This document shows positions 1 through 40,104 of a stretch of 40,104 nt of DNA, piece after piece. The stretch covers positions 1 through 40,104 of IMG/VR virus record IMGVR_UViG_3300046777_001244; one strand, written 5' to 3'. This stretch comes from a virus (taxonomy: Duplodnaviria; Caudoviricetes). The notes under the pieces were generated by a model that searched no databases, was not told the DNA's origin, and saw only the letters and a list, made by a program, of their open reading frames with translations. The position numbers were made by a program, and so were the translations under genes. How positions within the stretch are numbered: position 1 is the stretch's first letter; the number at the start of each line of letters is the position of its first letter.

Positions 1-2
1 CC

Positions 3-89
3 ATCTTCTTCATGGCCCAGCGCGGCGAAGCCACCCAACAGCAGTGGCTGGACAAGGTGGCCGAGATCAAGGCGCGGTGGCCCGCATGA
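3..89 (+). CDS. 3' end of a gene truncated by the window edge; tail-fibre assembly/chaperone-like C-terminus
   Basis: Open frame IFFMAQRGEATQQQWLDKVAEIKARWPA* ending at TGA 87-89, overlapping next ATG (ATGA). Confidence 0.55.
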   Translation: MFFMAQRGEATQQQWLDKVAEIKARWPA

Positions 90-418
90 TCACGCTCATT
101 GCCCTCGTTTTCGCAGCTAGCTACGCGCTGTGGATCTTCTACCTCGCCGTGATGAACCTGAAGCGCGTGCGTGACGCGGGCAAGCTCGGCACCGTTGCCA
201 AAGTGTTCGGCTACCCGGTGCTGCTGGTGGGCTACGCGCTGGATGTGCTGGTCAACGTCACGCTGATGACCGTGCTTTTCTTGGAGATCCCCCGAGAGAC
301 AACCGTGACCGCGAGGCTCAAGCGCCACAACCGCACAGGCTCAGGCTGGCGTCAGCGACTGGCTGCGTGGTTTGAGCCGTTGATCGACCCTTACGACCCC
401 AGCGGGGATCACATCTAG
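86..418 (+). CDS. Small membrane protein (phage hypothetical, next to lysis genes)
   Basis: ATG at 86 coupled to upstream stop; two hydrophobic segments; ETTVTARLKR motif. Confidence 0.7.
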   Translation: MITLIALVFAASYALWIFYLAVMNLKRVRDAGKLGTVAKVFGYPVLLVGYALDVLVNVTLMTVLFLEIPRETTVTARLKRHNRTGSGWRQRLAAWFEPLIDPYDPSGDHI

Positions 419-426
419 GAAACAAC

Positions 427-906
427 ATGCTTCCCATCGTTGCATCCATCGTCTCAGGACTGATCTCCAACGGCCTGCCCAAAATTGCTGACGCGGTTTT
501 GGAAAAAGGTGTGGATTACGTTGAGCAAAAACTTGGCGTGACGCTCAAGCCTGAAGACAAAATGAAACCCGAGGATGTCAAAGACCTTCGGGAGCGGGCT
601 ATGCAGCATGCTGAGTTTATGGTGGAGCAAGAGGTTAAGGACAAGGCCAATGCCCGCGATATGGCTAAGGCCGCGATGGCATCAAACGATTGGTTCGTTA
701 GGCGCTTTACCTACTTCTTCATCACAGCGTGGTCCATCTTTGCGATGGTGTACATCCCGTACATTACCTTTGGAACCATCCCTGTTGAGAACACGCGGTT
801 TGCTGACACCATCCTAGGCTTCATGCTGGGAACGGTGATGGCTTCAATGTTCAACTTCCTGCTTGGTTCCTCGTTTGGCAGTCGCAAAAAGGATGAGCAG
901 AAGTGA
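427..906 (+). CDS. Putative holin (C-terminal transmembrane helices)
   Basis: Two C-terminal TM segments, FLLGSS motif, basic tail, overlaps endolysin start. Confidence 0.7.
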   Translation: MLPIVASIVSGLISNGLPKIADAVLEKGVDYVEQKLGVTLKPEDKMKPEDVKDLRERAMQHAEFMVEQEVKDKANARDMAKAAMASNDWFVRRFTYFFITAWSIFAMVYIPYITFGTIPVENTRFADTILGFMLGTVMASMFNFLLGSSFGSRKKDEQK

Positions 907-1502
907 TCACGGAGCAGCATCTGTCTGCCGCAGGGGTAAAAAACCCCGGCGCGTGGCTTGCTGCTATTCAATCGGCTTGTGCTGAGTTCCAGATCAATAC
1001 GCCTAGACAGATCGCTGCCTTCATCGCCCAGACTGCCCATGAAAGTGCCGGGTACACCCGCCTAACAGAAAACCTGAACTACAGCGCCGAAGCCTTGATG
1101 CGCATTTGGCCTAAGCGGTTCCCTACCAAAACTGTTGCCGATGCCTTTGCCCGCAAGCCGGAACTGATCGCCAATCAGGTGTACTCCAGCCGTATGGGCA
1201 ATGGCCCCGTGCAGAGCGGAGACGGGTGGAAGTTTATCGGCAGGGGGCTTAAACAACTTACCGGCAGAGACAACTACACCCGTTGTGGGGCCGCGTTGGG
1301 CGTTAAGTTTGTTGACAACCCTGACTTGTTGCTTCGGCCTGTGGGGGCATCGCGCTCTGCTGGATGGTTTTGGCGCGTGAATAACTGCGGACCCTTGGCA
1401 GATGCAGGTGAGTTTGAGAAACTGACCAAGCGTATCAACGGTGGGCTCATCGGTCTTGAGGATCGCAAAGCGCGGTACGACAAGGTAATGCAATGCCTCT
1501 GA
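903..1502 (+). CDS. Endolysin, glycoside hydrolase family 19 (chitinase-like)
   Basis: AAFIAQTAHES, ENLNYS, GRGLKQLTGRDNY, TKRINGG motifs. Confidence 0.92.
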   Translation: MITEQHLSAAGVKNPGAWLAAIQSACAEFQINTPRQIAAFIAQTAHESAGYTRLTENLNYSAEALMRIWPKRFPTKTVADAFARKPELIANQVYSSRMGNGPVQSGDGWKFIGRGLKQLTGRDNYTRCGAALGVKFVDNPDLLLRPVGASRSAGWFWRVNNCGPLADAGEFEKLTKRINGGLIGLEDRKARYDKVMQCL

Positions 1503-3376
1503 AAAAATTCCTTCCCGCGCCCGGTGTCAATCGTGAAAATTCACGCTACACCAACGAAGGCCGCTGGTTCTCCTGCGACAAGGTGCGGTTTCGCCAGGGC
1601 ACGCCTGAAAAAATTGGCGGCTGGCAGCAGGTACTGAACAATCAGTTTCTAGGAATTTGCCGGTCTTTGTGGGCATGGGCGTCTTCTGCTGGCGTTAAAT
1701 TTGTCGGCATTGGAACGAACCTCAAATACTACATCGCCCTAGCTAACGGGGGAATTTACAACGACGTTACCCCAATCAGGGAAACCGCTACCCTGAATAA
1801 CCCGTTTGTTGGCAACGGAACCACGACGGTTACAGTTACTGATGTCGCTCATGGGGCGTTTACTGGGGACTATGTAACCTACAGCGGAGCCACGGGAACT
1901 TACGCCAGTACGTTCAACGCTGAGTTCCAAGTGACAGTTTTAACGACAGACACGTACACCATCTCAACTGGCTCAGCTATTCTTGCTGGAACTTACGGCG
2001 GCGCATCTGTTTCTGCGGCGTACCAGATTAACACTGGTGATGTGCTGCAAAACACCGTAAGCGGCTGGGGTGGTGGTGGATGGGGACTTGGCGGATGGGG
2101 CGTTGGTCAATCATCAACAACGTCCCTTCGTGTATGGAACCACTACAACTTTGGTGAGGATTTGATCTTTGGCCCTAAAGATGGGCCGATGTACTACTGG
2201 GATCAAAGTGCTGGGCTGACAACTCGCGGGGTGGCTCTGACGTCTTTGCCGGGGGCGTCTAATGTTCCGACAGTGCAATCTTTGTTAATGGTGTCGGATG
2301 CCTCAAGGTTTGTACTTGCCTTTGGTTGCAATGACTACGGATCATCCACTCAAGACACCATGCTTATCCGGTGGTCTGAGCAGGAAAACGCAGCTAACTG
2401 GACACCAGCAGCCACCAACCAAGCGGGCAGTCTTCGTCTATCTCATGGATCAGCCATTGAGGCTGTAGCTCAAGTACGCCAAGAAATTTTGGTGTGGACA
2501 GATACTGCTTTGTACTCCCTTCAGTACCTTGGCCCTCCAATCGTATGGGGGTCACAACTGCTGGCTGATAGTATTTCCATCATCAGTGATCGAGCGTGGG
2601 GCAATGCTGCGGGCGTTACCTACTGGATGGGTAACGAGAAGTTTTATCTGTACGATGGCCGAGTTCAGTCTTTGGACTGTGATGTCCGCCAGTACATCTT
2701 TAGTGACTTTAACTATTCTCAATCTCAACAAGTCTTTGGTGGGACTAACGAGCAGTTTGGTGAAGTCTGGTGGTTCTACTGTTCCGCAAGTAGTACGTCT
2801 ATAGACAGATATGTGATCTACAACTACTTGGAAAAGGTGTGGTACTACGGCACTCTTGGACGGACTGCTTGGATTGACACCAGCGTATCTAACACCGTTC
2901 CAATGGCAAGTGATTACAACAGGCGCTTGATCTACCACGAAACCGGGACAGACGACAACTCCACGACCACGACTCTTCCGATTGAGGCGTTTGTTACCTC
3001 GGCAGAGTTTGACATTGACGACGGGTATAACTTTGGTTTTATCTGGCGGGTGCTGCCTGACGTAAATTTTACGGGCTCAACTTCTGAGAACCCTGTGATG
3101 AACCTGACCCTTTTGCCTTTGCAAAACTCAGGCTCAGGGTATACCCGAGGTGTGGACCCCGTTTCTTCTGTCACTGCAAATATGTCTGTGGCGGGGGAGA
3201 ACTCATTTCCTGTAGTGCGCAGTGCTACGGTGCCTGTAGAAAAATTTACAGGGCAAGTCAACATCCGTGTTCGCGGGCGGCAGATGTCTTTGAAGGCATC
3301 ATCTGATGCAATTGGAGTTCAGTGGCAGCTTGGTTCGTGCCGACTCGATGTGCGGAATGACGGGCGTAAATCGTGA
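1493..3376 (+). CDS. Podovirus tail tubular protein B / head-tail stabilisation protein
   Basis: 627 aa, beta-rich with IRWS, GRTAW and C-terminal RGRQ motifs; position before ejection-type genes. Confidence 0.7.
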   Translation: MPLKKFLPAPGVNRENSRYTNEGRWFSCDKVRFRQGTPEKIGGWQQVLNNQFLGICRSLWAWASSAGVKFVGIGTNLKYYIALANGGIYNDVTPIRETATLNNPFVGNGTTTVTVTDVAHGAFTGDYVTYSGATGTYASTFNAEFQVTVLTTDTYTISTGSAILAGTYGGASVSAAYQINTGDVLQNTVSGWGGGGWGLGGWGVGQSSTTSLRVWNHYNFGEDLIFGPKDGPMYYWDQSAGLTTRGVALTSLPGASNVPTVQSLLMVSDASRFVLAFGCNDYGSSTQDTMLIRWSEQENAANWTPAATNQAGSLRLSHGSAIEAVAQVRQEILVWTDTALYSLQYLGPPIVWGSQLLADSISIISDRAWGNAAGVTYWMGNEKFYLYDGRVQSLDCDVRQYIFSDFNYSQSQQVFGGTNEQFGEVWWFYCSASSTSIDRYVIYNYLEKVWYYGTLGRTAWIDTSVSNTVPMASDYNRRLIYHETGTDDNSTTTTLPIEAFVTSAEFDIDDGYNFGFIWRVLPDVNFTGSTSENPVMNLTLLPLQNSGSGYTRGVDPVSSVTANMSVAGENSFPVVRSATVPVEKFTGQVNIRVRGRQMSLKASSDAIGVQWQLGSCRLDVRNDGRKS

Positions 3377-4743
3377 CTATCTGGTCAGCCATCATCAAGC
3401 GCTTCAAAGCGCCGTCACTCCCAAAGCCGACAGTGGAGTACGACAGGGCCTACATGGATGGGCTTGTCAATATCCTTCGCCTGTACTTCAACCAACTAGA
3501 CAACCTACTGGGGCAGATCGTGGCAACTACTGGAAGCGCTGTGCCAGTCTCCATCGGCGGGACGAATGTTGACGCCTTTGGCCGGCTGCGAACTAGCGCA
3601 CCGTACACCATCTTTGATTCTCAGAACCGCTACGCTATTGACAACCAGTTTGACACGAGCACGGCCACTGGAGGGTCAACCACGTACCTGCCCAACGAAT
3701 CATCGGTGCGGATGGATGTCACCACTTCCAGTGGTTCTGAAGTTGTAAGGCAGACTTACAGGTGCATGCCGTACCAGCCGGGTAAGGGGTTGTTGTGTTT
3801 GGCTACGTTCGTTATGAACACCCCCAAGACCGGGCTTCGCCAGCGGGTGGGGTACTTTGGAACCCAGAACGGCGTGTTCCTCCAGCAAGCAGACAGCACG
3901 GTTTCGTTTGTTCTGCGGTCTTACATCACAGGGTCTGTTAGCGATGCGCGGGCGGTCAACCAAGCGGATTGGAACGGCGACAAACTTGATGGAACAGGAG
4001 ACTCAGGGTTTACCCTAGACCTGACCAAAGCACAAATTTTGTGGATGGACTTTGAGTGGCTTGGGGTAGGTTCGGTTCGTTGTGGGTTCATCATTGACGG
4101 GCAGTACATCGTTTGCCACACGTTTGAGAATGCAAACGACATCACTTCTGTCTACATGACCACGGCAATTTTGCCGGTCAGGTATGAGATTACAAACATC
4201 GCAGCGACCGCAAGCGCTTCGTCCCTGAAACAAATTTGCTCCTCGGTGGTTTCAGAAGGTGGATACGAGCAGACATCCATCGAGCACATTGCCCGCAGGA
4301 CAACGACCAGAACGTCAATTAGCACGACATTTGTTCCTCTGGTGTCTGTCCGGCTGGCTTCCACGGCACTGAACGCAGTGGTGCTGCCCGTAAAATTTAA
4401 CGTAATGCCGACCTCGACGGGGGATGACTTTGAGGTTATTCTGGCAAAGAACAGCACAGGGCTGACTGGGGCCTCTTGGGCTGCGGTGGCAAGCAATGCC
4501 AACGTAGAACAAGACACTTCTGCCACGGCTATGACGGTGGGCACCATCGTAGATATCCAGTACGTAAAAGCCTCTAACCAGTCCAGCGGTACGATCAACC
4601 AACCTGCGGCGTACAACTGGGATCTTCAGTTGGGCTCCTCCTTGACGGGGACGAGTGATATCTATACGCTGGGCATCCGGGTGCTGTCTGGCTCCTCCGG
4701 TGCGGCCATCGGGTCTTTGACCTTCTACGATTTGACGCAGTAA
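3373..4743 (+). CDS. Virion structural protein (tail-associated)
   Basis: N-terminal LP.P..EY...LRLYFNQLD segment then DAFGRLR...YQPGK beta-rich domain; Thr/Ser-rich. Confidence 0.55.
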   Translation: MTIWSAIIKRFKAPSLPKPTVEYDRAYMDGLVNILRLYFNQLDNLLGQIVATTGSAVPVSIGGTNVDAFGRLRTSAPYTIFDSQNRYAIDNQFDTSTATGGSTTYLPNESSVRMDVTTSSGSEVVRQTYRCMPYQPGKGLLCLATFVMNTPKTGLRQRVGYFGTQNGVFLQQADSTVSFVLRSYITGSVSDARAVNQADWNGDKLDGTGDSGFTLDLTKAQILWMDFEWLGVGSVRCGFIIDGQYIVCHTFENANDITSVYMTTAILPVRYEITNIAATASASSLKQICSSVVSEGGYEQTSIEHIARRTTTRTSISTTFVPLVSVRLASTALNAVVLPVKFNVMPTSTGDDFEVILAKNSTGLTGASWAAVASNANVEQDTSATAMTVGTIVDIQYVKASNQSSGTINQPAAYNWDLQLGSSLTGTSDIYTLGIRVLSGSSGAAIGSLTFYDLTQ

Positions 4744-4786
4744 TACGAACATGCGGGCGCACACAGTTTACGGTTGAGGGCTAAAC

Positions 4787-6466
4787 ATGATTCCACAATT
4801 TGTGTTTGATCCCACAAAGGTTAATTTTGAGCCCGGAACTTTTGACGGGGGTTATTGGAATTCCATTTTTAGTGGTCTTGGCATTGATACTTCCAAACCA
4901 ATGCCTTGGGTAAAACCGCCTGCGCCGTTTAGATCAGATATAGAGAGCCATTGGAAAAATCTCGGCATTAACCCGGATATTAAGGGAACAAACAGGCTTG
5001 ATGAGCTTGTTACCATTCTCCAAAACAACTCAATTAGCGACTTATCCAAACTCAAGATTCAAGCCACGCCGTATGAGCAAGAAATACACTACGCAGGCAA
5101 TGAAGAAAATTTGCCTTCTACAGAAATTCATAAAGGCGTACACGGAAAACTGTTGTACGGCGATCAGTCATTTGGTCGGTTGCCTGGAATTGGTAAAGAT
5201 GAAGTAATACCGCGAGAGTTTTTGGGAAGCCCAAGAAAGAACGTCTACACACTTGCTAGTTCATCCGCAGGAAAACGCGGTGGCGTAGATTACAACGCCT
5301 ACACAGATGATGAAGGAAACATCAAAGCTATTGTTCCTGAGTGGGTAGGAAGTGATAGTGGGTGGTCCGCTTTTCTCCCCGTGCTTGGCCTACTTGCTGC
5401 GCCATTTACTGGCGGGCTTTCTACTGCTTTGGGGGGTGGCCTTGCAGGAACCATTGGAGCAAACGCGCTTATCCAAGGCGGTATTGCTGGGTTGGCGGGG
5501 CAAGACCCTTTGCAGGCGGCAATTCGTGGTGGGGTTACCGCAGGCATCGGATCGCTTGTAAACCCTATCGCAAGTTCTATCGGTGCTGACGTATTTAACG
5601 CAACGGACAGCAAGTTCCTCAGCGATATTGTTTCCGGTGCGGTAAAGGGTGTGCCGGGTGCGCTGATGTCTGGTGACGCCAGCAACCTGTTGACGGGCGC
5701 TGTGACGGGGGCCGTGGGTTCTCAGGTGGGAGAGCAGCTTGGATTGACGCCTCAGCAGGGGCAAGCGGTTACAAGTGTTGCGTCGAAGTTGTTGCAAGGC
5801 GGCGACCTAAGCCCAGCCGATTTCATGAGAATTGGCACTTCTTTTGCTCCCGGTTCTGCTATGCCCGGAACCACCGGGAATGAGATCACGGAAGGCTTCT
5901 TTGAGCCGGGTGGTGAAGGCTTCATGCCTACAGAGTACCTTGATGATGCCGAAGTTGACCGCGAAATGCAAAGTCTGCTTGGCCGGTATCCAGCACCACA
6001 GCCGCCTAGTGACTGGTTCCTTGGCGAGAATATCGCATCTGGCATCCCCGAATGGGACATGGCAGCGGTCAACGCTGGACTTCCCATTGGTAATCTTGAA
6101 CAGGACTTTTTCGTAGCACAGACGAAAGAAGGCCCACGGATCGTAGATAGCGCAGGCAATGTCGGCAATTTTGTCAACGGTGAGTTTGTGGTGGATACGG
6201 GTGTTACGCCAAACCTAAGCTACGCTGCCACTAGCGCGCCCACTCCTGCACCCGCACCGGGACCATCCACTGCACCCGGCAAAGCCCTTGCTCCCAAGGC
6301 ACAATCGGGCATGGACCCTCGGTTGTTTTCATTCTTGATGGGAATGATGAACCAAGACGAGGATAAGCCCGACCCGTATCAGGTGGCGCAGATCAATGCA
6401 CGAAGCCCGTTTGGAACAATTTACGACCAGCAGCAAGATCTGTTGGGCATGATTGGAAGAGGTTAA
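4787..6466 (+). CDS. Putative internal virion/ejection protein
   Basis: 559 aa, Gly/Ala-rich hydrophobic helices in the middle, Pro-rich linker; in structural operon. Confidence 0.5.
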   Translation: MIPQFVFDPTKVNFEPGTFDGGYWNSIFSGLGIDTSKPMPWVKPPAPFRSDIESHWKNLGINPDIKGTNRLDELVTILQNNSISDLSKLKIQATPYEQEIHYAGNEENLPSTEIHKGVHGKLLYGDQSFGRLPGIGKDEVIPREFLGSPRKNVYTLASSSAGKRGGVDYNAYTDDEGNIKAIVPEWVGSDSGWSAFLPVLGLLAAPFTGGLSTALGGGLAGTIGANALIQGGIAGLAGQDPLQAAIRGGVTAGIGSLVNPIASSIGADVFNATDSKFLSDIVSGAVKGVPGALMSGDASNLLTGAVTGAVGSQVGEQLGLTPQQGQAVTSVASKLLQGGDLSPADFMRIGTSFAPGSAMPGTTGNEITEGFFEPGGEGFMPTEYLDDAEVDREMQSLLGRYPAPQPPSDWFLGENIASGIPEWDMAAVNAGLPIGNLEQDFFVAQTKEGPRIVDSAGNVGNFVNGEFVVDTGVTPNLSYAATSAPTPAPAPGPSTAPGKALAPKAQSGMDPRLFSFLMGMMNQDEDKPDPYQVAQINARSPFGTIYDQQQDLLGMIGRG

Positions 6467-6468
6467 AT

Positions 6469-7248
6469 ATGGATGACGATGAAAAGTACGGCATTGGGGA
6501 TGCGCTGCAATATCTAGGTTGGGGTGACCAACCGGGCGATTACCCTACGCCATCAAACTACCAAGCGTATCTTGGCTCTGGTGATCAGGAAGGCGATTAC
6601 CCTATGCCATCAAACTACCAAGCGTATCTTGGTAGCGGCGATCAACCGGGCGATTACCCTATGCCCACCAATCCACAGACGCCGGGAGCATTTGGCGGAA
6701 CGAGTTGGGACCGACTGTTCTCAAACATCAAGAACATCGGCGGCAAAGCGTTAAATTTTGCGGGCACCAACCAAGGCATCATGGCAATCCTTGCTGCGAT
6801 TGCTGCGGCGGCAGATCGTCAAAAGCCCCGAGGTGGCGGAACCGCTCAAGCCTACGCTGGCCCTACTCCCGTTACCCGCACGATGACGCAAGGCAGGTAC
6901 GGCCCCATTGCTAGGTACGCAGCCAATGGTGGTTTGATGCAGGCTTACGCCCAAGGGGGCAAGGTGCAGATGGAAGACGGCGGTTTTGTAATGACCGAGA
7001 AAGCCGTCAAAGAAGCAGGAAAACTTGCAGCAGGGGGGATTACATCTCTCTTGCCCGGTGCGAAAATGATCCGTGGACCGGGAACGGGAACAAGCGATTC
7101 CATCCCAGCGGTCATTCATGGGGCTAACAGTTCAACCCCTGCCAGAGTTTCTAACGGGGAAGCGTATGTCCCGAAGCATGTGGTTGACCAGAACGGCGGA
7201 TCGCAACAAATGTACGCACTGATGAACAAGCTCCAGAGGAGAGTGTGA
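6469..7248 (+). CDS. Putative internal virion protein with tape-measure-like GPGTGTSDSIPA motif
   Basis: YAxGG motifs, GPGTGTSDSIPA..VSNGEAYV motif, N-terminal tandem repeat. Confidence 0.55.
   Translation: MDDDEKYGIGDALQYLGWGDQPGDYPTPSNYQAYLGSGDQEGDYPMPSNYQAYLGSGDQPGDYPMPTNPQTPGAFGGTSWDRLFSNIKNIGGKALNFAGTNQGIMAILAAIAAAADRQKPRGGGTAQAYAGPTPVTRTMTQGRYGPIARYAANGGLMQAYAQGGKVQMEDGGFVMTEKAVKEAGKLAAGGITSLLPGAKMIRGPGTGTSDSIPAVIHGANSSTPARVSNGEAYVPKHVVDQNGGSQQMYALMNKLQRRV
6523..6666 (+). repeat. 57-bp in-frame tandem repeat, about 2.5 copies (GDQxGDYPxPSNYQAYLGS)
   Basis: TACCCT recurs at 6541, 6598 and 6655. Confidence 0.95.
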
Positions 7249-8054
7249 TGACAACCACCGCAATCGACCCCTCTCAATCTACCCTCTCTCCCAATTTTTC
7301 CTCGTATGTCTATGACATGCTGGGTAAAGGGCAGGGGCTTGCAAGCCTGCCGTACCAAGAGTTCACCGGCCAGCGGTTTGCTGGGCCGTCTCAGTTGCAG
7401 TCTCAGGCGTTCACAGGGCTAGGATCTCTTCAGGCACCGTCTTATTTCCAGCAAGGCGCTGGGATGCTTGGTGGTGCTGGTGGTTCGTTTACTGATCCCG
7501 GTACAGCGCAGACGTTCATGTCTCCGTACATGCAGAGCGTGGTGGACATCAATAAACGAGAAGCACAACGGCAAGCGGACATCGCCGGTACTCAGCGGGG
7601 TGCCAAATTTGCACAGGCCGGAGCGTTTGGTGGAGCAAGACAGGCCATTGAGAACGCCGAAGCAGATCGAAACCTTCAGATGCAGTTTGGGGACATCCAA
7701 GCCAAGGGTCTGCAAAGCGCCTTTGACCAAGCCCAGAAGCAGTACAACGCCGAACAAGAAGCACGTATGCGGTCTGGGTATAGCCTGAGTTCACTCGGCC
7801 TTGAGGGACTGAAGCAACAACTTGGTGCTGGTGCAACTCAGCAGCAACTGGAACAGCAGCCGCTTGACTTTGGTTACCAGCAGTTCCAAGAATCCATGAA
7901 GTACCCGTACCAGCAGGCTACGTTCCAGCAAAGTCTGCTGCAAGGTCTGCCCCTCCAAGCGCGGCCTTATGACGAAGGCCAGGGTATTCTGGGTTCACTG
8001 ATGCAGGGTGGGTTGTCTGGACTGGCGCTGTACAACTTGCTGAACAAGCCTTGA
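7245..8054 (+). CDS. DNA transfer/ejection protein
   Basis: Gln/Gly-rich; MSPYMQSV, AGAFGGARQA motifs typical of podovirus pilot proteins. Confidence 0.65.
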   Translation: MMTTTAIDPSQSTLSPNFSSYVYDMLGKGQGLASLPYQEFTGQRFAGPSQLQSQAFTGLGSLQAPSYFQQGAGMLGGAGGSFTDPGTAQTFMSPYMQSVVDINKREAQRQADIAGTQRGAKFAQAGAFGGARQAIENAEADRNLQMQFGDIQAKGLQSAFDQAQKQYNAEQEARMRSGYSLSSLGLEGLKQQLGAGATQQQLEQQPLDFGYQQFQESMKYPYQQATFQQSLLQGLPLQARPYDEGQGILGSLMQGGLSGLALYNLLNKP

Positions 8055-8061
8055 GGTAAAT

Positions 8062-9897
8062 ATGCAAGGAATCCAATCGCTGATGCCCGGTCAGGCTCAA
8101 CAGTCCCCGCTGCCGGGGATGATGCCGCAGCAGAGTTCTTCTACGCCTAGTGCAATGACGGGTTCCCTGAAGAACATGCCGATGGAACAGTTGAAGATGC
8201 TGTTCCAGAATCCTCAGCCGAACAGTCCCCCGTTGTGGGCGGTGATCTCTGCTTTGGCTGAGAAGCAGAAAGAAGCCCAGGCTATCCAGGCAGCGATGGG
8301 GCAGAGTGCTATGGCACAGAACGCCCAGATGCGGCAGCAACCTCCGGTGGCGGCACAGGTGGTTCAGGCAGCGCAGGGCGGCATCATGCAAGGCTACGCT
8401 GGTGGCGGTGCAGTTGCGTTTAGGCGCGGCGGCGATGTTCAGCACTTTAGTGATGGTTCAAAAGAGTTCGGTGTTTTGAGCGATCCAGAAGCCTATGCTT
8501 TGGATGCACTTCGTTCTGAACAGGAACAAAACAAGCAAAAGGTGCGTGATCTAGAAAACAGTTACTACTACTTGTTGTCGCAAAACGACCCTCGTGCAGC
8601 ACAGGTCAAACAACAGTTGGATGCGCTTTCTGGTCGCCCTTCTGTTACTGCGCGTCCAGCGCCTGCGCCCGTTCCTGTTATGTCGCCTGAAGCACAAGCA
8701 CTGATGAGCAGGCAAGGTCCGCGTGGCATCATGGCGTCTCCTCGCGCAACGCCAGCAGTACAACCACAGCAACGCCAGCAACGTCAGGAAGCGGCTCGAC
8801 CCGCAATGGCTACAGGCATTGCAAGTCCAGTAGAGGCTACAGGAACCCCTAGCCCTGATAGGATGTCTGAGATTGAATCTCAAGGAATTGCTGGCATCAA
8901 AGCTTTGCAAGACCTTATCCGTCAGCAGGGCAATGTTGATCCGCGCCTCGCAGAACTGCGTGAGGCAGCATACAAATCTTCACAGGACATCGCCGCCCGT
9001 CGTGAGCGTGACCGGCAGGCAATGCTGGAGGCTGGGCAGAAACGGTATGACGACATAACTGACTTGTTGATTGGCGCGGCGGGCGGAGCGCGGGGCAAGA
9101 CGTTTGGTGATGTGTTGTCTGGTGCTGTCGGTGGCGCTGGTGCTGCCCGTACTGCTAAGCGTGCAGAGTTCCAGAAAGTACAAGATGCGGCGCGGCAGGA
9201 GCAGAATGCCATTGACAATCTCAAACAAGCGCTGGCAGATAAGCGCGTGGCAGATATGTCTGGTGATGTGAATCAGCGCCGTCAAGCAGACATGAAGGTT
9301 GCCGAGGCTGAACTGAAGATTAGCGAACTTCGTTCTGGCATCCAGAAGGAACGCGCAACGCAAGAAGACCGAGCAGAGCAGCGTCAAATTTCACGTGAGC
9401 AGATGCAATCTCAAGAGCGCATCGCTGCGGCTAACCGTGCGGCTTCTGCTGCGTTAAGGAACCTGCCCGGACCTGAGCAGCAAATGGTTGAGCGTGTCAT
9501 CAAATCTTTGATGGATGCCAATCCCGGCATGGCTTACCACGAAGCCTATGACAAAGCACGTGGCGCTGGTCGGCCAGACAGAACTGTGCTGACGTATGAC
9601 CAAGCCGCAGACAACGTAGCCAAATTCCTTGATACCCAAGCTGGGATCATGGAAATGGCGGCTATTAAGAGGCGGGCAAAAGACGCAGGGCAACCAGAGC
9701 CTTCAATTCAAGACATCAGAGCCATTCTGATTCAGCGTGAGTTGCAGGGCGCAGGGTCACGTTTTGCAGGTCAAGGCTCCCCAACTGGCGCAAAAACCAT
9801 GACAATGGCTGATGTTCAGGCCACGGCTAAGTCAAGTGGCAAGACTGTGGACGAAGTGAAGAGGGCCGCCGCCGCCGCCGGCTATACCATTCAATAA
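8062..9897 (+). CDS. Putative ejection/internal virion protein (coiled-coil)
   Basis: 611 aa Gln/Ala-rich; AQGGIMQGYAGGG motif; GAGG RBS. Confidence 0.55.
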   Translation: MQGIQSLMPGQAQQSPLPGMMPQQSSSTPSAMTGSLKNMPMEQLKMLFQNPQPNSPPLWAVISALAEKQKEAQAIQAAMGQSAMAQNAQMRQQPPVAAQVVQAAQGGIMQGYAGGGAVAFRRGGDVQHFSDGSKEFGVLSDPEAYALDALRSEQEQNKQKVRDLENSYYYLLSQNDPRAAQVKQQLDALSGRPSVTARPAPAPVPVMSPEAQALMSRQGPRGIMASPRATPAVQPQQRQQRQEAARPAMATGIASPVEATGTPSPDRMSEIESQGIAGIKALQDLIRQQGNVDPRLAELREAAYKSSQDIAARRERDRQAMLEAGQKRYDDITDLLIGAAGGARGKTFGDVLSGAVGGAGAARTAKRAEFQKVQDAARQEQNAIDNLKQALADKRVADMSGDVNQRRQADMKVAEAELKISELRSGIQKERATQEDRAEQRQISREQMQSQERIAAANRAASAALRNLPGPEQQMVERVIKSLMDANPGMAYHEAYDKARGAGRPDRTVLTYDQAADNVAKFLDTQAGIMEMAAIKRRAKDAGQPEPSIQDIRAILIQRELQGAGSRFAGQGSPTGAKTMTMADVQATAKSSGKTVDEVKRAAAAAGYTIQ

Positions 9898-9906
9898 GGG
9901 GCATAC

Positions 9907-12900
9907 ATGGCTGGGCGTGACTTCAGCGCTGAACTGTTTGGGCCTTCAGCGGGGCGTGACTTTAGTGCTGAACTGTTTGGCGCAAAGCCTCCCGAGAAGC
10001 AAAGCGCCTTCCGTCAAATTGCAGACGTACCGCTCGGCATAGCCAAGGGAGCTGTTCAGGGCGTTCGCATGATCGCGGACGCTTTTGGTGCTGGGTCTGA
10101 TACATCCAAGACCATTAAATCTGCTGAGACGTACCTTGCAGATTTGATGTCTGCCCAGGCCAAGAACGACCAGCAAGAAATCTCACGCATCATGAAGGAT
10201 GCGGAAGACAAGGGTGTGCTGGATCAGGTTAAGGCTGGTATCAAAGCCTTCACCGTTGCTCCTGTTGATACGCTGAGCAGTGCTTTGGGTACTGCTGCGC
10301 CCGTCATTGCCGGTGCGCTAGGTGCAAAACTTCTTGGTGCTGGGGCGCTTGCAACCACTGGTGTTTCAGCACTGACCGGCGCGGGCATGGGTGCTGGAAG
10401 TATTAAGGGTTCCATCTACGAGGCAACCAAGCAGACGCTGAAGGAGGCTGGTGCTTCTGAACAGGATGCTGAGTCTCGGGCAAAACTTGCTCAAGAGTAC
10501 GGTGGCAAGAACCTCGATCAAATTTTGTTGGGCACTGTGCTGGGTGGTGCTGCTGCTGTCGGCCCGCTGGAAAAGGGCGGCGCTGCAATTTTGGCGCGTA
10601 GGATTCTTGGCAAGACTGAAGAAACCGTAGCAGGACAAGCGGCCAAGGGTGCCGTTCGCCGCCGGTTGGAAGCCGGTGCGCTGGAAGCTGTGCCGGAAGC
10701 GGCGCAAGCAGGGCAAGAGCAAGTAGCACAGAACATCGCTCTCCAGAGGGAAGGGTTTGATGTACCTACGTTCCGTGGTGCGTTTAGTTCTGCTACGTTG
10801 GAAGGTCTTGCAGGTGCTGGGCTTGGTGCTGCGGTTGGTGGTGGTAAGCCTGCTGCTGCCCCCGAGGTGCCGCCTGCTGCACCGCCTGTAGCCCCGCCCG
10901 CTGCGCCCGAGGCAGGGCTGGAGCAACTGACTCCGCAGCAGAAGCAAGAACTGGAACGTCAACGCGCTGGCCGTGAGCGCCCGCAGACCACGGAAGAACT
11001 GTTTGCTGGCATTACCACTGCACCAGCCACCACACCGCAAGACGTAGCGCGTATCCGGGACGAGCATGAAACGGCAGTGATTGAAGGACTGCTGGAACAA
11101 GACGCGGAGATGAAGCGGGCAAGTGATTTGGCCGCGCAACAACGTGAAATTCAGAAGCAGCAGACGCAACTGGAAAGCGAAGCCGAGTTCATTTCTGGCG
11201 GCATCTCAGACGTAGACCGCCGTGTACGCGAAGGCCGCATCTTTGCCCGCGTGCAAGATTTGATTGACCGCAACATCCCGTTTGCCAGCACGGCCATCAA
11301 TGACATCAACCAAAAATTTGGCGTCATCAACGAAGCGCCGCTGACCGAGGAAGAGCGGGCGCGTATTGAAAACATCATGGGCATGGTAAGCACGTTCACT
11401 AATTTTGTGAACTTGCCTGTGCTTGCGCCTAAGCCTATGGACCCGTTTGCTGAGAACCAGCAGATGGAAGCCCTTATCAGAGAAAGGACAGAACGTGGAC
11501 AAGCCCAGCCCGTACGAACAGCGCCTGCTGCGCCAAGCCCGAGCGTCCAAGAAGCTCCCGTCAGCCAAGGAGTTGGCGAAGGTCCAGCCGTACGACCGCC
11601 GAGTGGCGTTGAGCCTAGCGTTGCGGAAGATAGTGAACTCGTAACTCCTGCTCCGGTGGTAGAAGCCGCTGCGCCGACCATTCCTGAACTGCGCCAGCGC
11701 GTAGAACAAGCGGATGAATTGTCAGACGAATGGCAAACACGCATTGACAATCTCAAAAATGCTGTTGCTCAAGACATCAAGCAAACACTTGATGCCAACG
11801 AGATGCCGGTGTTTGTCAGCAAGTCTGGCTTGACAAGCGTAATTACGCCATCCGCTCAACAGGGCGGGATGTTCCAACTTACTCGATATAACCAGACCGG
11901 AGCCGTTGGAGATAGTCAGTACAGAACAATTGAAGACGCCATTACAGACAACAATTTGCAGGATGCAAATCGGCTAGATAAAGCAAAAGCCGAAGAGCAC
12001 ATGGCAAAACTTGTTGAGGCCGAAGCCGCGTATCAATCTTCTAAAAAGCCTGCGCCCAAGGCAAAAGCGCCTACGACAAAGCCAGCAAAAGCTGCCGCTC
12101 TCCGCAAACAGCCCAATACTATTATGGGCTCAACCATGCTGGCCGATGTCAGCAATCGGCTTGGTGGGCTTGATCTGTCTCTGTTGTCTGAGTTCTCCAC
12201 AAAATTTATCACCAAGCGCAAAGACAAGTACGGTCGCCCATTGACCATGTGGCGCAACCCAATGGTTCCAGGCGTTGGCACTCTGTTCCGCAAGGGAGGC
12301 GAGAGTGACTACGTGCTGATTGCCACCATGCTAGAAGAAGCCGGATACCTTGAGCCGGGTTCTGTTGAGCGTGACTACAAAGAAGCCGGTGAACGCGCCA
12401 AGGACATGATCAAGGCGGCGCTCAACCGCGAGGAAGTTTTAACGCTTGAGCAGCAAGAAAGTCAAAGGCAAGCCGACGAAGAAGCAAACCGTCAGGCGTG
12501 GCTTGAGCAACAAGAAGAACTGAAGGCTGAGCGTGACAACGCGGCGCGTGAAGCTGGCTTGACGCCCTATGAAGGTGACTTGCTTACGGATGAAGACATT
12601 GATGTGTTTGCGCCTGCTAAGCCGCAGACAGATGAGCAATACGCAGCAGCAATGCGTGGGCTTGGATTTGACGAAACGGAGATAGCAGATGCAGTCCAAA
12701 AGAAGCAAGAGAGAGAACGTGCTCAGAAAACTGCTTCAGGCCGACCCGCGGAAGCGAGAGCGGTTCCTGAAACTGGAGAGGGCACTGAGGGGCTTGAGAG
12801 ATACACCGCCGAAGAAGTAACTCGTAAACAAGAAGAAGCTGAGAAAGCCGCTGCCGAGGAAAAGAAAGCCAAGGCCGCAGAGCAAGCGCGCCTGCAAAAA

Positions 12901-15900
12901 GAGAAGAGCGAGAAAGAAGAGAAGGCTCGTGCCGATGAGTCTGTAAAAGACTTTGAGCTTGGCAAGAGCGCAGAAGAACAGATGACCGGCATGGGCGATC
13001 TGTTTAAGGGCGAGAAAAAATCTCTTGGCGGAGAGCGTGCGCAAGTACAAGCATTTGAGCAGACCCTACGCAATCTCCTGAACAAGTTCGGCCTGAAGGA
13101 TGTGGGCCTGAAGATTCTGGACGGGATGACTGATTCCGGCTCCTATGCCGCGCAGATCATCAGAATTGCCGCTGATGCCGCGAACCCCGTGCGGACTTTG
13201 AGGCACGAGGCTATCCACGCCCTGCGAGAACTTGGCTTCTTCACTGATGCACAGTGGAAATCCCTGTCCAAGATGGCAAAGGACAAGTGGATTGACCAGT
13301 ACCTCAAGCAAAGGAACGTAGACGGCAAACCTCTGAAAGCAGGGGAAGAATCCCGGTATGACGCATACATGCGTGAGTACAACGGGGACATGGAGAAGAT
13401 CACCGAAGAAGCGGTGAGCGATGCCTTTGCTGACTTCGATGCCACGAAGCCGCCCGCTGGATTGATCCAGGCTTTGCTCAAGCGGATGAAGGACTTGTTC
13501 CAGTCCATCAAATCTGCGCTTACGAAGGTTGAATCACCTGAGCAAATCTTTGGCAAGGTTGAGAAGGGTGAACTGAAGGAAAGCGCACGCGAGGCTAAGG
13601 GCGAAGCAAAGAGCCTGCGTGACAGGGCTACCGCTAACTTCCGCCGCTGGTTTGGTGACAGCAAAGTAGTGGATAAGAAGGGTGAGCCGCTGGTTGTGTA
13701 TCACGGGACGGACGAAGAGTTCTACGCTTTTGATCCATCCAAGCAAAATGTTCGCAATGCCCGCATGGGTATGGGGTTCTACTTCACTGCAAACAAAGAT
13801 GCTGCGGCCATGTCAGGTGACAGGGTGATGCCTGTGTATCTGTCGCTACAGAATCCTTACGTCATATCACTTGATGGCGATCCAAAATTTGGCTCAGAAG
13901 GATATGAAACTCGTGAGAAGTTGAAGCGCGATCCTGTTGCCGCGACGAAAGAACTTCGTGCCGCTGGTTATGACGGCATTCAAGATGGGAATACCTACGT
14001 TGCCTTTGAGCCCACCCAGATCAAATCTGCCATCGGAAACAACGGAGACTACAGCCTTACAAACGCTGACATCCGTAAGAGCATAGGTGGGCGCAACCCC
14101 GGAGAGCAGGCTATCTCCATCGTGAACCAGATGAAGATGGGCATCCCGCCCGCCAAGCCTACCTTTGGTCAGCAAACCATTGCCATCCTGAAAGGGGAAC
14201 AGCAACTCCCAACCCTTGACCTGAAGACGGCTAAGGAAGTTGCAATGAAGTTCTCAGATACGTTTGAGAAGAACATCTTCTCTGCTGATGCCGCGTTTGA
14301 AAACGCAGTGCGGCGCGGCGTAAGAAAGGCGGTGAAGGACAACGACAAAGTTATCGGTCTTGTGCTCCAAGCGGGCCAGTCTCAAGCGGTGAACATTGAC
14401 AACGTGGTAAGCAGAGCCATTATCGAAGGGGCCTCTGAGTACAACGAAGACATGCAGAAGTGGCAATCTGTTCAGAAGGAAGAAAACCTCAAGGCTCAAA
14501 CCGCGAAGCTGGAAGAGATTTCCAAGAAGTACAACTTGCCGCTTGATGAAGTCAAGAGCGTTGCCCATGCGTATCTTGTGACCAAGCGCCTGCCGGGCAT
14601 CTTGGAGCGCAACGCAAAATTTACGGCGGAGATTGACGCTGAGCAGAAAACCGCAAAGCCTGACCGCAAGAAGATTGAGGAGTTGAAAGCACTGCTTGTG
14701 ATGGTGACGCCTGAGCAACAGGCTCAGATGGAGCCAGGACAATCGCTGGTAAAGCTGATCCCGGAACTTGAGCAAGTATCTGACATCTGGCAGGGCATGC
14801 GTAAGAACACCATCAACACGATGGTTGAGGGTGGTTTGTGGTCAAAGGAATACGCAGAGTCATTGCTGGACAACGTTGACTACGTGCCTTACTACCGCGT
14901 AGAACAGCTTGAAGAAGATGCGGGTCCGCTGGAGTTCATTCGTGGTCTTCAGGTCAAAGCCAAAGATCACAGGCTCAAGGGTTCTGATTCTCCGGTGAAC
15001 GATGTTTTTGACAATCAGGTTCGCTGGATGCAGTACGCTATGAGCCGAACCATGCGGGCGCACAAGGCGCGGCAGATGATCGATGTTGCAAAGGACATCG
15101 ACATCGGAGGCCGCAAGATGGCGGTGCAAGTCAAGGAACAAGAGCGCGGCATGAACATCGTGCGCATCTACCGTGACGGCAAGCAAGAATTGTGGGATGT
15201 TGCTGATCCCAACTTCATTGATGCTTTTGCTGCTATCCAGAACGTCTCCATCCCCATGTTCAAGTGGGCGGCAAAGGCTGCGGAGATTCTCAGGAACATG
15301 GTGGTTCTGTACCCGCTGTTCTCTGTGGCCCAGGTTCCGCAAGACTCAATGGCTGCGGTGTTTACATCCGGCCTGAAGCCTCAGCACGCCTTGAAGATTC
15401 CATACCTCGCGGTGCAGGAGTTCATCAAGACGATTGCCAAGACCAGTGCTACCCACAACGAACTGAAGAAGTTTGGCGTAGTGGGGGCGCGGGACTTCTC
15501 TGCTGATGTCATGCGCAAAGACGCTGAGATCGAAGCGGGCTTGAAGCAGCCCAAGGGAGTGTGGGGCAAGACCAAGGAAATCCTTGAGCACGTTGCTATG
15601 GCAGGGGATAACGCTGTCCGTCAGGCCACGTACATTGCCTCTAAGCAACAGGGTTTGTCTGAGAAGGAAGCTCTTGAGAAGGCGTTTGAAATCTTCAACG
15701 TCCGTCGCCGTGGAACCAGCAAGGCGCTAAATTTGGCGGGGCAGACGATCCCGTTCTTCTATGCGTACCTCGCGGCTCAGCGGGTGGCGTATAGAACGAT
15801 CACTGGCGTAGGAACTTCACCGACTCAACGAGAAGCCGCGCTCAAAACTTTGGCGGCTACGTCGGCATCGGTAATGGTTCTGTCCATGATCTACGCCATG

Positions 15901-16812
15901 ATGGTGGGCGATGACGAGGACTACGCCGAGACGCCTGCTGCGGTGCGGGACAGAACGCTGATGATCCCCGGCTCAGGTGGCGTGCGGATTCCACTGCGGC
16001 CTGACTTCTTCTTGTTCCCAAAAATTATCGCTGAGCACACCTACCAGTTGATTACCGACAAGGGGTATGAGGATGGCGCTAAATTCAGGACATCGATGTT
16101 TGATGCCCTAGTGAACGCTGTTAGCAGCCCGACTCCTATCCCTCAAATTGTGAAGCCCGCACTTGGGGTAGCCATCAACTACGACTTCTTCCAAGGCAAA
16201 CCTCTTATCGGTACGTTTGAGAAGAACAAGGATCTGGAGCGTCAGTTCCGGGATACCACTTCTGAACTGGCAAAACTGTTCGGGCAAACAGGTATGGTGT
16301 CTCCGATTGCTGTGGATCACCTGATCCGTGGCATGCTGGGTTCGTTTGGCGGATTGATGCTGTACGGGACAAATATGTTCCTGCACTCTGATCCTGACGT
16401 TCCAAGACCGGAGATGTCTGCTAATGAGATGCTGGCCGCGTTGCCGGGAACCGCTGGCTTCCTGAAGCGCCCTCAAGAATCTGCACTGAAGAACGACTTC
16501 TTCGTGCTTCGTGACGCCGTAGAGAAAGCGGCCAACACCTTCAACGACATCAAGACCCGTAGCCCAGAGGGTATTGAAGCGTTCTTGGAAGACGAGAAGA
16601 ACGCCATCCGTCTAGGCATGGCAAAGGGTGTTGACAAAATTAACAGGCACTTGTCAGACATCCGTAGACGGATGACCATCATTACGAACATGCCTGAGAG
16701 CCAGATGCCGGCCGATGAGAAGGCAGAGAACATCCGGGAACTGAGGGAACTGGAGCGTGAAATTTTGCGCTCAGTGAACGTCAAGGAACTGCGGGAGATG
16801 GCGAAGATTTAA
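9907..16812 (+). CDS. Large polyvalent internal virion protein (HExxH metallopeptidase-like, ART-PolyVal-like, LPD38-like C-terminus)
   Basis: 2301 aa; RHEAIHA at ~13201; FRRWFGDSKVV..PLVVYHGT..GFYFT..GYDGI..FEPTQIKSAIGNNG at ~13630-14050; C-terminal SPIAVDHLIRG region. Confidence 0.8.
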   Translation: MAGRDFSAELFGPSAGRDFSAELFGAKPPEKQSAFRQIADVPLGIAKGAVQGVRMIADAFGAGSDTSKTIKSAETYLADLMSAQAKNDQQEISRIMKDAEDKGVLDQVKAGIKAFTVAPVDTLSSALGTAAPVIAGALGAKLLGAGALATTGVSALTGAGMGAGSIKGSIYEATKQTLKEAGASEQDAESRAKLAQEYGGKNLDQILLGTVLGGAAAVGPLEKGGAAILARRILGKTEETVAGQAAKGAVRRRLEAGALEAVPEAAQAGQEQVAQNIALQREGFDVPTFRGAFSSATLEGLAGAGLGAAVGGGKPAAAPEVPPAAPPVAPPAAPEAGLEQLTPQQKQELERQRAGRERPQTTEELFAGITTAPATTPQDVARIRDEHETAVIEGLLEQDAEMKRASDLAAQQREIQKQQTQLESEAEFISGGISDVDRRVREGRIFARVQDLIDRNIPFASTAINDINQKFGVINEAPLTEEERARIENIMGMVSTFTNFVNLPVLAPKPMDPFAENQQMEALIRERTERGQAQPVRTAPAAPSPSVQEAPVSQGVGEGPAVRPPSGVEPSVAEDSELVTPAPVVEAAAPTIPELRQRVEQADELSDEWQTRIDNLKNAVAQDIKQTLDANEMPVFVSKSGLTSVITPSAQQGGMFQLTRYNQTGAVGDSQYRTIEDAITDNNLQDANRLDKAKAEEHMAKLVEAEAAYQSSKKPAPKAKAPTTKPAKAAALRKQPNTIMGSTMLADVSNRLGGLDLSLLSEFSTKFITKRKDKYGRPLTMWRNPMVPGVGTLFRKGGESDYVLIATMLEEAGYLEPGSVERDYKEAGERAKDMIKAALNREEVLTLEQQESQRQADEEANRQAWLEQQEELKAERDNAAREAGLTPYEGDLLTDEDIDVFAPAKPQTDEQYAAAMRGLGFDETEIADAVQKKQERERAQKTASGRPAEARAVPETGEGTEGLERYTAEEVTRKQEEAEKAAAEEKKAKAAEQARLQKEKSEKEEKARADESVKDFELGKSAEEQMTGMGDLFKGEKKSLGGERAQVQAFEQTLRNLLNKFGLKDVGLKILDGMTDSGSYAAQIIRIAADAANPVRTLRHEAIHALRELGFFTDAQWKSLSKMAKDKWIDQYLKQRNVDGKPLKAGEESRYDAYMREYNGDMEKITEEAVSDAFADFDATKPPAGLIQALLKRMKDLFQSIKSALTKVESPEQIFGKVEKGELKESAREAKGEAKSLRDRATANFRRWFGDSKVVDKKGEPLVVYHGTDEEFYAFDPSKQNVRNARMGMGFYFTANKDAAAMSGDRVMPVYLSLQNPYVISLDGDPKFGSEGYETREKLKRDPVAATKELRAAGYDGIQDGNTYVAFEPTQIKSAIGNNGDYSLTNADIRKSIGGRNPGEQAISIVNQMKMGIPPAKPTFGQQTIAILKGEQQLPTLDLKTAKEVAMKFSDTFEKNIFSADAAFENAVRRGVRKAVKDNDKVIGLVLQAGQSQAVNIDNVVSRAIIEGASEYNEDMQKWQSVQKEENLKAQTAKLEEISKKYNLPLDEVKSVAHAYLVTKRLPGILERNAKFTAEIDAEQKTAKPDRKKIEELKALLVMVTPEQQAQMEPGQSLVKLIPELEQVSDIWQGMRKNTINTMVEGGLWSKEYAESLLDNVDYVPYYRVEQLEEDAGPLEFIRGLQVKAKDHRLKGSDSPVNDVFDNQVRWMQYAMSRTMRAHKARQMIDVAKDIDIGGRKMAVQVKEQERGMNIVRIYRDGKQELWDVADPNFIDAFAAIQNVSIPMFKWAAKAAEILRNMVVLYPLFSVAQVPQDSMAAVFTSGLKPQHALKIPYLAVQEFIKTIAKTSATHNELKKFGVVGARDFSADVMRKDAEIEAGLKQPKGVWGKTKEILEHVAMAGDNAVRQATYIASKQQGLSEKEALEKAFEIFNVRRRGTSKALNLAGQTIPFFYAYLAAQRVAYRTITGVGTSPTQREAALKTLAATSASVMVLSMIYAMMVGDDEDYAETPAAVRDRTLMIPGSGGVRIPLRPDFFLFPKIIAEHTYQLITDKGYEDGAKFRTSMFDALVNAVSSPTPIPQIVKPALGVAINYDFFQGKPLIGTFEKNKDLERQFRDTTSELAKLFGQTGMVSPIAVDHLIRGMLGSFGGLMLYGTNMFLHSDPDVPRPEMSANEMLAALPGTAGFLKRPQESALKNDFFVLRDAVEKAANTFNDIKTRSPEGIEAFLEDEKNAIRLGMAKGVDKINRHLSDIRRRMTIITNMPESQMPADEKAENIRELRELEREILRSVNVKELREMAKI
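9913..9980 (+). repeat. Two-copy N-terminal repeat GRDFSAELFG (39-bp period)
   Basis: GGGCGTGACTTyAGyGCTGAACTGTTTGG at 9913 and 9952. Confidence 0.9.
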
Positions 16813-16854
16813 TCCCCACAGAAGCAGGCTATGCCTTCTTCGTCGGAGAACATT

Positions 16855-17766
16855 TTATTCGCACAACCCGTAGTTGCTGCTGCAAAGAGGGCCGTCGTTC
16901 TGGATGCGCAGGAAGTCAAGTTGTCTGCCGCCCCGACTGGTTTTAGACCACTCAATAGCCTCAAACATTGTCATGCCGTCTTTTTTTCCGTGATTAAAGA
17001 ACGTGACTCTCGATGTTCCTTTGGACGCCATCGCTACCAGTCTCTCCCACTCTGACACGCGCCAAGCGTGCTCTGGCCAGCGTTTGGAGATATTGAGCAC
17101 TTCATCTTTCGTCGCGTGTATACATGGCATGCAACCTACGCGACTACAACCCTGCAAATAGAGTGGGTTGGGCTTGATGCCCATGAACCGATGAGCATCA
17201 AAGCAGTCATCGGCCTTCCATCGCAGGATGGGTCTGTAATTGAACAGGCCGCCACCCACCTCGTCGCACTCAGGAAGCCAGCGTCGATTCTCGCTCTCGT
17301 CTGCGCGCACTCCTTGCCAGGACAGCACCATTCTGGTTCCATCCAAAAGTGGCAGCATCACCTGCTCGGTCAACGGCTCTATTTTAAGCTGGCGAGTGCA
17401 GAACTTACCCAACGGAGATGGCATGCGCCCTGCAACTAGACAGGCATCAAGAAATGGGATTCCGGTTGGATGAAGGACATCAAGTGCTGCCAAAACGATC
17501 TTCTCATCCACCTCCTGTTGTCGCCACTTGGTTGATATGTACTGCCGCTTCCGTTCAAAATCATGGGAAAAGTCTGCTTGCACCCGGCGTATTGAAACGC
17601 CTGTAGCTTGGGCTAGGTAATCAATGTAATCGTAGGTTTGTGGGTGTTCGTGGCCGGTGTCGGCAAATACGGCCTGCATGTTTGGTGCCTCGCGCACAAT
17701 AGCCAGCAGCAACAGGGCCGTGCTGTCCTTGCCTCCACTTACGCTAACAATGTTGTGTTCGGTCAT
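16855..17766 (-). CDS. PAPS reductase family (PP-loop) protein
   Basis: SVSGGKDS, DTG, CT..LK, GVRADES..R, RVGCMPC motifs. Confidence 0.88.
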   Translation of the reverse strand: MTEHNIVSVSGGKDSTALLLLAIVREAPNMQAVFADTGHEHPQTYDYIDYLAQATGVSIRRVQADFSHDFERKRQYISTKWRQQEVDEKIVLAALDVLHPTGIPFLDACLVAGRMPSPLGKFCTRQLKIEPLTEQVMLPLLDGTRMVLSWQGVRADESENRRWLPECDEVGGGLFNYRPILRWKADDCFDAHRFMGIKPNPLYLQGCSRVGCMPCIHATKDEVLNISKRWPEHAWRVSEWERLVAMASKGTSRVTFFNHGKKDGMTMFEAIEWSKTSRGGRQLDFLRIQNDGPLCSSNYGLCE

Positions 17767-17788
17767 GTTTGTCCCCGATCTTTATTAG

Positions 17789-18226
17789 TCAGGCGGCTTT
17801 GGCCCGTTGGGGCTTGTTCATCTCTGCCATCATCTCTTTGTGCTTGCGGGCATCGCCGCGCCAGAAGTGCTGAATGTTCAGGTGAAGCACATGCGTAGAT
17901 CCGATGCGCTCACCCCGCATGAGGAATCCCTTCTCCACAAGGATAGAGATTGACCTGCTGATGTGCGTGGCCGCGATGCCAAGTCGCTCAGACAAAGATT
18001 TCTGCGACACCAAAATTTGGTTGTCGTTCTTTGCCAAGCAGGCCAGCGCAAGCAGGACGCGGCGGTCATAGCCCGTCAGGTCGGGGCTACATATTGCATC
18101 AAGTGATGCTTGGTTCAGTGCTACCCACATGGTGTACCCATTGGTTCTCTTAGGCTGTACGTTGACAAGTGTGCCTTCTATCTGCTCACCTGTGAATGCG
18201 TCGTACTGAACTACTCGTTTCTGCAT
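17789..18226 (-). CDS. RepL-like / MarR-type winged HTH protein
   Basis: SQKSLSERLGIAATHISRSISILVEKGFL helix-turn-helix; LN...FWRG C-terminal motif. Confidence 0.7.
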   Translation of the reverse strand: MQKRVVQYDAFTGEQIEGTLVNVQPKRTNGYTMWVALNQASLDAICSPDLTGYDRRVLLALACLAKNDNQILVSQKSLSERLGIAATHISRSISILVEKGFLMRGERIGSTHVLHLNIQHFWRGDARKHKEMMAEMNKPQRAKAA

Positions 18227-18264
18227 GATGTGCCTTTACCATTGAATGGTCACAGCATACCATG

Positions 18265-18284
18265 AACTGTAAGTGCATACAGTA
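18265..18284. promoter_or_regulatory. LexA (SOS) box
   Basis: CTGT-AAGTGCAT-ACAG at 18267-18282 (TACTGTATGCACTTACAGTT on - strand), about 40 bp upstream of the HTH gene and next to a TATGCT -10-like hexamer. Confidence 0.75.
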
Positions 18285-18321
18285 CTTTTCCCTCTATAAC
18301 CCTTTTTTTCCCTCTATATCT

Positions 18322-19032
18322 TTAACCCGGAGGAACAGCCGGAATGCAGGCCAGGGTGGAGTTCTTCGCACGCAGCTTTTCTTCCACTGCTTTGACACCC
18401 ACGAAGCCGAGGGCTTTGTAGTAGTTGTGTTCTTCTTCTGTTAGCCCTTTCCAGGGCATAGGTAGCCAGCGGGTTTCTTTATCCGCCTTTATCTCGGGCT
18501 GCTGCGCTGCTTCAAACTGAGCGACCATCTGATGATGGTGGTGGATCTCACCGCACTTGTTGCACACGGTGTCGCACGGGGCGAGGTAGTTGCATCCGCG
18601 CCGGGGTATGCCCTTGCACAAAGGCCGCGCTGGCTGCTCCCGCTTCTGCTCCATCGCCGCCCACCATCCGGCACAGTAGGCCACACGCTCTGCTTCGGTC
18701 TGAGCCTCTGGTGGTGGTTCTACGTTATGACCTTTTATCTCGGGTTTGATAATTGGCCGCTCCAGAGCGGGGTTCTTCTTGCCGTAGTAAGTACCAACGT
18801 GGGATATAGGTCTTGCCATCGGCTCCACCGCTTCAGCATGTGCCATCTGTGCTGGCGTAACGGTAAGCAGTTTTTCCACCAACCAATGCTCAAAGGCTGC
18901 TTGGGCTTTGTCTTCTGGCTGGGCTAGGGCGGCGCGAAGGGCGTCCATTGCGTCGTAATCTTCGTCACGCAGTTTTACGCTGTGCTCCAATGCCTTCAGC
19001 GCTTGCTCCACAACCTTACGATCTATTTGCAT
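18322..19032 (-). CDS. Mosaic phage hypothetical protein
   Basis: Probable start MQIDRK after GGAG; ALRAALAQP, Cys cluster and WKGLTEEE..EEKLRAKN modules. Confidence 0.65.
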   Translation of the reverse strand: MQIDRKVVEQALKALEHSVKLRDEDYDAMDALRAALAQPEDKAQAAFEHWLVEKLLTVTPAQMAHAEAVEPMARPISHVGTYYGKKNPALERPIIKPEIKGHNVEPPPEAQTEAERVAYCAGWWAAMEQKREQPARPLCKGIPRRGCNYLAPCDTVCNKCGEIHHHHQMVAQFEAAQQPEIKADKETRWLPMPWKGLTEEEHNYYKALGFVGVKAVEEKLRAKNSTLACIPAVPPG

Positions 19033-19282
19033 ACAGACTCCTAAGTGTTTCGTTAAGGGCGTCCAACTCATCCCACTTCCTGATGCGCCACAAAGTTTTA
19101 GTTCCGTGCCAGTTGGCATGGCATGAAGCACATAACGCTACCGTGATGAAGTGCTTCTGCTGTTCGATGTGGTGGCACTGAGAAGGCGGCGGCGCGGCGC
19201 AGAGTGAGCAAGGGAGCGAAGCGACAGCAGCCAGATGCTCCTGCTCATCCTTGGTCTTACTTTTGTGATTCTTGCTGAACAT
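19016..19282 (-). CDS. Ref-like/HNH-type Zn nuclease
   Basis: LPCSLC...CHHI...VALCASCH motif. Confidence 0.65.
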   Translation of the reverse strand: MFSKNHKSKTKDEQEHLAAVASLPCSLCAAPPPSQCHHIEQQKHFITVALCASCHANWHGTKTLWRIRKWDELDALNETLRSLYANRS

Positions 19283-19439
19283 CTTCCACCCACCTAAGAA
19301 CACCAGACAGTGCTCTCATGATGTCAGTCACATGCTGGTCTACGCCATCAAATTTTTCGTGTAGACATTTCTGTTCCAGTTGCTTGAGGTTTCTCTCAAC
19401 TACTTGGAGGTAGTACGAATAATCGTGGAATGGTGTCAT
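19257..19439 (-). CDS. Hypothetical protein
   Basis: Coupled ORF in operon. Confidence 0.55.
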   Translation of the reverse strand: MTPFHDYSYYLQVVERNLKQLEQKCLHEKFDGVDQHVTDIMRALSGVLRWVEDVQQESQK

Positions 19440-19633
19440 TCGCTGTCCTGTTGTTGCTCAAGAGTTGTTGGATAGTGCTCGGCAGCGTACTCATTCCACA
19501 CAGCCTCAAGCAGCCGTGATGCCACCTTAAATTTGTTGACAAGAACTCGGTCATCGTCTGGGTCCAGCGTGGTCGCGTAGCCGTCAAACCACCGGGCCAG
19601 CGTAAGGTACTGGAGTTTTTGTGCGTTGATCAT
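19436..19633 (-). CDS. Hypothetical protein
   Basis: Start MINAQK after GAGG, ATGA coupling. Confidence 0.6.
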   Translation of the reverse strand: MINAQKLQYLTLARWFDGYATTLDPDDDRVLVNKFKVASRLLEAVWNEYAAEHYPTTLEQQQDSE

Positions 19634-19863
19634 GATTTCCTCTCTCTGATTGCGGCGGCGCACTCGCCATATTCGCGCAGGTTGGTCATGCCGTAGGTTT
19701 CGGTCGCTATGGCTTCACACACCTTAGCGCAGGCTTCTCGTTCTGCAACGCGCCCGCCCTCAAACGCTTGGTCAAGCAGTCTGAGGATGTCGGGGGAGAC
19801 AACGAGTTGCCTGAAATTTGCGGTGCACCAATATTGGAAGTCGGATTGTGGTTCGTGCATCAT
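19630..19863 (-). CDS. Hypothetical protein with AEREACAKVCE..CAAAIR module
   Basis: Coupled ORF; module shared with 25626, 27575, 27787. Confidence 0.65.
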   Translation of the reverse strand: MMHEPQSDFQYWCTANFRQLVVSPDILRLLDQAFEGGRVAEREACAKVCEAIATETYGMTNLREYGECAAAIRERKS

Positions 19864-20150
19864 TGGCTCCTTGCTTTGAGTGCTGCTTCCAGGCCGAGGC
19901 GCACGGTTTCAAACCGCCTGTAGCCCTGCACGATTTGGCCAAACATGGCCTTGTCTGAGGCAATCACCATTTCATCTGTGACTTTGGAAAGCGCCTCTCG
20001 TTCATCTGCACGGACAAGGGCGGCGAAGCGGTGAAGCAACTCATCAACCATGTGATGTGTATGAAAGATGCAGTTGGGCTGATGTTGCTGCGCTACCTCG
20101 TCAATCACAAACCCAGCCTCACGCGCCCACTTGATGATGTCTTCGTTCAT
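19860..20150 (-). CDS. Hypothetical protein (DII..AREAG module)
   Basis: Coupled ORF; N-terminus resembles 25626-25856. Confidence 0.65.
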   Translation of the reverse strand: MNEDIIKWAREAGFVIDEVAQQHQPNCIFHTHHMVDELLHRFAALVRADEREALSKVTDEMVIASDKAMFGQIVQGYRRFETVRLGLEAALKARSQ

Positions 20151-20362
20151 GACTTCTCCCGCTGGCTAAGCATGGCGTCGGCCATCGTGTATGCGGCCCT
20201 AGCTACGGCGGCATCGTCAAAGACGTTTAAGTTAGCGCTTCCAATGAACGCCTGCATAACCTTCGCCGCGAAGTAGTCTCGCAGGGTCATGCCTTGGTTT
20301 GGATCGCCCCACCCGTCGAGTGGCTTCGTTGTCGGAAACGCCGGTCCACCTGTGTTCTTCAT
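20147..20362 (-). CDS. Conserved phage protein (GGPAFP..GMTLRDYFAA family)
   Basis: Widespread small phage protein motif ending AY..ADAML. Confidence 0.8.
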   Translation of the reverse strand: MKNTGGPAFPTTKPLDGWGDPNQGMTLRDYFAAKVMQAFIGSANLNVFDDAAVARAAYTMADAMLSQREKS

Positions 20363-20553
20363 ACTGCCCCCTTATCCATCATGTGCATAGCCTTACGCAC
20401 AGCGTCTGTCAGGTTGAGCCATTCGTTCCAGCCTACTGCCTGGAAAAACTCCACCTTGACCGCTGAGTCGTCAACGGCCTGCACCGTTGCAACGAGGCGG
20501 TCGTTATCCTTGTCAAAGATATCGATGCGGATTGGGCAAACGGATAGTTTCAT
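20359..20553 (-). CDS. Hypothetical protein
   Basis: Coupled ORF, ATGA overlaps. Confidence 0.65.
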   Translation of the reverse strand: MKLSVCPIRIDIFDKDNDRLVATVQAVDDSAVKVEFFQAVGWNEWLNLTDAVRKAMHMMDKGAV

Positions 20554-20891
20554 TTCATTTCCTTTCCTATAGCTGCTGCTGCGCGAACGATGGCGCGGCG
20601 GGTTTTCTCGGCAATGTCCGAGCCCATGCCGTCATCACAGTGTTCAGTAACCCAGTCGTCCACGGAGCGGCACCAAACGCTGACCATGTGCAGCTTCTCA
20701 AAGCCGATGTCCAAACGCAACTTCATCGCCAACTCAAAGGCATCGCCGGAATTGATGATGGGGTTCCATTGAAAGCCGCGATGGTCAACGCATACACAGT
20801 CGGTGCCTCGCTCAACAATCATGTCGTGATAGATGCGAACCTTAATCCCCGCCGCCTTTGCGGCGTCCTCCAGCAGTTCACGGTCAGTCAT
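20550..20891 (-). CDS. TDRELLE/WNP..GDA/RRAIVRAAA family protein (phage ABA-sandwich-like), paralogue 1
   Basis: Motifs shared with 21928, 30790, 31074. Confidence 0.7.
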   Translation of the reverse strand: MTDRELLEDAAKAAGIKVRIYHDMIVERGTDCVCVDHRGFQWNPIINSGDAFELAMKLRLDIGFEKLHMVSVWCRSVDDWVTEHCDDGMGSDIAEKTRRAIVRAAAAIGKEMK

Positions 20892-21181
20892 GGGTTCACC
20901 TTTTGGCTAACGATCATCTTCTCCAGTTCACCTACCAAGTGAGCCGCTATGGTTATCCCATCCACCCCGATAGACTGGCACCACTGATCCTGCTCAACGT
21001 AGGAGATCATGTCTCGGACTGCTTTGTTATACCCACCGTTGAAGGAGTCATCACCTTCGATGATCATGGTGATGGCATCCCGAACCAAGGCCGATGCTTT
21101 GCGGCTACCAGCGGCCTCCTTCAGTTTGTTGTAGATGTCCTCTCGGAGATGAACCGAGTAAGGGACTAGCCTTTTTTCCAT
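20888..21181 (-). CDS. Ribbon-helix-helix DNA-binding protein
   Basis: Start MEKRL; YSVHLREDIYNKL..ASALVRDAI pattern. Confidence 0.6.
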   Translation of the reverse strand: MEKRLVPYSVHLREDIYNKLKEAAGSRKASALVRDAITMIIEGDDSFNGGYNKAVRDMISYVEQDQWCQSIGVDGITIAAHLVGELEKMIVSQKVNP

Positions 21182-21576
21182 GCTTGGAACTCCTGGTTGA
21201 TTTGACGCAGCTTCGCCGCAGCCGCTGGGTTGGTAGCCAGTTCCCGGCGAGATTCGATATCGCAATGAGCCTTGATCCATGACGTAGCCTCGTCCTCATC
21301 GGCATCAAAGATGTGCCCCTCACCCAGCAGCCACCGCTGAAACTCTGGGTTGCGAGGAAGCATCCCGGCCAGCTTGACGATCTCAGAGAAGTTGTCCCGG
21401 TTCAGGGGCTTCTCGTCATCACCAAGCCTGACCATTACCACCTGATACCGAGCGCCTACGAAGTCGCGCATCAAGGGCTCGGGCAGATCGTCCGGGTGAA
21501 CTCGGAGGGTCAGAATGTAACCCTCCTTGTCCTGCTTCATGGCGACCTTGATCGCCTCGTATTGAAGGGTGTCCAT
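21166..21576 (-). CDS. Conserved phage hypothetical protein
   Basis: Start MDTLQY; AGMLPRNPEFQRWL..CDIESRREL motif. Confidence 0.7.
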   Translation of the reverse strand: MDTLQYEAIKVAMKQDKEGYILTLRVHPDDLPEPLMRDFVGARYQVVMVRLGDDEKPLNRDNFSEIVKLAGMLPRNPEFQRWLLGEGHIFDADEDEATSWIKAHCDIESRRELATNPAAAAKLRQINQEFQAWKKG

Positions 21577-21577
21577 G

Positions 21578-21931
21578 TCAGAAGGGCGGGTCGTTGTCAA
21601 AGTCGTCAGACTTCTTCGGCTTGGCTTCTTCCCGCTTGCCCTGCAGCGCAATGTCGTTCACCCGCACGTTCATGGACTTCTTGGCGTTTCCATCCTTGTC
21701 GGTCCACTCACGCTCGGAGACAGAACCAGACACCGCTACCGCTTGGCCTTTGGTGAGGTACTGAGCAAGAGACTCAGCACGCTTGCCGAAGAGTTGGCAG
21801 TTCCACCAGATCGTGGGCTTGTCCCGCCCAGCAGAATCTGCCACGGAGAAGTTAACAACTGCATCCCCGTTTGGGAGATGCCGCAGTTCGGCGTCACGGC
21901 CCAGAGAGCCCGCCAAAAAAATTGAGTTCAT
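21578..21931 (-). CDS. ssb: Single-stranded DNA-binding protein
   Basis: GSLGRDAELR, FGKRAE, LTKGQ, acidic tail ending DPPF. Confidence 0.93.
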   Translation of the reverse strand: MNSIFLAGSLGRDAELRHLPNGDAVVNFSVADSAGRDKPTIWWNCQLFGKRAESLAQYLTKGQAVAVSGSVSEREWTDKDGNAKKSMNVRVNDIALQGKREEAKPKKSDDFDNDPPF

Positions 21932-22242
21932 TTCATTTCCTTTCCGATTGCTGCTGCTGCACGAACGATGGCGCGGCGGGTGGCGGCAAGAGGGTCTTCA
22001 CCGTTACGCTCGATGAACACTTCCTTTTGCGTAAATTCTTGCCCGCAAATAGCCACATCGTCATATGAACAATTTACGGTTAGCCGCAAATTCACAGCCA
22101 GACGCAGCGCATCGCCGTCGTCGTTGATTGGGTTCCAGTATTCGCGGCCAGCATCGTTGATCAATCTGATGTAGTTCTGTCCTGGCCTGTAAGCCGCATA
22201 TGCGGCCTCAAGCAGTTCTCTATCAGTCGGACTCGTGTTCAT
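21928..22242 (-). CDS. TDRELLE family protein, paralogue 2
   Basis: WNPINDDGDALRLAV..ATRRAIVRAAAAIGKEMK. Confidence 0.7.
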   Translation of the reverse strand: MNTSPTDRELLEAAYAAYRPGQNYIRLINDAGREYWNPINDDGDALRLAVNLRLTVNCSYDDVAICGQEFTQKEVFIERNGEDPLAATRRAIVRAAAAIGKEMK

Positions 22243-23012
22243 TGGAAAGAATCCTTCTTGGTTTTGAAAGCGGACATGAGATCCTTGTGGCACTCGGGAT
22301 CAATGGACTTCACCTTGTCAAACAAAGCCCGGTTGACCTGAAAGACCTGCATGACGTCAGCCTGAGACGTAGCCTGCTCCAGCGCAACAACAGCGGCCTC
22401 AGAGACGATGTTGATGAAGTCAGTAGGCGTGGCGTCAGGCTTAGTTTTAACGGTGATCTGGAACCGACCGGCTTCGCCTTCCATCTTGGCCGGGGGCTTT
22501 GAGGGAGGAGTGGGCTTCTTGGCAGATGACTCTTCGGCCTCTTGCTGCTTTCGTTCCGTCCATTCTTTAGCGGCCTCGGCAACATACTTGCTGTCATCCC
22601 AGCGGCCACTGAAGATGTCGCCAGCAAAGCCCAAGTAACTAGCGCACTTCACCAGCGCGTCAGTAACGGACTTCTTGGGCGCATCTTCATCCAGCATGAA
22701 CTTCCCAGCGCCAGTGGTGTAGCTGGATTTGGTTTGACCGATCTGCTCCAACTCACCGCGCTGGCCGTCCAGCACGTACCAAAAGCGCACAGATGCAATG
22801 TGCAACGTATCGGTATCGCTGAAACGCTCAAAGCGTTCGTTGAGGATGTTGAAACCCCAGCCAATACCGCAGGGGCCAAACTCATCTGTCAGGCGCTCAA
22901 CAATCCAGTACGGCTTAGGGCTGTTGCCGTTGTACTGCTTGCCTGTGATGGGCTTGACTGCTTTGGGGTCGGTGGTGAACACGCGCCCCCATAGGGCTTT
23001 GTTCTTGATCAT
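22239..23012 (-). CDS. Rad52/22-like (Sak-type) single-strand annealing protein
   Basis: FGPCGIGWG and KKSVTDALVKCASYLGFAGDIF motifs; beside SSB and exonuclease. Confidence 0.75.
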   Translation of the reverse strand: MIKNKALWGRVFTTDPKAVKPITGKQYNGNSPKPYWIVERLTDEFGPCGIGWGFNILNERFERFSDTDTLHIASVRFWYVLDGQRGELEQIGQTKSSYTTGAGKFMLDEDAPKKSVTDALVKCASYLGFAGDIFSGRWDDSKYVAEAAKEWTERKQQEAEESSAKKPTPPSKPPAKMEGEAGRFQITVKTKPDATPTDFINIVSEAAVVALEQATSQADVMQVFQVNRALFDKVKSIDPECHKDLMSAFKTKKDSFQ

Positions 23013-23227
23013 GATGCCTCCACTGGAGTGAACGTGCAGAAGCTGCGTCGGACCGTGACGGACTCCCCTGCATCACGCTCGTTGTAGTCGAGCATGGCTT
23101 TGGCCTTGCCGTTGGTGATGAGGACATCGACCCAAGTGTCGCCAACCCGCGTGAGGATGCCGACAAACGTACCCTTGCGGCTGCTGGTGACGCGGTAGGT
23201 CTTTCCGACCTGGATTTCCGCGCTCAT
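23009..23227 (-). CDS. Hypothetical protein
   Basis: Coupled ORF. Confidence 0.65.
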   Translation of the reverse strand: MSAEIQVGKTYRVTSSRKGTFVGILTRVGDTWVDVLITNGKAKAMLDYNERDAGESVTVRRSFCTFTPVEAS

Positions 23228-23475
23228 GCTGCTTGCTCAACTGGAGTGACAATTTTGACGACAGGCTTCTTGCCCGGTTTGCGTCCAGGCTTCTTGGCGG
23301 GACGGCCTGCCTTGGTGAGACGCACTGTGCCAGCGCTTGTGGCTTCCAGCATCTTATTGAGTGCAGTCACAGTCGTCACCGGCTTGGCTTCCAGCTTCGC
23401 CAGAATTTTGGCGGCAGTCTCTTGCACGGCGTGGATAACGAACTTCACTTCTGTTTCATTCAGGTTGATCAACAC
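23224..23475 (-). CDS. Small basic protein with AT-hook-like GRP/GRKP tail
   Basis: KAGRPAKKPGRKPGKK. Confidence 0.6.
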   Translation of the reverse strand: MLINLNETEVKFVIHAVQETAAKILAKLEAKPVTTVTALNKMLEATSAGTVRLTKAGRPAKKPGRKPGKKPVVKIVTPVEQAA

Positions 23476-24364
23476 TTTGGTTCTCCTTCAGGTATGTCTG
23501 ATGTTGGCTGCAAAATTTAGAGACTTGGCAGTAGGACCTGCAGCGCGTCCTCTCGCCGGGGCGGATTTCGATGGCAAATTTTTCGTTCTTCTTGGCAGAC
23601 TTCTCAGCCTCCGCAAGCGCAGCGTTTGCCTCCTCTACGCTTGAGTGAACTGACTTCGCTCTCACACCTCCTTCTTTCTTGATGGCCCAGGTGCTGGGCT
23701 TCTCCCACATATCATCGGATGAGCACTCAGGCAAAGCGCCCTCAGTGTCTGCCTCAAACATGGCCGAGGAATGATCGGTCAAGCGGGACTGGATGAACTG
23801 CTCACGCTCTTCCGGGCTCCACAATTTAATGGGGATGGTGACGATTGGGGCTTGGGGATAACCCTCCTTCTGCGCTTCACGGGCCGACCAGTCACGGATG
23901 ATCGCCACGATGGAAAGTTTGGTGACGGGGATCTTCTTGACCTTCTCAACCAGATGAGCATAGACGTTCAACTGGTGCGTCCAGTCAGACTTCTCGTTCA
24001 TCACCGCCCAAGCACTGGTGGTTTTGTAGTCGCTGATCTCAATCCCATCCGGGGTTACGATCTGCAGATCAATGGCGCCAGACAGAACCCAGCCGGAGAA
24101 CTCTGCGAACAGACGCTCCTCGATGATGTGGCTGTCCCCCTTGCCATGCTCCAAGATATGGTGGATGGCCGAGCCGAACAGTTGCCACACCATCTCACTG
24201 GCGTCTTGCTCAATGTCTTCCCAGTGCTTGCGCTTGAGTTGAACAATGCGAGGGCTGTTCAGAAGTTCTGTGCATGAGATATGCGCATCGCCTTTGCTGT
24301 ACGTTGGGCGGTGGAGCGCGTTCAGTACCGACTCGGGCAGGTGGTGCAAGTTAGTTATGCGCAT
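23456..24364 (-). CDS. PD-(D/E)XK exonuclease (Cas4/RecB-like)
   Basis: GSAIH, SGAIDL, DYKT, QLNVY, C-terminal C..YC....FC. Confidence 0.85.
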   Translation of the reverse strand: MRITNLHHLPESVLNALHRPTYSKGDAHISCTELLNSPRIVQLKRKHWEDIEQDASEMVWQLFGSAIHHILEHGKGDSHIIEERLFAEFSGWVLSGAIDLQIVTPDGIEISDYKTTSAWAVMNEKSDWTHQLNVYAHLVEKVKKIPVTKLSIVAIIRDWSAREAQKEGYPQAPIVTIPIKLWSPEEREQFIQSRLTDHSSAMFEADTEGALPECSSDDMWEKPSTWAIKKEGGVRAKSVHSSVEEANAALAEAEKSAKKNEKFAIEIRPGERTRCRSYCQVSKFCSQHQTYLKENQSVDQPE

Positions 24365-24639
24365 GATTGCTCTTCTATTTTTGCAATGGAGGCACGAGCT
24401 TTACTTACGGCTATGTCGTGAAGGTCTTGGTTGTAGTGCCCTTTGGAAATCAGCCATGTTGCATCATGCAGATGCTTCAACGCCTCCACCAGATTCGAGA
24501 TGATTTCATCGGCCGCGCTGCGCTCCGTATGCAACCGGCGCAGTTCCGCTGCGGCAGCATGTGATGCTTCCCGGTAGCCCCAAGTGGTTGTTGGGTCTTG
24601 CTCAATGATGTCGGCAAGACGATGTGCTTCTGATCTCAT
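24355..24639 (-). CDS. Hypothetical protein (RLA..AAAELRRLH module)
   Basis: Module shared with 27787, 28110, 28322. Confidence 0.65.
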   Translation of the reverse strand: MRSEAHRLADIIEQDPTTTWGYREASHAAAAELRRLHTERSAADEIISNLVEALKHLHDATWLISKGHYNQDLHDIAVSKARASIAKIEEQSCA

Positions 24640-24881
24640 GCTTGCTCCAGTTCAAACTGTGCATCCAAGACTGACTGGCCGTACTTCATCAGGTTCCAGA
24701 TGTCGTCTCTTTCCTGCTCAAGCGGGCGGGAACCTACGAACTCAATGCGCCAACCTTCTTTGCCACGCTTCCACCAAAGAACGGTGTAGCAAAAAGGATC
24801 ACGGTCTTCTTGCTTAACCCAGCAGATGATCTCTGGATCTCGTCCATCCTTCTGGCAGAACTCCAAGTTCTTGTACTTCAC
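24636..24881 (-). CDS. Hypothetical protein
   Basis: GTG start coupled to upstream stop. Confidence 0.6.
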   Translation of the reverse strand: MKYKNLEFCQKDGRDPEIICWVKQEDRDPFCYTVLWWKRGKEGWRIEFVGSRPLEQERDDIWNLMKYGQSVLDAQFELEQA

Positions 24882-25099
24882 TTCAGCACTCCTCTCCAGG
24901 GAAGTTGCTGACGGGGCGCAGGTACAAACGCTTTCCCATCCAGCATGGCGTTTTCTACGGTGAAATTACCAAGCCCCCATTCCTTACCATTCCAGTAGCA
25001 ATACTGAAGTTGCTTGGATTTGCCATAGGTGTACTCCCGTTGGTACACGCCCTTGCGAACGGGCTTGGCTGAGCCAGGGAACCAATCAGTGAGGTTCAT
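24878..25099 (-). CDS. Hypothetical protein (TDWFP..KPVRKGVY..WRG family)
   Basis: Start MNLTDWF after GGAGG. Confidence 0.7.
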   Translation of the reverse strand: MNLTDWFPGSAKPVRKGVYQREYTYGKSKQLQYCYWNGKEWGLGNFTVENAMLDGKAFVPAPRQQLPWRGVLK

Positions 25100-25623
25100 G
25101 CTGCCTCCGCTTTCTTGATGGCGGCGCGGGCTTTGTCTGCGCGCATTGCCCCATACGCAGGGTCTTCTTCCCAAACCTCCAGCATTGCTTTCAACGCCTC
25201 CAGCAGTTCGCCGTTCGCCGCCTTCAAGTCTTCAATCTGTAGCTCATACCCAATCCTTTCTCGTTTTGGAAATCGCCATTTATCAAATTCAAAATTTACA
25301 TCGGGCTTATTTCCGAGTCGTGATGTAACGTAGCAGAGCATGGCCGCGTGTAGTTCGCTATGTCCATAGCACACCACATCTCCCTTGGTGGCCTGCCAAC
25401 TCCTGCCAATGCACCAGCCCGACTCCAAAGGAACCTGAGAGGTTGTGATTTGTTCCCTCTCAATGATCGGACGGCCATATGTCTCGTTCGTCAAATATGG
25501 CAGAGACAAGGCGCCGAATGGCGTAAGCCCCTCGTCTAGCGTCTTGCGCTCCCCTAGCGGCTCAAATCCGATCATGCGGCCTTCAAGTAGTGCAACTAGC
25601 AACGTGAGTTTGTTGCTTGTCAT
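25096..25623 (-). CDS. NinX/DUF2591-like protein fused to an ELLEALK module
   Basis: GRPIIEREQI..G.SELHAAMLCYVTSRLG motif. Confidence 0.55.
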   Translation of the reverse strand: MTSNKLTLLVALLEGRMIGFEPLGERKTLDEGLTPFGALSLPYLTNETYGRPIIEREQITTSQVPLESGWCIGRSWQATKGDVVCYGHSELHAAMLCYVTSRLGNKPDVNFEFDKWRFPKRERIGYELQIEDLKAANGELLEALKAMLEVWEEDPAYGAMRADKARAAIKKAEAA

Positions 25624-25625
25624 TC

Positions 25626-25856
25626 CTACTGCCCCCTTGCGCGGATGGCGTCGGCGCATAGCACGCCAATCATCACGGCGTTTTCTTCGCACACCTTCGC
25701 ACACGCCTCGCGCTCGGCGGCAGCAACACGGTTGGCAAAGCGGGCAAGCTCATCCGGTGTAAACACAATCCCGTCACCATTGCCAACGGTTACGTGTTTG
25801 ATTTCGGTAGAGGCACCAGCCTCCCGCGCCATGCGGATAATGTCTTCACGGTTCAT
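25626..25856 (-). CDS. Hypothetical protein (REDIIRMAREAG + AEREACA modules)
   Basis: Shared modules. Confidence 0.7.
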   Translation of the reverse strand: MNREDIIRMAREAGASTEIKHVTVGNGDGIVFTPDELARFANRVAAAEREACAKVCEENAVMIGVLCADAIRARGQ

Positions 25857-26053
25857 GCTTTCACCTTCATCTTCTTAACGTGCTTGGCCCTTACATCAGG
25901 GTCAAGGTCCATGATGAGTTCCCAGATCACCGCCACGGCTATGCCGTACCGGCCAGCCACCTGGTTCGCTGCGGTATCGGACTCGTAATTTTTGTGGTAC
26001 TTCCGAGCCTGTCGCTCCAAGTACGCCTCAACATCTTTAGAATCAAGGTGCAT
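25853..26053 (-). CDS. Hypothetical protein, first gene of leftward operon
   Basis: Start MHLDSK after CAGGAG. Confidence 0.65.
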   Translation of the reverse strand: MHLDSKDVEAYLERQARKYHKNYESDTAANQVAGRYGIAVAVIWELIMDLDPDVRAKHVKKMKVKA

Positions 26054-26075
26054 GTTGTGTTCTCCTGTGTGATGG

Positions 26076-26120
26076 ATTGGACCTGAACCTATCAGGTATG
26101 TCAACTAGGGGTTTACCCTA
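26076..26120 (-). promoter_or_regulatory. Leftward sigma70-like promoter with operator-like palindromes
   Basis: - strand TTGACA-17-TCCAAT; ACCTGA-N5-TCAGGT in spacer; TAGGG-N5-CCCTA abutting the -35. Confidence 0.6.
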
Positions 26121-26404
26121 TGAGAAGAGTTGCGCGGCGTGATGCCAATGAGAGAAGGGTGATCGACGCTCTACGGGCGTGCGGTGCTTACGTGAAGCAG
26201 ATCAACGACGAGGGAGCCTTCGATCTGCTGGTGTTCTACCGTGGGCATACGCTCTTGCTTGAGGTCAAAGACGGGGACAAGCCCCCCTCGGCCCGGGCGC
26301 TTACGCCAGCAGAAGCTAAATTTCACGCTGAGTGGCCCGGCAAAAATTTGTACATCGTCAACTCAGAGCATGAAGCGCTGGACATCCTGACGCGTTGTGT
26401 GTAG
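26120..26404 (+). CDS. VRR-NUC / Holliday-junction-resolvase-like nuclease
   Basis: RRDANE, FDLLV, LLEVKDG, LTPAE..F...W. Confidence 0.8.
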   Translation: MRRVARRDANERRVIDALRACGAYVKQINDEGAFDLLVFYRGHTLLLEVKDGDKPPSARALTPAEAKFHAEWPGKNLYIVNSEHEALDILTRCV

Positions 26405-26407
26405 CAT
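26379..26407 (+). promoter_or_regulatory. Putative promoter for small RNA
   Basis: TGGACA-17-TAGCAT; GTGTAGCATCGGG also present in the promoter at 32113-32125 (- strand). Confidence 0.5.
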
Positions 26408-26413
26408 CGGGAT

Positions 26414-26489
26414 GCCACGGTCCTCCCCCGTGGTTCTCCTGATCCGGTTGTAGTCCGGTTGAGCCCTGGGTGTCCGGGGCTCTTTTTTT
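26414..26489 (+). ncRNA. Candidate anti-Shine-Dalgarno small RNA (~75 nt)
   Basis: Hairpin GCCACGG-UCCUCCC-CCGUGGU, unpaired UCUCCUGA, second hairpin, intrinsic terminator. Confidence 0.5.
26461..26489 (+). terminator. Rho-independent terminator
   Basis: GAGCCCTGG-GTGT-CCGGGGCTC followed by T7. Confidence 0.85.
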
Positions 26490-26492
26490 AGA

Positions 26493-26717
26493 TCAGGGCA
26501 TCTCCAACGTCTTGAGCCGAGGCATACGCGGATCGACGCGGGGCAGTGTTGACAACACATCCTCCTTCTTTATAGGAGTAGAGGAAAGGCCAACAATTTT
26601 TTCCTCCGTGTTGAACCTGTGCAGGTTGGCGCACTGGTAGCGACGGCGGCGGGTGCCATCTCTCCTGAGAACCGACTCCAGAACTTCCGTCCATGTTCCG
26701 CACTGAGGACATTTCAT
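26493..26717 (-). CDS. NrdR-like Zn-ribbon protein
   Basis: MKCPQCG..V.ES..RRRRYQC..HRFNT.E. Confidence 0.7.
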   Translation of the reverse strand: MKCPQCGTWTEVLESVLRRDGTRRRRYQCANLHRFNTEEKIVGLSSTPIKKEDVLSTLPRVDPRMPRLKTLEMP

Positions 26718-27202
26718 TCCTCCTTGCCCCGAAAAGTTGCCACTGTATATTTGAGACGGCACCACCAGCACGATTTGGTTCTGTCGGAGCGCAGTTCCAT
26801 GTTTTGCAGTAGCAATGCGTTGTGATGTAGAGAAAGCAAGTGATACGCTTTTTCAGCGTTCTTTAAGTTTCGTTTATATGCCTCGATGAAGTCGTCTCGC
26901 GTAACCAAATTTCGGTTTGCTTCAAGGTAGTGAATCGCGTAGTCGGCATACTTGCGAGCCCACTCTTCTTGCTTGGCGGCGTCAGTGATATGAACACCTT
27001 GCAGAAACTCTCGCGCCCGCCAAGCCGCTAACGAACCAAAATAGTCCTTGTTCTTTGCAGCTTCCCAAGCGTCATACGCGGCGTAAACGCTCCGCTCCGC
27101 GCACAAGCGGTCCCATTCTTTGCCAACGCCTTTTTCATACGCAAAGGGCGTGTGGTCTTTGAGAGCGGCCCATAGACGGTCTTCGTGTTCTTGAAATGTC
27201 AT
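26714..27202 (-). CDS. Hypothetical protein
   Basis: 162-aa ORF with GGAG RBS. Confidence 0.65.
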   Translation of the reverse strand: MTFQEHEDRLWAALKDHTPFAYEKGVGKEWDRLCAERSVYAAYDAWEAAKNKDYFGSLAAWRAREFLQGVHITDAAKQEEWARKYADYAIHYLEANRNLVTRDDFIEAYKRNLKNAEKAYHLLSLHHNALLLQNMELRSDRTKSCWWCRLKYTVATFRGKEE

Positions 27203-27217
27203 TTCATTCTCCTTTCC

Positions 27218-27388
27218 TTATGCCCGCAGGTCTTCATACACAGACCACCAGCGTTTCCACTCGCGTACTTGGCACTCAACTAGAGAACCACGACCGCGCA
27301 TCGTGTCGAAAAAACCAACCAGCACGGGAAGCCAACAGAGCAACAGACCTGTCAGCGCAAAAACAATGTTTTGTAGTGCTCTTAGCAT
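27218..27388 (-). CDS. Small membrane protein
   Basis: Start MLRALQ after AGGAG; hydrophobic stretch; flanked by 14-bp direct repeats. Confidence 0.55.
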   Translation of the reverse strand: MLRALQNIVFALTGLLLCWLPVLVGFFDTMRGRGSLVECQVREWKRWWSVYEDLRA

Positions 27389-27389
27389 T

Positions 27390-27578
27390 TCATTCTCCTG
27401 CTTTCTCCACAAAATCTCCATTAGGGCACGGGCCATGCCCGGTCCACGGGCCGATCCACGACTGACGCTCTGCCTTGGGATGCACAGGGCTGTTATTCAC
27501 ATTCCGTTGACAGGTCTTGCACTGCTCAAGCAACGGGTTGCTCACGCAGCGGGCGAAGTCTTGGGGTAGGTAGTTCAT
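27390..27578 (-). CDS. Cys-rich hypothetical protein (LP.D.ARC..C..C.R)
   Basis: Start MNYLPQDFARC coupled to upstream stop. Confidence 0.65.
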   Translation of the reverse strand: MNYLPQDFARCVSNPLLEQCKTCQRNVNNSPVHPKAERQSWIGPWTGHGPCPNGDFVEKAGE

Positions 27579-27790
27579 TTCTTCCCCCTTGCTCTGATTG
27601 CTGCGGCGCAATCCTGAGCTATCCACTCAATGCTGTAAAACTCCTCGCACGCAGTAGCACACGCCTCGCGCTCGGCGGCGAGCAGCGCGTTGACGCCCTC
27701 AATCGTGAACAGGTATTCGACTTCGGCGTTCTGCTCCTGCACGGGCTTGCCGTGCTGGCGTGCCAGATTGATGATGTCGTCGCGGGTCAT
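27575..27790 (-). CDS. Hypothetical protein (TRDDII + AEREACA modules)
   Basis: Shared modules, ATGA coupling. Confidence 0.65.
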   Translation of the reverse strand: MTRDDIINLARQHGKPVQEQNAEVEYLFTIEGVNALLAAEREACATACEEFYSIEWIAQDCAAAIRARGKK

Positions 27791-28113
27791 GTGTTCCCCC
27801 TTGCGCGAATAGCGGCGGCGCACGAAGACGGAGTTACGCGAAGCCTGGCAGGGCACGAATTGCCCCACTGGTCGCTCCCATCGACCCACCTGTTTTTCTG
27901 CTGCTCACACACCTTCGCACACGCCTCGCGCTCGGCCTCCACCTCAATCTGAATCTCACGCTCGTAGCTCTGCTGCTGCAGGGCCAGGGTGCGGTTGAGT
28001 TCGTTGACCTCCGCATGCAGGCGGCGCAGTTCGGCTGCGGCTTTGTTGTGCATGGTCGTGTTGTATGACGCAGCCCAATCAGCCAGCCGCAGGGCGGTAG
28101 GTTGTTCACTCAT
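27787..28113 (-). CDS. Hypothetical protein (SEQP.ALRLA + AAAELRRLH + AEREACA modules)
   Basis: Shared modules. Confidence 0.7.
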   Translation of the reverse strand: MSEQPTALRLADWAASYNTTMHNKAAAELRRLHAEVNELNRTLALQQQSYEREIQIEVEAEREACAKVCEQQKNRWVDGSDQWGNSCPARLRVTPSSCAAAIRARGNT

Positions 28114-28325
28114 GTTCCCTCCTCTGTAGCCCGTGCGATAGCTGCGCGGGCAACCTCAGTCGCATTCACTCCAACGCTGCACCCATCGACGTAGTTCTTC
28201 AGCGCCTCCAGCAGTTCCCCGTTCAGGGCGTGCAGGCGGCGCAGTTCGGCGGCAGACCTGTGTTGCCCGACATGAGGCAGGTCAAGGTAATCAGCCAGAC
28301 TTAGGGCTTCGGGTTGTATGGTCAC
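28110..28325 (-). CDS. Hypothetical protein (AAELRRLH + NGELLEALK modules)
   Basis: Shared modules. Confidence 0.65.
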   Translation of the reverse strand: MTIQPEALSLADYLDLPHVGQHRSAAELRRLHALNGELLEALKNYVDGCSVGVNATEVARAAIARATEEGT

Positions 28326-28522
28326 TTCAGTTCTCCTTCACAAGCAATGGTTGCGTTGACGGCTTCCTCGTCGTCGCCGCATGCCCTCCACAAGGCGTCC
28401 TTCAGCACTTGGTTGTTGTGGTGCAACCGGCGCAGTTCGGCGGCGGCTTCGTCATTGATGTCGTTGCCGTAGCGGCTTTGAATGAGGGCAGCCAGCCGCA
28501 GGGCGGCAGGTTGTTCACTCAT
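28322..28522 (-). CDS. Hypothetical protein (SEQP.ALRLA module)
   Basis: First 33 nt match 27787-28113 at 32/33. Confidence 0.7.
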   Translation of the reverse strand: MSEQPAALRLAALIQSRYGNDINDEAAAELRRLHHNNQVLKDALWRACGDDEEAVNATIACEGELK

Positions 28523-28760
28523 GGTTCTTCTCCTTCAGTGCGGCCTCGATGGCGCGGGCGCATTCCCACGCATCAACGGCATTGCTCGCCATCTGGTCAA
28601 CTTCCTCATTCGTCAGGTCTTGCCACTCGCGGCGGGGTGGATCTTTTTTTGCAGCGTCATACGCACCGCGCAGCGTGTTGATTTGCGCCTGATGAATTTC
28701 CTCGCTCAGATCGTCTGTCCGCAGGATGGACTCAATCGCGGCCGATAAAGCGTCTGTCAT
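28515..28760 (-). CDS. Hypothetical protein (PPRREW..ARAIEAALK module)
   Basis: C-terminus shared with 28757-30079. Confidence 0.65.
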   Translation of the reverse strand: MTDALSAAIESILRTDDLSEEIHQAQINTLRGAYDAAKKDPPRREWQDLTNEEVDQMASNAVDAWECARAIEAALKEKNHE

Positions 28761-30079
28761 GTGTTCTTGCTCCTTAAAGCGGCCTCGATGGCGCGGGCAA
28801 ACTCGTCGAGTTGTTCTTCCGAGTAATAGCCCGGCTCTTTTTCGTACCCGCCCATCACAAAACCATCACGCACGGCCTTGGTGTTTTGCGATGTTGCATA
28901 AACAGGCGGCTTTGCTGGAGGGTGTGGGTACTCAACATCCTCATCCGTCAACCCTCGCCACTCGCGGCGGGGTGGGTCAGTGTAGAGCCTGTCACCGCGC
29001 TTGACGTGCGTTGCTGACGCATCGATGAGGCACCCAAGCGCCGGCACGCCGTTGTAGCTGCCCATTACCATCACCGTCGCCACCGGCTCCTGCTCCTCTG
29101 GGCGATCACGCATTTCAATCTGCCCGTCAATGAAGCCCTTCCGATATTCGTGCGCAGGATCAGGGTACGGCTGCTCCGTCTCGCGGCGGGGTGGGTGGAC
29201 CAAAGCTGACCCGTCTCGCAGCATACCTGCTGTGCCTGCCAATTCATCAGGCAAGTAGTCTCGTAGCCCATACTTTTCCCACGCATCACAGGACACCCTA
29301 ACCTTGTCCAAAACTTCAGCAGCTTCTGATATCAGTTCCAAAGCCTCTGCGTTGACTACCACCGGTTCCTGTTCCGTCTCGCGGCGGGGTGGGCGGGTGT
29401 AGAGGGCAAACGCCTTGTACGCGCCGACCAGATCGTGCGGGTTATCGGTGACATACGCCGACTTGCCGTCCTCCGTGTAGACCATCCACGCCACCGGCTC
29501 GGCCTGCTCCGGCTTCATCTCGGCCATGCCTGCCGCATACCCGGCTTCGTAGCCCGCGCCCCAACGGTCGGGCTCCTGCTCCGTCTGCCCTATGCCGTAC
29601 CCGCTGCGCTGGCAGATTCCTTGCGCGTGGCAGTCAGTGTCTTGCTCCATCGCCTCTCTCCTGCCGCGCTCAATCAGTTCCTGCGCAGCAGAGGAAACCA
29701 AGGGGTCGATCTGCACGGCGCAGTGCCAGTCAATCAGGCGCCGAATGGACTCTTGTGGATCATCGCTGGCAACCATGTGCAGGGTTGAAAGCTCATGGTC
29801 TACGGCATCGCGCCAAGGGTTCGGCTGCTCCAGCGGCACCCGCCTTGCGAATGCCGGGTTGTTGCCCAGGTCGCAGCCGGGTTCCCACTCCCCGGGGCAC
29901 TGGTCTTTGTGGCGGTCGCCGCAACTGCACTGCTCCATCGCGGCGCACAGATTGATCGCGGCCTGTCTTCCGGCTTGGGATGCCAACGGCGGCGCAAGCG
30001 ACTGCCAGCCGTTAAGTTCTTCCAATGCCTCCAGCGCCTGCTGGGCAGCGGTTCTCAGATCAGTCCCAGCCATTTCCAA
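28757..30079 (-). CDS. Concatenated-module hypothetical protein
   Basis: 440 aa; repeated EQEPV/PPRRE linkers between unrelated segments. Confidence 0.7.
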   Translation of the reverse strand: MEMAGTDLRTAAQQALEALEELNGWQSLAPPLASQAGRQAAINLCAAMEQCSCGDRHKDQCPGEWEPGCDLGNNPAFARRVPLEQPNPWRDAVDHELSTLHMVASDDPQESIRRLIDWHCAVQIDPLVSSAAQELIERGRREAMEQDTDCHAQGICQRSGYGIGQTEQEPDRWGAGYEAGYAAGMAEMKPEQAEPVAWMVYTEDGKSAYVTDNPHDLVGAYKAFALYTRPPRRETEQEPVVVNAEALELISEAAEVLDKVRVSCDAWEKYGLRDYLPDELAGTAGMLRDGSALVHPPRRETEQPYPDPAHEYRKGFIDGQIEMRDRPEEQEPVATVMVMGSYNGVPALGCLIDASATHVKRGDRLYTDPPRREWRGLTDEDVEYPHPPAKPPVYATSQNTKAVRDGFVMGGYEKEPGYYSEEQLDEFARAIEAALRSKNT

Positions 30080-30402
30080 ACCTCCAACAACAGGTTGCCC
30101 AATAGAACGGCAAACGCGGCTCCAGCCAGCGCGGCCACAATCACCTCATCCCTCTCACCAAACCACAACTTGATGCGGCTCCACAGTGTGCGGCGATCTG
30201 GTGTACGCACCGGCTCAACCGGTAGTTCTCCGCGGCATTGCGCCCACCAATTCGGAGACGCTTGCGCAAGCTGTTCGGGCATCAAGTCAGGCCACGCATT
30301 GCGCGCACCTTCAAACTGGCGGAGAGCCAGTTCTTCTTTGCTCATGGAGCACATTCCTTCATTCATGCGGCGCATGATGTCCTGTCGTTGCTCATCGGTC
30401 AT
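30055..30402 (-). CDS. Hypothetical protein with C-terminal TM helix
   Basis: Coupled ORF, AGGAG RBS. Confidence 0.6.
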   Translation of the reverse strand: MTDEQRQDIMRRMNEGMCSMSKEELALRQFEGARNAWPDLMPEQLAQASPNWWAQCRGELPVEPVRTPDRRTLWSRIKLWFGERDEVIVAALAGAAFAVLLGNLLLEVWKWLGLI

Positions 30403-30563
30403 GTCTTGCTCCTAAAACACTGCCACAAAGATTTGCGGTTCCGCCGCCCATTCAGGGATTGATCGTGATAGCGGCGTAACAGATAGACCAGCACACACCA
30501 GTACACGAATAAACCTACGCCAAAACCCATTACAAAGAACCCAAATATGTCTTCGGTTTTCAT
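30399..30563 (-). CDS. Small membrane protein
   Basis: Start MKTEDIFG; single TM. Confidence 0.5.
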   Translation of the reverse strand: MKTEDIFGFFVMGFGVGLFVYWCVLVYLLRRYHDQSLNGRRNRKSLWQCFRSKT

Positions 30564-30793
30564 GTCTTGCTCCTCTCGGGCCACCACGCGGGGCGGTCGG
30601 TCCATTCGACAGCAGCTTGAATATCTGCTGGCACTTTCACTACCGATTGATCCGCTGCTTCTTCGGCAGTCATCCCAATATGCGCTGGGAAACCCCACCG
30701 CTTCCCGTTCCACCACCGCAAAATATCGGCGTTTCGGCGGCTACTCGCAGGCCACCAGCCAATGCTGGGTGGCGGTCCCTTGTGCCATTTCAT
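30560..30793 (-). CDS. Trp-rich phage protein (WHKGPPPSIGWWPAS family)
   Basis: Recurring phage motif; coupled. Confidence 0.7.
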   Translation of the reverse strand: MKWHKGPPPSIGWWPASSRRNADILRWWNGKRWGFPAHIGMTAEEAADQSVVKVPADIQAAVEWTDRPAWWPERSKT

Positions 30794-31077
30794 TTCATCT
30801 CCTTTCCAATCTCAGCCGCAGCCCTGACGATGGCGCGGCGGGTGGCCTCTAAATCGTCTTCGCTTTTGTCTAGAAATAGCCGTCCCGAGACATCCCGGAC
30901 AGCCCCGATCATCACGGTTAGGTCTAGCTTCACCGCCAACCGCAGCGCATCGCCGTCGTCGTTGAGGGGGTTCCATCGTGCCCATTGGCCTGCGCCTTCC
31001 ATCCAAACATGAGTGCCGTCATGTAAAAGCAGTCCCGCCGCCTTAGCGGCGGCCTCAAGCAGTTCGCGGTCAGTCAT
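30790..31077 (-). CDS. TDRELLE family protein, paralogue 3
   Basis: WNPLNDDGDALRLAVKL..ATRRAIVRAAAEIGKEMK. Confidence 0.75.
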   Translation of the reverse strand: MTDRELLEAAAKAAGLLLHDGTHVWMEGAGQWARWNPLNDDGDALRLAVKLDLTVMIGAVRDVSGRLFLDKSEDDLEATRRAIVRAAAEIGKEMK

Positions 31078-31418
31078 TCCATGCTCCTCCCAATCTCAGC
31101 CGCGGCCCTGACGATGGCGCGGCGAGTGGCGGCGTAGGGGTCGCCCTTCTCGCTGGCGCAGACAGAACGCTCACATTTCGCGGATGCTGCGTGCGCCGAT
31201 GTGTTGTACACCTTCAGTTCCATTTCCAACTTCACCGCCAGCCGCATCGCCTGCGCGTCGTCACCCAGCGGGTTCCAGACAGTTTCCGAATAGGGCTGGC
31301 CTTGCACGTAATGCGTCATGGCCCAAACCGGACGGCGCTGCATGGTTCCGTCATCGCTCTCGTGAATCTCAACCCCAGCCGCCTTCGCAGCAAGTTCCAG
31401 CAGTTCACGATCTGTCAT
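31074..31418 (-). CDS. TDRELLE family protein, paralogue 4
   Basis: WNPLGDDAQAMRLAVKL..ATRRAIVRAAAEIG. Confidence 0.75.
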   Translation of the reverse strand: MTDRELLELAAKAAGVEIHESDDGTMQRRPVWAMTHYVQGQPYSETVWNPLGDDAQAMRLAVKLEMELKVYNTSAHAASAKCERSVCASEKGDPYAATRRAIVRAAAEIGRSME

Positions 31419-31612
31419 ACCAACACCCCCACAACGAACGCAATCACACCGACAACGGCGACGACTGCCACGCCACACAACAAGACAGCCTTCAACTCCT
31501 CGCGGTAGAACTCGCGCCCGTAGAAGTCAGGCTCTTGACCGATCTCTGTTGCCGCCTCAGCGGCTTCGGGAAAGCGGCCTTGCTGGTCACAGCCTTTGGG
31601 AAGTTTCTTCAT
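31415..31612 (-). CDS. Small membrane protein (CDQQGR.PEAAEAATEIG family)
   Basis: Start MKKLPK; C-terminal TM. Confidence 0.65.
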   Translation of the reverse strand: MKKLPKGCDQQGRFPEAAEAATEIGQEPDFYGREFYREELKAVLLCGVAVVAVVGVIAFVVGVLV

Positions 31613-31767
31613 TGAACCCTCTGCACTTTCTTGGCAAGCAGCCACTTTTCTCCAAGCAGTTCCACCGAGCGGAGCCACTTGCGGGCGTTAGAACGGTTGA
31701 CGCTCTTCGGAACATGAGGCACGTTCCACAACTTCAGTGCGTGCTTGGCTAGTTGCATCTTGGTCAC
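31609..31767 (-). CDS. 52-aa hypothetical protein absent from the ORF track (MTKMQLAKHALKLWNV..KWLRSVELLGEKWLLAK)
   Basis: GTG start after GGAG, TGA overlapping next ATG; fills the operon gap. Confidence 0.7.
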   Translation of the reverse strand: MTKMQLAKHALKLWNVPHVPKSVNRSNARKWLRSVELLGEKWLLAKKVQRVQ

Positions 31768-31769
31768 TT

Positions 31770-31961
31770 TTATCTCCGATCAATAGCACGGGCCACTGCT
31801 TCGGCACGTTCGCGGTCTAGAGTCCGTTCGCCTCCCGGCAGAACCCATCCCGCTGGATGTACAAGACCCTTGTGCTCCGTGGCTTCCGCCCAGATGATGC
31901 GGCCCCGTCCAATGGTGATGTCAAGAGGATTGGTGAATCGGAAAAACTCTCTCTCGCTCAT
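31770..31961 (-). CDS. Hypothetical protein (HPAGWVLPGG motif)
   Basis: AGGAG RBS; in operon. Confidence 0.65.
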   Translation of the reverse strand: MSEREFFRFTNPLDITIGRGRIIWAEATEHKGLVHPAGWVLPGGERTLDRERAEAVARAIDRR

Positions 31962-32097
31962 CTGACTTCTCCTTCAGTTGTTGAAAACACTCCGGCAAGG
32001 CACAAAAAAATGCACAATGGATGCCCCCGTGGATGTGAGCCTCCAGGGTAGCGATGCGCTCCCGCAGGACACGATTCTCTTCTAGCAGATCTTCCAT
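31921..32097 (-). CDS. Hypothetical protein, first gene of leftward operon
   Basis: Start MEDLLEE after GGAGG; 3' end overlaps next gene by 41 bp. Confidence 0.5.
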   Translation of the reverse strand: MEDLLEENRVLRERIATLEAHIHGGIHCAFFCALPECFQQLKEKSDERERVFPIHQSS

Positions 32098-32112
32098 CTT
32101 GCACCTCCAGAG

Positions 32113-32190
32113 CCCCGATGCTACACTGATCCTACCTGATGACAACTAGGGGTTTATACCTAGTGCATTCGGGCAACAGGAGAGTAGCAT
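32113..32190. promoter_or_regulatory. Divergent promoter pair around a CTAGG..CCTAG palindrome
   Basis: - strand TTGTCA-16-TAGCAT; + strand GTGCAT-16-TAGCAT; CAACTAGGGGTTTA identical to 26102-26115. Confidence 0.6.
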
Positions 32191-32220
32191 GAACGTCCTT
32201 GTTATGCAGGAGTACACAAG

Positions 32221-32418
32221 ATGGACAAGCAAGAGTTCAAGCGCCGGTGGGAGTCTGGCGATGACGGCGGCGGCATCACGATGGAGGACATTGCCGCGTG
32301 CTACGTTGAGTGGGGGTTGGGATCAACACCGCGCATACGGTCCCCACGTTCAGTGATTCGGGCTGTGGTTAAAGCGGCGGATACAAACGACCAAGACGAC
32401 TGGGAAGACGAGCTTTGA
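32221..32418 (+). CDS. Hypothetical protein
   Basis: AGGAG RBS; acidic tail. Confidence 0.7.
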   Translation: MDKQEFKRRWESGDDGGGITMEDIAACYVEWGLGSTPRIRSPRSVIRAVVKAADTNDQDDWEDEL

Positions 32419-32438
32419 CAAGACGACTGGGAAGACGA
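32392..32438 (+). repeat. 20-bp direct repeat straddling a stop codon
   Basis: CAAGACGACTGGGAAGACGA at 32392 and 32419. Confidence 0.9.
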
Positions 32439-32451
32439 CCAAGGAGCAAGC

Positions 32452-32775
32452 ATGAGCCTAGACGTAATGCTTTACGACGCCGATGGGACCGAGGTTTACT
32501 CGGCCAACATCACGCACAACCTCAACAAGATGGCCGACGAGGCGGGCATCTATGCCTGTCTGTGGCGCCCTGAAGAGAACGGCATCACGCACGCGCGGCA
32601 GATCATTGAGCCGCTGGCCGCCGGGCTGGTGCTGCTAGTGACCGAAAAGGCACGGTTTGAGCAGTTCAACGCCCCGAACGGCTGGGGGCTGTGGAAGCAC
32701 TTTGTTCCGTGGTGCGCCGCCTACCTGCAGGCGTGCCGGGACAACCCCGACGCGCTGGTGCGGGTGAGCCGCTGA
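32452..32775 (+). CDS. Conserved phage protein (SLDV..NITHNL..PNGWG family)
   Basis: AGGAG RBS; recognisable phage motif; GC-rich. Confidence 0.75.
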   Translation: MSLDVMLYDADGTEVYSANITHNLNKMADEAGIYACLWRPEENGITHARQIIEPLAAGLVLLVTEKARFEQFNAPNGWGLWKHFVPWCAAYLQACRDNPDALVRVSR

Positions 32776-32785
32776 ATTGGGTGCT

Positions 32786-32813
32786 GCATAACGTGAAATA
32801 GGCCGCATGCGGC
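32786..32813. repeat. TAACGTGAAATAGGCCGC motif, copy 1 (putative cassette landing site)
   Basis: 18 bp identical to 38967-38984; variant at 33003. Confidence 0.8.
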
Positions 32814-32825
32814 AGAGGAGAAGAA

Positions 32826-33005
32826 ATGGCATATACACCAAAGGACTGGTCTACGCCGGACTGGAAAAAAAAGAGCCGCGTGCATGAGTGGAAAAACTAC
32901 ATCAGCAAAGAGTTGGAAGCGATGTGGAGCACATTCAATGATGCGCAGAAGCAAGCGCTTGCCAGAAATGCTGACGACTTAGCGTCACGCGAACACTGGG
33001 ATTAA
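32826..33005 (+). CDS. 59-aa hypothetical protein absent from the ORF track (MAYTPKDW..HEWKNYIS..EHWD)
   Basis: GAGGAG RBS; open frame to TAA, which begins the repeat motif. Confidence 0.75.
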   Translation: MAYTPKDWSTPDWKKKSRVHEWKNYISKELEAMWSTFNDAQKQALARNADDLASREHWD

Positions 33006-33037
33006 CGTGAACAGGCCGCACGCCTTCGGCCTAACTT
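33000..33037. repeat. TAACGTGAA-CAGGCCGC..CGGCCTAACTT motif, copy 2
   Basis: Matches 38967-39001 in both arms. Confidence 0.75.
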
Positions 33038-33046
33038 TTGAACACC

Positions 33047-33847
33047 ATGAAAAAACTCAACATCAACAACATCATCATCGACAAGGGCACCCAGTCCCGT
33101 GCCGCGATCAGCGAGGATACGGTATCGGACTACGCCGAGGCGATGTCAGCGGGCGACGAGTTCCCGCCTGTGGTCGCTTTCCATGATGGTGTGGACTACT
33201 ACCTTGCCGATGGATTCCATAGGTTGCATGCCGTCAAGCGCCTGGGCAAGACCTCCATCCAAGCCGATGTGCGCACAGGAACTTTGAGGGATGCCATCCT
33301 GTACAGCCTGGGCGCGAACCGGGACCACGGTCTGCGCCGGAGCAATGCAGACAAGCGCAAGTGCGTTCAGACTTTGCTGGAAGACTTCGAGTGGGGCGAC
33401 CTCAGTGTGAACGAAATGGCCCGCATCTGTGGCGTTTCACCTCAGTTGGTGATGGCCGTGAAGCAGGAAAAGGACGCTGGCGAGAAGGTGAGCAGCGTTA
33501 ATTTTAACGCTCCGAAGAAAGCCAAGCCGGCAAAATTGGCGAACGTGGTGGAGGCTCCGCTTGAACCTCCGGGCGAGTTTGTCATTGACGAGAAGGACGA
33601 GGCCGTAGCAGAACTGATGGCCGAGAACCAGCGCCTGAGCGACCGGCTTGCGGTGGAAGCGATGGAAGCAAGTGAAGAGGAGAAGCAGGCGGCAGGCGAA
33701 ACCATCGCAGAACTGCGGGAGCAGATCCGCATCTTGGAGATTGAGAACCAAAGCCTGAAGATCAGCCGGGACACTTTCCAACGGGAGAACGCGGAGTTGA
33801 AGAAAACGGTGGCATCCCTGCAGCGAAAGCTGAAGAAGGAGGAGTGA
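33047..33847 (+). CDS. ParB N-terminal-domain protein with HTH and coiled coil
   Basis: FPPV, LADGFHR, HGLRR, SVNEMARICGVS. Confidence 0.8.
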   Translation: MKKLNINNIIIDKGTQSRAAISEDTVSDYAEAMSAGDEFPPVVAFHDGVDYYLADGFHRLHAVKRLGKTSIQADVRTGTLRDAILYSLGANRDHGLRRSNADKRKCVQTLLEDFEWGDLSVNEMARICGVSPQLVMAVKQEKDAGEKVSSVNFNAPKKAKPAKLANVVEAPLEPPGEFVIDEKDEAVAELMAENQRLSDRLAVEAMEASEEEKQAAGETIAELREQIRILEIENQSLKISRDTFQRENAELKKTVASLQRKLKKEE

Positions 33848-34224
33848 TGTCTAAGCGGAAGATCAGCGGCAAGTGGTTGCGCATGGCAGAGATGTACAAA
33901 CGATTTGCCAGTGATTACAAGTGCGCTGACTTCAGCGACGATGCTGCAATGGCAATGTACTTACATGAGTCCACCGGAGCGCCGCTGCCAGATCCAAAGA
34001 CGAACGGCTACGCGCTGGGAAAGAAATGGATGGACGTAACGGTTGCAGCATGGAAAGAGGAGATCCCTCAGATGGGGCTGCTTGTTTCTGAACTGCAAGC
34101 TGACGGCTATCCAGACTGGTTTCTTGAGCAAATTGGCGTGCTGCATCTTGAGCCAACAAGGCAGGCGTGCTCGTGGTGGATTGGAGAAGATTGGGCGCGC
34201 AAGCTGAAGAAGGAGGAAGCGTGA
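33844..34224 (+). CDS. Hypothetical protein
   Basis: Coupled; ends KLKKEE like upstream gene. Confidence 0.65.
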   Translation: MMSKRKISGKWLRMAEMYKRFASDYKCADFSDDAAMAMYLHESTGAPLPDPKTNGYALGKKWMDVTVAAWKEEIPQMGLLVSELQADGYPDWFLEQIGVLHLEPTRQACSWWIGEDWARKLKKEEA

Positions 34225-34478
34225 AGTTCAACATCAACGACATGGTGCGCGTGAAGTTAACTGACGTTGGCAGGAAAGCACTGGAGGATGAGCATAAGAA
34301 GTTCTGGTCCAGTGTTAAGCGCCCAGAGGAGCCATACACACCACCAAAGGAAGATGCTGATGGGTGGAGTGAATGGCAGTTGTGGTGTTTGATGAACAGA
34401 TTGGGCAGCTATGTGGAGATGGGAACTAAGGTGCCTTTTGAGACAACCATTGAGATTGTGAAGAAGGAAGAATCATGA
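34221..34478 (+). CDS. Conserved phage protein (FNIND.V.VKLT..G..QLW family)
   Basis: GTG start coupled to TGA, GGAGG RBS. Confidence 0.7.
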   Translation: MKFNINDMVRVKLTDVGRKALEDEHKKFWSSVKRPEEPYTPPKEDADGWSEWQLWCLMNRLGSYVEMGTKVPFETTIEIVKKEES

Positions 34479-34484
34479 AGGACA

Positions 34485-34504
34485 ACTTGAGCGACGGGTT
34501 AGGC
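34485..34504 (-). other. Truncated attC (R''-spacer-L'' only)
   Basis: - strand GCCTAAC-CCGTC-GCTCAAGT; no downstream L'/R' found. Confidence 0.7.
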
Positions 34505-34529
34505 CCGTTGCAACCGAAGCGAGAAAAGC

Positions 34530-34745
34530 ATGCACACCAGAAAAGCGTTCTTGATTTACCCGCCCAACTACAAGCCGGGCGACGGCTACAAGGTGCGCCG
34601 CTCAAAGCGGCAGGCATGGAAGGAGGCCGTTCGCATGGGCGAAGGCGCATCGGTTGACGTTCAAAAGCAGACGCACCCGGCCCCGCGCACGCGCTGGAAC
34701 TCAAGCGTCAGCCGCCCGCTTTGGGTGCTGGAGAAACGGGCCTAA
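34530..34745 (+). CDS. Cassette 1 ORF, hypothetical basic protein
   Basis: Stop TAA lies inside the GCCTAAC core site. Confidence 0.7.
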   Translation: MHTRKAFLIYPPNYKPGDGYKVRRSKRQAWKEAVRMGEGASVDVQKQTHPAPRTRWNSSVSRPLWVLEKRA

Positions 34746-34825
34746 CGCACCAGCTCAGCGGCGGCCCGCTGGGTGATTCAATAACCAAGCTGCTGGCGGC
34801 CGTCCGCTGCAGCGCACTGTTCGGC
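34740..34825 (-). other. attC site (86 bp)
   Basis: - strand GCCGAAC-AGTGC-GCT[G]CAGCGG[A]CGG...CCGCCGCTGAGC-TGGTGC-GTTAGGC; 5/6-bp spacers and two extrahelical bases. Confidence 0.9.
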
Positions 34826-34852
34826 CTCTGGTGCCGAAGCGAAGGGAAGGCG

Positions 34853-35077
34853 ATGGACATGCTGACACTGCGGCTCGAAAGCCGCGAGGGCGACCGCATG
34901 CTGTGGGTGCCCGAAGAGGCGCGCGGCGACCCCGAGCACTTCCTCTGCCAGCAGGGGACGATCACGCGATTCAACGGCGAGCGCGTGATGATGAAGTTCG
35001 ACGAAGAGGTCGAAGGCGCCGGCTGGGACGCAGCGCGCGAGGTGGCCATCGACCCGCGCAACCTGCGCGTGCTGTGA
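34853..35077 (+). CDS. Cassette 2 ORF, small SH3/KOW-like beta protein
   Basis: ATG after GGAAGG; TGA 1 bp before core site; fold is a guess. Confidence 0.7.
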   Translation: MDMLTLRLESREGDRMLWVPEEARGDPEHFLCQQGTITRFNGERVMMKFDEEVEGAGWDAAREVAIDPRNLRVL

Positions 35078-35078
35078 G

Positions 35079-35132
35079 GCCTAACGTTCGAGCTAAGCCG
35101 CCGCAGGTCGGCGCTTGAGCGAGTAGTTCGGC
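35079..35132 (-). other. attC site (54 bp)
   Basis: - strand GCCGAAC-TACTC-GCT[C]AAGC..GCTTAGC-TCGAAC-GTTAGGC. Confidence 0.9.
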
Positions 35133-35157
35133 TGGGTCCGAAGCGAAAGGAAAGACG

Positions 35158-35406
35158 ATGACCATGAAACTGAAGGGCGCGCGCGCCCGCAACTTCATAG
35201 CTGCCGCGCTGGTGGACCAGTACGGCGCGAGAGCCCGCGACAAGTGCTGCGGCGAAATGCTGGCGGCCGTAGAGCGCGAGCTTGCCTTCCGCGACCGAGC
35301 CAGCGTGCTGGACAACCCGGCCGGCATGACGATGAGCGAATGGCGCGCAGCGAACCCGGAGCCCACGCACGGCTGCGGGCACATGCAAGGCCGCGGCGCA
35401 GCTTGA
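35158..35406 (+). CDS. Cassette 3 ORF, hypothetical protein
   Basis: AGGA RBS; TGA 1 bp before GCCGAAC. Confidence 0.7.
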   Translation: MTMKLKGARARNFIAAALVDQYGARARDKCCGEMLAAVERELAFRDRASVLDNPAGMTMSEWRAANPEPTHGCGHMQGRGAA

Positions 35407-35407
35407 A

Positions 35408-35425
35408 GCCGAACGTGTGTTAGGC
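35408..35425 (-). other. Simple recombination-site-like palindrome (attI/attG-like) at array head
   Basis: GCCGAAC-GTGT-GTTAGGC, two core-like heptamers with 4-bp spacer. Confidence 0.6.
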
Positions 35426-35446
35426 GACATCAACTGGTAAACCACG

Positions 35447-35936
35447 CCCACGCCAGCGGGCTAGTGCTGGCATCAGGAGAAATCAAATGATTTATGAGAT
35501 GGGCAGACAAATGCCGACGCCAGCGCAAAGGCGCATACTTCGAGAGATTGCTGATGACTCATTCACAATGTCTCTGCCGATAGATTTTGGCAACGTGCCA
35601 TGTGGGGAGAAGTGGGAGCCTGACATGTCAACAAGTACGGCGTTTCGCATGCGGAATGTTCCGCCTCATACAGACCGGCGTAGCCCTGGGGATTATGTTG
35701 GAATCAGCAGACCTCGCAACTATGTGGCTGTATTCTGGCTGGTGGACATGCCAAATGGTGAAGGCTTGTATTTGCAGGTTGGCGGCGTGGCACGATCCAT
35801 GCGGCAAGGCGACTTTGTAGTTTTCAAAGACAGCGTGTTGCACAGTGTTATTTCAGATCGCGTATGGCGCGGATGCGCGTATCAGGCAAGACCCAAAAGA
35901 ACATAAAACACCCCCACGCCAGCGGGCTAGTGCTGG
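35447..35936 (+). repeat. 24-bp perfect direct repeats flanking the oxygenase gene
   Basis: CCCACGCCAGCGGGCTAGTGCTGG at 35447-35470 and 35913-35936; contains a hairpin. Confidence 0.92.
35487..35906 (+). CDS. 2OG-Fe(II) oxygenase / cupin-like protein
   Basis: PPHTD (HxD), GDFVVF...LHSV pattern. Confidence 0.6.
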   Translation: MIYEMGRQMPTPAQRRILREIADDSFTMSLPIDFGNVPCGEKWEPDMSTSTAFRMRNVPPHTDRRSPGDYVGISRPRNYVAVFWLVDMPNGEGLYLQVGGVARSMRQGDFVVFKDSVLHSVISDRVWRGCAYQARPKRT

Positions 35937-35951
35937 CAGCGGAGAACTTAA

Positions 35952-37415
35952 TTGAAACTAGAACTGAGAGAGGCGCAAGTCCGCGCCATTGAGCTACTGC
36001 GAGAAGGCTTTGCACAAGGCCACCGCTCTCAAATACTTGCCGCGCCTGTAGGTTTTGGGAAGACTGAAGTAGCTATTGCCTTGCTTGAAGCGGCAAAAAA
36101 AAAGGGCACAAGATCATCAATGATCCTTGACCGCATAGTTCTTTGCGATCAAACGTCTCAGCGCCTTGATAAGTACGGTATTGACCACGGCGTACTCCAG
36201 TCAGGACATTGGCGCTACAGGCCCAGCGAATACATACAGGTGTGCTCCGCGCAAACCTTGGAAGCAAGGGGCTCTGTACCCGATACCAAGCTGCTTATCA
36301 TCGATGAATGCCATTGCTCCCGCAAAGCCACCAACGACCTCATAAAGAATAACCCGCACATTAAAGTTGTCGGGTTATCTGCAACCCCGCTAACCAAGGG
36401 GCTTGGAAAGATTTATTCCAATGTGATTAACCCAATCACAACGAAAGAACTGGTTGAGAAAAAGCTACTTACCCCGCTAAAAGTATTTATCTCCAAGGAG
36501 ATTGATATGAAAGGGGCAAAGAAAGTAGCGGGAGAATGGTCAGATGCAGAGGCTTCTTCAAGGGCGATGAAAATCGTTGGTGATGTAGTTGCCGAATGGG
36601 TAAAGAAGACTCACGAAATATACGGCAAGCCTGTCAAAACAATCGTGTTCTGTGCTGGCGTTGAGCACGGTGCAGAGTTAGCTAGTAGGTTCCGTGAGCA
36701 AGGATACAACTTCGTAAGTATTTCGTACAGAGATGACGATCAGTTTAAGAAGGACGTCATTGAAGACTTCTCAAAACCTGATACAGAGATACACGGTATC
36801 TGCGCCGTAGACATACTTACCAAAGGTTTCTCGGTTGACGATGTGCATATCGGAATATCTGCCAGACCATTCTCAAAGTCTTTGTCATCGCATATTCAGC
36901 AAATGGGCAGGGTTATGCGGACGCATAGCACCAAACAATTTGCAACGTGGCTTGATTTTTCGGGAAACTATTTAAGGTTCAGAGAAGACTGGGAGAAGAT
37001 ATACGAAAGCGGTATTGATGAGCTTGATGACAAGGGGGAGAAGGCTAAGAAAGAACCCGACGAGAAGGAGAAGAAAGAAGCAAAGTGCCCCGCCTGCGGA
37101 GCCCTGTGGCCGCGTGGTTCAGATACTTGCTTGAACTGCGGGCATGAGAGGGAGCGTAAGAGTGCTGTCGTATCTGTACCCGGCCAGATGGAAGAACTGG
37201 GCTCCATGTCCCGAGACGACAAACAGGCATGGTGGAGCATGGGTCAATACATGGTGCAGTCTGGATCGTGGTCAGACAAGCGTGCTCTTGCGATTTACCG
37301 CGAGAAATTTGGTGTGTGGCCCCGTGGTCTGCATGCCACCCCGTTACCGCCGACACGGGCATTTGAGAGCTTCGCAATCAAGAGCATCAGGAAGTACCTG
37401 AAGGGCAAGCGATGA
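35952..37415 (+). CDS. Superfamily 2 DEAD/DEAH-box helicase with Zn finger
   Basis: APVGFGKT, DECH, LSATP, QQMGRVMR, CPAC..CLNC. Confidence 0.92.
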   Translation: MKLELREAQVRAIELLREGFAQGHRSQILAAPVGFGKTEVAIALLEAAKKKGTRSSMILDRIVLCDQTSQRLDKYGIDHGVLQSGHWRYRPSEYIQVCSAQTLEARGSVPDTKLLIIDECHCSRKATNDLIKNNPHIKVVGLSATPLTKGLGKIYSNVINPITTKELVEKKLLTPLKVFISKEIDMKGAKKVAGEWSDAEASSRAMKIVGDVVAEWVKKTHEIYGKPVKTIVFCAGVEHGAELASRFREQGYNFVSISYRDDDQFKKDVIEDFSKPDTEIHGICAVDILTKGFSVDDVHIGISARPFSKSLSSHIQQMGRVMRTHSTKQFATWLDFSGNYLRFREDWEKIYESGIDELDDKGEKAKKEPDEKEKKEAKCPACGALWPRGSDTCLNCGHERERKSAVVSVPGQMEELGSMSRDDKQAWWSMGQYMVQSGSWSDKRALAIYREKFGVWPRGLHATPLPPTRAFESFAIKSIRKYLKGKR

Positions 37416-38230
37416 AGTTTCTAGACTTCTGCCGTGCCCACGGCATCCTTATTGACCATCTTCCTCCTGTCGGCCTGTGGAGGAGGTATCCCACCGAGGA
37501 CAAGCCGCGCCACAAGAACGGAGCAGTCAAGTGGATGCTTGACCACGGCTTCGTCCAAAACCACGCCACGGAGGTAACAGTTTCCGTCTGGAGACCTGAC
37601 GAGCCCGTAAAAATTAACAGGCGAGACCTAGCCGAGCAGGCCCGCAGAGCAGAGCAGGATACTCTGCGCAGGCAAGCTGAGGCGGCCAAGAAAGCAGCTT
37701 GGATACTTCACCAATGTCAGTACGCATCTCATCCATATCTCAAGGCCAAGGGCTTTCCCGATGAGGTTGGAAATGTTTGGGTTAGGGAAGGTGAGCATCT
37801 GCTGGTGATCCCCATGAGAATTGGGCAGAGGCTGGTGGGTGTCCAACTGATCGACGCTGCGGGCGGCAAGAAATTCTTGAGCGGTCAGGTCACAGGCGGC
37901 GCGGAGTACGTGATAGATAACCGAGGCCCGCACTTTTTGGCAGAAGGTTTTGCCACGGCCTTGAGCCTGCGGATGATCCTCAAAAATTGGAAGCGCAGGT
38001 ACACCATCCATGTGTGCTTCAGCGCAGGGAACATGCTCAAGATCGCCCAGACCTTGCCAGGGGGCTACGTCATAGCAGATCACGATGCCTCAGGGACCGG
38101 GGAGCGGGTAGCCCGTGAGATAGGCTGGCCGTTCTGGATGTCTGACAAGATAGGCGACTGCAACGACCATCACCTGCGGGAAGGGCTTTTCAGGACGGGG
38201 CAGTCAGTGCTGCGGGCTCTCAAAATTTAG
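37412..38230 (+). CDS. DNA primase, TOPRIM domain
   Basis: HPYL..KG, VQLID..GGKKFL, AEGFATA, ADHD, DCND. Confidence 0.85.
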   Translation: MKFLDFCRAHGILIDHLPPVGLWRRYPTEDKPRHKNGAVKWMLDHGFVQNHATEVTVSVWRPDEPVKINRRDLAEQARRAEQDTLRRQAEAAKKAAWILHQCQYASHPYLKAKGFPDEVGNVWVREGEHLLVIPMRIGQRLVGVQLIDAAGGKKFLSGQVTGGAEYVIDNRGPHFLAEGFATALSLRMILKNWKRRYTIHVCFSAGNMLKIAQTLPGGYVIADHDASGTGERVAREIGWPFWMSDKIGDCNDHHLREGLFRTGQSVLRALKI

Positions 38231-38246
38231 GGGTACCAAGCATCCT

Positions 38247-38293
38247 CAACTGGTGTAAGCCCTATGTTGCTATCAGGTAGGATGGTGTAAGAT
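38247..38293 (+). promoter_or_regulatory. Putative promoter sharing ATCAGGTAGGAT spacer motif
   Basis: TTGCTA..TGTAAGAT with ATCAGGTAGGAT identical to - strand 32129-32140; CAACT..CCCTA upstream. Confidence 0.55.
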
Positions 38294-38305
38294 GGATGTA
38301 GACAG

Positions 38306-38601
38306 ACAGGAGAAATGATGAAGACGACTGTTTACACGGTGCATGCCTACCGATGGGGCGACCATGAGTGCAACAGCTACATCGTGGGCGTGTATTCCGA
38401 GGCTCACGCAGCACTCAAGGCTGCCGAAGTTGAAGAGGACTACAGAGGCGGGAAATACTCGTGCGAAGTACTGGAATGGACTTTAGACAGCGGCATGGAA
38501 GGCAACCACGATACCGTGCACGCGCCGAAGACCGTGAGGCCACTTGTCAAGTTTTCTCAAAAGATACGGAACGTGAAATAAGCACACAGGAGAAATGATG
38601 A
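38306..38601 (+). repeat. 16-bp direct repeats (RBS plus start) flanking a gene
   Basis: ACAGGAGAAATGATGA at 38306 and 38586. Confidence 0.85.
38315..38581 (+). CDS. Conserved phage protein (AYRWG..SY.VG..RGGKY family)
   Basis: Strong RBS; recognisable motif. Confidence 0.7.
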   Translation: MMKTTVYTVHAYRWGDHECNSYIVGVYSEAHAALKAAEVEEDYRGGKYSCEVLEWTLDSGMEGNHDTVHAPKTVRPLVKFSQKIRNVK

Positions 38602-38969
38602 CCAAGGATAACTGCCCCGATGGGTCCGCGTTGAGCGAGGGGTTAGGCGCCGACGCTTGGGCGATGGCGCGCTTGGCCCGAATGACGCTATGGCTGGCCT
38701 ACTGCTGGAACGACCACAACTTCCAGAAGCGGCCCGACCAGTACGCACGGGAGTGCGCCAAGGAACTCGGCATCGCGGGCTTTGAGGACGCGAACGACTG
38801 GCTGCAAGGCGTGAAGGTCGAGAACCCGCGCCGCACGCTGCCGGCACTGCCTGCCGCGAAGGTGCTGGCAAGCGGCACGATCAGCGGCAAGCGCGTGGAA
38901 CTGAAGGGCTGGCATGAGGACGACCTGAAAGCGTGGGCCGAGAAACACGGCTTCGCCTTCGGGGCCTAA
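38595..38969 (+). CDS. Cassette-derived hypothetical protein (AYCWNDHNF motif)
   Basis: Reads through attC remnant (SALSEGLG); stop inside GCCTAAC. Confidence 0.7.
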   Translation: MMTKDNCPDGSALSEGLGADAWAMARLARMTLWLAYCWNDHNFQKRPDQYARECAKELGIAGFEDANDWLQGVKVENPRRTLPALPAAKVLASGTISGKRVELKGWHEDDLKAWAEKHGFAFGA

Positions 38970-38981
38970 CGTGAAATAGGC
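38629..38981 (-). mobile_element. Solo integron-type cassette with degraded attC
   Basis: GTTAGGCGCCGA (38642) vs TCGGGGCCTAAC (38959) 11/12 complementary; - strand GCCTAAC-CCCTC-GCT[C]AACGCGG[A]CCC. Confidence 0.75.
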
Positions 38982-38997
38982 CGCTTCGTGCGGCCTA
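38977..38997. other. Perfect hairpin between convergent genes; part of landing-site motif copy 3
   Basis: TAGGCCGC-TTCGT-GCGGCCTA. Confidence 0.7.
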
Positions 38998-39001
38998 ACT
39001 T

Positions 39002-39193
39002 CTAGTGCTTCCCCGCTGACAGCGTGGGCATGTCCACCTTGAAAACCTCGGGGTGCTGCATTTCCAAGTACGACAGATGCCCCAAAATTTGCAGGCCGAG
39101 GGACAGAACTTGCTCGTCCTGGCCCACGGCATCAGATCGGATGGAGATCCGACCGTCCTCTTGGATGAGGGTGATGTTTACTACGGTGGTCAA
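39002..39193 (-). CDS. Hypothetical protein
   Basis: TTG start coupled to upstream TGA. Confidence 0.55.
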   Translation of the reverse strand: MTTVVNITLIQEDGRISIRSDAVGQDEQVLSLGLQILGHLSYLEMQHPEVFKVDMPTLSAGKH

Positions 39194-39354
39194 TTGCAGG
39201 TCACATCGCACCGACGAAGAGCCCCACTTCCATAGCAGCACTCAGAGCAGTAAACGGTTCGCCCATTCATCGTCATTGTGAAGTACCGACAGGTGTAGGC
39301 CAGGGCAGCAGTGGCGAAAAGGGTAGCGGCGAGGAAAGCGACAGTTTTCTTCAC
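39190..39354 (-). CDS. Small secreted Cys-rich protein
   Basis: GTG start after CAGGAG; signal peptide KKTVAFL..ALA; six Cys in ~35-aa mature part. Confidence 0.7.
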   Translation of the reverse strand: MKKTVAFLAATLFATAALAYTCRYFTMTMNGRTVYCSECCYGSGALRRCDVTCN

Positions 39355-39414
39355 GGGATTCTCCTGTTTGCCGAAATGGCGGTGAATGGTGCCATGCCTT
39401 AGCGGATGGCGCAA

Positions 39415-39434
39415 TACTGTGAATTTTTACAGTG
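39415..39434. promoter_or_regulatory. LexA (SOS) box
   Basis: TA-CTGT-GAATTTTT-ACAG-TG. Confidence 0.75.
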
Positions 39435-39823
39435 TCGGAAACTACAGACGGACTACCTCTTACCCATGAAGCCTGCCTGCCCGATTCCGGGGAACTTTAC
39501 AGCTTCACAGACCCTTTACCAGAACCGCCTGCCACGTTTTTACGGTGACTTATGGGGCGTACTCATCTGCCTACAGCATCCCGGACGACGGGCTTCGCTA
39601 GTCTTTCGTCCGTTACTCCTCCGAGGAGGTTGGTCGCTGTCCGCTGGCTTTAATCCTGCTCATCACAGGGTTCTGTATATCCCTTTGGCTTTCGCTACTT
39701 GGGCGTGCGGGTGCATCACACGGGGTGCTAGGCATAACCCTCCTAGCCAGTGCCATACATGGCTTGCCGTATTTCCTTCCGCGCTGCCTACGAAGGCACT
39801 TGCTATCGTGCGGAGTACGGGCG

Positions 39824-39936
39824 AAAAAAAACCGCTAGAACAGACCCCGGTGGCAACTTCCCTGAGAGGGAGTACCCCATGCGGGGTCGGAGTCTGATCT
39901 AGCGGCTCTCTCTGCTCGTTGCCACACAAGCAGATG
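39824..39936 (-). ncRNA. c4-like antisense RNA with upstream target hairpin and terminator
   Basis: Main stem CCGCTAGA/TCTAGCGG, two minor hairpins, unpaired GTTGCCAC complementary to upstream GTGGCAAC, T8 tail. Confidence 0.75.
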
Positions 39937-39942
39937 GGCAGG

Positions 39943-39971
39943 ATTATAGATCAGTCCTTTGAGTGGTGCAA
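39943..39971 (-). promoter_or_regulatory. Strong sigma70 promoter
   Basis: TTGCAC-17-TATAAT. Confidence 0.8.
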
Positions 39972-39983
39972 GTGGGTAGTCGT

Positions 39984-40006
39984 AAAAAAGCCCGCCGAAG
40001 CGGGCT
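39984..40006 (-). terminator. Rho-independent terminator
   Basis: AGCCCGC-TTCG-GCGGGCT followed by T run on - strand. Confidence 0.85.
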
Positions 40007-40009
40007 GGT

Positions 40010-40104
40010 TCATGCTTCGATCAACTTTTCCAGAAGTCCGCAGGGGTCGAAGGTTTCCCACGCCTTCGCCCACGCCGCCCGCCCAGCCGCATACGCCGCC
40101 AAGG
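40010..40104 (-). CDS. 3' end of a gene truncated by the window edge (Ala/Trp-rich)
   Basis: ..AAWAKAWETFDPCGLLEKLIEA* followed by terminator. Confidence 0.55.
   Translation of the reverse strand, partial: LAAYAAGRAAWAKAWETFDPCGLLEKLIEA

Follow-up and report, generated by a model that had tools for sequence, protein, structure and literature searches.

Probable orphan attI-type sites in a phage genome and their proposed use by a host integron integrase

Why does a phage genome carry a short motif again and again beside small genes, some of them bounded by the attC sites of integrons? The question arises from an IMG/VR record of 40,104 nucleotides (nt), 63% complete and analysed over its whole length (the window), in which the original prediction had seen reusable docking sites for cassette capture driven by a host integrase. 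Comparison with host attI sites and with related phages suggests that the motifs are probably orphan attI-type sites, at which a host IntI likely inserts and removes attC-bounded cassettes in the infected cell.

Sites, cassettes and genes of the window

The four sequences first described, at 32786, 33000, 35408 and 38964, are present exactly as given, and their assignment to the attC strand holds: the attC top strand is the minus strand of the window, where the extra L'' base of the two full attC lies, and each of the four motifs, read on that strand, heads a small gene and has G|TT as its end. The proposed layout would consist of an L-like box YCTA at -11 to -8, six bases, and then G|TT. A fifth copy of the motif at 38566-38583 (site 5) had been overlooked.

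32786..32806, minus strand: site 1, short and attI-like, with its crossover G at 32792; an internal copy that has a gene on either side
33000..33035, minus strand: site 2, attI-like but shorter by one base, with its crossover G at 33006; precedes a ParB-like gene
35408..35427, minus strand: site 3, simple site of attI-like form, with its crossover G at 35414; heads a three-cassette array
38566..38585, minus strand: site 5, attI-like but decayed, with its crossover G at 38572 and a poor R box
38964..38999, minus strand: site 4, attI-like over its full length, with its crossover G at 38970; hairpin and GTTAGGC box upstream

With attI1 as read from locus L379, the L-like box is one base closer in sites 1, 3 and 4, as had been stated, but two bases closer in site 2, and site 3, counted as a copy of the motif, differs in sequence from sites 1 and 4. 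A pattern fitted to three copies gives 3 matches against 0.02 expected, a number reached by 0 of 100 shuffles, yet this enrichment is weak because the pattern was built post hoc. The surrounding features are as follows, with attC calls from our own pattern scan rather than IntegronFinder.

32452..32791, plus strand: former cassette, 107-aa gene and 3' tail, with site 1 as its exact end; own attC missing
32826..33005, plus strand: 59-aa gene lying between sites 1 and 2, phrog_9546, RecX-like by its PHROG label; no attC
34485..34504, minus strand: half attC (R'' and L''), marking where cassette 3 of the site-3 array ends
34485..34745, plus strand: cassette 3 of the array headed by site 3, with gene 34530-34745
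34740..34825, minus strand: full attC of 86 nt, from the pattern scan
34746..35084, plus strand: cassette 2 of the same array; its gene, 34853-35077, lies antisense to the attC top strand
35079..35132, minus strand: full attC of 54 nt, resembling attC of Burkholderiaceae genomes
35085..35413, plus strand: cassette 1 of the site-3 array, gene 35158-35406
38252..38293, plus strand: inverted homologue of the promoter-like 32118-32160 element, 15-nt spacer; uncalled by the scan
38315..38581, plus strand: 88-aa gene, ending inside site 5
38629..38648, minus strand: half attC (R'' and L'') of the site-4 cassette
38629..38969, plus strand: site-4 cassette; reading frame 38595-38969 crosses the half attC

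The motif had been said to head every cassette locus. Sites 3 and 4 do head attC-bearing cassettes, but sites 1 and 2 have no adjoining attC, and site 1 is intergenic rather than a head. The attC at 34740-34825 and 35079-35132 form a CALIN, i.e., at least two close attC without intI. An attC-bounded first cassette complementing its own R'', as expected next to attI, is found at sites 3 and 4; the first six bases of cassette 1 at site 3, for example, are the exact complement of its R''. No such cassette is seen at site 2, and at site 1 only through relative L172, which carries a gene 92% identical to the 107-aa gene with the same 20-nt tail, here as a full cassette with attC on both sides and its end at the same AAC. 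As an alternative R'' of site 1, GTTATGC at ~32201 was rejected, since L085 differs there though it has no cassette.

On both sides of the 88-aa gene, at 38306-38321 and 38586-38601, stand the copies of a 16-nt direct repeat taken from the ribosome-binding region; relative L078 lacks the gene and has a single copy of the repeat. The element at 38252..38293 is also found in L078 together with the site-4/5 block, of which it is possibly the promoter. A 35-nt repeat follows site 3, and the 59-aa gene has a single IMG/VR relative, which is not a cassette. Rfam gave no match across 32000-40104, and the cassette genes had no Pfam match at curated thresholds.

Resemblance to host attI sites

A matrix was built solely from chromosomal attI of Burkholderiaceae that adjoin intI (46 calls, after 5 of 51 were removed by hand). 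Among the 1,315 GTT triplets of the window it ranks sites 4, 1, 5 and 3 first to fourth; the matrix from all 51 calls ranks them 1, 2, 5 and 4, a bootstrap-stable result, and column-shuffled matrices give median site ranks of 315-780. The inverted L box lies in the host register, except in site 2, which is one base short and ranks only 118 unaligned, with 7.3 bits once a one-base gap is allowed. Burkholderiaceae attI likewise have their boxes one base closer than attI1, with YCTA at -11 in 21/51 host attI and in 13/56 phage array heads gathered by attC-arm search, compared with 2/51 and 2/56 at -12. Scores above the 99th percentile of the window are reached by 17/56 phage heads vs 5/106 internal attC arms; against the attI reading, 36/56 phage heads have no L-like box in any register. 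The R box G|TTRRRY is present at the crossover of sites 1, 2 and 4, site 3 having the variant TTCGGC and site 5 a poor box, and RRRY follows G|TT in 8/9 IMG/VR copies.

Upstream of the L box, sites 1, 3, 4 and 5 show no significant similarity to host attI (null fraction 0.19-0.61), and the fraction for site 2 is 0.04. A GTTAGGC box lies ~30 nt upstream of sites 2 and 4, where it was considered as a counterpart of the DR1/DR2 direct repeats of attI, which vary among classes (PMC3146285). Descent of the sites from one host attI was not supported, as the upstream similarity is too weak. In a Hylemonella genome (L296), the native attI recurs as an orphan copy that has two cassettes and lies beside urease genes, the IntI being on another contig, and this copy shares 13/15 bases with site 4; a search of 41 genomes of the genus for an empty version of it gave only scattered near-matches.

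Use of the sites in related phages

The expectation that the motif accompanies attC in other phage genomes was borne out by scanning IMG/VR, where an attC arm lies on the expected (cassette) side in 9/9 distinct motif copies and on the other side in none, vs 1/38 of the other motif matches. In 185,579 species genomes the exact motif matched 7 times, twice with an attC arm (L296 and L295, a 968-bp phage-like contig), and neither of these two lies beside intI. A metagenome scan gave 49 motif matches, mostly chance, including 2 with strong attC arms and 3 more of phage type.

In relatives, the same junction is followed by 2 to 7 different first genes. Site 3 has two different first neighbours, L078 having the same site with a different cassette; site 4 has three, with an identical 36 nt standing before other cassettes in L078; and site 1 has two, L295 carrying the same site and leader before another gene. 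Another locus of the relatives holds six different single cassettes at one junction, the same core precedes at least five unrelated genes, and L015 has a new cassette stacked ahead of the one that stands first in L012. Where cassette cores depart from TTAGGC, they complement the cassette's own R'' in 4/5 cases (L008, L053, L037 and site 3 of the window, not L012), so that only 3-5 junction bases are shared. Eight records carry site 2, which has 7 different first neighbours among them; one of these records has a full-length core, and no attC stands beside site 2 in the window or the relatives inspected. Site 2 has poor spacing yet the most varied neighbours, a variety that short-repeat recombination could also give.

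That the phage keeps such sites is only partly right. The site is carried by 6/36 relatives at the second locus, 5/16 before parB and 2/27 after primase, the remainder being without it; it is gained and lost together with its cassettes, and no empty site was found in the relatives inspected, the site being always filled where present.

Integrase, host and gene orientation

No tyrosine recombinase (PF00589) was found in the window or in five relatives, one of them 100% complete, nor PF00239 in four records, and none of the six sequences has the intI beside attI of a complete integron. As the phage records searched gave no integrase, a host IntI acting in trans is the likely catalyst, as the earlier proposal of host-driven capture had it; the cassette junctions and the varied cassettes of relatives agree with this. 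The host family would be Burkholderiaceae, bacteria common in fresh water and soil, where IntI exceeds the cut-off in 104/251 sampled genomes. Prophage and CRISPR matching against 401 genomes gave only attC and generic gene matches, no CRISPR array location was seen among the 10 viewed of 24 host-genome matches, and the search for a close cultured phage gave a primase at 48% as its best match.

Genes are reversed relative to attC in 107 of 146 phage cassettes (8 forward, 31 unclear), compared with 13 forward, 3 reversed and 12 unclear among 28 host cassettes. In the window every cassette gene points toward the site, unlike in a complete integron. Because the genes are antisense to the attC top strand, the cassettes are probably read by phage transcription heading to the site, not from a Pc promoter behind it.

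Known systems and alternative explanations

The closest known system is the attI simple site of chromosomal integrons, the studied example being attI1 (PMC12901181, PMC3146285). Both have inverted L-like and G|TTRRRY boxes and head attC-bounded cassettes, and spacing and consensus of the phage sites are those of Burkholderiaceae attI beside intI. The phage sites differ in having no adjoining intI, several copies per genome, the one-base-closer spacing relative to attI1, and cassette genes that face the site with no Pc shown behind it. Phage attC clusters are already published: as reported by Qi et al. (2023, PMC9892861), 17 CALINs among 10,705 genomes are likewise phage-borne attC arrays without integrase, for which off-target or illegitimate recombination was proposed. 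The same article reports that IntI1 recombines 5/6 phage attC, that in a cryptic Shewanella prophage a CALIN begins with an attI, and that GTTRRRY motifs occur at CALIN boundaries; its main text describes neither a recurrent attI-type site reused across phages nor reversed genes. In delta-attI-type cassettes, described in class 1 and 2 integrons (PMC12901181), an attI fragment replaces attC at the far end of the gene, as at sites 1 and 5 and in the copies of L103. The origin from L box x R'' that has been proposed for such cassettes is not an exact fit in L103, as the four bases before the copy are those of the site and not of the cassette's R''.

The original prediction had linked the motifs to attG, an IntI target outside integrons that shares the G|TT crossover. 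According to a preprint (Loot et al., bioRxiv 10.1101/2022.09.11.507474), attG spans 18 nt with the cut at its middle, and it has GWT as well as the motif CRGM on its right side. Read as attG, the sites would be chance secondary targets that pre-existed in the phage backbone and were used once or a few times by a host IntI, which is very improbable. IntI1-3 do insert at many GWT sites according to this preprint, GTT stands at the cut in 5/5 sites, and the many phage heads without a recognisable box would fit. However, the sites match ordinary Burkholderiaceae chromosomal attI with the same box spacing, and the conserved box extends to -11 (-11..-8), outside the 9+9-nt attG. CRGM is unreadable in the window, where arrays end in half sites, and in L003, L008, L013 and L053 the backbone that follows the last attC departs from it at +6..+9. 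Moreover, the site is missing from relatives that have no cassettes, so its presence at these loci does not predate the cassettes, with which it travels, and one core precedes the unrelated genes noted above.

That the motifs are decayed attC 3' arms or terminator-like hairpins, with no role as targets, is equally improbable. Sites 1 and 5 do lie where attC would be expected, lone attC arms make up 13/71 heads, and the hairpin of site 4 is at an operon end. Yet no full attC family with the motif as its 3' arm was found, either among 174 distinct full attC (0/174 with a 3' arm within 3 mismatches) or among the collection hits, and no examined copy has the upstream R'' partner that an R''-L''...L'-R' palindrome requires; the host attI matrix recognises the sites but few attC arms. 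An intrinsic terminator search gave 10 hits (7.6 expected), at none of the sites. Of the hairpins described for three motifs, that of site 4 stands out from shuffles (z -3.0), without the T run of a terminator, and those of site 2 (z -1.2) and site 1 (z -0.8) do not.

A history of fossil junctions is somewhat less improbable, though still unlikely. Here each junction would go back to a single event, either in a host or in a phage ancestor, and would since have been spread and reshuffled solely by phage short-homology recombination at the AACGTG core and the ribosome-binding repeats, with IntI no longer acting. The lack of empty sites, block-wise gain and loss, modules bordered by direct repeats, attC decay within the window, its exonuclease genes and relative L103, with three tandem short motif copies and no attC, are all consistent with this. 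Against it stand the base-exact junctions of six different single cassettes at one locus, the cores that follow the cassette's own R'', the stacking in L015 relative to L012, and the many arrays that keep intact attC (174 distinct).

Proposed mechanism

Orphan attI-type sites served by a host IntI remain the favoured explanation: the match to host attI and the varied gene units at the same sites indicate that the phage likely borrows the host integron enzyme. IntI would act while the phage DNA is inside the cell, and such exchange may well continue. After insertion, attC may decay to half sites or vanish. Sites 1 and 5 are likely site fragments left at the far end of a gene, either delta-attI-like or through short-repeat recombination, and site 2 may be a one-base-shorter derivative of doubtful activity. 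Whole site-plus-cassette blocks likely travel between phages via recombination at the short ribosome-binding repeats.

A wider proposal is more tentative, though a serious possibility: a freshwater phage group may run an integrase-free, reversed integron, with a portable host-type attI, a borrowed IntI and its own pool of reversed-gene cassettes derived from ordinary phage genes.

Significance

If confirmed, phages would use the host integron enzyme as their own gene-swapping tool, and phage mosaicism would have a site-specific source in addition to homologous and illegitimate recombination. A single 18-base attC-arm pattern already accounts for an estimated ~410 IMG/VR stretches, vs the 17 phage CALINs in print. 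The origin of cassettes is a listed knowledge gap (PMC12901181), and both the reversed genes and the occurrence of one family as cassette and plain gene bear on how cassettes arise; the gene at 32452-32775 is an example of a family with these two forms. If the reversed phage integron is true, phages would be a place where new integron cassettes get made.

attI-like sites and cassettes in the window

The record is linear, 40,104 bp long and rated 63% complete in IMG/VR, and the 32 proteins scanned include endolysin, virion, exonuclease, ParB-like, helicase and primase proteins. The attI-like sites and cassettes lie in the rightward block at 32.2-39.0 kb, where the four predicted motif sequences occur exactly at 32786, 33000, 35408 and 38964 (sites 1-4). 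Read on the minus strand, every motif ends in G|TT, the crossover, where a small plus-strand gene stops. Fifteen bases are common to sites 1 and 4, site 2 is shorter by one base, and site 3 is a different sequence.

Crossover positions and attC in the window
32792, minus: site 1, crossover G of the G|TT at the motif end
33006, minus: site 2, crossover G of the G|TT at the motif end
35414, minus: site 3, crossover G of the G|TT at the motif end
38970, minus: site 4, crossover G of the G|TT at the motif end
38572, minus: site 5, crossover G of a decayed fifth copy
35079-35132: full attC, 8-base L'' on the minus strand
34740-34825: full attC, 8-base L'' on the minus strand
34485-34504: half attC
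38629-38648: half attC

The motif had been said to head every cassette locus, which holds for site 3 (three cassettes) and site 4 (one) but not for sites 1 and 2, without adjoining attC. Likewise, of the hairpins described beside the motif, that of site 4 has a better stem than shuffled sequence, while those of the other sites are no better; no site is among the terminator-like matches in the window, which argues against a terminator-like hairpin as the explanation.

Several phage attC contain the start of a reading frame that crosses R'' (38595 and 34475 in the window). A short tandem duplication (32390-32443) lies at the end of a 65-aa gene, at a joint lacking the former cassette's attC, and a 35-nt repeat with a small hairpin (35438-35472 and 35904-35938) is conserved ahead of the helicase in relatives and bounds variable genes. 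The minus strand at 39190-39354 encodes a cysteine-rich, probably secreted protein of 54 aa, kept among relatives and also adjoining a second cassette locus. Elsewhere, a 57-nt tandem repeat occurs three times inside a virion-region gene (6511-6681), and many small minus-strand genes at 19600-31400 have common repeated starts and ends (families D1-D9), a pattern usual where genes are shuffled as modules; that region gave no attC.

Resemblance to attI of host integrons

The host set comprised 251 genomes sampled from the family of a Hylemonella genome, which we take to be Burkholderiaceae in GTDB, and IntI scored above the cut-off in 104. From 96 stretches upstream of intI, 51 distinct attI were called by position and complementarity to the first R'', with upstream sequence not used; 31 stretches lacking an attC arm gave no call. 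YCTA stands at -11 in 21/51 of these attI and at -12, the attI1 register, in 2/51, so the one-base-closer spacing noted in the original prediction is usual in these hosts. No statement of such an L box in Burkholderiaceae attI was found in the literature covered. The attI1 boxes, together with delta-attI cassettes, are treated in Gonzales Machuca et al. 2026 (PMC12901181).

A host attI matrix (positions -14 to -2) was built from 46 calls, five having been excluded manually because they lay far from intI or resembled attC. Over the 1,315 GTT of the window, it ranks sites 4, 1, 5 and 3 first to fourth and site 2 118th. With all 51 calls the same sites rank 1, 2, 5 and 4, and site 2 150; these ranks hold after removing the two closest hosts and on bootstrapping, and collapse on column shuffling. 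The sites are judged not to be attG, as defined by Loot et al. (bioRxiv 10.1101/2022.09.11.507474), to which they had been likened. One host attI agrees with sites 1 and 4 in 12 of 14 bases, a level that none of 400 random GTT positions reaches. Similarity is weak on the upstream side of the L box, fitting either capture from a host or convergence on the same enzyme. The Hylemonella genome itself carries an orphan copy of its own attI with two forward cassettes (L296:2080-3060), right after ureG and beside urease genes, its intI being on a separate contig.

Cassettes beside the sites in other phages

Scanning IMG/VR with a 16-letter motif pattern, the four bases past GTT left free, gave 59 loci; after de-duplication, the core of sites 1 and 4 was present in nine, with 38 other matches. 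An attC arm stands no more than 600 bases away on the cassette side in 9/9 core copies (0/9 on the other side), compared with 1/38 other matches, a variant site (L022). RRRY follows GTT in 8/9 and 2/38, respectively. The attC matrices, trained on these loci plus later ones, gave 254 real matches and none in 1.24 Mb of shuffled sequence. The L'-R' spacer is 5 rather than 6 bases in 29/106 phage attC arms (L154-L289).

An independent attC-arm pattern search over 20 of 64 parts yielded 136 loci (~410 stretches estimated), with 71 array heads that are not full attC: 13 lone attC arms and 58 others, two being the window's. Among the 56 non-window heads, 13 have YCTA at -11, and 17 exceed the window's 99th percentile under the host matrix, versus 5/106 internal attC arms. 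With 36/56 lacking any box, phage array heads are mixed.

At one junction of a locus outside the window, six relatives (L003, L008, L013, L018, L053, L491) carry six different first cassettes, and L015 has an extra cassette ahead of the one standing first in L012. Site 2 has seven different neighbours across eight records, site 4 three, and sites 3 and 1 two each; the neighbour table has 28 rows, its filter having omitted L013, L053 and L022, and row L347 is probably a chance match. Cassette cores other than TTAGGC complement the cassette's own R'' in 4/5 cases (L037 judged by eye). In L172 the gene preceding site 1 is a complete cassette, with an identical tail to the same AAC and then an attC arm, which fixes the crossover point at site 1.

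That gene's family (window 32452-32775) takes cassette form in L172, L561 and L564, each time with a different core end, and most of 21 relatives have it as a plain gene (93% identical in one, L556), as though genes could pass into and out of cassettes. In L037:601-1000 (the record of L078), a copy of the site-4 type has its two hairpin arms separated by a gene inserted in the loop. Before the helicase leader, L079, L098 and L103 have another attI-like site at the site-3 position, with two different neighbours.

Origin and standing of the sites

PF00589 matched nothing in the window and nothing in five relatives, among them a record rated 100% complete that has three copies of site 2; PF00239 had no match in four records. 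The window attC resemble those in the sampled Burkholderiaceae genomes, and the catalyst would be a host IntI acting in trans, the host family itself being proposed from sequence likeness. The gene is antisense to the attC top strand in 107 of 146 phage cassettes (8 sense, 31 unclear; related contigs are not independent) and in 3 of 28 host cassettes (13 sense, 12 unclear).

The original idea that the phage keeps reusable docking sites agrees with different cassettes at the same junction but not with the distribution among relatives. A site is present in 5/16 relatives covering the parB start, 2/27 covering the region after primase and, at the other locus, 6 of the 36 closest relatives (78 in all), and in every case a gene adjoins it; the remainder lack it altogether, and no empty site was found among these. 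Direct repeats occur on both sides of the site-5 gene and after site 3, and L103 has three short site-2 copies with no attC seen among them. Together with the lack of empty sites, this makes it likely that short-repeat recombination moves these modules too, and the variety of site-2 neighbours need not be the work of IntI.

Qi et al. 2023 (PMC9892861) reports 17 CALINs in phages, finds IntI1 active on phage attC, and describes an attI ahead of a CALIN in a cryptic prophage; further literature includes PMC3146285 and bioRxiv 10.1101/2025.06.18.660453. A literature search with little reach into subscription journals turned up no paper that describes orphan attI sites being reused, or cassettes being reversed, in phages. 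The window system is not a complete integron; its sites would work like an integron platform without the integrase. The feature is real: orphan attI-type sites of an IntI-rich host family, which are occupied by reversed cassettes and reused in different phages. Judging from sequence, there is a good probability that host IntI would insert and remove attC-bounded cassettes in phage DNA at these sites.

Follow-up and report, generated by a model that had tools for sequence, protein, structure and literature searches.

A short, integrase-less attC array with reversed genes and attI-like docking sites beside the helicase gene of a freshwater phage

The phage contig analysed here carries a short array of three reversed, attC-bounded accessory genes with an attI-like end, and a host integron integrase (IntI) acting in trans has likely inserted and rearranged its cassettes; we give this reading a probability of roughly 0.7. 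The array is of the published, integrase-less kind, in a form that is reversed and docked at attI-like sites, and natural sequences give good evidence of exchange. The contig, IMG/VR record IMGVR_UViG_3300046777_001244, is linear and 40,104 nt long, and is referred to in its entirety as the window; it is about 63% complete, with about 37% of the genome unseen. The metagenome runs that contained the window were labelled freshwater or lake.

Annotation with PHROG and Pfam assigned virion and ejection-type proteins, a single-stranded DNA-binding protein (SSB), exonucleases, a ParB-like protein, a helicase and a primase to the window, and no capsid, portal or terminase gene was annotated in it. 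An ejected polyvalent protein is probably encoded at 9907-16812 (2,301 aa, ART-PolyVal and LPD38 domains), and a leftward accessory region holds four paralogues of phrog_5086 (20550-20891, 21928-22293, 30790-31077 and 31074-31478). The array lies between the ParB-like gene and the helicase, where every gene is on the plus strand, and from this layout we assumed that the array, ParB and helicase genes form a single transcript. The landmarks were as follows:

33038..33847, plus strand: ParB-like gene (phrog_1033, E 6.5e-20), left landmark
35952-37415, plus strand: helicase, right landmark
37412-38230, plus strand: primase, right landmark (helicase/primase pair: phrog_16, phrog_2249)

The interval between the ParB-like gene and the helicase measured 2,108 bp, and was empty (at most 69 bp) in 46 of 66 relatives. 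A BLAST search of positions 33000-39400 against GenBank phages gave a single match, to the helicase, at 64%. Promoter and terminator scans stayed at chance level (4 promoters, 3.9 expected), and only 0.00–0.06 of the window's words were present in RNA runs. The replication region is bracketed by a 32-nt inverted pair (78%; 32129-32160 and 38252-38283), each copy of which is upstream of a variable gene block and appears promoter-like or operator-like; a similar word occurs near 26090.

An earlier note on this DNA, made from the sequence alone, had described two complete attC sites of 86 and 54 bp with R and L boxes, 5/6-bp spacers and an extrahelical base, plus a half site. All of these were present:

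34485-34504, minus strand: half attC (R'', 5-nt spacer and L''); partial model match, 10 bits
34740-34825, minus strand: attC1, complete, 86 bp; covariance model 45.4 bits on the minus strand, 8.1 on the plus strand
35079-35132, minus strand: attC2, complete, 54 bp; covariance model 47.4 bits on the minus strand, 7.8 on the plus strand

In a layout scan, attC1 and attC2 each consisted of R'', a 5-nt spacer, an 8-nt L'', a 7-nt L', a 6-nt spacer and R'. L pairing was complete (7/7), and the fourth position of L'' was an extra C. This canonical layout was found for both sites on the minus strand only; the earlier note, whose array features otherwise stood, had missed both this orientation and the attI-like right end of the array (35408-35430). 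The covariance-model check that it had proposed placed both sites far above the next-best match in the window, 12.3 bits. The model was custom-built from 31 bacterial attC sites whose loci had been fetched with a pattern taken from the window's own attC arms, so that the score is partly circular, whereas the difference between strands is not. In 20 approximate dinucleotide shuffles, both R consensus boxes with at least 6/7 L pairing occurred at a mean of 0 sites and 7/7 L pairing alone at a mean of 1.1 sites. An Rfam scan of the window at gathering scores returned no match, and the attC arms matched those of Burkholderiales arrays.

The plus (bottom) strand of both sites folded with the R and L boxes paired. 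Bottom-strand pairing probabilities for attC1 were 0.90–0.96 for R and 0.78–0.85 for L, and for attC2 about 0.8 for R with a weaker outer L (0.31–0.46). The minimum-energy fold of attC1 contained the full hairpin when 4 flanking bases were included, and not without flanks.

The distance between attC1 and attC2 is 253 bp, inside the 3 kb within which two or more attC sites define a CALIN (PMC9892861), and no intI was found nearby or elsewhere in the 40 kb contig; nor does the window hold an intI adjoining attI, as a complete integron would. The earlier note held that integrase-less arrays are described mainly on chromosomes and plasmids, and here it was overtaken by published work: Qi, Rajabal, Ghaly, Tetu and Gillings (2023) identified 17 CALINs among 10,705 phage genomes, mentioned divergent attC sites in one phage, and reported that 5 of 6 tested phage attC sites recombined with IntI1 (PMC9892861). 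Like the present array, the CALINs of virulent phages such as Tetrasphaera phage TJE1 have 2–3 attC sites, single small genes and no intI, and a host IntI was proposed there too (PMC9892861). The TJE1 genes run in the canonical direction, whereas those of the window are reversed. In the parts of that paper drawn on here, attI is named only in temperate-phage cases and the array content of related phages is not compared (PMC9892861). Across the literature searched, chiefly open-access, we found no description of reversed-polarity phage arrays or of host-type attI without integrase in phages.

The attC sites separate three single-gene units, with the following parts:

34514..34522, plus strand: leader motif CCGAAGCGA, between R'' and the ribosome-binding site; again at 34834 and 35138
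34530..34745, plus strand: gene A, 71 aa; stop codon overlaps the R' box of attC1
34746..35084, no strand assigned: cassette B unit (attC1 body and gene B), 339 bp; bounded by AA/C, the slash marking the cut
34853..35077, plus strand: gene B, 74 aa; exact protein on 4 contigs, cluster of 3
35085..35413, no strand assigned: cassette C unit (attC2 body and gene C), 329 bp; ends 8/8 complementary
35158..35406, plus strand: gene C, 82 aa; 6 full-length relatives, 78–94%

Two further claims of the earlier note, that the units are richer in GC than their flanks and that the ends of each are complementary, were borne out. The GC content of the three units was 61.5, 67.2 and 67.4%, compared with 54.5% upstream, 50.1% downstream and 55.0% in the window, and their ends were complementary at 12/12, 9/10 and 8/8 positions. 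Across 17 phage-type cassettes, end positions 9–12 were complementary in 44 of 68 cases (shuffled mean 24.8, maximum 39 in 20,000). Gene A has 14 relatives besides itself, 51–89% identical, one of them in a large phage with no attC nearby, and a further 5 proteins share the C-terminal tail of gene C only. Because genes A and C are conserved, their plus-strand frames can be taken as real. Since the half attC at 34485-34504 lacks the L'/R' half, cassette A is predicted to be fixed. The leader motif, CCG(A/G)AGCG, recurred in many phage cassettes (the window and loci L003, L105 and L107) and stood beside only 3 of 236 bacterial attC sites.

Pfam returned nothing for genes A–C and one sub-cutoff match for gene D (described below), while PHROGs and PADLOC were empty for genes A–D except for one match to gene B at E 0.049. 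The gene B protein matched nothing in Pfam, PDB or phage GenBank records, and the leads from an Atlas search with gene A were all below 0.9. A single-sequence fold of gene B (pLDDT 44) was discarded. When 17 phage cassette proteins were compared with the cassette genes of 242 bacterial loci, no match was found except attC-arm peptides and one phage-like contig. The last ~25 residues of the gene C protein (35340-35406) recur behind unrelated N-terminal sequences in other proteins (P0007-P0011; L359:2501-2575), and in runs X5 and X7 the DNA of this tail also lies ahead of other attC sites. The tail may serve as a portable C-terminal tag or mark a hot spot of recombination. A 60-aa frame (34475-34657) opens at the stop of the upstream gene, spans the half attC and then overlaps gene A in a different frame; it could couple translation.

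The canonical top strand of the attC sites is the minus strand, so each attC stands upstream of its gene, with predicted AA/C cut points at 34745/6, 35084/5 and 35413/4. The phage-type cassettes tested showed this reversal too: by a ribosome-binding-site rule, of 17 tested (16 bounded), 15 were opposite, 1 was unclear and none had the same orientation. Under the same rule, 144 bacterial cassettes gave 64 same, 20 opposite and 60 unclear, and by a longest-ORF rule 136 gave 105, 9 and 22, respectively. Two of the 20 opposite cassettes from bacterial assemblies sit in a phage-like contig of a Roseateles bin. On phage cassettes the longest-ORF call was noisy, with at least two mis-bounded, and the ribosome-binding-site rule was used instead. 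The window genes point towards the docking site, whereas the cassette genes of a complete integron point away from attI, with the promoter at the attI end.

The preference of IntI for the bottom strand orients cassettes to the integron promoter (PMC5371416). Given this preference and the reversed polarity, a phage cassette in a host integron would be antisense to the promoter, unless it carried a promoter of its own. The proposal in the earlier note that the phage is a vector or source of cassettes is weakened by this expected antisense landing and by the 17 phage proteins unmatched in the 242 bacterial loci, and a role for the phage in spreading host traits in expressed form has a weak case.

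Besides the site that ends the array, the window holds three docking-type sites:

32786..32810, minus strand: truncated docking site (32792 site) closing a two-gene unit; rank 2 of 1,315
33000..33035, minus strand: third docking site (33006 site), a 1-bp-shorter variant before the ParB-like gene; poor profile fit, rank 88 of 1,315
35408..35430, minus strand: terminal docking site (35414 site), an attI-like simple site or collapsed attC, crossover 35413/35414; rank 1 of 1,315
38964..38999, minus strand: second docking site (38970 site), attI-like, with an R-box direct repeat 29 bp upstream of the crossover; rank 18 of 1,315

The ranks refer to all 1,315 GTT positions of the window, scored with a host attI profile that is small and loose (16 positions, 20 sites). 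From 76 intI hits, 35 with attC in reach (overlapping loci included), 23 host attI sites were called beside intI, of which 3 were dropped as attC ends. Position 38572 ranked third, and the 38970 site rose to rank 4 when the profile was cut to 10 positions. The motif CTA-N6-GTT occurred in 8 of 20 host attI sites and at 10 of the 1,315 window positions. An R-box repeat at -27 to -35 was found in 7 of 20 host sites; it is present 29 bp upstream at the 33006 site also, and absent at the 35414 site, whose core fits the profile.

On one Burkholderiaceae chromosome (L358:1168-1540), a normal cassette is headed by a homologue of the 38970 family, agreeing by eye at 22 of 30 positions; attI and one attC-bounded cassette lie there among ordinary chromosomal genes, with no intI in the 3 kb examined. 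A second such chromosome (L365) has a 35414-like junction within an array, immediately ahead of a cassette. Both loci were retrieved by pattern searches in Burkholderiaceae, in which the exact docking sequences gave 2 and 1 hits in 401 and 301 genomes, compared with 3 and 3 for reversed-pattern controls; as these counts are at control level, it is the context of the two loci that carries the weight. Two of three metagenome matches to the 35414 motif (L355 and L356) were rejected as the ends of other, long attC sites. In L354, a 35414-type site is followed by a cassette-type leader, and from this and the missing upstream repeat the 35414 site may be a collapsed attC.

The docking sites are joined to varying partners, with 11, 8 and 3 different R-box end partners at the three main cores. 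The 33006 site adjoins differing gene ends in the window, L001, L003, L010, L020, L023 and L036, and despite these many partners it ranks only 88th in the host profile. L003, L354 and runs X5, X6 and X7 show different cassette ends attached at the 35414 site. Truncated docking copies occur at 32786-32810 and in L001, L003 and L020, in tandem in L001 and L020, and among relatives such copies after genes without attC were commoner than intact attC. They resemble the Delta-attI cassettes of class 1 and 2 integrons, in which a truncated attI closes the gene in place of attC (PMC12901181) and which excise and insert with IntI1 (PMC12901181); assignment to this type depends on the site being a true attI. 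Unlike the window copies, Delta-attI cassettes come from clinical bacterial integrons and have normal polarity, and in the main text of that paper phages are not mentioned (PMC12901181). The two-gene unit at 32201-32792, whose ends are complementary over 9 bp and whose left site has collapsed, is probably a decayed cassette.

Exchange was visible in relatives, whose array content the earlier note had suggested comparing; this content differed, and the junctions fell at the R box. The relative L003, which has about 91% identity across the helicase and primase, shares the 35414 site but has it joined at the R box to other cassettes, and carries about six other genes between the ends where the window has gene D only; runs X5, X6 and X7 supplied further partners at this site. 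In another phage group (L093, L101 and L104), three different attC-plus-gene units lay within near-identical flanks at a 38970-type site. A 438-nt contig from lake run X4 matched cassette B over 34743-35086 with two differences, and both neighbours differed from those in the window, with a cut at AA/C on each side. To its left the copy has a 13-mer of window 32780-32792, in a flank with only 9 unmatched letters, and to its right another attC-like start. Run X1, a possible source of the window, showed no excised circle or cassette-skipping junction among the joints listed, in contigs that drop rare forms. Intact attC sites were present in 2 of 52 related contigs (54 loci) and 1 of 5 whole records, and intact arrays are thus a minority state in related phages.

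Some exchanges are at the other attC end and are not explained by bottom-strand IntI recombination. One case is a fourth gene:

38595..38969, plus strand: gene D, 124 aa; start in a half attC (38629-38648); cassette ends 11/12 complementary

Gene D starts within an attC loop (38595-38648). At the protein level its body is near-identical in 8 proteins with 6 different heads (P0035-P0041 among them), each head ending in an attC-arm peptide. Similarly, the left flank and half site at 34459-34503 precede a different body in three runs (X5, X6 and X7). In bottom-strand exchange a gene and its upstream attC stay together, and head swaps therefore need top-strand events, which are ~1,000-fold rarer (PMC5371416), or short-homology annealing.

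A six-frame search of the window, from a genome 63% complete, found no tyrosine recombinase (PF00589), in agreement with the earlier note. PF00589 was also absent from five relatives, two of them complete, and no resolvase-type domain (PF00239) was found in 5 records. Both integrase-free complete relatives also lack intact attC, so they cannot show that array-bearing phages lack an integrase. IntI was encoded in 120 of 301 Burkholderiaceae genomes, and many integrons place the expression of their integrase under SOS control (PMC8946536). The resemblance of the sites, together with a phage-like contig in a Roseateles bin (L122:3400-6020) whose six attC sites run opposite to phage-type genes, suggests a Burkholderiaceae-type host. 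By eye, the ORFs of this contig include ParB-like and adenine-methylase-like genes; it is a possible prophage and host lead. Compared with Burkholderiaceae chromosomal integrons, the window matches in attC arms and attI core, and differs in having no intI, no cassette promoter found at the attI-like site, genes that point towards that site, several docking sites scattered in one operon, and cassette genes that were not common to both in the sample tested. With attC-bounded cassettes, varying arrays and no recombinase found, we infer that host IntI, likely borrowed in trans, would be the likeliest route.

On infection of an IntI-encoding host of Burkholderiaceae type, a cassette circle would recombine into the phage site through its folded bottom strand, here the coding strand of the gene. 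The attC and ribosome-binding leader would end up upstream of the gene, which would be transcribed from the phage operon promoter, and the array would gain new genes at its downstream end. Half sites and truncated docking sites would be what is left after later deletions that remove attC halves and fix useful genes. Gene bodies behind an unchanged head are likely exchanged by a second process at the R'' arm, either top-strand recombination or short-homology annealing.

Such annealing might have a larger part, with the attC sites derived from integron cassettes and present exchange mostly driven by short homology through phage exonuclease and annealing, leaving IntI a minor role. Head swaps that fall within ~12 nt at the R'' arm would suit this explanation, as would insert left junctions at shared ribosome-binding sequences in relatives, the exonucleases and SSB that the phage encodes, and the many inserts in the same intervals without att features, e.g., HNH-type and methylase-like genes (by eye). 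We nevertheless consider it unlikely, given that whole attC-plus-gene units are replaced between near-identical flanks at junctions sharing only the R box, that cassette B was cut at AA/C on both sides, and that self-complementary cassette ends persist, which annealing alone would not maintain. The integrase could instead be phage-encoded, in the missing third of the genome or in a co-infecting phage, with no dependence on a host enzyme. This would fit the incompleteness of the genome and a cassette pool that looks phage-specific, but no tyrosine or serine recombinase was found in the closest complete relative, a 62.8 kb genome with a 95% identical helicase in which docking remnants are present, and the docking sites resemble host attI; we regard a phage enzyme as decidedly unlikely.

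Higher GC in the units and attC arms matching Burkholderiales arrays would also be expected if a piece of a bacterial integron array had been captured once, by illegitimate recombination along a route already proposed (PMC9892861), and were now static cargo. The genes, however, run opposite to those of bacterial cassettes, their relatives are of phage type, and they vary cassette by cassette from one relative to another; the finding of cassette B among other neighbours largely refutes a static array, which we judge highly improbable. Returning to recombination by host IntI, a tentative and on balance doubtful extension is that phages keep a mirror-image pool: the host attI would have been copied backwards into early operons, host cassettes would be silent in the phage and phage cassettes silent in the host, and starts within attC loops would let gene bodies gain heads. 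Integron cassettes are reported to encode anti-phage defence (10.1101/2024.07.02.601686, 10.1101/2024.07.02.601719). If this extension were true, freshwater phages would run their pool on the host integrase, and host cassettes, many of them anti-phage, would be antisense in the phage.

Site-specific gene capture at defined docking sites, by an enzyme seemingly not carried by the phage, would provide a mechanism for part of phage genome mosaicism. The natural variants span the whole path from an empty interval through an intact array to trimmed, fixed genes. Given the reversed polarity, the cassette pools of phage and host are predicted to have the enzyme in common and not expression, a point relevant to the suggestion of integron cargo being spread by phages.

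Two further repeats were observed. A 23-bp hairpin repeat (35449-35471 and 35915-35937) is conserved in many relatives, placed ahead of the ribosome-binding site of either the helicase or inserted genes; in L003, X4, X6 and X7 it is joined to a duplicated ParB gene end, marking short-homology insertion. In L003 (10318-10940), an HD-domain-like gene (by eye) that is absent from the window lies between two copies of a 12-bp repeat, which is located at the second GCCTAAC of the 38970 site.

Follow-up and report, generated by a model that had tools for sequence, protein, structure and literature searches.

Phage genes in reversed orientation to integron-type attC sites in a contig of Caudoviricetes

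Four small open reading frames (ORFs) on the + strand of the window, that is, the whole 40,104-base viral contig that was analysed (record 63% complete), are inverted with respect to the canonical polarity of the attC sites that bound them, with the caveat that only two of these sites are whole. Integrons are regarded as a bacterial system in which the orientation of cassettes is fixed for reading from Pc (PMC5027507), and a screen of cultured phages reports few of them (PMC9892861): 10,705 phages yielded 17 CALINs, 3 integrons that were complete and 1 lone integrase, with integrases of the Vibrio, Shewanella or class 1 type. The parts considered here do not remark on the polarity of ORFs versus attC. 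A literature search found no description of a reversed class of phage cassettes. We regard it as probable that the four genes are cassettes coded on the bottom strand of attC, which would be moved by an integrase from outside the contig and read from phage promoters; the window is best read as an outpost, in decay and devoid of an integrase, of a phage integron lineage whose cassettes are reversed.

Table 1. Recombination sites and cassette ORFs of the window
Feature	Position	Strand	Remarks
Half attC before cassette 1	34487..34504	+	Consists of the right arm (L'' box, 5-nt spacer and R'' core in bottom-strand reading); left arm absent
Cassette 1 ORF, 71 aa, no family	34530..34745	+	Stop codon within next core
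Complete attC, site A, 86 nt	34740..34825	+	+ is the bottom strand; right-arm extrahelical C, T
Cassette 2 ORF, 74 aa	34853..35077	+	
Complete attC, site B, 54 nt	35079..35132	+	L-box extrahelical G; irregular inner stem
Cassette 3 ORF, 82 aa	35158..35406	+	Two cores are exact complements
Collapsed end site	35408..35430	+	Core, 4 nt, core; closes cassette 3
Leader (ribosome-binding site, start codon) and half attC (38631-38648)	38583..38648	+	
Cassette 4 ORF, 123-124 aa	38595..38969	+	Stop in core
Degenerate end site	38964..38999	+	GTGAA spacer, then short hairpin, between two cores
Two further degenerate sites of the 38964 type (32786, 33000)	32786..33035	+	Outside the interval 34530-38969
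ORF	32826-33005	+	Bounded by degenerate sites 32786 and 33000

On the + strand, both complete sites read core (7 nt), 6 nt, L box (7 nt), stem, L box with an extra base (8 nt), 5 nt, core (7 nt), the same layout as that printed for the bottom strand of aadA7 in the supplement of PMC9892861. The bottom strand is defined by the placement of the unpaired bases on the arm that faces the AAC triplet (PMC5027507), and the extrahelical bases on that arm (usually a G in L'', with a conserved T six pairs on) identify + as the bottom strand at A and at B. Site A scores 12.5 with + as the bottom strand versus 7.5 for the other strand. The corresponding scores of site B are 10.0 and 9.5, so that its polarity is less clear and it is barely polar by our own score; more pairing is predicted for its - strand. 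A canonical reading of the sites on + was rejected from the aadA7 layout together with the bacterial control. The first-pass annotation had claimed that the ORFs oppose attC polarity in all four cassettes. The opposition itself holds, with + as the aadA7-type bottom strand at A and B and with conserved + ORFs, and all four ORFs lie on the bottom strand, whereas a canonical ORF runs on the top strand toward its own attC; the words "all four cassettes" go too far in that two bounding sites are whole and the others are relics.

The R''-L''-L'-R' boxes with complementary cores and spacers of 5-6 nt are present at A and B and absent from the half and collapsed sites. The bounding sites form two clusters, and the DNA between them (35487-38581) is usual phage DNA with helicase and primase genes rather than a cassette. 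Site A lies inside the published attC range of 57-141 bp and site B just below it, and bacterial attC motif matches of 52-60 nt also occur; site B is 89% like an attC of the IntI-bearing phage L203. The full attC motif has 1 match in the window and 0 in 100 shuffles, the right-arm motif 3 matches (34487, 35115, 38631) and again 0 in 100 shuffles, and our site caller made 0.075 calls with a score of at least 10 per 40 kb of Markov control DNA. The folding energy of the sites was not beyond chance (z -0.5 to -1.9), and the window had no match in Rfam. Sites A and B are 254 nt apart and no intI accompanies them, which by definition (at least two close attC) makes the cluster a CALIN. The window contains no tyrosine recombinase and no PF00589 match, and thus no intI next to the array as in a complete integron; none of five related contigs encodes a tyrosine recombinase, and one of them, which is 100% complete, has at most one borderline attC.

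The + ORFs have purine-rich leaders and, as the first-pass annotation had noticed, stop codons at or beside a core: ORFs 1 and 4 stop in the core, ORFs 2 and 3 end 2 nt ahead of it. Cassettes 1 and 4 have only a right arm in front, cassette 3 closes with the collapsed site (core to core, 18 nt) and cassette 4 with a degenerate one. Compared with the common core, both cores of cassette 3 deviate at a shared position. The ORF of cassette 4 runs through the half attC, and its N-terminus is variable among relatives. The longest complete - strand ORFs in units 1-4 amount to 24 aa, none, none and 86 aa; the + strand proteins 1-4 have 14, 4, 1 and 5 full-length relatives, respectively.

A tabulation of polarity with one motif separates viral from bacterial arrays: 28 of 30 viral loci are reversed, none is canonical and 2 gave no call, whereas the 109 bacterial loci comprise 81 canonical, 9 reversed and 1 mixed, with no call for the other 18. 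It should be noted that these loci are not independent (several stem from one genome or strain) and that the gene caller was our own; the strand calls were tested with PHROGs, which matched 10 of 41 sense ORFs and 0 of 39 antisense ORFs. The called start codon lies inside attC at 48 of 200 distinct viral sites. In the cultured phage PH101, two attC sites tested by Qi et al. (2023, PMC9892861) have the bottom strand on the gene strand, so that their layout is reversed on our re-check; the parts of that study used here state that with IntI1 bottom strands recombine better than top strands. Cultured phage TJE1, taken from the same parts, has canonical cassettes, and phage cassettes are thus not all reversed. 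As the first-pass annotation had stated, most known cassettes read toward their own attC; a distinct reversed class is supported by its enrichment in viral contigs.

Viral integrases were chosen as best matches to three phage queries, a choice that favours a clade. IMG/VR held 274 IntI relatives, of which the best 80 (69 distinct) were kept. Among these best 80 of 274, intI lies at the end of the array, co-directional with the cassettes; 47 have 1 kb upstream, 34 of the 47 carry attC there, and in 33 of the 34 every upstream attC has its bottom strand on the intI strand. Beside attC in the same loci (best 80 of 274), 149 genes are reversed and 4 canonical. An attI-like motif precedes intI in 58 of the 69 distinct viral loci, again from the best 80 of 274, and in 1 of 16 bacterial loci; it lies at the downstream end of the array with its core in the bottom-strand sense. 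A tree grouped 65 of 67 viral IntI (from the best 80 of 274) into a single clade, from which all 24 bacterial IntI were absent. In GenBank, nine phage records encode an IntI relative, none of them more than 55% identical to the enzyme of L163, and in one, Rctr41k, our caller found no attC in 10.6 kb. The evidence supports that the distinct class and a reversed-polarity lineage, which had been offered as alternatives, hold together: such a lineage exists, with its own IntI clade and attI-like motif, but it is borne by phages and not by bacteria.

The likeness to bacterial integrons, class 1 as well as sedentary chromosomal (PMC5027507, PMC5371416), extends to the attC box layout with its extrahelical bases, the complementary cores of each cassette, crossover within the AAC triplet, an intI that diverges from the attC direction, a site lying between the two, and an integrase of the TIGR02249 family in related phages. 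In the IntI-bearing phages, intI and attC keep their usual mutual geometry and the ORFs alone are flipped, so that cassettes and intI point the same way, attC precedes the gene, and a Pc inside intI cannot drive the cassettes; in addition, the window has no intI. The window ORFs face the anchor and are therefore not placed to be read by a Pc from the attI side. With the core left out, the anchors at 32786, 35408 and 38964 are weakly like the phage attI-like motif: between them they take ranks 2, 4 and 6 of 1315 but score 0-5 bits versus a training median of 19, and the 33003 site ranks 124. The end site at 35408..35430 contains the second box of this motif as an inverted copy and may, from its sequence, possibly be an attI relic; the weakly attI-like site at 38964..38999 is identical in the related phage G031.

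Breakpoints between related contigs point to movement of units cut at the core. Cassette 2 with site A (34743-35086) recurs as one unit, in another order, in a contig of run X5, with 2 differences in 344 letters, which argues for a recent move; in front of it 9 letters are unlike, and beyond it a different attC arm follows (85 unlike letters). The copy (99% identical) begins and ends at TAAC cores, and the gene therefore travels with its upstream hairpin; similarity to a contig of run X7 likewise ends at 35086. Core-cut units were also found in L168/L173, which have a 428-nt unit in common (100%, core to core), and in L023/L024, where homology begins at AAC and the base just before differs. 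L029 is without one unit of L019 and has kept the third right arm, not the second. At the anchors 33003 and 35408 the breaks again fall at the core: five different upstream sequences meet the 33003 junction among the window and five loci (two loci are identical), and the 35408 end site is fixed in a related phage with a different cassette in front. Other breakpoints form a second class and fall where the right arm ends. The leader and half attC at 38583..38648 are common to related phages with other genes behind: the X3 contig is identical over 38474-38648 and then unlike, G031 likewise has a different allele behind 38648, and the pairs L012/L163 and L163/L172 (94%) also have such breakpoints. 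These are not produced by bottom-strand action of IntI alone, and breaks at the other arm point to a second swapping route. Read joints skipping parts of the array were rejected as evidence; most were of the class "between: not known" or came from other attC-bearing contigs.

An integron integrase, supplied perhaps from a co-infecting phage, the host, an ancestor or a missing part of the contig, would probably cut and join between AA and C in the core that follows each stop codon, with IntI as the presumed catalyst at the window sites, and each gene would move with its preceding hairpin. Because the cassettes are co-directional with the helicase/primase operon, they would presumably be read from the promoters of the phage's replication operon; promoter and terminator scans of the DNA were at chance level (4 promoter sites versus 3.3 expected). 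The half and collapsed sites may be decay products that fix cassettes, and short-homology recombination may be the second swapping route. On a wider scale, phages may run an integron lineage of their own, in which an IntI clade with its own attI, last in an early operon, shuffles reversed cassettes of ordinary phage genes, and integrase-less phages, the present one among them, draw on the pool; to this proposal we give as much credence as doubt.

Alternatively, the sites could be relics that meet no integrase, while cassettes are swapped through short homology (attC arms, ribosome-binding-site repeats) with the phage's own annealing and exonuclease genes. This would suit a contig that, like its five relatives, lacks an integrase, in which the majority of sites are half or collapsed and exonuclease-family genes lie at 22239-24364, and it would suit modules that break also at leader repeats, at a 35-nt repeat and at 38648. 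Nevertheless, near-identical copies break at TAAC, where merely 3-5 letters are common with the neighbour, which is too short for homologous exchange, and together with the recent move of cassette 2 this makes the explanation unlikely.

The same copies bear on the proposal that the polarity is only apparent and that the recombinase uses the other strand (between G and TT of +), so that a gene travels with the hairpin behind it. Some sites are reported to recombine by the top strand at low frequency (PMC5027507), and the right-arm-end breakpoints would be expected; however, the pairs of 99-100% identity retain the upstream hairpin and differ in the downstream one, and the sense of the attI-like core at the downstream array end also speaks against this idea, to which we give hardly any credence. 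We likewise consider it very unlikely that bacteria were the source, be it by capture from arrays with inverted cassettes, of which operon-aligned ones were retained, or from a reversed bacterial lineage. The attC motif is the same in bacterial genomes, and nine bacterial loci are reversed and one array, L100, holds both reversed and canonical genes. Yet three of the nine look phage-like, with PHROG matches, and two are canonical arrays with a single weak call; moreover, most bacterial loci are canonical, as are 10 of 10 genes adjoining bacterial intI, phages have their own IntI clade, and relatives of cassette 1 also occur in phage-like operons without attC.

Integrase-less attC clusters also occur in phages in the parts of Qi et al. 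considered here. SALINs and attG insertion (Loot et al., bioRxiv 10.1101/2022.09.11.507474) likewise involve cassettes outside an integron platform and hairpin loss as domestication; attG targets, however, share only GWT, whereas here each cassette has matching full 7-mer cores, anchors serve repeatedly as insertion points, and gene orientation is reversed. If the reading is correct, flipped genes and an own integrase clade with hundreds of members in IMG/VR would constitute a phage site-specific engine for accessory-gene mosaicism, and tools that pair an ORF with a downstream attC would misplace cassette limits in viral contigs. Reversed polarity would silence phage cassettes in host integrons and host defence cassettes in phage arrays, two pools kept apart with one chemistry. 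As a decayed, integrase-less example, the window is of value for what it shows of crossover and of successive stages in the decay of sites.

Neither the four cassette proteins nor five - strand ORFs tested matched a family in Pfam or PHROGs, and a match of ORF 4 to Ish1 was rejected as it is under the cut-off of that family. The cluster DNA had no match among GenBank phages, the four proteins were absent from the fetched IntI-bearing loci, neither ORF 4 nor alignment A1 retrieved any locus in viral scans, and the ESM Atlas gave no usable match for ORF 4. A relative of cassette 1 sits between two full reversed attC sites in L142; gene families that occur both with and without attC, such as that of cassette 1, would offer a handle on the origin and making of cassettes. 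For ORF 2, the ESM Atlas returned 0.91 matches to unnamed clusters and to DUF4314, with 166-169 shared features, which we take as a lead.

The reversed cassettes of the window, in which the gene lies on the attC bottom strand and the attC stands in front of the gene, are real, and they represent a new variant of the integron that is decayed and integrase-less in the window. The record is linear and 63% complete, contains endolysin, virion, helicase, primase and ParB-like genes, and carries called genes on the + strand throughout 32221-38969; all of its words were found in two sequencing runs, both of freshwater metagenomes and possible sources of the record. The interval 34530..38969 consists of two clusters of sites and ORFs.

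Sites of the two clusters and their positions relative to ORFs 1-4, the + strand genes of the four cassettes
Cluster	Feature	Coordinates	Position
1	Half site	34487-34504	before ORF 1
1	Complete attC site A	34740-34825	between ORF 1 and ORF 2
1	Complete attC site B	35079-35132	between ORF 2 and ORF 3
1	Collapsed site	35408-35425	after ORF 3
2	Leader with half site	38583-38648	before ORF 4
2	Degenerate site	38964-38999	after ORF 4

On the + strand, sites A and B each run from a core through a 6-nt spacer and a 7-nt L box into the stem, then through an 8-nt L box and a 5-nt spacer to the second core, the same layout as in the aadA7 bottom strand that Qi et al. (PMC9892861) give as supplementary data. 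Nivina et al. (PMC5027507) define the bottom strand by extrahelical bases that lie on the arm opposite to AAC, as they do on the + strand of the window attC sites. The R''-L'' polarity read by the first-pass annotation is thus upheld, with site A clearly polar (score 12.5 with + as the bottom strand versus 7.5 the other way) and site B only weakly so (10.0 versus 9.5, with predicted pairing higher on the - strand). The attC motifs are beyond chance, as none of 100 shuffles reproduced them; folding energy alone was unremarkable for the window sites. The core pairs are exact complements in three of the four cassettes and the cores within one site differ at one position, a combination characteristic of formerly circular cassettes. 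The same attC motif was also found in Burkholderiales, Lysobacteraceae and other bacterial genomes.

The annotation had extended the inversion to all four cassettes. ORFs 1-4 do lie on the + strand, but only sites A and B are complete, the others being half, collapsed or degenerate. The + ORFs are the genes of the units: ORFs 1, 2, 3 and 4 have 14, 4, 1 and 5 full-length relatives, respectively, and within the units the - strand has either no ORFs or shorter ones. Relatives of ORF 1 lie between two reversed attC sites at one locus (L142), before one attC-like site at another (L143), and at six loci (L001, L141, L144-L147) where no attC was seen, so that this family exists both as a cassette and as a plain gene. 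Called starts lie inside the attC hairpin at 48 of 200 distinct viral sites, which accounts for the variable N-terminal stretch, read through the right arm, of ORF 4 and its relatives. Upstream, at 32452-33035, the ORFs 32452-32775 (phrog_4019, with a relative that directly precedes the CALIN, an attC cluster without intI, of the cultured phage TJE1) and 32826-33005 (phrog_9546) are flanked by degenerate sites and look like additional cassettes.

Viral and bacterial contigs were surveyed for polarity with one pattern derived from site B and a codon-and-leader gene caller of our own, trained on 14 window genes and then on all loci. The loci are mutually non-independent; the genes flanking attC were reversed at 28 of 30 viral loci (0 canonical, 2 uncalled), whereas at 81 of 109 bacterial loci they were canonical, i.e. 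read toward their own attC (9 reversed, 1 mixed, 18 uncalled). With identical flanks merged, the viral counts were 43 reversed, 0 canonical and 11 uncalled, and the bacterial counts 15, 125 and 105. The proposed distinct class is therefore borne out by the comparison of phage and chromosomal arrays. The strand calls were checked with PHROGs, which matched 10 of 41 called viral ORFs and none of 39 antisense ORFs from the same stretches (40 before removal of one duplicate). A second pattern added 12 viral loci with the same reversed layout by inspection. It is also known that individual cassettes within bacterial arrays can be inverted and carry their own promoters. Among the nine reversed bacterial loci, three (L038, L044, L069) resemble phage arrays, two (L101, L117) are actually canonical with one weak call, and one (L100) mixes reversed and canonical genes. 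In the latter, a Luteimonas soli contig, two reversed, phage-like genes stand beside the canonical ones, a possible sign of traffic between the pools.

Qi et al. (PMC9892861), who screened 10,705 phages, report 17 CALINs, 3 integrons and one integrase standing alone; in their assays five of six phage attC sites recombined with IntI1, bottom strands better than top strands. The cassettes of TJE1 proved canonical when checked here, and those of the cultured phage PH101 reversed, with three sites and the annotated genes on the bottom strand; the parts of that article covered here make no remark on this polarity. The PH101 locus (593-2058), with three attC sites whose bottom strand is the gene strand and two of which have been assayed in print, is a ready test system. 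In the largely open-access literature covered, no description of either reversed phage cassettes or a phage IntI clade was found.

No tyrosine recombinase was detected in the 63% complete window contig or in five related contigs, one of them complete. Recombinases are present in 6 of the 30 viral records of the survey; three of five tested (two distinct genes) scored above the integron integrase family cut-off, as did one of 12 further viral records. The nearest solved structure is IntI4 (2a3v). In these records intI follows the array as its last gene and has the same direction as the cassette genes. Searching IMG/VR with an alignment of the three IntI gave 294 candidate stretches and, among them, 274 relatives; the best 80 (69 distinct) were used. 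Of the 47 with 1 kb upstream, attC was present there in 34, with the bottom strand wholly on the intI strand in 33, and the genes beside attC were reversed in 149 cases and canonical in 4. In the control genomes, 16 of 30 bacterial integron loci could be oriented; intI and attC are arranged to each other as in the phages (11 of 11 sites), but the genes are canonical (10 of 10). The gene closest to intI on its upstream side runs in the direction of intI at 49 of 50 viral versus 2 of 16 bacterial loci. In a tree that omitted 2 viral and 6 bacterial rows as broken or partial, 65 of 67 viral and 0 of 24 bacterial IntI fell into one clade (FastTree 0.988; SH-aLRT 98 in a 50-row tree), a result favoured by the choice of viral rows for likeness to the phage queries.

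A motif that begins with a core, continues with three or four bases and AATTC, and closes with a second box that has TAAC at its end, first spotted in three of the viral loci counted, precedes 58 of the 69 distinct viral intI of the best 80 versus 1 of 16 bacterial intI, and is taken for a putative attI by its position. Near the intI start, 12 of the 58 loci (within L192-L271) carry an inverted copy of the second box 40-150 nt behind the core, possibly an operator, and at two loci (L165, L191) a second large recombinase gene directly follows intI in the same direction. Site B resembles an attC of an IntI-bearing locus (L203) at 89%. A matrix built from the 58 motifs places the window sites 32786, 38964 and 35408 at ranks 1, 2 and 4 among 80,166 positions, with the best window match to the second box at 35430 on the - strand. 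Once the core is omitted, the ranks of the three sites are 2, 6 and 4 among 1315, at scores of no more than 0-5 bits. From these weak sequence resemblances, the three sites may be attI relics.

If IntI cuts the bottom strand between AA and C, each gene must travel with the hairpin in front of it. Several junctions have this form. A contig of 438 letters from run X5 matches window 34743-35086 with 2 differences; the match starts at the TAAC of site A and takes in site A and ORF 2, and beyond the next TAAC the contig enters a different attC arm. Its 9 letters in front of the match equal those preceding the core at window 32786. A contig from run X7 departs from the window at 35086 as well. Two loci (L168, L173) share 428 nt at 100%, core to core, and in another pair (L023, L024) the match begins at AAC and the base just before differs. 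At the 33003 junction, the window and five loci have five different upstream sequences (two loci are identical), and in a related phage the collapsed site 35408 is preceded by another cassette, the core base of which matches its own partner core. One unit present in L019 is missing from L029 with the later right arm retained, a loss that could also be a homologous deletion. Breakpoints of a second kind, which lie where the right arm ends, count against movement with the hairpin in front: behind 38648 the window, a contig from run X3 (identical to the window over 38474-38648) and the related phage G031 differ, and in two locus pairs at 94% the match begins at the end of the right arm. These breakpoints could stem from exchange by short homology between the conserved 18-nt arms, or from top-strand or half-site recombination.

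Between the leader and the end shared with the window, G031 holds seven ORFs and three full attC sites, and the related phage G035 nothing, its primase stop being joined to the end. In G033 (L186, about 15330-16070) an unrelated A-rich gene occupies the position of cluster 2, after the primase stop and before the shared end. The G031 array (L189, about 1880-4700) has full, collapsed and entirely missing attC sites side by side, and the 38964-type element is present twice, in one case empty and in the other with a 121-aa ORF separating its two parts.

On the coding strand, a cassette unit would read attC, leader, ORF, core. The enzyme inserting it, at a core behind the last stop codon, would be an IntI encoded by a co-infecting phage, by the host, by an ancestor or by the unsequenced part of the genome. 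Transcription might come from upstream phage promoters, the candidates being the divergent region around 32130 and its inverted 32-nt copy at 38252-38283; a promoter scan of the window stayed at chance level. The two copies (32129-32160 and 38252-38283) are 78% identical, the latter lies ahead of cluster 2, and the empty allele of G035 lacks it. Subsequent loss of attC arms would fix the cassette, as Loot et al. (10.1101/2022.09.11.507474) suggest in their preprint for stray cassettes. One advantage of flipped genes might be that one promoter could serve the cassettes and intI. Phage cassettes would also be silent behind the host Pc, and host cassettes, which according to two preprints often encode anti-phage defence (10.1101/2024.07.02.601719, 10.1101/2024.07.02.601686), would be silent in the phage array. 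Moreover, the bottom strand could fall on the lagging-strand template, a position described as favouring its folding (PMC5371416).

The window contains further repeats. A 35-nt direct repeat with a short hairpin (35438-35472 and 35904-35938) bounds the ORF 35487-35906, which has a weak hydroxylase-like Pfam match under the cut-off; in related phages other genes lie between such repeats, a second module system without attC. At 33810-33850, 34197-34242 and 34459-34495, the last part of the ParB-like gene, including its stop, recurs together with the following leader before swapped genes, and relatives break at these repeats, which suggests exchange by short homology. Small paralogous genes starting with MTDRELLE lie on the - strand at 30790-31277 and recur at 20550, 21928, 30790 and 31074, accompanied by 57- and 53-nt repeats.
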